Source of the DNA: Sphagnum compactum
Lineage: Eukaryota
NCBI GenBank assembly: GCA_965153455.1
Contig: OZ234494.1
Location: 11,904,001-11,968,000 of the forward strand
Length of the DNA stretch: 64,000 bases
Reading direction: 5' to 3'
Below the pieces are notes generated by a model. That model saw only the letters and a list, made by a program, of their open reading frames with translations. It ran no database searches and was not told where the DNA came from. Of the stretch, positions 1 to 64,000 are shown in pieces (position 1 is the stretch's first letter; each line of letters begins with the position of its first letter). The position numbers and the translations under genes were made by a program.

Positions 1-592
1 GACCTTCAGACTTTTTTCCCTCTCCTTGAGTAAGTTGGTAGATAAATTGGTGAATGCAGTAAAGCAGATGCAAGGAGCTACTTATTTCGTTAGATTCCCA
101 GCTAATAGTCTCCACTATAGTCTCACTGAAATCACTTCAGTCACAATCAGCCTCATCCTCTCTCTGCTCTCCACAAAGTGATACAAGTCATACACTAATT
201 TCTACTTAGTTTGGAACTGTCAGGGGATCATGTCCAGTTCCAGGCCTGCCTTGTTCAAGTCACTGTTGCAAAGTTGTGAGGTGAATAGAAACAGGATCAA
301 CCCCAGTTCTATGTCTGACTGGTACGTATCAAGAGAAATCTTCACCCTGAAATCTCTCCTTTGAAAAGAACAAACATCAAATTGGTTTATCTAGAATTCA
401 TCTATGAGATTGTAGAGGGAAATTCACAACAAAACTTTTAAGGTGACACAAAGTACTGAAGGTTCATAGAAAATAATTGGATTCAAGAGGATCTAAGATT
501 AGCCTACAACCCTCAGACTTCATGACAACCAATCAGCCAGCCAGCCCCTACAATTTATGAACATAATGGTTGATGAGTGTTCCATGGCTACC

Positions 593-8934
<8,342 letters not shown>

Positions 8935-9402
8935 GGTTGCGGCGTCCAAAGTGCAAACCTCCTTCCTTCCCTCCCTCCCGCTCGCTGCGCTTCAAGCGTG
9001 GTCGACGATCATGACCGGCAAAAGCAACAAAACGAAAGGAACCGTCCCATTCGAAAACACAACAACAGTCACAAAACAAAAGAAGCTTCTTCCTCTCAGG
9101 TGTATATCATCAAACCCTAAACCTCAAATTCACCATAGTTTTCCTACTACTACTCCCCCACTTCCCACTTCCTTTGTGGTTCTTCTTCTTCTTCTTCTTC
9201 TTCTTCTTCCTCTTCAATTCTTATCAATTCCGGCAGCATCATCGTCGCTGCCGTGGCCGCTGTTCTTGGCCGACCATGTCCGATTCCGTAGACCCACAAT
9301 TGCGCACTTCCGATTCAGTTTCTCGTTTGCATGAGAGTTGTGAGGAAGCAGCCATCTGCGCTTCGCCTCTTCGTCGTCTCTTTGCGCTCTGTTGCACCCA
9401 AG

Positions 9403-10135
9403 CCTAATTGGACGGAATTTCAAATCCATAATATTTCATCCACATTATCATCCATCTAGAACTCCTAATTAGATGGAACTCCAAATACGTGATATTTTCA
9501 TCTGCATAATCATCCATCCAGAACTCCTAATTGGCCGGAATTACAAATACATGATATTCATCCACAAAATCATCCATTCAGAACCCCTTAGTGGATAGAA
9601 TTATAAATACCTAATATTTCATCCACATCATCAATCCATCCAGAACTCCTGATTAGATTACTCTAAATATGTAATATTTTCATCTGCATAATCATCCATC
9701 CAGAACTCCTAATTGGACGGAATTACAAATACATGATATTTCATCCACATAATCATCCATTCAGAACCCCTTAGTGGATAGAATTATCACTACATAATAT
9801 TTCATCCACATCATCAATCCATCCAGAACTCCTAATTAGATGGAACTCTAAATACGGAATATTTACCATCTGCATGATCATCCATCCAGAACTCCTAATT
9901 GGACAGAATTACGAATACATGCTATTTCATCCAAATAAATCACCATGCACAACTTTTCATTAGACAGAACTACAAATACATAACATTTCATCCACAAATC
10001 ATTCCATCCTGAACTCCTAATTGGACGGAACTACAAATACATGATATCTCATCCTCATAATCACCCATCCAGAACTCTGACCTCATTGGACGGAATTACA
10101 AATGCATAATATTTCATCCATGTTATCTAGAACTG
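9403..10135. repeat. Minisatellite, about 12 copies of a ~60 bp unit with a higher-order ~183 bp period
   Basis: Unit ATCCATCCAGAACTCCTAATTGGACGGAATTACAAATACATGATATTTCATCCACATAATC. The variant GAACCCCTTAGTGGATAGAATTAT occurs at 9581 and 9764. Confidence 0.93.
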
Positions 10136-12311
10136 CGTTTTGTCTCTATTAGCACATATAGAAGGGGGAATGTGCGGCACGACGACAATTGTCATCCACT
10201 TCATTCATCCATGTGTCTTTTTGTAGAGGTTCCTGCCATCACTTTTCTCATCCTCTTCTCCATATTTTGGACCATATGAAAAGCTGGTTAATGGTTTTTT
10301 TTTTAATGTTGTGATCACATTTTTAATGCTAAGTTGATGTTAAGAGACGAAAGTTTTTAATTGTTATAGCACAATGGCAAGTTCGACATTTCAATGTTGA
10401 ATAATTATTTTATTTTTGAAAATTCCATGTAGAAAATTAAAAATGTTTCAAAACATTTAAAAGATTTTTTTTTTTTAACCCAAAAAAAAAAAAAAGGTAG
10501 TTGTAAATGACCTTACATAATAACATAATAGGCTGACATGCTTTCAAGAAAAGTGTAATTCGAAGGCAAGCAAAATTAGTTGTTTGAAAAGCCCATCGTT
10601 GGTGTGTGTGTGTGTGTGTGTGTGTTTTTTTTTCCTTATCATATTAACAACATATCACCCCAAAAAAAAAGTAAAATTTTAAATTGTTGCAATTTGTATG
10701 CCATTTAAAGCTCTAATTAGGGTCAAGCTTTGTTGAATTCAAGCTTGCATTTAACTGCATCTCACAACACCACTATTCCATAAATCTTGGCCCTTCATGT
10801 TTTACATTACACATAATGGTGTCCAAATCACAATAATTTGATTCAATTCATCCATCAACCTAATGCAAATTGTTTGTGGTTTCAAAATCATGTCGTTGAC
10901 AAATGATAAAATAGGGGAAAACATTAAATACCTCATAATAAACTCTGTTTGGAATAGTGTTTTTTTTTCCAAATTCCTCAAATAGGTGCATTAGCTAGGA
11001 TCCTCAACAATAATTAGCAATAAATGGCAACTATTATGGTGGACTAGTAGATCTTTTTTGGAATCCTATTTAGTTATGGCAACCTACAAAAACACACTAT
11101 CTAAATATGAAGACTTCTAAGTTTTTTTGGTCAAGATATGGCGAATTTGTTTTTTAAAATCTCAAAAATCCCTTTGTTGGATTTGCTAGCCCTTTTTTTT
11201 TTTGTTAGGTTGCAAAAATTCGCCCAAAAAAGCATTGATTTGAAACCTATTTCTTGAACCCTACGTACTTTTGTGCACAAAGTGTTCTTCACAATCAACA
11301 ATTGTTATGTTAACGACCAAAGCAATTTATATGGTTTATTGTTCCTTGTCGAATTTGAACCCATGATTTTTGTGAGAGCATAAACAAGTATTTGTCATTA
11401 CATTATTTCTAGTCATTTACAACAATAGATTTTTTTTTTGGTTTTTTACTTTTTTTTGTAGAACATTAATCAAACCCTATGCAAAACCTTGCAAGGTGTC
11501 ACACTAACATTCAAACAATGTTCATTAAGAGGTATTTAGCATCTTCCACAAAATAATTATAACAACCTTCCATGTGTACTCTAAATATAGTATGCAAGAT
11601 AAAAAATCAATAAATTTGTTCAAACGCATTACACATTTAGAAAACAATCAAGTTTTATTGCCATAGAAGTGTGATTCTTTAACACAATGCCAAAATGAAA
11701 AAACCGTAAATCAATCTCCTGGTTAAGTTTGATGACACACATTTAAAATTTTGAGGTTTTGTTAATCCAATGCATTTTATCATTCAAATTATCCTCATTC
11801 TTAATAACCCTCAAGTTGGATTCATCAAGATTCTATTATCAAGCATAACCTGATTTGCACCAAGTTGTTGGTATTACAATTTTCATTACTAAACAAGTTT
11901 TATTTAATCTTTAAATGATTAAATGCCAATCTTGAAACTTGGACAAGAAACTTGATGATCTTAGGAATGCACACCCCCATAATCATCAAATGGTATCCAC
12001 GGCAATTCTTGATTTTGGAAAAGAAAAATTCAGAAATCGAGGCATATTCCTTTAAACATTGTGACCAAAACCAAAAAGGGTGCAACCTTTGAGATGCTTA
12101 ATACAAACTTGGAAAATTCTCCATGAACACCTTTTGTCCAATTCAACTGCACAAATAATTAAAATAAACAATGAATGCAATTGGAACCAAAACAAGGTCA
12201 CACACTCATAATGGAGTCACAAAAACTTCACCCAAACAATTATGGGAAGCATTATTCACCCTATATTATATTTCATAATTCACCATGGGACTAAATTTTA
12301 TTGGTATTCCA

Positions 12312-15132
12312 TTAGTACAAAAATGAGGTGTAGTTCATCAATTTAAATCATTATAGGACCTTTAAAATGAAACAAATTCACCTTACCATAGTCATTTCAT
12401 TTTTATTAAAGTTATGTCATTATAGGGCCAACATGTAATCATCATATTTCATTACTAGTTGACATATTTCATTATAAATTGAAAATAATTCATTATAATA
12501 AATAGGTTTATTTTGATGTTGTTATTTTATATACCTTAGGTTATTATACCCTCTATTATTATACCCTATAAAATATCTTAGGATATATTTTAGGTTATTT
12601 TACATTATTCTATCCTATGATATTTTGTATCTTAAGTTATTATAGGTTAAACTATAAATTATTCTAGGTTATACATTAGGTTATTCATGGATTATTCTAT
12701 GTTATACCTTAGGTTAATTTAGGTTATTATGTGTTATACCATAGACTATTTTAACTTAGGATTTTCTATTATAAGAAAAAATTTCATTTGCAATCAAATT
12801 TTATAATGATAAAATGTTGTCTATAATTATTTTTATTGGTTACAAACAAAAAAAAATCTTCTATTCTTTTAGGTCATTATACCTTAAGTTATTTTCAGTT
12901 ATATTACCTAAGGTTATTCAAGGTTATTTAAGGTCATTTTTCTTTATTCTATTTTTTTTTTTATCATATGTTATTATATAAAATATTATACATTACATTA
13001 TTTCACGTTATTTTAATTTATTCAACCTTAACTTAAAATATCCTAAGATATAATAGCCTACAACAAAATAAATTAAAATAATTGAAAATAGCTTAAAGTG
13101 GAACAATTGAAATAACATAAGGTTGAATAACCTAGAATATTTTACAATAGCATAGAATAGTTTAAAATGAAATAACTTAAAATAATAAAAGATGGCCTAA
13201 AGTACAATAATGTAGAATATCCTAAAATACATTATGCCAAAAATGCCATTTTATGAATAGTTATATATGACTACAAGTGAATAAGTGACTAAAAATGGCA
13301 TAAATGACAAGTCCAAATCAATTACAAATGGCATAAGCAACTAGTATAATTGATAAAGACCAATCATATAATGGTGGTTTTGGCATAGTGGTGTAATGGC
13401 CTTAAATAACCTAAAATGGAATAACCTATGATAATTAAGAATAAAATAGGGTAGAATAACTTAAAATAATCTAAAGTGAAATAGCCAAAAATATTTTAAG
13501 GTATAATAATTTGAAATAGATTAAAATGAAATAACCCAAATTAACCTCAAAAAACCAAAATTAGCTTATTAAAGTGGAATATTGTCAAATAACCAAAAAT
13601 CATCTTGAATAGTTTAGTGTGAAATAATTTGGAATAACCAAAAATAACATAGGGTAAAATAACTTAATATAATTTAAGGTGGAATAACTTAAAATGACTT
13701 GTCACAGATGCCAAAACCATGGAATTCATTCATATGAATGTTTATCTATAACTTATAATCAATTTATACCTAATTCGTAATTTAATTTCAATTCATTTTT
13801 AATTATTTGTTAATTAATTTTCAATTAGATTCTAGTTAACTTTTAGTTCATTTGTAATTATCCTTTAATTCATTTTTAATTAATTTTAAGTTCATTTCTA
13901 GTTAATTTTTAATTAATTCATAATTAAATCTTAGTTCACCTTTAATTCATTCTTAATTAATTCATAATTCATTATTGATTTCCACATGGATGAACATAGG
14001 CCACACATGGGTGCACATGGATCACACTTGGGTAAACGTGGGTCACATATAAGTTAGAGGTTTTTTTATAAGCTTATTTGAATTATGTGTTTAATGGGTA
14101 TAAATAGAGGTAGAATCCCACATTACCTTTAATTTGTTCAACATTAGTTTAGGGTACATATCTTTGTAATAATCTTATTATGTTTTTGTCATACTTTTTT
14201 GTAATAAAATATTTTTTGTCTTCACATCGTGCACACATCATCCAAGTCATGGAATTACTAACGTACAAATTTAACTTATGATATTCTACACATAGCCTAG
14301 GAATGGCTTAAAATAATTTACACTACCCTATGAATAACTTAAAGTATATTGCATTAATCTAAAAATATCCTAAAATAACTTACCTTAATTTAAGATTCAT
14401 TGAAATTACCCTATATTAATTTAGGAATAACCTAAAATAATTTACACTAACTTAAGAATAACCTAAAATAATTTACACCAACCTAAGAATAACTTAGGAT
14501 TAATTTAGGAATGTAACCTATGGTAACCTACAAATAGCCTTGGGTAGCTTACATTAATTTTAAAATAGTTAGCGTAACTTATTAATATCCTAAACTACAT
14601 AAGTATATAACATAGGGTAACAGGTAACATAAGTAGGAAAAATATTTAAGGTAGATACTTACGTAGGTTAGGAAAAGAATGTCCATAATGATATATGATG
14701 ACAAATGATTTCATTTATTTAAATAGTGGTCCAATGGTTAAAGATTTATTTCTTGAACATGCAAATGAAGGGAGGTGACAGGTTCAAACTTTCACACTTG
14801 CATCTTAAAGTTAATGAATTAGGTGGGTTAAAATACTAGTTTTGATTAAATGACATAGACTAGTTTAAGTTTTTAGCCAAATGTTTATTAGTGCCTAATT
14901 TGGTTTAATTTGGGTTCCTATGTGCCTGATTGAACCTAACTTGGGTTCTTAATCTAACCTAACTATAAACAAAAAAATAATTTATTGAATTAACTATTAA
15001 TGAATTCATTTGTCCATAACTATTGGTCTTCATTTATTAGGGGTTGACCATTTTCATCATGATAAATTTGTTCAAGTTGATTCAAATTTTAATGAAATAA
15101 AAAATGAATTTGGTCGTATTTTTTTTGTAGTG
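12312..15132. mobile_element. Degenerate non-autonomous CACTA-like element
   Basis: Right end TTTTTTGTAGTG (15121-15132) is the reverse complement of CACTACAAAAAA. The left end is degenerate (TAGTACAAAAA). The interior is very AT-rich, with TAGGTTATT and AATAACCTA motif arrays. Confidence 0.45.
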
Positions 15133-16756
15133 TTCTTTCACAATGTTAATGCATTTTTGCTAAAATGAACCAAATGTGTTCACTTGAGGTGGGTCCTTAT
15201 AAATAGTGGATAATTTATTCAATATGATTGGTCATTTATAGAAAATATTTCTAAAATCATGATTTACATGTTGAATAGAGATTCTTTTAGTGTTTATGGT
15301 CAAAAACATGTTACATTTTATTATTATGTAAAGGGGCATTTTTTTAAATTCCTAAATATGTCATTCAATTAATTCTTAATTAACTTAGGTCCATTAAATG
15401 ATGAAAATACATATTGCAAAATATTTTAAATGTTTTTGAATATTCCATATTCATTAAATTCATTTCAAACTTTTACAAATGATCTTACAATACATTAAGA
15501 ATATTATTGCACAAGTTCATTAAAAAATTCAATGTTAAATTAATTTATGATTTAAAACAATGAAAAACTAAACATTTGTTACATTAAGATTGACTAATTT
15601 ATGCAAAAACACAACCACCTTTTCTTGAAATTCAAAAATCTTATTTTCTTTCAACCTTAAAGGCTCATAACTTGCTTGAAACATCTATCCACTTAGGAAG
15701 GTTGATTCTTTATTTTGTTTGTCACGTTGAGATCTCCCCAAACTAAAGTGCCCCCAACCGTGTGTTAGGTACCATTGAAAAGCCCTTGATAAGTGGGGGG
15801 TGTTATTGAAATAATGTTTTCCAAAAAAAATCAACAAAATAAAAAACTAAAAAAATAATGGGGATCTGGGTGCACTCATGGTATTGTTGGAAAGCCCTTG
15901 ATAAGGGAGATTTTTTGGAGGTGATTTCATAATTTTCATAAATAGGGTATAGGAAATATTGAATTTTGAGTCATTTTCATCTCCGAAAATTGAATTACAA
16001 AACCAGGTTTGAAAGGACAAATTAGTCAAATAACAAGTTCACACTTGGGCCAATGGCATAGGCCACACTATTTTTCTTAACATGTGAATACATTTTGTAG
16101 CCTTTGCAACAAGCTTTTCAACCCCGCATGAAGATCTTGAATCGGACATAATTTGGAGTTCAAATGGACCTTTGAAAGCTTAGGAATCATTTTGATGATT
16201 CTTGTCACAACCTTTTTGAGCCTACATTATTTTCTTAATTTCGTCTTTGATTTGACATTCGGAGCCTATTAAGTTATAGTTTGCACCAAGAGCTTTTAAA
16301 TAATTTTGATTTTGAGATATTTTGACCCTTGAAATTGTCACATTAAAAAAGTTCAAACTCCTCAAAAATCCCAACTCTCAAAAGTGTGAATCTAACATGG
16401 GTGATCTTCAAAGTCTTTTCCCTTAATTTCATGAATCAATTGTGAGCAATCGCAAATCACAAAACATCCATAGTCAAAAAATCCATTTGAAATCACAATC
16501 ATGAACGTGCCTAGAACTTCAGGTGCACCGGCATTCAAATATCTGCGCCCTGAGTTCTTGTTGCATTTACAGTAGCAACAGGAAGACTCTGTCATGATGT
16601 TAGCTTTGCACTCATGAGACAACAATTCAGTTTTTGCATGTGCACATCCTCTAGATCATGATTTAAGAGCAAAAGATCTAGATTTTTCAAATAGAATATG
16701 TGAATTGACCTAACTGGTTAGCTATTACTATGGTAAGCTATACGTACAAGGTTGCT

Positions 16757-18659
16757 TTACGCCCAGATAGCAATAACAGACATGGCTCCAGCTCCAAGGA
16801 ACAGAGCTGCGTAAGAGAAGATCTGCAGCTGGTAATTACATCGCATGCGCTTGCTAAGAAAGTCAGCTGCAATCAAATCCACCAGTGACATGTACACAAG
16901 TATTCCTGCAGATATGGAATCAAAAATTCCTTCCACAATTAAGGCCCTAGGACTGTTGTCATTGTAACTTGAAGCAATTCCTAATCCAATTGCAATTCCT
17001 CCTGGAGTGGTGACTGCAAAGAAAAATGCCATGATCGCAGCCGACAGGGTCTTGTAACCTGCCTGTTGATGGAACCCCACCCCAAATAATGTCATGCAGC
17101 TTACAGGAATGACACTTCACATTTCTCATCACTCAGTGTAGATATGACTAAAATGTTTCAATGCCAGAGTATGTTGTGCACATTTCACCTGCCAAGCTAG
17201 ATTGCTGAGAGACAGTGGAAGTAAAACAAACCTGAGAGATGCAGCCACCCAGGGCAAAGCCCTCAAAAAATTGATGGAATGTAAGAGCAGCAATTAGTGG
17301 TCGCACTGTGCAGGGACTATTTGATACTCCTAGTGCTATTCCAATTATCACTGAATGTGCAACAATACCCAACTCCAAGACCTGAAGATTTTGCAATGAA
17401 GGAACATGATGATCAGAAGTCAATTGAAACCAGGGCTCAAAAATCCTATGTCTCCTACAACGCCAAAAAGTCAGTGCCAGAAAGTGAGCTCATATGGCAA
17501 GAAGGGCAGAAAAGCATAACTTTGAAGAAGGTGCAATTACAACAGACTTACCTGTGCAATAACTACATGCCTAATCCGCGCTAAACCTTCATCCGATATA
17601 GGACCTGCTCCATGTGTATGACCAAGATTGCCATTCGTATGGGCATGGGTGATTTCTGCACAATCATGGTGGCCTTCAGGATGGCTATGACCATGGGCAG
17701 CTGCATGGGCATGCATCCCCACTATGTGTACCCACTTGTCACTATTTTCCTGTTTCTCTGCATCATCCACTTTCTCAGTCCCCTCTGCCAAGGTAGGCTC
17801 CTGGAATACTCCTGTTTAAACAACTACAAACCATCATCAGCTCTGGCTTATCAAGACAGCAGGAACTGTTGCAGCTGCCTCAAAAACTGGAAATTGATCA
17901 ATCTACCATCTCAGAGAACAGGACCCTAGGAATTTGTAAGAAATAGATGAATTATATCACAACATGTGGTAAACAAGTGCTCTGGACAAGTTGGGTTTCA
18001 AGACGACTGTGAGGAATTGATGAAAAGTGTTTCATTGGAGACATGGCAGAGAGTAGGACAGGGCAGTTGTAGTTTGGACATTAAGGAACCCGAACAACTC
18101 CATGATGAATGCACTGAGATATTCACCAATCATGAAGCATGACATTAGATGGACAGATAATCAAAGACTGCAAAAAACTCTTGAATGCAATACAGAAATT
18201 AATCCACTTATGACGAGCATTGATTGCAATTTTACCAGCATCCACAGGTGCATCCCCCCAATTTTTCCTCTCGCCTCTACGAGATTGAAGCCTTTCATAG
18301 AACTCAGTCGCACCAAAGTCAACAAGCAACGTCGCAAGTGCCGCAACCATGGCAAAAAACCCAAAGAATGGGAATTTGGACCATGGATGATCAGGCAGGC
18401 AGCTACTGGTTAGAGCACCTGCAGCATCTGGTAACATGTGCACAAACCCTGTCGCCAAAATGACCCCAGCTGCAAATGCTTTTGCGATGAAGAAGGTATT
18501 TCCATCTGTCCTTAGCAATGTGAAGCGCTGACCATGAATGGGCAACAACACACCAAGAGTACTGGCTGTCAGTATTACAGCGATTGCTGCTACTTTGAGA
18601 TGTAATGCTCCTACTTTGTCATAACACGCCAATTGCGTTTCTGGACCACAATCTGTCAT
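16757..18659 (-). CDS. ZIP-family zinc/iron transporter, ZIP4/IRT3-like
   Basis: Exons 18236-18659 (acceptor at 18675), 17552-17811, 17232-17381 and 16757-17062 join in frame. Motifs: [19 protein letters not shown], a His-rich loop, [40 protein letters not shown] probable 5' exon lies near 19340-19480. Confidence 0.95.
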
Positions 18660-19789
18660 CCTTGCTGCTTGTGCCCTGCAACGAAATATTCCCACTGGTG
18701 TAGAGTTAGAAAAGCCTGTGCCCTAATTGCATGAAGCTTAGTGGTTAAGTGCATCAGCAAACCGAAGTACTATGCCTGTGCAGATAGTTAAAAGAAACAC
18801 ATAAAAAACCAGCATGAACTCTAAATTACCATCATCTCCTCCTGTCAACCTCCAGAATGAAGTCAATTTCCAAAATAAGCAATTCACCAAAAGATTGAGC
18901 TCACAGAAACCTCATGACAGAGCAAGTTTCCTAGCCTATCTCCAGAGGATCCATTGATTCCAGTAGCACAAAACCTCTCTAAACCACTTCAAACAAGGAT
19001 GAACAAAACACATACATTCTCGGCTCTCCTCCATCAACAAAAAAAATTTCACATGTCTTTCAAACATAACAGAAACCTCATTAAAAAATAAAAAATTTCA
19101 AACTTACAAAAAACTTGAAAGATGGCATGAATATATCAGCAGCTTATTATTATTATTATTATGGCACACATTATTATTATTATTATTATTATATCGTCTA
19201 AGGCCAAAACAAACTAACTACAAACCAAAAATTCACAGAAAAAATGAAATGTTAAAAAAATTTAAACTAAAAAGAATTGAGCAACTTAATCATCATCTAC
19301 CATTAAGAGAGAGATCGATCGGCAAACGAAAGAACGTACCCTGATGAGTAAGAATACAGAGAGCAAGCTTTTGGCGGCTAGATTAAGCTGCTGCTGCTGC
19401 TGCGACAGTCGTGAGCGAACGAGGAGTACAATTGACGAGAGAACAAGAGAGAACAAGGTTTTTCATATTCATGGCGGAAACAAAAAGCTGATGAGGAGGA
19501 GAGAGTAAGAGCAAAGCGAGAGCCAGCAAGCGGGGTGTGGTGGGGGGGGGGGGGGGGGGGGGGGGGGAAATGGCGTCATTCGGGTGTCGCAGCGAGCAAT
19601 CAAGTGCAAAGAATGCCACAGGAAAAGCCTGACTTCGCTTCTCCGGGAACTGTTCACTCTTACAATGACAACATCCTCTTGAGAGTGGGCTCCCCACTTT
19701 AGTTACAACATTGGCGCCACACAAACAGCCTCTTAGAGAGTGGGCCCCCGCCACTTGCAGAGTGGGGCAGCCCACTTTGCCTTGGGCGA

Positions 19790-20001
19790 ACCAGCCAGCC
19801 ACTTTGGTTCAGCCAGCCAATTTATTACACTCTTTTTGGGAGGTGCACAACTTTGTAGCACCCTTTACCAGCCACGGCAAGCTGCACAAATTTGGTGCAG
19901 AAAAAAAAAACCAATGTCCTGAGCTAAACCGGCACATTTTGACTTTTCCACAATAAATTTTACTGTCTGGAGTCACATACTGAGCACCGTTGGAGATGCT
20001 C
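19790..20001. mobile_element. Partial (right-half) copy of the Tourist/PIF-Harbinger-like MITE
   Basis: Ends GTCACATACTGAGCACCGTTGGAGATGCTC followed by TAA, and aligns by eye to 26480-26660. Confidence 0.7.
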
Positions 20002-22430
20002 TAATATGGTCATTAAGAGGCCATACTGAAAAAGGTCAAGGTACGACACCACTAGTGAAAGCTCAGTGGTATATATATATATATATAGCCCATTATGAGA
20101 CCTTAAAACCTCCAAAAATGTCTCAAGTTCAAACCCAGTGGTATGCCAGGTGAATTCCACCCTTGTCAATGAGCGCAACCCTCTTCTGGCCAAATGCACC
20201 CTTTTCATGTTTTCCATGCATTTTCTCTTTCTTTATAAAAAGGTTGGATTGATTGCCATACTTATGGCTAAGAATTCGACATAGCTCTTGTTAAAATATT
20301 TTATTATTGTTGAAATAGCTCTTGAGGTTCAACAATTCCAATTTTCATATATTAGGAGTATAAAAAAGTGCACCTTATGGTTTGCATTTGTAATGGTATC
20401 CCAATGGTTGGGATCAATGTTGGATGGGTATCACAAAAATGGGTGAGAATTAGTCATAGTTTGGGATATCTGGAACAATTATAGAATTAATCCTTAGGTA
20501 ATGTCTGGTTCTCAAACTAATAGAGGTTTAAAATTTCAATAATAGGCAGAGATTAGTAATTGGAATTGAACTCAAGAGCTCCATGAGATCAAAGAAATCC
20601 TTTACCACTAAACCCTTAAGGTTTAATCCTTATACAATAAAACCCTTTTATAATCACGCCCTTGGTGACCATTTTTTTTCGTGACACTAATAAATTATGA
20701 TTTAAACATGTATAGTCATATTTGATATAAACTTTTACAAGATTGTGACTATAAGAAAAAAAAAACTTACAAAAAAACCCTTTTATGCTAGAATATAAAT
20801 GTGCCAATTGTTTAAATTTTTTATTTGGGTTATTTTAAGTTCTACTATGCATTACTAGACTTGAAAAAGGTTTTGATTTCTGCCTTTTATGTGATGATTT
20901 ACATTGAGTTTGAGCTCCTTAACTATTACCTTATATATCTTGTCAATTATATTTTCTTAATTAAGATTTTCTGCTTTCTTAACAAGTTCGCATATATTTT
21001 GCTTATTTGCATTAGAAAGTTGTTTTTTCTTTTTTCTTCAATTGGATTCATTGTTGTTAGTTTGCACAACTTGAATACAAAGCAACACGAACATTGCCAA
21101 AGGGAACTACAATTTACAAAACTCTTATATTTATATGAGGTTTACCCATTATAGTCAGATTTACAAAAAAAAAATTTGCAAATATTTTGTGCTACTAACA
21201 AGTGCGATAGTACCTCTAAAAAATGGTGTTTTTTACTGAAATGGATGGTTATCAAAAAATGTGTAACACAAACAAGAATGTGACTAAAATGGGCATGATT
21301 ATAAAGGGGGTTTATTATATGAAGCATACTTTTTTTTCAAAAACATTTGAATGTTTGAAAAAAAAATTTTAACATCAAGAATGTTTCATCATTATTTTTA
21401 TTATTGTACACCAAGCTCAAGAAATAAATTTTCAAATTTTCCTCACAATCATATTTTTAAGCTTTGAATATTACACCAACAAGTGGAATGGAGGCCTAAA
21501 AGTTTATGTACTTGTTCATTCTATTCTTTACATCTATTTGTTTGGGGATTCTTATGGGTTACAATATTACTACATGAGTAGTTTATCAATTTGCTTGGAA
21601 ATGCATTTATTTAGGCTAGTAAGTTAGGTTAAATGAAAATAAAACTTACAACCAAAATGTTATATTATTAGGTCATATCCTTTATATATGTGGGTGACTT
21701 GGTGGCAAGTTGCGCATGGGAAAAGGAGGGATTAATGTGGTCGTTAAAGGGCCTTCCATCCACCCATGGACAATACCCCAAAGCTTAGTCCTTGTTTTGA
21801 AAATTAAATTGGAATTATTTTAATTCTTGTTCCACACATAAACATAATGAAAAATCTGATTTCAAATCTGATTTCAGATCAAATCGATTTTTTAAAATTA
21901 AAATTTAGGTTTTGATTATGAAAATTAATCATTATTCCAATCTAGTTCTTACTAATGAGAAGGAATTAGTGATTAACAAGCAATTAAATTTTTTAATTAT
22001 TTGTTAATTTGATTCCACTGAATCAGAAACAAACTTAAGATACTTAATCATTGAATTTTTTTGTTCCACATACAATGGAATTGGATTTTTGAATTCAATC
22101 CCCCTTTTTTTAGAAATAAGAATTCATGTTTTGGTTTGATCTAAAAATTAATTTCAATTCAAATCGATTTTTTACTAATTACAACTAGAACTGTATATTG
22201 GTTCTTTCATTTGGTGAATATTCAACCACCATTAGAGATTATTAGTGTTGGGAGGCATTGTTTTTTCAAAACTTAAAACTATTTAGTAAGTGTAAGGTAT
22301 ATGACTACCTTTTATGGACAATTCCAAAAAATCAAAAAATCAGTTGTGATATTTGATTAAGAATTTTCATCAAACTAGTTTTAACCTTTCACTAAGGGTT
22401 TTCAAATTTCAAAGAAGTAGGTTGAAAACA

Positions 22431-24100
22431 CACTATGACAAAAAAGGGTGTTTTGCAATTGGGCTTGCAACTTAGTTTTTGAATTGTAATATTCATTTGC
22501 AACTCATTGTATTTCTACACCCATGAATGTTACTAAACAAGTTGCATGAATTGTAAAAGATGCAACTCACTATATATACAATCATACATTAGTGCAATTC
22601 ATTGCAACTCAATTGTAGTTCTATCGCAACAACTCATTTTCAACAACTATGGAATTCATTTACAACTACAACCATAATGTCATGTTGATATCACATTTCA
22701 TCCATTCATCAAAATCTAACATGTGGCACTATGAACATTTTTGGGTGAATTTATTTTTAAAATATTGATGTTCATTATCCATTATAATTGTTGATTTTAG
22801 ATGGTTTTAGATTATGACACATGGCACAACCAAAAGTTGCCATGTGGCATATTGATTGAATTTTAGAAGTAAATAAATATTTATTTATTTATTTAAATAT
22901 TTAAGTAGGTTGGTATATACATAGGTAGGTAAGTTTGAAGGTCCTACATGCCAACTTACCTACTTACCTACCTACTTACCTACCTAGGTAAAAACGTAGG
23001 TGAACTAAAAAATAACCACATTATTTATTTACTTTTATTTTTTGTCTTGCTTTTAAGATTAAGCTTTTATAAATTCATCCAAAAATGGCACATGTATTTT
23101 AATGTGAGAATACAAAAGAACACACCTCTATATAGTTTGTGAAATGAAATATTAAGGACAAAACATATGGGTTGAAGTTTTTAGTTATAGCTTCATTACA
23201 ATTGAATTCCAATTAAAGAAACATTTTTTTCACATACTTTGTGTTTGATTTTAATTTTGTAAATTATACAACTAAAGATATGCTTAGTCTATAATTTATA
23301 TGTGTGAATTAATTATCACATAATTAATTATTTGAAGACAATAATATGAATTATTTTAATTATATTTTAAAATTTAAATCAATAATTATCAAAAATAATT
23401 ATGAAATAATTAATTATAAAACTAAGTATTAGATAATAAACTATAAAAAATAAATATCAAATAATTAATTATCAAAAGAAATATCAAGTAATTAATTATC
23501 AAAATAAATATTTTGATAATTGATGATCTAAATTCAAATAAAATTCAATAATTATTCACTTAGATTAATAATATTTATTATTAAAATTATTTTAATTAAT
23601 TAATCAAATGTAAATAATTAGTTAGTTAATGAATTTAGATTATTAGTTATTGGATAATTCATCGTCCAATTTTAGATATTTATTTATTTATTATCTAAAT
23701 TAACTAAAAAAATAATTATTCAAATTATATTTAATGAATTCATATGAATATTTATTTTTTATTTTTAATTAATTAGTTCGTAATTATTAAGTATATTAAT
23801 TATTAAATTACTAAATAATAATTCATTGTGAAATATTAAACTAAACATGAATTTGAAGAGAAGACATGGAGGTATATACGAACATATCCATATGTACACC
23901 CTTCATGAAATTTTATGGTTTGATATGTATGAATGCCAACATGATATTGTGACTTACAATGTAATGAAATATATCTAATACGACAATTGAGCACCGATCA
24001 GAAAAAATAGGACTATAGTATTTATGTAGTGTGAACCTATTGGCACAACTAATTGTACCAATGGGAATTATAGTTGAAATTAGTTACAAGCAAGTTGAAA
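22431..24100. mobile_element. Non-autonomous CACTA-like element A (AT-rich)
   Basis: Starts CACTATGACAAA. Its left subterminal GTGTTTTGCAATTGGGCTTGCAACTTAGTT is mirrored in inverted form at ~24079-24103. Confidence 0.5.
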
Positions 24101-25660
24101 CACTACAAGAAATCACGACTTTTTTGACTAGGAATTTCGGTCAAAAAAGCCCCCCATATGGTTTATTTGGCCCCATGTCCAACTTGACCAAAATGCCATT
24201 TTGGACAAATCAATTTGGATTCAACCATTTTGACTAAGTCTTTTTGGTTGGTTTTTTTTACTAAACGACCGTGATAATAATATAATTTGGACAACGACCA
24301 AAAATATATATTATTTAAATTATTTTATTTAAAATTAATATGAAAATATTAATTAATTAATTACCCTGCCTACTTAATTAATAAACCTAATAATTAATGT
24401 CAAAAAATAATTTATTATTTAGCTACCAACTTATGTCCTAGGCTAAACCACCTAGCTTAACCACCTAGGCTAAATCAAGCCACTTAGGGTAGGTCAAACC
24501 CCCTAAGCTAGGTCAAGTAACCTAGGTTAAGTGGTTTAATAGCTTTTGCAACCTAGGCTACTTAATTCAATCACCTAAGTAACCAAGGTAACCTAGGTTG
24601 CAAGTGTGGGGACTTGAATTCCTCACCTCCACATTGAGAAGTCAAGTGCTTAACCATTGCATCACCACCCCATAAGGTGATTTTCTTGAAGAACATATTT
24701 GTAATGAACATGATTTTGAACCAACATATTGTAATCAACCTCCATGAATTTTTTTTCAACATGCATATTGTGTTAAATGAACTTGAATGTTTTTACACTA
24801 CTTACATAAATAGGTAGGTCATAGGTAAAATAACCTAAGTAAGTAGGAAGTGCCTATTAATAAATGCATGTACTTAGGTAACATGTAGGTTATAGTCTAT
24901 TAGGCCTTATAGGTACCTACTAAATCTATGTTTATACCTACCTAGTAGCTAGGCCTAGGTGGTTTAGGCTACTAACCTAATTAGTAGGATAGTCTATTAA
25001 TCATGTGCAAACAAATACAATCTTTGGAGCAAATTGTTTTTACTCATTATCGCCACATAAAATAATAAACGAAAAAAATGACAATGACACAATATTTGCT
25101 AGTTTGTGGCAGTTATCATTATTGTTTATTAAAAACTAACAGTTGAAATTATTACTTTGCACAATTTCTAAGGTTAATGATTTAATTAGCCCATCATTTA
25201 TGATACTAGTTTTTTCCCTAACACAACATTAACTATTGCCACCACTATGACAAGTAATTCATTTTTTGCATATGCATAATCTTTTCCCATTTAAACATTA
25301 TATACATCAACTTCCTTCAGGTCCTCATCATCTACACATTCACCACCAATGGTTCCAAGCCATCCCAATACATTATAGTTATAGTAGTTCCCCCTAAACT
25401 TCTTTGTCAACATAATTGCAAGAATTCAATTTGTTCACATTTACAATTGTTGTTTTGTATGTGGAATTACATGTTCCAATGTAGTTTCCACCACCACACC
25501 AAACAATTACTTTCATGATTATGACATTTACAACTATGTTTTAAATTTAGTCATAAAATCATGTAAACTAAGGTGTTTTACGTGGTTATTTATGATCACG
25601 ACTAGGATTGAGGTCACTTTTTTGAGTCATAATTTAGGGGTTAAACCCCATTTTTGTGTG
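24101..25660. mobile_element. Non-autonomous CACTA-like element B abutting element A
   Basis: Starts with a canonical CACTACAAGAAA and has a degenerate right end TTTTTGTGTG. ATCACGACT subterminal motifs occur near both ends. Confidence 0.55.
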
Positions 25661-26305
25661 TTAACAATTATGGTTCAACTTTTGAAAATTGTTTAATATC
25701 GAACATCGGCAAGAGGTGTAGTAGTCATCAGCAACCATATGAAACACAAGTTGAAAGGTTATTCCAACCCCAAAGACTTATCTTCAAAAAGATTCAAACC
25801 AAGCATTCATCCTAAATCAACTATTGGGGTGAGGTTGGTTTAGGGTTCTGAAACCCTAACTTCCACTTGTTGCACACATTCTCATATTGTAATTACCTAG
25901 CATGATTTAATTTTGTGTTGGGGGAGAGCACAATATTTTTTATAATATTGCCCTAGAAATGTAGGACATTTCATAAAATCCAAATGCTTGGTTGATGGAG
26001 CAATTTGCTTTTTAAGATGCCCTACCTTGTTTTTTCTCTCTTTTTTATGATACTTGACAGGTATCATGAGCAAAAGGTTACTATGTGAGAGGATAACGAC
26101 CTTAGATGAAGGCATTCCAATGGAGGTGCCTCCCTGTGCGGGACCCATCCTTTGGGAATGCCCCCATCCTCAGGCATTATCCTACACCAAATCATTACTT
26201 GGTGTTATTATTATTAATTGAGCCACAACTTAATTCTTCTACTTTTTACTTCCCTTATTGTATTATTCTAGTGCAATAAAATTTGGCAACTTTTCATCAA
26301 CTAAA

Positions 26306-26660
26306 GAGCATCTCCAGGGGTGCTCAGTATGTGACCCTGCAAAAATCTTTGTAACGTCCAAGTTCAGTTGTTTACTTTTTGGCAACCCCACACGTAAAAT
26401 TGAAACTGGGACAGCAAATAGGTGGGTGGGGGACTACTAATAGCAAACCACCTGGATGAATCATTATGATGGACCGGCCAATCAGAGACACTTATCAGAA
26501 GTCAGCTCGATAAACTCTTTTCTGCACTTCACCAGCCACCATAAACTGTGAAATTATGCACAGCCAAAACCATTTTCCCGATCGAAACCGGCATGTTTTG
26601 ACTATTCTTCATCGAATTTTACTGTGCAAGATCACATACTGAGCACCACTGGAGATGGTC
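26306..26660. mobile_element. Full-length Tourist/PIF-Harbinger-like MITE (~355 bp)
   Basis: TIRs GAGCATCTCCAGGGGTGCTCAGTATGTGA ... TCACATACTGAGCACCACTGGAGATGGTC, with TAA on the right flank. Related copies lie at ~19790-20001 and 59175-59307. Confidence 0.85.
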
Positions 26661-26984
26661 TAAAAACAACACAAAAAGGAGTTTGACCACCTTTTGCAAA
26701 GGTGATAACCCATCCATCCCTAGGCTCTCTCTGTTGGTGGCCCATACCGACTTTAGCTTCTACCGATTTTCCAGGGTTCTTTCGAATGGCACGGCTATTC
26801 GCACATGCCGCTAGTGGTTAGTTCCTACATATATTCAACGACATTGGTAGTGCTATCAGTGAAGAATATGCCATAAGGTCGAAGTCTATCTACCTAGTGA
26901 AAAATAACTTGGTGTGTGTATCTTTTCTTGGAAGCAGACAAATGGCAACATAAACTAATATAAGATTTTTTGCAAGAGGAAATG

Positions 26985-27070
26985 GTGTCGACATGTTGTG
27001 ATATTACAAGGCATCAACCCTCAGAACACGACAGACATGAAGAGAATCACTCTTACAAGGATGTCGACAT
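26985..27070. promoter_or_regulatory. Pair of zinc-deficiency response elements (ZDRE, RTGTCGACAY)
   Basis: GTGTCGACAT at 26985-26994 and ATGTCGACAT at 27061-27070, upstream of the minus-strand ZIP gene. Confidence 0.55.
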
Positions 27071-28422
27071 TCTCCTTTAGTTAAGAACTCTGATGTGGGG
27101 TTTCCAGTTTACACCTGACCTTATTAAGCCCTACACTGGAAAAGGACTTAAGAATCGATCCTTGTCAATTGACAATTTATTTGGCTCAAATGAGAGGAGA
27201 TATCTCGTGCCATGTTCTTCAGAAATCTCCAGGCCTTCACTTGGAGTTAGTACCTGTGATATGACCACTTTTGGTCTTCGTGTACTTTCAATTTACTTTG
27301 TATAACAACAATCATGGCTATTAACCTAAGGAACACGTGATTCGGGTGGTCCCAGCTTGCATCTTCCTTTGTCATTATCCCATTATAATAGAACCATGCC
27401 CAAACCACAAAGGTCCTAAGGAGTAAGTACCATGTACTCGGAAGCCTTCTCCAATCAAAATTCCAGAATTGAGTATGACAATCCAGATTCACAAGGAGTT
27501 GTTATCCCATACTCATAAAAGTATGGAGCTCAAAACTAATTTAATTTGAATAGATTAGGCTATTATATAAAATTACATTGAGGTATACATATGGGAGAGA
27601 TTGGGTCATTAAGAGTGACATATAAGAACACGGTTTTGTGTCTGTGTATGTACATAAAAAAATTAGCGGCCCTCTGAAATTAGGTAGGTGTGACAAAAAG
27701 CAAACCCAAAACCAAGTTGGGCTGATAGATTCATGTGGAAGTGGGTTGCAGATAAGAGCACCTTTCAAAATTGCTAAGGCATTCCTTTTGGGGTGAACAC
27801 TGATATTAAGGATGTAGAGTAATTTCTCTTGTTGAGAGGCTTAGGAAAGAACTCAAGTACTCATGATCATAAGGACTAGGGCTGACCTTTGGGACCTTTG
27901 GGCAAGGAGTTTGTTGGATGGGAAACAACAAGAAATAGATTTGGTTTCAACGACAATGAAGAATGCACTTGGCAAAGAATGATAGATAATAGAGTTTTCC
28001 ATTAAATCACCATGTCTTTCACCCTGTCTTTGTCACCCCCAAACCTCTCTTTCAGTGGCGTCCGCAAAGTAAGAAAACTTTATTAAGTCTGGGTATAAAC
28101 TCAGCATTTAATGCACAGGGTTCGAGAGTAATTGTAGTAGCTGTACTAGTTGGTAAACCCATTTTGCTTGCAAAATGATCAGGAGAAAAGATTGAAAGGA
28201 CCTTGAGAACTGTTTAGTTAATAGTTTTAAGTTGGGACAATTTTCATTCAATGGGACAGTAAGAATTTAGGAAGCATTCTATTTTCAACAGCCACACGTC
28301 ATGAACATAGCTTGCGTTGCAATCATTTTTGCATCCAATGCAGGGAATTTCAACCCATGATTTGGATGTGGGAATTTCGACCCATCGAGACAGAAAAGTA
28401 GGCAATAGATAGAGAAGAAAGA

Positions 28423-31400
28423 TCATTGCAACAATTCTGTATAAACAACATTGGTCGTCGTCCTGCCATTCGGGCAAAAAACAAAGACGTCATTCACACG
28501 CGTAGCTCGTGACAGAGCTACATACAATTGGCCATGGGTGAAGACAGGTTCAGGCAAGAAAATGCCAACGATTTTCATGGTCTGACCTTGCGCCTTGTTA
28601 ATTGTCATAGCGAATGCCAATTGCAAGGGGAATTGGCGCCTTTGTAGGGTGAATGACCACTTCAAACGATTTGTTGTTGTGGTGATGCGCGGTATGTTGA
28701 CAATATTCCCCACATGCGCGCCACCAATGATCTGTGCAACGATCAATCTTCGTGCCAAGCGCGAAATGATTAGACGGGTCCCATTACAAAGTCCTGAGGT
28801 CGCATCGAGATTTCTTAGTAAGATAACAGGGACACCAACTTTGAGGGCCAGGCGATGTGGTGGCATACCTGCCAAAGTAATGGTGTTGAGAAATTCTGTG
28901 CCAATCGCCATAGCCTGGTCATCCCCCGTTTCCACCAAGTCTGCCGACAAAAATATGTGCTCTTGCCCAGGCACAGCCTCGACAATCTGAGTGTTGAGAG
29001 AGTTCACGACTGTATTTTTTGTTGTCAAAATAGCTCGACCGTCTATGTATCCTTGGTTTGCGTAATTGATTGCCAAGGCCGGGAAAACAGCGTGGATGAG
29101 GGTCTCTAAAGATGGCGCTTGATGGATTTCTGGGTTTAAGGCAATCTTGACTCCAATTGAGGGCTCCACGTCGGCTTCCGGTGGAAAATGATCAATGATG
29201 GAAGATTCTTGGCCATTGCCGACTCTCAGAAGGTACTCAGCATACGGCTTGGAGAGGGGATTTGCGCGCAATCTCATGTTTTCCGTGAGAGTCAAGATGC
29301 GCACTTGACGCCACAAAACCGAACGCAAAAGGGCCGCAGAAACGATTGTTGCCCGAGAGCCTCTGGACACCACTGGCGGACATTGTCGAAAATCACCCCC
29401 AAAAACAACCACTTTACTGCCAAAGGTTGAATCTGGGCACCGCATGATGTCGTGCAAAGTCCGGTCTACCGCCTCGGCACAATGTCGATGTTGTGCTGGA
29501 GCTTCATCCCAAACGATCAACTTTGCTTCCAGGAGTAGCTCAACAGAATCGCTTTGCACAGGTATCGAACACATTGAATCCCTACCAAGGGTGATTGGGA
29601 TCTTGAAAACCGAATGTGCGGTTCGTCCACCTTCCAATAGGAGAGCTGTTATGCCAGAAGAGGCAACCCCAATGGCGACATGTCCGTCTCGTCGAACCAA
29701 TGCCAATAACACTTTATATACAAAGGTTTTGCCTGACCCACCTGGACCGTCTAGGAAAAATACTGCACCTTCGCCTTGGGCTATTGCGTTGAACACTGTA
29801 GTGACAGCTATTTCCTAACAAATGTTGAGCCGCGGGAGATTTTGGTTGATGTAGCCATGGAGTACGTCTCTATCGTAGTCAAGTTCTGCAGCCAATTCAG
29901 GATTAACACGCAGCATTTTTACAGGCGGCAAAGCGAGCGGCATTTCCGGAAAGTCATGCAAGACTTTGTTCGTCAACGCTAATTTGAACTCAAGGAGTAG
30001 TAGGGTATCGTTGTAGGCATCGTCAGCAGTGCCTCCATTCGTGATGCGTCGATGCCACATATCGTGCGACATATCGTCTCGATATCTTTCCCATAACACT
30101 TTCGGATTCAAAGGAGAACAGAATAGTAAGAAAGTCACAAAGAGATTCCTTAGCCTCTTTGCGTCTTGATCGATACATGCTTCTCGCATGCACGTGTCCC
30201 ATTCTGTGTCATCCTGTAGTAATCCCAATCTTTGCAAGCAGCTTGAAACGTCGGATGCTCTATGTCGTCAACAGTCCGGAGATGTTCGAAAAAGGTCGCG
30301 CCCGGTACGACAGTAAGTAGGAGGCGGAGGAAGAAGCGTTCACCAGCAGCGGGATGTACAAAATACATTCGCCCAACAGCTTTTTCTCCTCGCTGTCGAG
30401 CTGACCAAACTTTTTCTCGACTTTTCCAAACATGATCAACAGGGAAGTCCGCATACACCACGTTCCGCCCATCCGCATTTTGAGCGTTATACGCAAAGTA
30501 GGCGGTCAAGGTGGTTTTTTGGTGGGCAGCACACTCCGCCACAGCGGCCAAATCTTCATTTTCATTAAAAATGACGTTGTGCTGTCCTGGCAAATGAACA
30601 ACTAATCGAGTGACTGGCGGCCATTCCATATGTTTTTTGAATGAAAGTAAGGAATCGACCCCTTCAGCAGCGCTCAAATATTTGGCGTCAATGTATTGCT
30701 GGATTTCGTTTATTGGACCGGCAATCACCGCTGCAACACGATCAGGATCTTTGTAAACGTATTTAAAAAGGTATTTGACACTCCGAATATCGGCGGACAC
30801 CTCGACGTTAATATGTGCATTAAACATCTTGGTAAGGTAGGGGTTGTGGGGCACCACCCATCGGTTGTCGTACGCAAAGCCATCTGGAGTCTTTTGAAAC
30901 GTTCGACCATCGTTTCGCCGACGGTAGACAGGGTAACTGTCTTCGCCTTGTGTTGTCTCCTCGGAGAAAGCTCGCGGATATCGTTTCTTGCATAAACCGT
31001 TGACCATGCAAGGTGCGTTGGGGTATTCTTGGCCACACGGTCTGTGCAACAAACATTTTGTGACCGTTTCAAAAAGAGGTGTGTTCTCTGGAAGAGGAAG
31101 CTATTCCGACACTAAGTGATCTATGTCTTCGGTTGTGGAAACTTTCTGCTCTGGAGGAAATATAAGGAGCAGATGGATTTGAGGTAGGCCTCGTTTTTGG
31201 TATTCCCTTGTCCAGATGTTCCCAATAACTTTGGCGAACCATCCAATTTTTTCCACTCCTTTAAGAAGGGCTTTCACCTTCATCTGAAATACGTGGGTGA
31301 CCAAATATGGACGGTCAGAAGGTGTTTGGTTGGGCTCGAGCTCCGCGATTATTTCTTGCCAATTCGGGTTGCAAGTGAATGTGAGGAAGACATCCGGAAT

Positions 31401-32900
31401 TCCTTTGCTTCGCACAATAGCCATCGCATCTTGATACGCTTACATCATGAAACATGGAGAACCGTGAAATGAAGCTGGGAGAACAATTCGCTAACCCACT
31501 TGCGCAAGATGTAATTGGAAATCATGTTCGACCATATCTGCTAACCCTTGGTAGAGTTTCGCACGAAGTTGAGCTTGGTTTAGCACCAAAAAGTTAAGAG
31601 TGTTCTGCTCTGTCTTAGCAGCAACGTCGACGATATACTGTTGAAAATGGCGACCACCGAGATGTAGAGCGGAGAGTTCGCCACTAAAGTGCACTCTTTG
31701 TGCGTAATAAGCCGCCATTGAGACCCTTGTGCGTGCTCCGTCCTGATTGTTCTGTAGCCGCAGATTTTGAGACCACCCGTCCTCCCCAACAAAGGAAAAG
31801 CAACGGGTATTGTAAAGGATCGTAAGAAGGTGCTAGCTCGTTCATCCGTTGTAAACCACCTCCATATCGCCGTTGTACAATGACATCGCGATTTCCAACC
31901 TCTCCCGGCTCGCCAAGAATTATCATTGCAACCTCGTTTGCCGTAGGGGCGTTGTAACGGTGGACATCTCCATTTCCCAGGGTACGGCCAGCTGTAATGC
32001 AAATGTGGACCTCCTCTGTAGGGTTTGCGGCGAGACGGTTAGCTGCACGAACGAAGACATTTACATAAGGATTTACGTGCCCGAGGATCGTGCGAAATGT
32101 CATCAAATGCGCCGAGCTTAGATTGGGGTTCTGCATCTGCCGATTCGGACCTTCATTTACCGCATCATGCACATAGGCCTGAAGAAAGCATGGCAATTGC
32201 CCTTCTGCAAGTTCCATACCACCAATCAAGTGGTAGAATCCTCCTTGCACTTTGTAGGTATGCACTCCTAGTCCAAGCTCGAAGCCCACACTCTGGACCC
32301 TTGTGGACGTAAATGCAATTGCAGCATTGTATAAACGAAGATGTTTACGCAATTCGGCATTTTGTCAATCTTGTAACATGGCCATGTATTCTGGCGGGGT
32401 ACGAATAGGAGGCAAAAGAATTTTCCCTGCAGCACAACATTTACTATAGTGTGGTCTTCGAAGAGAGCCCCCCGTGCGCTCTTCGATCCAGAAGCGAGAG
32501 CCACAATGGTTGCATTGTTCATTCAAACGTCTGAACACTTGTCGGTCTACTTGCGGGTCGGCCAAGGGGTACCGCAAATCTCGTAGGGCCATGTGGTGTC
32601 CAACCTGAAGTTGATCCTTTGCGCACGCGACGCGATGTTGTTCAGTGCATCGCGCAACATCTATCATTAGTTGGGTTTGACGGCCCTGTTCTGTTTCAAG
32701 AGCATGCGCTCTCGTGTGTTGTTCCGTGTTTTCCAATAATCGATGAGCAATATTAGCCATACACTGTGCTTCCTCATGTTGGGCCCCATTAGACGCAGCC
32801 CTTTCGAGAGCTACTGTAGCACGACGAAGTCTTTGACGTTCTCGAGTAGCTACTCGCCTTTCTTCATCATTTGCATATTTGCATGACGCTCCAGGGCCTC
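28423..32900 (-). pseudogene. Helitron RepHel (HUH Rep plus PIF1-family helicase), disrupted by stops and frameshifts
   Basis: Zinc finger CNHCGSRFWIEE..CC; Rep motifs PDVFLTFTCNPNW, EYQKRGLPQIHLL and KYLFKYVYK; YDNRWVVPHNPYL; ERFFLRLLL; helicase GPGGSGKT, LIVWDEAP, FGGDFRQCPPV, LCNGTRL, FAMTINKAQGQT, HGQLYVALSRA. Split over about 8 ORF pieces. Confidence 0.96.
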
Positions 32901-33114
32901 GTCTACGATTCTTTCAGTCGGAAGCAAAATGGAATCAGGCTCTAAAAACACAATAACATAACTTCATATTTAACTACCATTACGACAGGCGCAAGTCTAA
33001 CCTTGGGGTCAACATATCCACGAGCAATGTATCTGTATTCTCTGTATCATATGAGGCACTAACCCACCAGAAACACCACACATGGAAGAGCCAAAAGGAG
33101 TGAGGAAAAGGTAC

Positions 33115-33242
33115 CTCTTCCATGACAGTATTTGCAACGCTTGTGCTCCTGTTGATTCACATTATTCAACTCTACAACCATGAATGACGTGATGACTCCC
33201 ATAGCTCCTCCAAAAATTGATGCCACAAGTGGGTCAACTTCA
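33115..33242 (-). pseudogene. ORANGE (OR, DnaJ-like zinc-finger chaperone) single-exon fragment, copy 1
   Basis: EVDPLVASIFGGAMGVITSFMVVELNNVNQQEHKRCKYCHGRG matches the recalled OR segment QVDPIVASFSGGAVGVISALMVVEVNNVKQQEHKRCKYCLGTG. The 128 bp exon keeps its AG acceptor and GT donor. Confidence 0.88.
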
Positions 33243-33611
33243 CTGCAACCCCCCACCTAACAATCTCAAGTTTAGGAGCACATACACCCAACCAAGATGC
33301 TCAACCACACCCACGTTCAAGAGGACATGATCCTCAAGTGACCTAGATCTAGCACATCGAGCACATGCCAAGTACCCTACATGGTTTCCAATTGCCAAAT
33401 AGAATCATGAATTGGTGTTAAGTTTCCAACAAACAGAATGAATCTTTTGATTATCAAATAGAATATGTATCTATATTCTCTATGTCATTTGAGTATCAGG
33501 CAGCCCTTTCCTAGTTAAACAAAACCAATTTAGTTTTAAAGAATCATATGAAGCACTAACCCACCAGAAACACCACACATGGAAGAGCCAAAAGGAATGA
33601 AGAAGAAGTAC

Positions 33612-33739
33612 TTGTGCCATGACGGTATTTGTAGCGCTTGTGCTCTTGTTGTTTCACATTGTTCAACTCTACAACCATGAGTGACGTGATGACTCCCACA
33701 GCTCCTCTAGAAAATGATGCCACAATTGGGTCAACTTCA
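33612..33739 (-). pseudogene. ORANGE exon fragment, copy 2 (tandem duplicate including flanking intron)
   Basis: EVDPIVASFSRGAVGVITSLMVVELNNVKQQEHKRYKYRHGT; a 128 bp exon. Segment 33543-33780 duplicates 33045-33283. Confidence 0.88.
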
Positions 33740-33918
33740 CTGCAACCCCCCACCTAGCAATCTCAAGTTTAGGAGCGCATACAACCTCCTAAGTCAAGAC
33801 TTCACTGCTAGATAACCATCAAAACGACTCCTTGCTGGTCCTACTTTGTTGTTTTCTTCATGGAAATGAAAGGTTTGGAGGATAAACCTCAAAATGGTCC
33901 AAAATCAAAAAACTATTC

Positions 33919-34071
33919 TTATTGGGCCAAGTGGGCAAATGTGTCATTCATTGGAAGTCGCACAGTACCCCTTGCATACGGCCCACAATGGCACTCCTCT
34001 AGTGCTGCAAGAAGAAGGCCATCAACTTCAGATCCAAACAAAAGCCAGTCACCTGGCCTGTACTTAACATC
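33919..34071 (-). pseudogene. Exon fragment of a SpoU/TrmL-type tRNA 2'-O-methyltransferase
   Basis: After acceptor TGCAG it reads DVKYRPGDWLLFGSEVDGLLLAALEECHCGPYARGTVRLPMNDTF, with SPOUT motifs D.L.FG.E..GL and VRLPM. It is truncated before the SLNLS motif. Confidence 0.8.
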
Positions 34072-34699
34072 CTGCACCCACTCAACCCTTCATCCTAACT
34101 TCAAAAAATATCCCAGACAACACAAACCTTGCATCACATATTTCATCATGCTGGATTTCCGTCATTGGAACACTGTCCATGGTTAGAAGACTTATTCACC
34201 TTTCAAGTGTTCAACACACTCATTGATTAGTCTAGCCTTTAACCCCATTCTTTGAAGGAGAATCAAAAGTCAAAGTCTTTTAGAGTGCATATCTAGCTTC
34301 AGAAATCTATAACTTTCTGAAGATTCTATCTCCTTTCACCAGAAAAGATTCAGTGCTAAAATCATGTCATCTATCATTTGCTGGTACAATGCTTGCAGAA
34401 TAGGTGGAAGGGAAACAAACCGTGTGAACATGTTTGCCATGTTTTGTGAATGCAAGCAGTCTCTTCTCCCCCTCCTACAATTGCACCACAATCTATGATT
34501 GTCAAACAAACATAACTACATTCAATTAACACTACATGATCAATCATCAATGATAAAATTCAGGCAACTGATTACACCATCAGAATGTCCAATGAGAGGC
34601 TGCAAACCTGCTGCTGAAAATATGCAAAGAAGTCAGTCCAGGAGCTATGCACTTTCACCGCCACATATCTACCCACCTTGATCTTGAGCATGAAAACTC

Positions 34700-34769
34700 C
34701 ATCTCATTCATGCTTACCGTCTCATCACTACCAATATTCAGTGGCTCCTGGAAGTCTGATTTTGTCAAC
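34700..34769 (-). pseudogene. Exon fragment of GDP-mannose 3,5-epimerase (GME)
   Basis: After acceptor TTTGTAG it reads LTKSDFQEPLNIGSDETVSMNEM, matching the recalled GME segment LTKSDFREPVNIGSDEMVSMNEM. Homology then stops abruptly. Confidence 0.85.
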
Positions 34770-35436
34770 CTACAAATGGAACTAAGGATCTCATAAACCT
34801 AGAGAGACATTATCTTTTCCCATAAGAATCACTAACTAATTGAAGCAAAAAATTTGCAAAAATCTCCTTTCAACCCTGTGTCTACATACATATTTTCCTG
34901 CCATGACCACCTGAAAAACAATAGAGGAGAGAATTGTGTCCGGAGTCACATTTGTCCAAGCAACTTGAGGTTTTGATAAGGTTATAAAAAGCATGGGTGC
35001 GGTCGAATGGACCCCGCACCATCACCGCAGTTGATGTTGATTCAAACTAATAGTAGACTTTGGGGAGGGAGGGGGGCTAGTATAGCGAAATAAGTGCATA
35101 CCTTTTTGTCCCACATCCTAAGTAACTGGTATTTCATTTTGGCCCTGATGATGACCGGCTTGTGAGGGGTAAAGGTCAGGCCAAAAATAGTGATAAACTT
35201 ATTTGGGAGAGGAGAAAGTTCATGCAGCTAATGGGAAGGCCCATTTTTTCCTTTTAAGTTTGGGGGGCGGGGGATTTAGAGGAGGATATTTTTTAGGTTT
35301 CCCTGGTTCCATTATGTTGACCATCCCCCACCATGCGCTCATTTTGACTGGGGCCTTCAAGGGAAAGGGGGGGTGTGGGGGGGGGGGGGTCGAGCTAATC
35401 ATGAATTATCGCATCAAGCCATCGACACCCATTTCT

Positions 35437-35680
35437 TTATAGTAGTAGACAGGTAGGAGCAGTGAAAATATATGCCACAGCAGTGGAGGCGTTCAAGAAA
35501 AAGGAAAGAAACAGGATGAAACCCAGTTTACCACCCCAAAAAAATGATGTTTTTATGAGTTGCAAACCCCCCCCCCGCCGAGAATTCTTTGTCTTTGGTA
35601 GGTTTTTAAAAAATTCACTCAGTTTTGGACCAAACTCAGGGTTCTGGTGCTGGGTTTTCCTGACTTTACCGATTTCTCTC
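35437..35680 (+). repeat. Left arm of a long inverted repeat pair (partner 42541-42779)
   Basis: TTATAGTAG..GTAGGAGCAGTGAAAATATA..CAGCAGTGGAGGCG and CCAAACTCAGGGTTCTGGTGCTGGGTTTTCCT match the reverse complement of 42541-42779. Confidence 0.8.
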
Positions 35681-35849
35681 AAAGTTGCAACAGTTGAAGA
35701 GATTCACTGACTTAGATGAGCGGTTAGGAGTGTATGAAGATGCCTCCGAAGATCGAGCATAAGTGACACACCAAAATTCACACCCAACTACAAGGAGCAC
35801 ATACAAAACCTAGACTTTCCAAAGGAGAGGTCTCATTGTTTAGTGCAAA

Positions 35850-36500
35850 GAGATATCTATGGTCCTACAACGTGGCCCAACATGATCCACGGCATGATCC
35901 CTAAGGTATGGGTGGCAGATGCAAGGAAAAGCCTCAGCAGACCACCCTTTCTGTTTTGCTATGGTACCCTAGCTAACCTTGAATTTGATCTAGGATATTG
36001 GGAATGGGAAGCTCAAGGGACACTCATAGAATACACACACACACACACACAACAACAACCAAAAACAAAAAAAATGTAAATAATTGATTAGAGATCGACA
36101 AATTTTGACCAAGACGATACTTGAGAAATGGGAACCACTTCTTCCCATAGATTTCAAATGTAGATGGGACAATGTATGGTTGAAGATGAGCGAAAAAAGA
36201 CATCAGATTCATTTGGTCTATGTGGCACAAAGCAATTGTAGTTAATATGTGGAGAGCAAGAGTGAACTTAGAGATTGAGGCTAAATGCTACTCATGCAAT
36301 CTCAATACTCTAAAACCCATCTTGCATATATTTTGGGAATGTGAAAGGGTTTGCTAAGCAAGGACTTGGGCGCTTACCTTTTTGCACCCAATTAAAGTTC
36401 CCTTTCAACATGGAAAGGCCTCCAAATGAAGCCCTAACTTTGTTTTAATAAGAGGTTACCCAAGAAAATCAAAGCATTCAGCTCAATATGGACCCTACTT
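35850..36500 (+). mobile_element. L1-like LINE ORF2 C-terminal remnant (zf-RVT zinc knuckle)
   Basis: 36211-36372 translates as IWSMWHKAIVVNMWRARVNLEIEAKCYSCNLNTLKPILHIFWECERVC*ARTWA, a CxxC..H.F.C pattern typical of L1 ORF2. Confidence 0.7.
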
Positions 36501-36829
36501 CATGGGGTTAGGAATTGCATTAATGGATGATTTTTTAGTGTCTCTTTGGCCTATGTAGCATTAATGCCATGGTTGGCTTAGGTCCCTTGCAACAACTGCT
36601 CGGATCCACAACATCTTTTAAACAAATATTTTATTAATCCACGACTCAATGCCCATTCAATGATACATTACCTAGAATATAGAGTTGTAAGGATGACAAA
36701 AATTATGGAAAAATCTAGGCCAACACAATTGAAGTTGAAATTTTAAAAACCTTTTTTTTTCAGTAATGCACTTGGATGTAATAAGTCCAAGCATTTCCAA
36801 ACTTGTATTGCTTTTATTGTCTTGCTTGT

Positions 36830-37265
36830 CATTGTGGTGGTCTTGTTGTTGTTTTAATTAGCAACTATTCACCATCACCCTCTTGATTTTATCATCTTAT
36901 GGTCCTAGTTGTCGTGGTCATCACGATCTTTTTAATTGCTAAAGTTAAAAACTACTTATCATCATCTTTTCAATTTTGATGATCTTGTGGTCATGCTTGT
37001 TGTCATGGTTTGTTCATTGTTGTAACCAACAATTATCCACATTGCCCTCACGATTTTAATGATCTTGTGGTCTTGGTCATTGTCATGGTCTTTTCATTGT
37101 TGTAGCCAACAACTACCCACCATCACCCTTTTGATCTTAATGATCTTGTGGTCTTGCTTGTTGTTGTGGTCTTCTTGTTGTTATAGGCAACAGTTGATGT
37201 TATGCCATTTTGATCTTGATGATATTGTGGTCATATTTGTTATTGTAGTCTTTTGGTTGTTACAC
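36830..37265. repeat. Degenerate tandem repeat, about 5 copies of ~80 bp
   Basis: TTGATGATCTTGTGGTC..TTGTTGTCATGGT recurs at ~36880, 36975, 37053, 37130 and 37210. Confidence 0.75.
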
Positions 37266-40029
37266 ATAATAACAGGATGCTAGTCCACAAACCTGCAAGC
37301 ATGAGCATGAACTGGCGAACATGAACGCATGAGCAAGATTGAATCTTTAAAAAAATATTTTTGTCTATGTTGATAAAATATTAAAAGAATTTTTTTTGAC
37401 ACGTAGGACAAAATATTTGCTGACGTGGAAAAACATTTTGCCACATGTCCATGGATGAATGATCTTTATGGATGAAAATATGGATGAATTTTATTCTGAA
37501 CGTTGGCAACAAACACTATCCAAAAAAAAACATCTTACTATAAAAACCTTTGTTGATGTTCATTTCTAGTATTGTTTAATGGCAATGCTTAACATATGTT
37601 CATATTGGTCAAATATCATAATACACAACTAGATTTGGCATTGAAGGTGATGAATAATTTATTTATTAGAATGCATTTAAAAAATATAGTATATAGTTTT
37701 CTGAAAAGATTGACTTACTATATTGTGTATCTTTCTTGCAATTCTCTTTGGAATAACCACTTCCACCTTGAAAAGTAAGTCAATGTGGTTTCCTTTGTTA
37801 TGTTCCTTAGTCACCATTTCCAACAAACCCACGACCCTCTCCCCTTGCACCATGGATGTGCAACATAAAAACATAATCCTTGATATCAAAGTGCTAGAAG
37901 AAAATATTTATGTTGTTTTTTAAAAGCAACATCACTAGGCATGCCACTTGCTTTTGTTCAAAGCTTATGAGTGGCATATATCAAAAGACATTACAAGCAT
38001 TCCACTTTTAGGTTTCCACAACTTTTGATGATGGGAGCTCAAATTTTCATATTTTCAACAAATTTCAAGCAACCCCATAATTTGGAATTAACTTTCAAAA
38101 CTTTTTAAAACATTAAATTTCAGCACAAAACTATATAATTGAATTCATATTTCACTTTTCAAGCATTTTCCAATAAATTAGATTTCATTACATTATGAGC
38201 AAGGTTAAAAAAAAATTCTATTGAATTTTGTGATAGAGCCAAATTGGCATTCATCCATAAGAAGATTTAACCAAATATGGACCATATATGGAAAAAGAAA
38301 AAATTAAAGATCATTGTGTATTTTGGAAATCTATTGGAACCAGTTGAAAATTGGTGATTAATTTTTTTTTAAATTTTGCATTTGCTCCCCCCCCCCCAGC
38401 CCAATTTGGCAAATTAGTTTCATTTTTTCACAAAAATCTTTTATATGTGTCAAAATTTAAAAAATGAAAAACTCTTCCAAAAAACTAAAACATAGCTACT
38501 GTTGGACCTAATAGGCACGTTCAATAATGATGAATGTCATCACTTTGATCCAACTATATAATATCAAACACACATTGTGAAATATATATATTTTTGATTT
38601 TATGAATCATGCTAAAGGGTTGTGTAACCCATCAAAATGAAAAGAATTTGGGGCATCACACATTTTTAATGTAGGTTCGTGTAAGCTTGCCTTGTGCTCC
38701 CTTTTTAGGAAATTTTATTTGTGTTTTATAATAAAAAAAACCACATCCTCATTGAAAGTGTCTAAATTGAAGATTTTTTACCTTTAGAAATTGGAAGGTA
38801 AATGCCTATAAGGAGGATGCCACATAAGAATGGGGATATCATTTGGCAAAAAAAAATCAATATAAAAAATGTTGTTGTATGAAATGTGTATATGTGTGTG
38901 TGAAAATCATGGTATTTCTTCATTTTATTTTATGGTGGGCAATGTACAATCTATCAGGTATTGAATCACTAACATTCATATTAACACATATTGTTTAATG
39001 GCTTATACACCCATTTATAGATTTGATAAATGCATTAATATGTGAGAAATTTTCCATCATCCTAAATTCTATTCATTGTATGAAAAGAAATATCTGGCTA
39101 TTTAATTATTTAGGGAAAACATTCAAATTGAAATATTTCACACGATCTTTTCATACATAAATTTAAGTTAAAATTATACACCATATTATGAAAATTTTAT
39201 TAAGTGGAATTTTCATTTTTGAGTTGTAAATAGCTTTTCAGAAGTTTTTATAAATGAATTGAACTTCTAATGTTGTACATTTACTATTATCATATGGCTA
39301 CATTTATGCAAAAAGATGTAATTAATCACACTACATTGGACATTTTTACTTTTGTTTTTTCACATTCAAAATTAGAATTGTTGGCAAATTAATGAAAAAT
39401 AAAATAGCCACTCCAAAAAACATGTTCATTTTCAAGATATCTTGTCAAAATTTTCCCCAATTTTCCCCATGATACCCAATGTGTATCATGGGAAAAAAAG
39501 ACATTTTCTGCCAATGCTTTACATAGGATAACACCCTTCATGTGGAGCATTTCATATCATTGTTAAAATCATCATTCAAATTTTCAATTGAACATTACAT
39601 CTACTAAATTATAGTGATAAATAATTAAGAGTTTCAAAATAAAGGCCTATGATCATTCTAGAAAAGAAAATAGTGTTATGTAAATAATTACATCCAATGT
39701 TTTGCATTATAGCTAAATCCATAGAGGAGTTTTTTTGATTTGCCCCTACATGGAGATCAAAACTATATATATAAAATTTTATGATTATATATATATATTT
39801 GAAATGATTAATCATAAAATTGAATCTTTCAAAAACTGAAAAGTTGAATATAATCTTTCGAATTTTGAAAGATTTAATAAAACAGAGATAAATCTCAAGT
39901 AAGTTAAGAAAAAGTCAAACAAGATAGATTTAGGCTCAAGAACAAGGTGAAAATACAAAGGAAAAAAAGTGCCAATGCTTTGCATAATTAAGTTATCCCT
40001 TAGCCAAAATTGTTCGGTCGCAATTTCGG

Positions 40030-41080
40030 TTGTCAAGTCCAAGTTTTTAGATTCCTTGTTGGCGATCTAACTTTGATGCAAGCCTTATCCCACTCTTGTT
40101 GACCCTTTTTGGACTTCTTTGTTGAAGTTATAGTCTTTCATATTATTTGTTGGGCATTTTTCAATGTCATTTCTTTGGTGCCAATACAAAGTTTAACATC
40201 ATTGATAAAATATTGACAAGCTTTGAACATCGCATGTCCAAAGCAAGTCCTCATAATATGGTACATCCAATTGCAATGATTCATAAGAAAATACAATAGA
40301 AAAGGCAAAAACTAAATGTGTTCAAATTCAAGCTCTCATTCTCCACATATGTCAAAAATTTATTTGTCAATTTGAATTGGGCTAGAAATGGTTTCACAAT
40401 CTTTAGCAAAGTAACATAAGTAGTGTAAGGGGTTTCAAAAAGACCAACAATAATGTGTTTAGGAACCCATGTATCATCAATGAAATTCACAACTAGTGTA
40501 AAAAAGTTAAAACCACTTTGATTCATTCACAAATCAAAAGTCACTAATTATAACACAAATAAACATGGTAGGCAACACATATGCATCCATGGTCTTTTGT
40601 AACATGGGAGGAATATGTTCCTTCATTAATTGCTTTCAACATGGAAACCTCATTTTGTTGTCCCTATTCATAACAAGATGGTGAAACTATGTCAATTCAA
40701 CATTAAACATTGCTATGAAACCTTTGCCAATATACAAACTGAATCTTCGATGAACCTTAGTTGTGCATGGTCACCTTTTTCTAGCAATTTCTCTTCAAAT
40801 TGTTTTTAGTGATTGTTATGCAATTGTTTTCCTCTTCTTTGTTGACCTCGAAAATCCCCATTTTCAAGTTCCTTCACACACCCTTGTACTTCATCAACTT
40901 TGCAAAATGTTCATGCACATAATGTTTTTTCATATCGGTTTTACCATACAAGGGATTGTATTGAACAAGTCCCTTTCTATGGCATGTGGTGCTTTGAAAA
41001 CTTGATGTAGATGTAAACCAATCATAGACGCTTGATTCGGGGTGGCAAATGACACACCTCATCATTTGAATAGTAGCCAT
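40030..41080 (-). mobile_element. hAT-family transposase remnant
   Basis: BED-like finger (MRCVICH..KTDMKKHYVHEH), catalytic-region segment (MNQSGFNFFTLVVNFIDDTWVPKHIIVGLFE), and a CxxH motif (TCFGHAMFKACQY..KKSKKGQQEWDKAC). Many frameshifts and stops. Confidence 0.8.
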
Positions 41081-42540
41081 TTCATGTCCCTAGTCCTTCT
41101 CATAAAACAAAAAAAACCCCAATTACATTCCATTTATACAACAACAGTTAATATCTTTGGTTGACCTTCAATGTAAACAACGACACTATCCATTTGGCTT
41201 GTGCTTTAGTAGATAGTAGTTCATCCCAATTTTCAATGATGTCAAACACATGTTTTTCCATAAGTGTTTTCCCTTCTCCTATTGCAATTCAAAGGTACAA
41301 CCTATCTCCCCCTCGTTCATCCCCCAAACTATATTCAAATCCAAAATTTGAAATCTTGTTCATGATTCCGTGAGCTTAAATATTACAAAGTATAAACCTT
41401 TGACGTTGATGCACATGAGACACAAGACTTGCAAATGAAAGTAAAGAAAATCAAGTACCCATAAATTGTAAACTAAACTTCAATTTGATTGATAATTCCA
41501 AACAAAAAGTATGAGCTCTAACATCATCAAACATGAGGATGTGATTCTTTATTAAATATGTAAGCACTTTTTCCACATAGTAAAATTTTGAACTTTGACA
41601 ACACATTGTTGAATTTGGGAGCAAATTGTAATCTAATGTTGAACATGTAGTTTCACACATTTAGTAAACCCACAAAGCAAAATTGCAATGACCATAAACA
41701 TAGTGACACTAAACAAAACTATTGACACTAACCATCATGCACACACATTTAAAAAAATCACATATCAACACATGATTGTGCAGAACTAGCCAAAATTTCA
41801 TTCATTCATTCATACTCATGAACATATACAACCCTAACAACCATTTGACGTTAAACAATTACATCGACTTTGAAATAAATACAACAAACAACAAATAGAT
41901 GTCTTTTGCCAACCTTTGATGTTTTATGTTTCCATTGCAAAATGCAAGTTCCAAAAGATGTCCATTTTGTAGGTCCAAAATCCTTTTTTATTACTTAGGT
42001 TACAAGCTTTGTGCTTTGTAGTTTTGCCCCCTTTCTCATTATTTGTTACTTGATATTAATCACTTAACCCTAGTGAGCAATATCTAGGACATAGGAACTC
42101 GGTGTGCATTACAAAGCAAGTTCCTAAACATCAAAGGCAATACCCATGACTAACATGAAAAAAAACCCTAAGTCTAAGTACCAATCGCAATATTACAGAT
42201 GTCGAGACCAAGCTGGTTTGTTATGAGTCAGGGTATAGTAGATCGGAAGACTAGACTAGTCTGATATGAGCTTGGGTATTGGCAAGACCTTATACCAAAC
42301 TGGTAGGGTTTTTAACACCAGGGCATATACCCGAGTTGATACACTGATTTATCCCTATATATTCACACAACACTAGTATATAACCTGATATTGTGATTAA
42401 TACACAAATTAATACAAGGGCTGGTATTGGTATAATACAGCTGGTATTGCTTCAGCTCATACCAGACTGGTAGGGTCCTTGCCACCAGCCCTTTTTTTTT
42501 CTGGTAAACTGGTGCAAAATTAAAAGAAGAAACTTAGAGT

Positions 42541-42779
42541 TAAAGTATCCATAAAATAAGGAAAACACAGCACCAGAACCATGAGTTTGGTGATAAACAA
42601 AGGTGAGATTACCCCCCCCAAAAAAAAAAAAAAAGGTGCAAAAATTGCATTAACATTCAAGAGGGGTGAAACTCAAAAAAAAAAATCATCCAATTTAGCT
42701 GTCTTTCGGTTTTTCCTGAGCGCCTCCACTGCTGCTGCTACCTATATTTTCACTGGTCCTACTTGTGCAGCTACTATAA
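42541..42779 (-). repeat. Right arm of the inverted repeat pair (partner 35437-35680)
   Basis: GGAAAACACAGCACCAGAACCATGAGTTTGG and CGCCTCCACTGCTG..TATATTTTCACTGGTCCTAC..CTACTATAA. Confidence 0.8.
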
Positions 42780-45700
42780 TTAGCCTCGAACCTTGTGCAT
42801 TAAATGCCGAGCTTCAATTTCATACCATATGTGATAAAATTTCCTTACTTTGCGGATACCACTGAAAAAAAGGGTTTGGGGGTGAAAGGAGGCCCAAAGA
42901 CAGGGTGAAAGACAGGGTGACTTCTAACCAGTGTTGAATCTTGATACGCTAGCTGCATTCATTCGCTTCAATTCTTCTGTCGATCTCGATCGATTTCCAA
43001 GGATTTGCAGTAGCCATTGTGATCGTCCCTACCAACTAGTTCTTCCCGATATATGCGATCTGAAGAATTGTGTAGTCTTCCGTCTTCGACATTTCCAGCT
43101 TTTGAGTGAAGTTGAAGAAAAGAGCCGCTGTTGTTTTCGAGAGCTGGATCGCCGAAGTTGTAGCTGCGAAGGTGGGCGGAGTGGGGACCACTACTTGTTC
43201 GCAGGACGGATGTCCGTCGGTACAAAGAAACACAAACTTTGCTTTGTTGTTGTGCTGAAGCTTCTCTTTGACGCAACTTTCAGTATACATACAAAGGACT
43301 GTGTTTTTCTCTATAAACGGAGCTGCAGCTTCATTCCCAAGCTGCAATTGTTCTTGCCCACCCTCACTTTAATTTTCTCTCGTCATGTCCTCATCAAAAA
43401 TAGCCACATAAATCCTCCTCCTCTTCTGTCTGCACTGATTCTTCCTTCCCGGAGGAATCACTACGCTTTAACACAAAGATTGCTGTACAAGAACGTAATT
43501 TGCTGTTATCAAATCTGGGCTTTCTGTACAACAGCAGCTTGTTTTTGTTTAGAACTTGAGTTTAAAGCTGATCAACTTGAGATCTTGTCGTCGTTGAATT
43601 CAATGGATTCAAGCTGCGCCATGACTGATGCAGCCCGACAAAAGGTCATGTGCAGCGCTCATGCCTGCAACTTCCCAATGCTGGTCATGGGTCTGAAATC
43701 CCTGAACCAGAACAGGATCAGGGCAAGATCAAGGCTGCAATGCAAGAGACAACTGCGTGCTATCAAATCAAAGCAAGCAACTAGTGCAAGGAGAGCAACA
43801 AGGCGGAACAAAGTCCACATGATCACAAATACTACATACAAAAGTTGCTGCAAAAAATTTCCATTTACTCCTTTCAATAGCACTTCGTTTCTGATGAAAC
43901 AACACTGGAAGAAGAATCAGGTAAATCTTCAAATGGAAATGATCTCCCTTGACCTACAACAACAGATACATCAATATGGATCCATGATCAGAGTCTTGAG
44001 TCTCCATTCTTTTGCTGCACATCATTTATGGCACTAAAAGAGCTCGACATCAAAAGTTCTAAGAGGTCTCGAGAGCTTGAGCTAACAATTGTAATAATAT
44101 CAAGGCCTCCTCCCCCAAAACCACAAGGCAATGAAATCGGTGACAAAATTCTTTGCAAAACTTTTACATTCTCCTCTCCTCATTTGGGATTTGCTTCTCC
44201 CACAATAACAACAAATTATCAAGAAATGTCTCCTTGATCTAGAGAGAGAGCTTGTTGGTGCTACTTTACATCCAATTCTAGCAAGGTATTGTTTACTTTG
44301 CTTTGCTTTGCTTCCACCCTTCAAGTACAATTGACCTAACAAAAATTCTTTAGCAAAATTGTTGTGCATCTTAGTCTTTCTTTGCTTGTTGTGTCCACAA
44401 CACAAATGGATCAAGAATTTCTCATTAACAAAGCTTGTACAAAGCCCACCCAAATCTATCACATGTATATCCGATCTACCGGAAATTGTAGAAGATTAGA
44501 TCATATTCGATTTTTGATCAGATATCAAAAGAGAAATCATACTCGTATTCTTTCTTAATTCAACCATATGATCATCATCATTTTGTCCATTTTTTTAGGA
44601 GAATATAGAAGGTTATGTTGAAGGTTTGGGTTTTGGTTTTGCTCTTTTGAAGTCTCTTGAAGAGATGTAAAAAACTTAAACCCTAAATAATCCCAAAAGG
44701 ATGTAAGAATTGGGTGCTTTTGAGTTTGATACTTTGCAAGTGCAAATATGTCAACCATGTCTGTCAATCTCTTGTGATGAACTTATCATCTTGTATTTCT
44801 TTGAAATTTTCTAAATTAAAAAACTTAGTTTTCAAGGGATTTTCAACTTCAACTTGTGAATTGTGTTGTTTGAAATTTTTTTAAACAAAATTTCAAATGA
44901 TAATGTGAAAGTGTGGTAAAGTATACAAAGAAAATAAATTGCAACAAGTTATTATTGCTTGCAACATTGTTTACAATGCTTACAAGATCAAATGGTTGTT
45001 GACAATTAAGAAAATGCATGATCTTTGTAAGAAAAGGTGTGTCATGATGTAATGTTATCCTATTGTTGTCCCATGGTAAAAATTTCTATTGTCATACACA
45101 TGATTCTCTTCAACAAGGATGCATGTTGTTCAAAAATTTGAGAACATATGTTATGTTCATTGAGATTAACCATTATAACCACATCCCTAGAAATATTTGT
45201 TGGTAGTTGAAGTTGACTTCAAAACAAGAAATGAAAGGAAGGGGCAAGGATGCTTGCTTGCTTATTTGTTTGTGTGTTATTTTTTAAACTCATACTCTAT
45301 TGCTAATCATGTTAATTGTAGACTTTGATTAATTGGATGCTGTTTTTGTAACTCATATTTTAAAATGTTGCTTCAATCAATTTAGTGATTTTAAAATGGT
45401 TCATGAAATGGTTCAATGGCCAAGTAAATCTATGTGAATTTTCATGCTTTGATATGTGGATGATTCTATTGAATGCAAAATATGTGTTTTTTTTTTGTTC
45501 ATTATGGTGAGAGTTAAGAGGTTCATTGTTTGAAAAATAGTCATCAATAATTTTTCAAAGATAATTACATTTGAAAAAAGTTAACACTAATTAAAAAATT
45601 CATAAAATTGAATGAAAATGAACAATGAACTTCATTGAGAAACTATTATAAATGAAGCAAGTTAACACATGATACTTTTTATAACTTTTATGAATAGTTG

Positions 45701-47959
45701 TAAGCTTTTTACATGTGATTTCTGAACTAAGATAGGATGGATTGATATTATTTGTGATAATTGGTTTTCAACATAAGTTAAACATACCATAAAACTCTTG
45801 TAATAAAGATTTGACAAATGTCTTTAGCATTGGGGTGTTTAAACATGGAAATTTTGTATTGATATAAAGGTACATAAATTGTAACAAGACTTGTAATGTG
45901 ATAACATTCATGTAAGTACATTGATTATGTGAACAAACTATTTTTTTTCTTTTTAATTTGTTTATTTCATTAAGTTTTGTTGCATATGGCCTTAAGAAAA
46001 AGATCTTTTCGCCCCTTAGATAGATATTATCACCAAAAAAGTCATACAATATCTTTTTTTAAGTGTTTTATATAGAAAAACTTGACTATCATTTTGGCAC
46101 ATCATGTTAACACAGACCTATTTTTTATCCAAAAGACCACAAGGATTTCCAATCAATTCATATATTAAGCATCTTCATCTCCATTTTGCAATCATGTCAC
46201 AAATTCAAGTTTGATTTTGCAAGAATATTAAATTACTATCTTTGCAAAGATTTTTTTAAAATTTGAAAAAAATTTACAAATGTGCAAGTTGGAAGGCGAA
46301 AAGCAAGAAGGTTAAAAATTGAAAGATTGTTTCACAATTTTACTTGAAACTCTAAAGCTACAAATTATGTGGAAATCACAAAGTTGTTATTAAATCATGT
46401 TTTAGGTGAAAAACCAAGTAATTATCCTTGGAATGCAAATAGTTAACCTCTAACATATTTGGAATTTTGAACATGATTTCAATGTACACATTAAAGTTGA
46501 TCTCCTCATTCATTTATATTCACATTATGCTTAAATTACACTAGAGTTAAATGTAGACATACACACATTCAAGTTGATTTCTTCAATCATTTGTTCAATC
46601 AAGCTCTTTGTTCATTGTAGATATATATTAGAATCCATTTTCCCTAGTCATTTCTATTCACAATTTACATGATTGAGGTAAGTTAGAGTTGAATTGTAAA
46701 CATTTATAGAGAAAATTAGCTTCAAGGCTACTCTTTCACATGCAAACATGTCGAAGCTTTGTCACCAAAGCCTCGTACTAAAACCTCTTGTGATGATTTT
46801 CTTACTACTCCGTGTGAATTGCAAATCCTTTTGACCTCGTTCTCAATCATTCATTCATAATTTGTAACCCTTTCATGTGAGAGATTAGGAGAATGAACTA
46901 AAATTTTCAATGAAAAGACCGCACTTGAACTACTAAAATGATGATGAAAAAATTCAAAGCGTCATCTCCAAAATGTGAGACAAACAAGTCAGAAGTGGGG
47001 ATGCTTGGGATGCTTCATGTAGAAGCAAGTTGCAACCCTAAAGTCCAACCTAACCCAAAAATTTGGGTTGATGGATGGATGATTTCACATGAGCCTCACA
47101 CGAAGGTTGATTTAAAGTCCAATCACATTCATCCAACGAAAGATAGTGAAAAAAAATGCTGCAGATTGAGCTCACTAAAAGCTTAATAGAATTTTTTAAA
47201 AATTATTATTATTATTATTATCACTTTTTGTCAACTTAATTTTCTCAGAGCATCTTTTAATTGACTAGAAACTTCTTCTTCTTATTATTACTATTACTTT
47301 TGTCACACCCTAACTAATTATTTTTATCTAATATATATTTTTCGTTTTTGACAAAAAAAATGGAAAAAATGGTTTTTTTCTAGTGTAATTTCGACTTAGT
47401 TTTGTCAATTTTCAGAAAAATTCGCCAAACAAAACCCCCAAAAGTTGGATGCTTTTTCTGGCCCAGAAACTCATCCATTTTTTTGTTTTGTGTCTTGATG
47501 TGTCTCATCCATCCATCCATCCATCCATTCATCCATCCCTGTTGCATCTCTCTCTTTCCTTGCGGTTTGTTCCGTGTTCGTGTTTTCCTCGTGCTTTCCT
47601 GGTCATCTCCAGCTTTTCGCGGAGAACGAGCTCTCGTTCCTCGGGTTCTCATGTTTTGCGGGATCTCTTTCTCTTGATTTCGAGCTCAAAACATATCTGT
47701 AAATGTTGTTGTCGATGTTGGGTCTTTTTTCTCAAGTGCCAAAGTCGTTGCTTTTGGTCTCTGGAGTGGGAAGAAGTTAGGTGAGAAAAAAGCGAGCAGA
47801 ACAGATTGAGCCGCACCAGCAGCTAGGATCGACCTTTGCTAGGGTACTAGAGAGAGAGAGAGAGAGAGAGAGAACTACTCCTGAACAGCAAGCAAGCATC
47901 AATGATCATGCCTGTTGTTTTTATTTGAAATAGGGATTTGCTGGGTGTGTAATTTAGGC

Positions 47960-50618
47960 ATGCCTATTTCGCAGCAGAGCTCGCAGCAGGATCCGAAGCA
48001 ACAAGCATGGGTAGAGCTACAGACCTATGACGATAATACGGAGCTTCTTCACTCTTCCACCTCTCGCTGGCGCCAGGATGGAACTAGTGAGCTCCAACAT
48101 CATGGCTCCATCCAACCGGCATCTTCACAAACCGCAAATCTGACATCAGCTGGTAAGCTAGCTACATACTTGAGCTTCAGATTCTAACGAGACTCCCAAG
48201 CTGTTGCACCACTGCAGCCATGCCCTCTCTCGGTTGCAGCTTTAGATCACTGCAGAATGCGCATGTCAGTAGTAGGTCAGATCCTCCATCTCCACCATCT
48301 CCTGGATCTCCTCCAGCAAGATATTGTAAGGAGTATGTACTATGGAACGGTCAAGTCCCTGCCCATTATGTTGGGTAAGGCACCTGGCAAGTCCATAAGG
48401 GCTGCGAGCTAGGCAAACTCACTGCCCAACATAATTGGCAAGGTTGAGGCCATTCCATGACATTGGGGCAGTGGCAGAATCAACAATTTTGAGAAAAAAA
48501 TCATGTTCAACAAACAGTTTTTTGGTCACTATTATGACCGTATGATGGTTGTGGGAAGATTGTGTGATAGAATATGGTCAAGGAAATGACATAGTCTGCC
48601 ACCCCTTGAGACCTTAATGTTCACATTGTCAGTGTGTCCTGCAGTAATTTCAGCTTGCTTTTGCATGGAATTTGAGTGTTGAGTATTGGGTCTCTGAGCC
48701 AGCAAGTAAACATCTAGTGTGCGCTGGTGCTTTGATTGCAACTGACTTCTAGTGCAACAGGTAATATAGTGAAAAGAGAGGATTGTTTCTCACAACTGTA
48801 TTGATATATAGCGAAGTCCATATTGCAGAAAGCATGTCACGCACTACTCTGATTCTGAATCGATGTTTGCAGTACTGTAATATGATAAAATGCAGTTGGT
48901 TCATGTACTAAGCTGTGTGACAATTCTTAACTCCAGACAATGGGGAAGAACCAGTTGATGTTTTCTTGCATCATCTTCATCTTCTCCAACTCAAAAATGA
49001 GCACCAAGAGTGTCCTCTGGTGGAAGTAAGCAATGAGTTTTGTGAACTGGAGATTTGTGCTTGAAGCGAAAGATGAAGCCTTTTGCTTCATCCAGTAACC
49101 AGTTCCATTTCTTTGTGAGTGAATCTGCTGGTTCTGGATGAGGATAATTGCATAGCCTGCTTTCTGACAGATGCAGTAATCTGACAAAGGAATCTCATGG
49201 CAGCAGGTGTCTCTTTGATTGAAATTTCTGAAAATATGCACAAAGTGCCAGTTGATGAGCTTCCTCTGCTCCCTCAAAGCCCTCATTTAACAGGCACAGA
49301 TGATGAAGCGAGACTGGTTAAACAGGAGAGGCTTGAACAGCTGCTGGATACTGCAGGCGCCAGTGTTGGAAGTTCAGTGTTCAATCTGGCAACCACTGTC
49401 ATTGGGGCAGGGATTATGGCACTTCCGGCCACCATGCGCGTTTTGGGTGTGCCGATCGGCCTCCTCACCATGCTGCTTATGGGTGTTCTTTCAGAGATCA
49501 GCATTGAAATGATTGTCCACTTCTTAGATCTTATGGAGGTTCAGACATTTGGAGATATGGTAGGGAAGGCATGTGGCTGGCCAGGCCGTGTGGCTGCACA
49601 GATTTGCATCATAGTGAACAACGCAGGCATTCTCATTGTGTATCTGATTATTCTGGGCGATGTTCTTGCGGGGTCCCTGAATCACAGTGGTTTGTTTGAG
49701 GACTGGGTTGGTGCCAGTGGGTGGTGGACCAATCGCAAACTTATTGTGGTGCTGCTGATGGTGTTTGTGCTTGCTCCCCTGTCAGCATTGAAGCGAATTG
49801 ACTCCCTCAAATTCTCATCGGCAGTGGCTGTTGCATTAGCCTTAGTCTTTGTCATCCTAGCATCTGCCATTGCTGTTGTGAAGCTGGTGGAGGGAACACT
49901 GGAGGTGCCACGGATGCTTCCATCCTTTGGATCCAAAAGAGCAATTCTGGAGCTCTTCACTGTGATACCCATCATGTCGAATGCCTTTGTGTGTCAATTC
50001 AATGTCCCACCTATATATACTGAACTGCAGCACCGCTCACCGGCCAAAATGTTCAAAGTGGGGAGAATCAGCACATCTGTGTGTGTGCTGGTGTATATGG
50101 CCACTGCCCTCTCTGGCTATCTTCTTTTCGGAGACCTCACAGCCTCTGATGTCCTTGCTAACTTTGACAAAGACCTGGGCATTCGATTTAGCCATGTCTT
50201 GAATGATGTGATCCGGATTGTCTATGCTGTTCACCTAATGCTTGTCTTTCCAGTAATTCACTATTCATTGAGGCAGACAATTGATGGTGTGTTTTTTCCT
50301 CGGGCACTTGCACTGGCCGAGAGCAACTTAAGATTCGCAATACTTACATCTCTGCTCTTGACATTGGTTTTCATAGGATCAACTGTGGTACCCAACATAT
50401 GGATTGCGTTTCAATTCACAGGTGCTACAGCAGGACTCTCACTTGGTTTCATGTTCCCAGCATTGGTTGTGCTGAGGAGGTCTACTTCAAAATGGAGTAC
50501 CAAAACCAGTCACGAGAACCATGCACTTGCTTGGGGCATGCTTATCATGGCAATTGTGATCAGTGTCATTGGCATAGCAACACAAATCTACAATCTCACA
50601 ACTGGTGAAGACTCTTGA
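47960..50618 (+). CDS. AAAP/AVT6-like (Aa_trans) amino-acid transporter; main exon 49207-50618 plus probable exon 47960-48152
   Basis: GASVGSSVFNLATTVIGAGIMALPATM, LKRIDSLKFSSA, GYLLFG..DVLANFD, FQFTGATA. The exon-1 phase-1 donor G|GTAAG joins in frame to CAG|GT at 49207. A 5' UTR intron probably spans 47781-47957. The alternative start is ATG 49197. Confidence 0.92.
48342..48458. other. Intronic imperfect hairpin (~117 bp)
   Basis: ATGGAACGGTCAAGTCCCTGCCCATTATGTTGGG pairs with CCCAACATAATTGGCAAGGTTGAGGCCATTCCAT. Confidence 0.7.
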
Positions 50619-52053
50619 CACTTAGTTCAGAAATGATTCTTTGAGTGAATTTTCATTATGCCTCCCCTTCCTGGGGACCCCAATTCTTTTTTCTCATGTC
50701 CTTAAAAATGGCCAGAGTTGCACTGGCTGCAGGACACAAGAAAGCATATGTAAGAGTGAATCAAGTAGATTGAGTGAGTGTGAAAGGCAGGAGACTTACT
50801 GGTGACAAATGAGAAAAATCTGCTGTTTGTCACATGCTCTGCATGATGAGTGAGACATTGCTGCTGTCTTTGATGAAATTGCTTATGTCGAGAGTGCTCT
50901 CTGATGCCCTTGTTGTGCTGGTCTTGGACAACAAAACCCATCTGGCACCTCAAGAATTATGTCTGTCTGTGATCCTCCACACCCTCCCTTGGAATCAGCA
51001 GAATTAAGAAAAACTTTTAGATCTATTGCGAGGAGGCAAAATTCTCAACTCTTGGGAATCTACATGTACTAGTCAGAAAGACTGGCAGCCATATTTTCCT
51101 CATGTAAGGAATAATCTCTGCAAGGTGTTGCTGCATAAGATATCTTTTGCCATGATTTTGTAGCCTCCTCTGCTAATGCTCTCTGTAATCTGTAACAAGC
51201 TATGAAACTAAACAGTTATGCAAAGATGGTGGATCAAGCTTTGGAGTTGCATGCAAAGAACCTATCATCAGAACTGTTTGCATGCAACTTCAAGAATGTA
51301 CATTGTAAAATCTGGACTATGCTGCTTGATGAAGCAGCATAAACTACTTAGCTTCTACAATGATGATGATGATCTGCATCTGGCTGCAAGAGCTGAATCA
51401 AGATTGTGAAATCTGTGCAACAGATGATGATTGTTCATATACAATTTTTGCTTGCCCACACATGAACCCTAAAACATCCATAACAACACCATCTTCAGGA
51501 GTATACACCAAGAATTCTGAATTTCCACAACTGAGAATGCAGAATTTCTACAATTGAGGTCTTCCGAGGCTTTAGGGTTATGTTGTGTGGCTCACCTGAA
51601 TGTTGAGATTGTTTCCAATAAAAAGACATCCCATCAAAGAAGAAGATGATGACTCTTTTCCATCGAAGAAGAAGAAGATGATGAGCTTGATGAGAGACCG
51701 TCCATACGGAGGAAATGTGGTCACATCTGCACCATGCATCATTCATTTGTAGCCCACTTTTCAGAGATTTAGAGAGACAAAAAACCACACCTTAAAAGTG
51801 TTGGGAAAATGCAACAAAAAGAAGAAAGAAGAACCAGCTGGAGAAAATGCGCAATTGGCGCTAGTGTCTAGTGGCATTTGTGGATAGAAAATCTGGAAGA
51901 AAGAAATAGGTACGCGGCTCCTCCTCCTCACTACTGTCAGATTGTTGAATAGGTACTCTCTCTCTCTCTCTCGCAAAAGAACTCTTTGAAATATTCTTTG
52001 CTGCTGCAACAGAAGAAAGCAAGCATCCAACAAGCGATCGAGCGAGAGAGAGC

Positions 52054-53738
52054 ATGGCCACCGGCGCCATAGCTACCTTGAAGCCACTGGTAGGAGCAAT
52101 TTCAGCACCTAAAACAACAACAACAACTGCAGCAGCAGCAAGAACAACAACAATAAGAGGCAAGTGCCATTCATCGCTCCTTCTGGCTCCAAGCTATGGC
52201 AAGCTGCCATCCTCGGGCAGCAAGTGTTGTTGTGGCCAGAATTTGCGTCTGAGGAGATCGAGGACATCGGAGGAGAGGTTGCGGCAAGTGCAGTGCAATG
52301 CTGGAGAAGTATCCGTATCCGAAGCCTCCTCCACGGAAGAGACCTCCGCAGCAGCAGTCGAAGATGATGACGCCGGGAACTGGTTGCCTGTCATCCCTAT
52401 GGAGGCGTTGCCGAAGGGAGAGCGGCGCCTTGTGAGGCAGGACGGAGCCACTGTCCTGTTGTTGTGGTACAAGAACGATGTCTACGCCATTGAGAACACA
52501 TCGCCTGCGGAAGGCGCTTACAGCGAGGGTTTGGTGAATGCGCGTCTCACACCGGTAGTTCTCCTATTCATACTCCTCCTCCCTTTGCTTCCCCTCCTCC
52601 ACGCTCGATTTGCAAGCAAGCCAAGCATCCAGCTCTGATGATGACTTCAGAGTTGTTCATTCAGCATTCAGGTAAAGAGAATTGATGACTGACTGGCTCC
52701 TCTATTGTTGTTTTAGGATGGTGCGATTGTTTGTCCCTCCACGGATACGACGTTCGATTTGAACACAGGGAAGGTGAAAGAATGGATGCCGAACAATCCA
52801 GTTCTGCGGTTCCTTACACCGCCCCTGAGAGATCTTCTGACCTATCCTGTGAAGATGGATTCGGAGTACATCTACATCAATGTCCAAGGCATCAAATCTG
52901 GCAACTCTGCAGAAATTGTGTTCGGTGGTGCTACTCAAGCTGGCAAGACAGCCAGTGATGTCAGTGTTGATGAGGTACTACTGAAACATTTGGGTTTTCT
53001 GCCATTTTCTTTCCTTCTTAAAAATCTGATCTCTTATACGCTTTGCTTGCTCCTTCGCTGCACCCCAACAGAGTGGAATTGCTTGCTCTGCAAAAAACTT
53101 GTGCAAAACCCTATTCTGCTTTACTATCCAAACCATTTCCACTGCAGATGGAATGGAATGCATCTGTAAATTTTGCAATCTCTCTGCAGGAAGTAGTAGA
53201 TCTCTTTGTCTTTCAAACAAAATTTTCCCAACTTCTCCAAGCCATGTAGTAGAGTCTCTGAGCATATATCAGATTCTTCCTCTTGAGTCACTATTATGGA
53301 TCTTCTGACAGAAGAGATTACCTGCAGCAGGAAGAGCATGAAGGCTAATTTGCGATTTGTGAAATGCTTTCAAATGAATCTCTCAAGAGGCGGTCATCAG
53401 GTTATATTATGAAAGCAAGTCCTGGATACCCCAACTGTTGCTGGGCTGTTGTTAAGCTTCTATGATGGAGGATCTGTTGTGAATCACCTAGCTAATAATG
53501 CATATAAAACCTTCTCTTGTGTGTGTGTGTGTGAGAATTTCAGGTACGGATGGTAGTTGATGAGAATGAGCAGGGTTTTGGATTCACTCCAAAGAATGAG
53601 CTTATCAATGGCAGAGCAGCAATGATCGGCTTTTTGATGATTGTAGTCCAAGAGTTGGTGAGTGGCAAAGGTTTCTTGAAAGGAATTGGGTTCTTAGACT
53701 TCTTGTACCAGTATGTCTTCCCAGGATACTCTCCTTAG
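52054..53738 (+). CDS. PSB33: PSB33/LIL8 (TEF5): thylakoid Rieske-like domain plus LHC-like helix
   Basis: Exons 52054-52554, 52717-52974 and 53544-53738 join in frame. Transit peptide; Rieske-like fold lacking the Fe-S His ligands (AIENTSPAEGAYSEGL, IVCPSTDTTFDL); C-terminal FGFTPKNELINGRAAMIGF..ELVSGKGFLKG. Confidence 0.93.
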
Positions 53739-54639
53739 GATATAGCTACCCAGCAATTTGCGAGGTGTCTTATTACCTCTAATTGGAGTTTTAGCACAGC
53801 TTTGTACATTACCTGTTTCCCTGGACAACAAGCACAACAGATCAGCCGAAAGTGCTTTTCATCATCAGATCAATAAGAGATAATTTGTTGTGCCTTTTTT
53901 TCTGGTCTAGAAATTTGCATGAATGATCTGCATTGTGTTTGTTGAATGATGCAAGTCTGTTCTTTGGAACTGCTTGACTGATGATCCATCGAGTCTACTG
54001 TGTTGCTTTGTTAGTCCTACAGATCACTAAGGGAGTCCAGTTTCTGAGAAGAGCAGCCTCTCTCCCTGTCAATGCTTTTTGAAGCTTGAGTTTCATAAAC
54101 AATTGTCATGTTTGTGAAGGATGCCACAGATTGTTCACCTCCAGAAACTGGGAGTGAAGTCTTCCTTATGATTTTGCTGTATCTATGGGTAGTCAGTCAC
54201 AATGGTGCTTGAATGAAAGAGTGACACCAATTGCAGGCAGTGGTACCTATTCTTGAAGTCTTTTAGCTTTTAACTTCTTCTTCTTCCATAGCCGACCTGT
54301 GGTGAAGTGCAGCAAGCAAGCTCCCCCTTGAGTTCAACCACATCAAATTGCAAGCTTGACCCTTTTCTCTCAAAAGCAAGCTTCTCCCAGTTCTGCACTC
54401 TGATGAAGCATTTGTAGAGCAATTTGACAGCAGGCGCTCACCTATGACCCAGGCATTGTAACAACCCACCAAATTTCTTTTAAGTGTATTTGGATGGCAT
54501 GTTCTACACTGAAATTTGACTTCTGAGAGATCAAAGCGCATTCTGTTTTACTGAGGTATCTCCGGATGTTTCAGTGGGAGTCTTTTGGTTCTGAGGTATC
54601 TTCCATTCTTTTAGCACATTTTGACAGGTCTTTACTTGG

Positions 54640-54888
54640 GGGTAAGGCCCTTGGTCAAGGGCATTACTAGAAGCGGGTCTGCGCTTGGCTACTGACTTGT
54701 GACCAAGGGCCTTACCAGAAGCGGGTCTGCGCTTGGCTACTGACTTGTGACCAAGGGCCTTACCAGAAGCGGGTCTGCGCTTGGCTACTGACTTGTGACC
54801 AAGGGCCTTTACCAGAGGGGGTCTGTGCTTGGCTACTGCCTTGTGTGGTCCCTTCTTCTGGTAATGCCCTCCACCTCAGGCCTTACCC
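54640..54888. repeat. Four 48 bp tandem units inside short terminal inverted repeats
   Basis: Unit GACCAAGGGCCTTACCAGAAGCGGGTCTGCGCTTGGCTACTGACTTGT at ~54653, 54701, 54749 and 54797. Ends GGGTAAGGCC and GGCCTTACCC. Confidence 0.9.
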
Positions 54889-57800
54889 TACACTTAATCA
54901 TCTCCCCACTTTGAAGCTCACTGCATTCTGGAACTGGACAGGTGGAGATGCGGGATGAAAGGAGGACCAGTGATATAGGTATCAATGTAGGGCCTAGCTT
55001 TCCTACTGAGGGCCCTTGTCTTTTTAGGACCTATTGAATGGCCTAGATTTTTATTTTTTTTGTAGGACCTATGTTTGCTATAGTACCTAGTAAGTATACA
55101 CAATTTTAAACTGGGTTCCTTATTTTGTCGAAATGCTGACTTGAATTTGGGCTTGGCATTTAGGCAAAACAACACTTTATTCTTTTTGGCGCACCGACAA
55201 TTTACACACCCTTTTTTCTGAAATAAATAATACTCATTTATTCCACATCATGATGCTCTTATTGACTTTCGTGCACCTCCTTACCAACAGAAAATAACTC
55301 AAAAAATTATTTCATTTTTTCCTACGTAATTAATTCCTTTTTCAATTGCACAATGTCAAATACTGAATTTAAATTAATATACATTTCATGGACATGAAAA
55401 GATGCATGTTAATTTGATTTTTCATATCCATGTTGGTGAATAGGGGAAAAGACTGAAGTAGTTATAAAATGGATGTTAATTCTTAAGAAAGGTGGGAGAT
55501 AGTTATTTAAAAAGTTAATGAAAAAAAGGAAGTAATTATTTTTAAAAATGCAATAATTAGGTTCGAAACAATGAGATTATTATTTTTGAAATTGTCTTTG
55601 GAATGGTCTATGGACGACCATTTGAAGGATTCCCAAAAAATTCCCCATATACTAGTTTTGATTACTCGTTGCTGAAATTTGGCAATTGAGAAAGTATGAA
55701 ATAATTTTAAAAACATATCCTTATATATTTTTGCTACGTACTTGAATCATACATAGAAATCATCCTCTTCCTGTGTGTGTTGCACCTTTAAGGATACCCC
55801 TAGCACCTTGGCAACTTCAACACTAATTATTATTTGTAGAAATGTGTTGGATGCTTTTTAAGAAATGTTTTTCTTTGAAAAAAAAAATGGTGAAAGAAAA
55901 TAAAGATTTTTTAAAAAAAATTCTTGATTATTCTATATATTTTGACTTAGAATCTTCAAATTTATTTAATTATTCAACAAACATGTGTTGAAGCTACCTT
56001 TGTACTACAATATCAGATAGAGTATCGATAAACACATAAATACAAATATTAAGCCAATATGAGTATACCATACTACATTGACCACTTCAACATATATTTG
56101 TCGAATAATTATTTAATTGTGAGGATTCCATTTCGACAGATGATATATTTCTAAATATTTCATCAGATTCTTTTATTTTCCTTTAGAAAAAAAATTATTT
56201 TTGAAAAAATTATATTATTAGTGTCAAACTGGCCCAGGTACTACTAAGGTGACATTAAGTGACATGAAGTTGGGCTCGTATGGGATGTTACCTTCTTACA
56301 CACAAGACCTTGTTGCTTAGATGTTTTTTCAAGTCTTTTTTTTCAAAAAAAAAAAATTGATGTGCATGTCACGCTATACACATGGGTAAGTCACTCTTAT
56401 TATTCTTTTGAAACAACTAAGATAAAAGGGCATTTTTCGGGGTACGCTATGACATAATAAAATATTTTTAAAATATTTAATTAAAATTTAACATATTTTA
56501 GATCTATTTTCATAATGAAGCACCTTACTTATATTAAATACATTATTTAAATCTACTTTCTAATGAATTGGTTGTATATTAGATTCTTTTGCACACTATT
56601 TTTAAAAACAATGGAATATACAAAAGAAAAAAATGTGACGATGCTTTGCGTCCTTTTAAAGACATTCATTTAAAGCACAATATCAACATTATTTTGGTGG
56701 TTGATGGTAAGCAACATATATTCTTTCGACATTATAATGTGTATAATTTTTATAATTTTGGCTACATATAACAATTCAATCAATTTGAATTAGTTTTCAT
56801 CCATCATGGCCACATTTCATCAATGTTCATCAATTTGAGTCAAGTCATTTTTCTTTTCTTTCTTTTCTTGTTTTTTTTTTTTTTTCCCTCACCAACTTGC
56901 CATGCTAATACAAAATTATTTACATGTCATTTTAACTTACGTGCACAAGACTAATATACACCTTTGGAGTTAGAATTCACTTTTTTAATGGCAAGTTTTA
57001 TATTTTATATTTTATATTTATCAACTTGACATGCTATTATAAGAACTATTAGTGCACACAATTTGGTGGTTTAAGTACTTATCTATTCAAGTTTTTAAAT
57101 TAATCTAAACTAGGGGTTTTTTTTTTTTTCTCTCACTCTCTCTCTCTCCCCTCCCCCCCCCCCCCCAAACAAATTGTGTGATATAAAAAAATTGGCAAAA
57201 ATTTCTGAAAATTTTAGAAAAATTAGTCAAATTTAAGCTAGAAGAAGGGGGGGGGGGGGGAGAGAATCCAATAATTTCCCAATTTTTTGGTTGAAAAAGT
57301 GACAAAATGTGTGGGAAAAAAAACAATACTGATGCACACATCATGTGCCATACCCATTCTAGAATCGCTCTTTCTGTCTCTCTCGTGCATACCATACCAT
57401 ACCATACCATACCATAACCATTTTGGAACGAGTCGCCGACAGACGATTCTTCCATAATCTGATCTGATGCGACCAGACACAAAAGAATGCTACAAATGAG
57501 CACTGATTACAAAGAATAATCTGCAAGTTGCCGGGGTATTTTCTGCTCTTGTCTGTATGCAATTAAACCGCAGAATTGACCCCTCAAGCTCATAACGTCA
57601 ACTGCATAGCCGCCCTGTCCCTCCCCTTCCCATGGTACTACTGTAGGAATTTTCCCCAAGTGCTTTTTTCCAGGAATTTTTGTTTGTAGCCAAAATGATA
57701 GTCATCAATAGGAAAGGCGATGATCATCCCATGGAAGATTTAGCCAAATCTGGCTATATGCCAAATATGAAAGAAAAAAAAAATTTTAATCACTCTTCTA

Positions 57801-57945
57801 TAATTTGCCAACAGACTGAAAAAAAAAACAAACAAACAAAACAAGTATAAAAGAAATCTGGCGATTTTTTTTACTTCTGGCGATTGAAAAACTCCTAAAT
57901 CACTGAATTTTCGATTTTTGGCGACATTTCACCGTCTCTCTCCCT

Positions 57946-57949
<4 letters not shown>

Positions 57950-57985
<36 letters not shown>
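57950..57985. repeat. (CT)n microsatellite upstream of the syntaxin (second tract 58405-58435)
   Basis: Direct dinucleotide runs. Confidence 0.95.
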
Positions 57986-57986
<1 letters not shown>

Positions 57987-58397
57987 AGTGCATTTCTGGG
58001 ATGCCGTGTTTGCAGCGTTTCCTCTCATCAACGCGGCCATCGCTTCTGCTGCGCCGCTGTTGATGCACGTGCTCTTGTCCTTCCTTCGTTGATTGTTTAT
58101 TCCCTTCTTAATTACTATATGTTCTCTAGCGTGCAGACAGAAAGAAAAAGAGAAGGAGAGAGAGAGAGCGACACACAGAGCTCTGAATTGCACGTTATTG
58201 AGAGACTAATGCAGGTTTTTTGGTGAGGAAATTCTTTTCATTGTGCTTTGTTTAGACTTTCTCACATGTATCGGTTTTCTCTTCACTGAAATCGTTCTGC
58301 AGTTGCTGTTGTGTTGTCAATTTTGTGACGCAGACTCAATCCTGTTTCGTTTTGTGCTTGTTTTTTTTTTTTTTTTGTAGCTAGAGAAATTGGCAAC

Positions 58398-58437
<40 letters not shown>

Positions 58438-58549
58438 TTCTGTCTGCAGTTTCGTTGAAGATTTTTTTGTTTCCTTTTTTCTTCGTTTGTGGAGTGGACT
58501 ATCTATCATATGCCTTGCTTGAGGGAAAAAAACCTGCAGTTGGTTCATC

Positions 58550-60004
58550 ATGAATGATCTTCTTTCAAAGTCATTCGGGAAGAAGAGCAGCCGGAATTAC
58601 GTGGATCTGAAGCGGGATGCGTTCCGACGGGATGATGATAATGATGTGGAGACGCCGACGACAGGAGGCGAGAGAGAGATGGAAGTCCTGGGAGCTGGAG
58701 GAAGAGATACGACACAGTTCTTCCAGGAGGTCGGGGAGATTAAAGCCGAGATGGAGAGAATCAAAGAGTTTCTGACCAAGATACAAGGAATGAACGAGGA
58801 GAGCAAGATGCTGCACCAGGCGCAGGCGATGTCAGCTCTCAGAGATCGAATGGATGCTGATATTGCTCAAGTCACCAAGATTGCGAGGTCTCTCAAAGCA
58901 AAGCTTGAAAACCTGGACAGAGCAAACGCTGCCAATCGGCGCATGCCCGGCTGTGAGCCAGGCTCCACGACTGACCGCACCCGGACATCCATCACCAGCA
59001 CTCTGCGGAAGAAACTCAAGGATCTGATGGGAGACTTTCAGCTCCTGCGTCAAAGAATGATGGGTGACTACAGGCAAACTGTTGAGCGCAGGTCAGTCAG
59101 TGCAACTCCACAATTTCCCTTGCAATGGTTTCTTTCAGCAGGGGATAGCCTAGTAGTCTTTCTTTGCAACCTTAGAGCATAAGCCTCAGCAAACTGTGCA
59201 AAATTGCTCGGCCAAAACCATTCTGCTAAGCCAAGCTGGCACGTTTTGACTTTTCTTCCTCCAATTTAATTTCTAGCGTCACATACTGAGCACCCATGGA
59301 GTTGCTCTTACAGATGTCTGCAGGGGCTTGTAGTTGTACATATTCTTTAGGTCTGCTATGCTTTGCATGTTCTTGTAGCAGAGCTAACATGATTAGGGTG
59401 TGGACTGCCATGCAATGATGATCCCCACAACTCCACTGATCCATCAAATGAATTTCAAACCTGTCTGAAATGATATCATGGTGGCTTGACTTACAGTACA
59501 ATTGAGTACAATCTAGAGAAATATCTGTCCCTGAGAGTAGCTCTGAAAAGGGTTAAGCCTGTGTGATTTTATTCTAGGTTCTATACAATCACTGGACAAC
59601 ATCCAGATGAGGAGACCATTGAGAGCATCATCGAAACTGGAAAAAGTGAGTCCTTTTTACAGCAAGCCATCCAGTATCAGGGGCTGAGGCAGATTACAGA
59701 GACAGTCCAAGAAATCCAGGAGCGTCACAATGCGATGAAGGACATTGAGAAGAACCTGCTGGAGCTGCATCAGATCTTTATGGACATGGCAGTGCTGGTT
59801 GAAAGTCAGGGGGAGCAGTTGAATGATATCGAGCAACAAGTGAACAAGGCAGATTCATTTGTGCAGAGGGGTACTGGGGAATTGAGGATTGCTAAGCAGC
59901 ACCAAAGGAGCAAGCGCAAATGGATATGCATTGCTGTCTCCTTGACCATCATTCTGCTCCTGATTATCATCCTCCCCATTCTGCGTAGCACAGGTGCAAT
60001 CTGA
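58550..60004 (+). CDS. SYP1-family Qa-SNARE syntaxin, SYP12-like
   Basis: Exons 58550-59091 and 59578-60004 (VER-R|FYTITG). N-peptide MNDLLSKSF..YVDLK, GCEPGSTTDRTRTS, SNARE motif EIQERHNAMKDIEKNLLELHQIFMDMAVLVESQGEQLNDIE, and a C-terminal TM helix. Confidence 0.95.
59175..59307. mobile_element. Internally deleted Tourist-like MITE in the syntaxin intron
   Basis: TTA|GAGCAT ... GTCACATACTGAGCACCCATGGAGTTGCTC|TTA, with a TTA target-site duplication on both sides. Confidence 0.8.
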
Positions 60005-63000
60005 GGTGATGACGATATCTGGATGCAGTCATTGCAATGATATCTGGAGTTGTGCAACTATTATTGTGTGAGTAAATCAATCACACACAGTCTTTCCCCC
60101 ATGGATTGCCCATGTATCTAGTACCTTCAGATTGGCTTTGTGCCTCATGAAGGAAAGAGTGTGTGGCTTTAATAGCCTTGTGACAGAAAGAGTGTGGATT
60201 TCATAGGCCTGTTCAGAGAGACTCCTTATTCTACTAAGTCTCAGGATCCTATCTGCACCTTGGATCAGATGCTGCTGAATAGCATGTACATTATCTTTTT
60301 CTGTATCTTTTGTTGTTCTGAATAATTTCTGAATTTACAGTTCAAGCCTCAAGGCCACCTCTGTGTTCATCTCTTTGCTGCCATCTATTGCTAAAACACA
60401 ATAGTTCTTGTAGTGCTGACTTTGTTGAATCTGGACAGAAGTTGTCATGTGCATACATTCTCCATCAAAGCAATTATTTACTCAATTTTCTGTGTTTTGC
60501 ATTTCACTGACCTCTGATGATGGCAGAAAGCAGGTGATTTCAAATGGTACTGGCTCTGCATCACAAGGTTTCTGTGGTATGTGGATCTTCCACAGCCACT
60601 GGTGATGGTGCCCATTTCACTGGACACTGCTTGTGGAGGTTGGAAGCTCAGAGCAAATGAAGGACATCCCAGAAATGGGCACTGCTTTTGCTCGGGGGGC
60701 AGGTGGAGTAAACTAGTAACTCTTTGGCACCAATAGCCATGTTTTAGATAGAATTCTTTGCAGTAAGAATGCAATTTTGGTTGAAGGAGAGATGCTGATA
60801 ACAAACAAAGACCAATTACAAGCAGCTTACAAGCTACCAACCCTTTCAGACTGAGATGATGGAAATGATGGAAACAGCCTTAAAACAGGAAGCATTGTAA
60901 CTCTGACATTGGAACTCCAAGCAGGAAAAAAACCCAGTTTGGACCTAATTATGAGCTGGGGGCAAAGGGAAATGCAGAATTTGAATGACTGGTCCTCAGC
61001 TTTTGCTTTTCAAGCGTGAGCAACCTGAATGCACTGGCAGGTTATCATAACCTGCCCTGCTGATGATTTCTGTACATGTCATAAAAAAAGAAATCTTTGT
61101 CAGAATCTTTGTCACAATGATTCTGAGAGAGAAATCTTCGTTTGTCAGGAAGAACGAAATACATAATTTAAATGTTCCACCACAAAGTGTGCTTTTGGCG
61201 CAGAATAATCAAATACATAGCATCAAAGCAAGTAATTCCAGAAATCTGTGCTAAAATATCTCTGTTTAAGGAAAATCATTGTGACATGTCCAAGCAGGAT
61301 GTCCGTGCTTGGAATGCCTATGACACATACATTTGGGATAAACTGAATCTGTATTGAATTTAATAATTCCATTAAAAAGGAGTTCATGACTTGTGAACAA
61401 CATGAGGTACCTCTGATATTGCAATGAAAATTTTCCTTGTTCAAATTGATAGCTAAAGCAATGGAGATGCTGTGGGCAGTTCAAAGTTTAGGGTTTAGAA
61501 AACTGTCAAACATGAAAACCTGAAACCCCCAAAACATGAACCCGAACTTTAAGCACAGGCCAAATTTTGGCTCTCAGTGGTGAGCTTTGTTGCATCAGCA
61601 CAATGGAGATCTGTACAACCACTTCCGATAATATGTGATTTCTATGTTGTGCAGAACTTGCGTAATGGAAAAAGGGTCAGCACCAGTACTCTTACAAAAG
61701 TTCAGCGCAAGCTATGAGCTGCAGGAATGGATCGCTCAAATGAAGAACACTGCTGATAAACTAGGTACCCGGAAGAGACAATAATTATGCAGCCAGTAAT
61801 CAAGGAATGGAAACTCGAGTTGAAGTTTTACATGATTTTCCTGATGTTTTTAGCTGCTCTCAGGTGGTCTGGAGTGATGAAGTTCTTGGATGTTCAACAG
61901 AACCATTTTCCAGAACAGCTGCAATTTCCTACTTCATCATTTTAGCAGCTAGCATGCCTGCAAAACAATTCAATTAAACAAGCTCAGATGTTTGGACATA
62001 AATGAGAATGAGCATAAAACGAGAGTTTCATTGTGCAAATAACTTAGGGAAAAAGCTTGCTCACTCACCCTGTCATTCAGGTGTATTATGCCAGACAACA
62101 CCACATACCTACCCCTTTCCTATATACAGACCAAGAGAGAATCCAGATTGCTCCAGAGGCAGCTGAGGAGTCTTTTCAGATCACTCAAGGTCAGAGGTAA
62201 GAAATCACACTTTTCTGATGCCATCTGTATCTGCTCTCTTATGATGTAACAACCAGCTCATGTGGATTAAGAAACATCAAGTTGGGCCAGAACTTGCCTC
62301 GAACAAAAGGGATTTCATCCACATGCTCGAACAAGATTGGCACCGATACAAACTCATGCAATAGTTGTAATTTAGAATCCACTCCCAATTTGGACTACCA
62401 GCGGCCATCTCAAATGCAGCAACTTTCTTGTTCACATCACACTAGGGATGAGCTTGACAGTCTTACAAAAATCGTGCAAACTCGTAACTCCAAGTGCTGC
62501 TGGAAATGTCATGTGTTGGGTTTCACATCATTTGGTCACTGCTTGCAGGTGCGCCACATGCTTGGTGTACCAAAATACATACGAACATACTACCAACATT
62601 TTCGACATACCAATTCACAGATCTCTTCTATTGCTGAGCTCGTTCTACCTTGTCACTTGATTTCAACTTGAATTCTACGACAATAAACCTGCTGGAAAAC
62701 AACATGAAGAATACCCATCCTGCATCCACAGAATCATGACCAGCTTAACACAGTGACTATTATGCACCAGCCAAGTTCTCTTGTGCGAAATTTTGCATCT
62801 ATGCAGCACTCCTTTTTTTTGGACTGTCGCAAGATTCCTTTTAGATGCCTTTTCGTTCACCACATTGTGAGGAGAAAAAACATGGAAGTCACCATATTTA
62901 GTAGATAGTGGGTTCTTGGAGGTCACCAAAGCATAGCAGGATTCTAGAAAATGTCTACTGTCTTCTCTGATGTGCAGCCAAATTTGGCTCTTTCCTCTTG

Positions 63001-63773
63001 TGGTTTCTTCCTCTTGTGAATGGCTGCCAATGTGGCTACATCACAAAATTGAAAACCAAAAAAAAAACCTATTATGCACATGCAAGATACAGAAAAGACC
63101 CCAAAAAAATTTCTTGCTTGATCAAAGAATGAGAGAATAAACAATCAGATGCCTCATGTTGTGGCATATGTAGATATACATGTTTCTTGCTGGATCACAG
63201 AATCACACAAGTCCTGAGCCTTGATAAGTAACCTCTACAAAAGGGATTGAGACCTTGAGAACCTTCTTCCCTTCTGCAAACCTTGAGCATTTCAGCAGCA
63301 GCAACAACTGCACAACACAAGAATGTCAACATTGGTATCCACCAACACACTTTCATCATGCATCAGGAATTTTTGAACCTCAAGAAACCCATGAAGCAGA
63401 CGTAGACTGAAAATGTACAAAAATCTGATGTTTCAGGGGCATTCACAATGTGTTGTTCAACAGTGGGTTGTGAATGTCATGCCTGCTCGTGAAACACCAG
63501 TCTTCTTGCACAATGGACCCCATTGGAACCAAAGTAAATTGGAAAAGGATGTCAGGATAGAAAGGAAAGATTGAATGGTAACTTCAGAGTTTGATCTGTG
63601 TGCTGGTGAAACCAAAAGGAAAGTCTCCTTACAGAATTTCTTGCTGTCTTTGATGTTTTTCTTTTCACTGGCCCCTTCCTTTCTGCTGCCAGGTTTTTGC
63701 CAGAAACTCTGATACACTCCAGGCAGACAGAGAGTATTTATACCTTGAAAGTGATGATGTGACTGGGGTGCAG

Positions 63774-64000
63774 GCAGAGGAAATCATGAAACACACATAT
63801 TCAGTGCTCCCCATTTATGAACAGATAATAGATGCAGTGCTGAAATTTGGAATTTGTAAGCTGTCAGAAGTCTGTAGCTTCAAACTGGGTGTCCCTGTGA
63901 GACCCATGCTCGCAAAGCCCACCACAGGAGTCTCTGAGGTTCTCAACAAGTTCCAGGACATGGACTTCACATGTGAATACAAGTATGATGGAGAGAGAGC
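63774..64000 (+). CDS. LIG1: DNA ligase I-like exon (start of the adenylation domain), continuing beyond the window
   Basis: After acceptor TGCAG it reads AEEIMKHTYSVLPIYEQIIDAVLKFGICKLSEVCSFKLGVPVRPMLAKPTTGVSEVLNKFQDMDFTCEYKYDGER, including PMLA and ligase motif I (EYKYDGER). This exon is absent from the supplied ORF track. Confidence 0.9.

Follow-up and report, generated by a model that had tools for sequence, protein, structure and literature searches.

The minus strand of the 64,000-nucleotide stretch of Sphagnum compactum DNA that we analysed (hereafter, the window) harbours a canonical Helitron of the HLE1 type, with TC and CTAG ends, a 3' hairpin and a Helitron_like_N domain. This element is, very probably, a Sphagnum-type copy in which DNA captured from GME, SpoU/TrmL and ORANGE (OR) genes was transposed along with the element, in a family that has now decayed. 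In this scenario, exons and introns of the three genes would have been captured as DNA in an ancestral element, after which one ORANGE exon unit would have been duplicated, the final exon of TrmL would have lost its end where it now meets ORANGE intron sequence, and GME would have been cut within its exon; the element with its load would then have transposed, and its RepHel gene would have ended up broken both in the window and in every sampled relative. Carrying this reading are the borders of the element, the identities of the donors, the introns retained, the junctions that copies share and the decay of the family, each of which we document, while the cargo, as judged from its sequence, gives no sign of coding for anything.

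The Helitron copy (28146..35449; all parts of the element are on the minus strand) is 7304 bp long, beginning with TC at 35449-35448 and ending with CTAG at 28149-28146. In many DNA contigs, which come from two organisms, 28144 is joined to 35449 and the intervening 7304 bases are missing, with two ambiguous letters. The element interrupts a high-copy host repeat, which we call R and to which no strand is assigned, with an upstream half (35450..35669) that matches 42702-42765 and a downstream half (28004..28145) that matches 42768-42923. A paralog of R within the window, at 42552-42923, is uninterrupted across the insertion site and thus represents an empty site, with no target duplication. 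The preliminary description of this DNA had suggested looking for an empty site between A and T in relatives; at the present insertion, T is the host base on the 3' side, but the 5' host base is G, versus A at five other distinct 5' ends. We count this G against our reading.

Related copies define the same termini. Position 28146 is the end point of many of them, where a T and then unrelated flanks come after CTAG, while their 5' ends show TC after unrelated flanks, at five distinct sites with an A before and one directly abutting the CTAG of another element. Copy L024 aligns with the window from 35449 to 28404 with 93.5% identity, its upstream flank being unrelated, and 11 related contigs display a fused 3'-end/5'-end junction. 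The 5' terminal region (35162..35449) begins with TC, and its first 100-150 bp are common to other copies whose upstream flanks are unrelated. The 5' TC end, which it had been proposed to fix by aligning other copies, therefore lies at 35449, beyond all the fragments, and the cargo is internal. The 3' hairpin (28160..28177), read from the sequence, has a 7-bp stem and a 4-nt loop, lies 10 nt upstream of CTAG and is conserved in related copies at their 3' end. Its fold of -4.5 kcal/mol is unexceptional when compared to shuffles (z -1.1; 27 of 200 shuffles as good), which we also count against our reading.

The summed contig word depth, a measure that does not equal copy number, is ~10,000 over the upstream half of R versus ~30 for single-copy flanks, and ~11,000 in the bin 28038-28471, where the downstream half of R lies. 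We considered whether the high-depth flanks (28097-28144 and 35449-35669) might be the Helitron termini, with the 7.3-kb joint corresponding to deletion derivatives, and rejected this because TC and CTAG are the exact limits of related copies, beyond which the flanks are unrelated, and because the depth falls at 35449.

The RepHel gene (28423..32913) is recognizable as a pseudogene from its Pfam matches and ORF layout, which comprise a Rep part (Helitron_like_N, 3.4e-30 and 1.6e-8) and a PIF1 helicase part (PIF1, 6.1e-65; Pif1_2B, 2.6e-22). The uninterrupted RepHel frame that marks an autonomous Helitron is absent from the window copy, which has in-frame stops at 32365, 31101 and 29815 and frame shifts near 31792, 31450 and 30229, with 1-nt indels at 31792 and 30229 separating it from other copies. 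This bears out the minus-strand RepHel and decayed element proposed previously. The decay is general. In our sample of 80 related moss contigs, which correspond to 52 distinct copies (clusters), there is no intact RepHel, and the longest ORF among the 80 loci is 584 aa. C>T and G>A together account for 365 of 692 private changes in other copies and for 14 of 32 in the window copy, an excess that suggests silencing by methylation.

No part of the cargo lies outside the interval from the 5' terminus to RepHel, and all of its fragments are co-oriented with RepHel. Each of the three donors named from the letters alone, OR, TrmL and GME, was matched, and since the matching proteins (OR, SpoU and GME) are from Sphagnum, the guess of a bryophyte host was right as well. 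The short GME and ORANGE exons were not recognized by Pfam, their identities coming from a large protein collection and the PDB. Intact homologues exist in Sphagnum as full-length OR (345 aa) and SpoU proteins (264 and 299 aa), while the window contains no further copies of ORANGE, TrmL or GME. How far each captured piece extends is judged from read-through gene models rather than from donor genomic DNA. Capture was of DNA rather than of spliced RNA, as the retained introns show: TrmL exons i-iii are present with their intervals, and OR exon A comes with its intron and the exon after it.

Nearest to the 5' end is a partial GME exon (34699..34770; 34700-34769 in the preliminary description, whose assignment stands), with an AG acceptor in front of it and a break inside the exon at 34699, from which point the DNA is TrmL-derived. 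It matches a GDP-mannose 3',5'-epimerase in the PDB (E 2.1e-8) and is 91-97% identical to GME-type proteins of Sphagnum, the gene models of which (partial, 84-190 aa) run on beyond the break in the captured exon. Moreover, donor GME mRNA reads break exactly at 34699 and 34771, where 187 and 167 polyA reads, respectively, run off. The segment that accompanies the exon in all GME-bearing variants (34771..35161) is probably GME intron, as suggested by read-through gene models, with at least its last ~100 bp resembling the real intron (the P0019 model matches 34865-34803). L032, L049 and others hold 35161-34699 as a single block. Differences in the GME exon are in excess at third positions, with counts of 5, 6 and 16 by codon position in eight copies (p 0.016), and this too we count against our reading.

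The SpoU/TrmL piece, previously placed at 33919-34071, was correctly identified, but it consists of three consecutive exons with introns rather than one. Exon i (34608..34667) encodes residues 161-180 of P0008 (tblastn, 95% over 20 residues) and is followed by GT, exon ii (34421..34474) encodes residues 181-198 (100% over 18 residues) and is flanked by AG and GT, and exon iii (33934..34071) encodes residues 199-244 (89%) and is truncated. The two intervals between them, of 133 bp and 349 bp, have GT...AG ends. While the exon iii piece gives weak matches in the PDB (E 0.012) and to Pfam SpoU (E 0.044), it is 91-93% identical to SpoU-domain proteins of Sphagnum jensenii (E 8e-21). In the donor, exon iii extends to residue 299, and copy L049 holds residues 199-299 unbroken. 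Codon-position counts on the TrmL exons, from sets of four to five copies, are too small to be informative.

The truncated TrmL exon meets, at ~33937, a piece of ORANGE intron (33794..33938) that lies upstream of exon A and is collinear with the P0001 read-through model and with copies that retain upstream OR exons (residues 181-231). Next come two ORANGE units, 33543..33793 and 33046..33296, which form a 251-nt direct repeat (repeat family D5), 90% identical with a spacing of 497. Unit 2 contains an exon A copy at 33613-33741 that is 93% identical to P0003 residues 232-274, while unit 1 contains another at 33116-33244 (OR residues 232-~274, by tblastn to P0003) with flanking intron. The following exon (33336..33380, residues 274-288) lies after exon A copy 2, its intron and an AG. 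Its tblastn match is weak alone (80% over 15 residues, E 0.051), but it is where the next exon is expected, and a moss RNA contig joins ORANGE exon A to 33378. What had been described as two ORANGE exons is thus ORANGE indeed, but two copies of one exon, with a missed next exon in between.

A leader (32914..33045) separates the cargo from the Rep ORF. From 33030 downstream, this leader is common to all subfamilies, the alignments of divergent copies beginning at 33030. The AG at 32943-32942, which had been thought to act as an acceptor leading into the Rep frame, is present but does not open into that frame, because it is followed by two in-frame TGA stops (32937-32935 and 32916-32914) that are kept in nearly all related copies.

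How widely is this cargo distributed? ORANGE sequence is found in 35 of the 52 clusters and is absent from 10 in which upstream sequence is present, the remaining 7 being uninformative. The whole collage occurs in three copies, with identical junctions in different flanks, so other Helitron copies do carry the same cargo, as it had been proposed to check. L024 is collinear with the window over 7049 aligned bases and L046/47 is collinear too, both in different flanks, while GME, TrmL and OR are borne together by L046/47 and L049/54/59. Copies in different places share junctions because the loaded element transposed. The three full-collage copies, seven deletion derivatives and 10 divergent cargo-free clusters together argue that the cargo was captured and then moved with the element. 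In a tree of 51 rows (region 33030-31700), cargo-free rows fall outside a 43-row clade (SH-aLRT 98), and the window is part of a star-like 33-row clade (SH-aLRT 99), which an OR-only copy (L002/L004) shares with full-cargo copies; the basal forks of the tree are open. In the divergent cargo-free subfamilies, no ends came out of a strict search for the 5'-end motif, a laxer blast search found one (L070), and the 1.2-2.4 kb upstream regions of these subfamilies were compared among themselves.

Serial capture, put forward in the preliminary description, is plausible, since forms with ORANGE only, ORANGE and GME, and ORANGE, GME and TrmL all exist, but the tree gives them no order and deletions could yield the same series. 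The order of acquisitions and the mechanism of capture are what we infer. It is conceivable, if unlikely, that the fragments were not gathered serially, either because a pre-existing collage was picked up in one event or because an ancestor held all of them and the variants are its deletion products. Secondary deletions are clear, with an 820-bp loss (34806-33988) common to seven clusters and the upstream OR exons gone from the window form, and in L049 the GME piece (34936-34699) occurs twice, flanking TrmL, so that TrmL would be lost if the two recombined, which could give the L032 form. However, the breaks differ in type from fragment to fragment (mid-exon for GME and TrmL, in an intron for OR), and in L032 and L065 the GME piece directly adjoins a longer OR piece, without a TrmL remnant. 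The arrangement of TrmL between duplicated GME pieces also resembles an insertion into GME-derived DNA, and the ten cargo-free clusters sit outside the cargo clade. As for the view that the cargo is another transposon, Pack-MULE or CACTA-like, nested in the Helitron or situated outside it, other plant transposons reportedly carry gene fragments too (PMC1947982), but this view is extremely improbable: the 5' TC at 35449 lies past every fragment, inverted repeats of at least 16 nt are absent from 32900-35460, and the variants differ piecewise rather than by the presence or absence of one block.

The captured exons might be used, either spliced into chimeric transcripts, which may or may not include RepHel, or as small RNAs acting on ORANGE, GME or TrmL. 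We consider this very unlikely. Besides the orientation of the fragments and their preserved AG/GT borders, it can draw on a 318-nt moss metatranscriptome contig that spans 34676-34935 across the GME/TrmL junction, on RNA-library contigs over RepHel (depth 6-17) and on public annotations that place ORFs on such pieces (P0001, P0016 and P0018). However, a metatranscriptome library can contain DNA, the exons decay with no codon-position bias, ORANGE exon copies showing no third-position excess and a stop in 9 of 53, and the conserved stops come after the AG at 32942. In polyA RNA under the same organism label, the depth over 28472-32811 was 0, with no RepHel reads in the ~12% of the run that was sampled, and, because only this fraction was sampled, a lack of polyA support is not evidence of absence. 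Of the polyA reads that fall on the element, 938 of 988 fit only in part and 93% continue into unlike sequence, so the cargo reads are mainly donor mRNAs. The spliced chimeric transcripts envisaged at the outset hence find no support. To a bolder version, in which the captured exons, with their splice sites, form an obligatory 5' leader of the RepHel unit and have aided the success of the family, its ORANGE-bearing lineage being the one that expanded in a burst (35 of 45 informative clusters), we give still less credence; if it were true, the cargo might have supplied promoter or splicing signals, or small or chimeric RNAs might have acted in peat moss on ORANGE, GME or the gene for TrmL.

That Helitrons capture genes, and that maize elements bearing RepHel do so step by step, has been described before, and the captured-DNA Helitron described here is a bryophyte case that establishes no new principle. 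In maize, according to Dong et al. 2011 (PMC3288121), the RepHel-bearing ZmhelA1 carries eight gene fragments and ZmhelB2 two, with stepwise capture and internal loss. The moss element is alike in its TC...hairpin...CTRR structure, in combining several unrelated host fragments with RepHel and in having variants that differ by piecewise gain and loss. It differs in that Rep and helicase motifs are intact in those maize elements, whereas no sampled moss copy has an intact RepHel, in its moss host, in a cargo placed wholly on the 5' side of RepHel and in that chimeric transcripts from it are at most putative. Closer in host is HelenSM92 from Sphagnum magellanicum, a family of the HLE2 (Helentron) type that captured a GIY-YIG domain, as described in the HELIANO paper (PMC11417382). 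It is likewise a Sphagnum Helitron-like element with which captured coding sequence transposed, but it has short terminal inverted repeats, TT sites and a captured domain that belongs to the element's protein set, in contrast to the present HLE1-type element, in which the remnants of three host genes are non-coding. Rolling-circle transposons of bats, Helitrons and Helraiser, also capture and amplify host gene fragments, reportedly with a 3' hairpin terminator the bypass of which leads to transduction (PMC4224331 and PMC4778049). Their hosts are animals, and capture in them is documented mainly beside the ends, whereas the moss cargo is internal.

What the present copy provides is a fully bounded example of capture in a bryophyte, with an empty-site paralog in the same window and related variants in which duplication, truncation and deletion of the cargo can be followed. 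It also has a practical side. Public gene sets from Sphagnum and moss metagenomes list parts of the collage as proteins, termed "hypothetical", "unnamed" or GDP-mannose epimerase (P0001, P0002, P0016 and P0018), so that gene counts for peat mosses can come out too high for ORANGE, GME and the SpoU type.

The minus-strand element at 28146-35449 (7304 bp) is a real, well-bounded and decayed Helitron that carried a cargo from three host genes along during transposition. To define its borders, 25000-38000 was compared with DNA contigs from two organisms, a metatranscriptome and a polyA RNA run. Summed word depth is about 30 in the single-copy flanks, 95-335 over 28472-35415 and about 10,000 in two short blocks, 28097-28144 and 35449-35669. 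Many contigs join 28144 straight to 35449, skipping 7304 bases with two ambiguous letters. The 5' terminus, TC at 35449 (minus strand), sits at this joint, and the 3' CTAG (28149-28146, minus strand) is followed by a host T and preceded, 10 nt away, by a hairpin with a 7-bp stem (28160-28177, minus strand). Since the hairpin fold (-4.5 kcal/mol) is no better than shuffles (z -1.1), it counts only jointly with its position and conservation. The high-depth sequence is a host repeat, interrupted here (28004-28145 plus 35450-35669; depth about 10,000) and occurring twice in the window. The second copy, 42552-42923, runs uninterrupted across the insertion site; aligned to it, the two insertion flanks are directly adjacent and show no target duplication. 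The insertion lies between host G and T instead of the usual A and T. The uninterrupted form of the repeat is crossed by six polyA reads.

Related copies were sought in JGI metagenome contigs, where a scan with residues 1-182 of the Rep frame gave 132 matching stretches and 106 confirmed loci; the best 80 were kept and form 52 clusters at 98.5% identity. Among these 80 loci, 5' ends show a common TC-led terminus after unrelated flanks. An A precedes it at five distinct sites (L002/L004, L022, L024, L045 and L046), in L015 another element's CTAG lies directly before it, and two 5' ends (L018 and L045) have GC in place of TC. At the other end, L012, L015, L017, L028, L029/L031, L035, L036, L038, L061/L062 and L075/L076 have the hairpin and CTAG, then T and unrelated flanks; in L072-L074 the base after CTAG is G. 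The ends of the related copies rule out reading the high-depth blocks as the Helitron's own ends, common to deletion derivatives. Because these copies have TC and CTAG ends with unrelated flanks, the element is 28146-35449 and all fragments lie inside it, so that the attribution of the cargo to this Helitron in the preliminary description holds. In eleven contigs (L006, L007, L010, L013, L016, L019, L020, L026, L027, L028 and L037), the 3' end has lost its last bases and CTAG and runs straight into the 5' end of a different Helitron, itself short of its first three bases. This fused form, equivalent to a head-to-tail junction with 11 nt removed, was apparently copied as a unit; the intact junction is seen in L015 (5687-5799, with CTAG immediately followed by TC).

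The cargo was mapped by local tblastn with Sphagnum proteins, which are the best protein matches throughout the cargo frames, and on these alignments the collage is bigger than was previously described. With these matches, and with moss-metagenome labels on the RNA runs that contain parts of the window, the host is taken to be a peat moss or a near relative. No inverted repeats bounding it were found. A fragment for GDP-mannose epimerase (GME) had been proposed at 34700-34769, and is confirmed by a 47-residue frame (34655-34798, minus strand) that matches residues 252-283 of a solved GDP-mannose 3',5'-epimerase (E 2.1e-8), as well as moss proteins named GDP-D-mannose 3',5'-epimerase by their sources and a Sphagnum balticum product, at 91-97% identity. 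The exon, 34770-34699 (minus strand), has a pyrimidine tract and AG just before it and is broken mid-exon. Sphagnum GME proteins extend beyond the last residue it matches, and polyA reads leave the window sequence at 34699 (187 reads) and 34771 (167 reads), their run-off translating as adjacent GME residues.

For the SpoU/TrmL methyltransferase, a 56-residue frame (33919-34089, minus strand) gives weak matches to TrmL structures (E 0.012) and to Pfam SpoU (E 0.044), and 91-93% identity (E about 1e-20) to SpoU-domain proteins of Sphagnum jensenii. The identity assigned to the fragment at 33919-34071 thus stands, but there are three exons rather than one. These are consecutive, with GT and AG read at their borders, and correspond on the minus strand to residues 161-180 (34667-34608, tblastn 95%), 181-198 (34474-34421, 100%) and 199-244 (34071-33934, 89%) of the Sphagnum protein. 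The last exon is truncated; in L049 it reaches residue 299 in one piece.

The third gene is represented by two 65-residue frames (33059-33256 and 33556-33753, minus strand) matching a 345-residue Sphagnum troendelagicum protein, unnamed in sources, which we take to be ORANGE from the sequence of that family. The two ORANGE exons described before are ORANGE-like indeed, but represent one exon in two copies: tblastn places residues 232-274 at both 33741-33613 (93%) and 33244-33116 (minus strand), each copy enclosed in one unit of a 251-nt direct repeat (90% identity between units, spacing 497). Residues 274-288 (33380-33336, minus strand; 80%, E 0.051), a match weak alone, are the next exon, at the expected position beyond an intron. 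The copies of the ORANGE exon have 140 differences at first, 90 at second and 124 at third codon positions, and a stop codon occurs in 9 of 53; they show no coding constraint. The GME exon (34700-34768) shows 5, 6 and 16 differences (p 0.016) in a small sample of eight copies, the window and seven related loci. This third-position excess, which the ORANGE exon does not share, could stem from gene conversion by the donor or its homeolog.

How the cargo was assembled can be approached through its variants among the best 80 of 106 loci. The ORANGE unit is present in 35 of the 52 clusters. In 10 others, which are 82-86% identical to the window and align with it from 33030, it is missing even though they extend 1.3-5.3 kb upstream; the other seven are uninformative. 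Other copies carry the same cargo: the window shares the combination of GME, TrmL exons and ORANGE with L046/47, L049/54/59 and L024, the last of these collinear with it across 7049 aligned bases (93.5%). In L049, the order is GME, TrmL with a complete last exon, a second GME piece and a long ORANGE piece; the window form is explained by loss of the sequence between the middle of the last TrmL exon and the ORANGE intron at about 33937. Seven clusters join 34807 straight to 33987. They have lost the GME exon and, of the three TrmL exons, two entire ones and half of the other, and are therefore deletion derivatives of the full form. Simpler forms carry a GME piece and, immediately after it, an extended ORANGE piece with two more exons (residues 181-231), with no TrmL (L032/33/36 and L065/66), or a long ORANGE piece with neither GME nor TrmL (L002/4, L041, L043 and L072-74).

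Such a series could reflect serial gain of cargo, and it is also possible that the simpler forms arose by deletion or recombination loss. A quick IQ-TREE analysis of 33030-31700 (51 rows) places the cargo-free rows outside a 43-row clade (SH-aLRT 98) and the window within a star-like 33-row clade (SH-aLRT 99; terminal branches 0.02-0.07), but gives no order for the forms with ORANGE only, ORANGE plus GME, and all three genes. Since the tree does not settle these forks, serial gain is plausible only. Several family members have 0.5-3 kb stretches without a window match between the 5' end and the common parts (L022 881-3945, L018 594-1755, L045 2894-4061, L002 2656-3185, and upstream regions of L048, L061 and L070), which may be additional cargo.

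The minus-strand RepHel gene (28423-32913) is borne out by Pfam, which recognises Helitron_like_N (3.4e-30 and 1.6e-8) as well as a PIF1 helicase (6.1e-65) and the 2B domain of that helicase. It is a pseudogene with in-frame stops at 32365, 31101 and 29815 (minus strand) and shifted frames; one-base differences separate the window from other copies at 31792 and 30229. No intact RepHel ORF was found among the best 80 of 106 confirmed loci, the longest having 584 residues. In an alignment of the window and 29 star-clade loci (33030-28200, 4830 columns), 14 of the 32 changes private to the window, and 365 of 692 in the other rows pooled, are C>T or G>A, a share that would fit deamination of methylated cytosine. 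The AG acceptor suggested near 32942 is present at 32943-32942, but the Rep frame downstream meets TGA at 32937-32935 and 32916-32914. Both stops are kept in nearly all copies among the best 80 of 106 loci, cargo-free ones included, so the suggested AG does not lead into an open Rep frame.

The spliced chimeric transcripts that had been envisaged find no support in the polyA run, which shares the organism label and of which about 12% was sampled. Its depth is 0 over 28472-32811 in RepHel and 6-41 in the cargo bins, with the first mate always on the plus strand. Because 938 of 988 reads fit only partially and 93% of the placed material continues into unlike sequence, the cargo reads come largely from spliced donor-gene mRNAs. 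Metatranscriptome contigs, from a library that may contain DNA, give a depth of 6-17 over RepHel and include a 318-nt contig (34676-34935) spanning the GME/TrmL junction.

In maize, Helitrons are described that have TC/CTRR ends and a 3' hairpin, insert at A|T, capture gene fragments step by step and undergo internal loss; among them are RepHel-bearing elements with eight and two gene fragments (PMC3288121). The Helitron-like family with a captured domain that is reported in Sphagnum magellanicum belongs to another clade (HLE2), with TT sites and terminal inverted repeats (PMC11417382). Titles and abstracts on Sphagnum, Physcomitrella and bryophyte Helitrons yielded no report of host gene fragments captured by a Helitron in a bryophyte. 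Public Sphagnum and moss-metagenome gene sets contain short "hypothetical" or "unnamed" proteins (P0001, P0002, P0016 and P0018), which are read-throughs of captured exons and introns, or of donor introns.

The surroundings are gene-rich, with AT-rich tracts of 23-30% G+C between genes. Pfam identifies a ZIP zinc transporter (16757-18722, minus strand), an Aa_trans amino-acid transporter (49185-50618, plus), a syntaxin/SNARE (58523-60004, plus) and the start of an ATP-dependent DNA ligase (63654-63998, plus). A short repeat at 26304-26660, with a summed contig word depth of about 22,800 against about 30 in its flanks, internal inverted motifs, sharp ends at 26304/26305 and a 98-nt relative at 19907-20004 (78% identical), is probably a MITE-like element. 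Just past the host repeat lies a tandem repeat (36973-37192) with an 80-81-nt unit in 2.7 copies and 80% matches.
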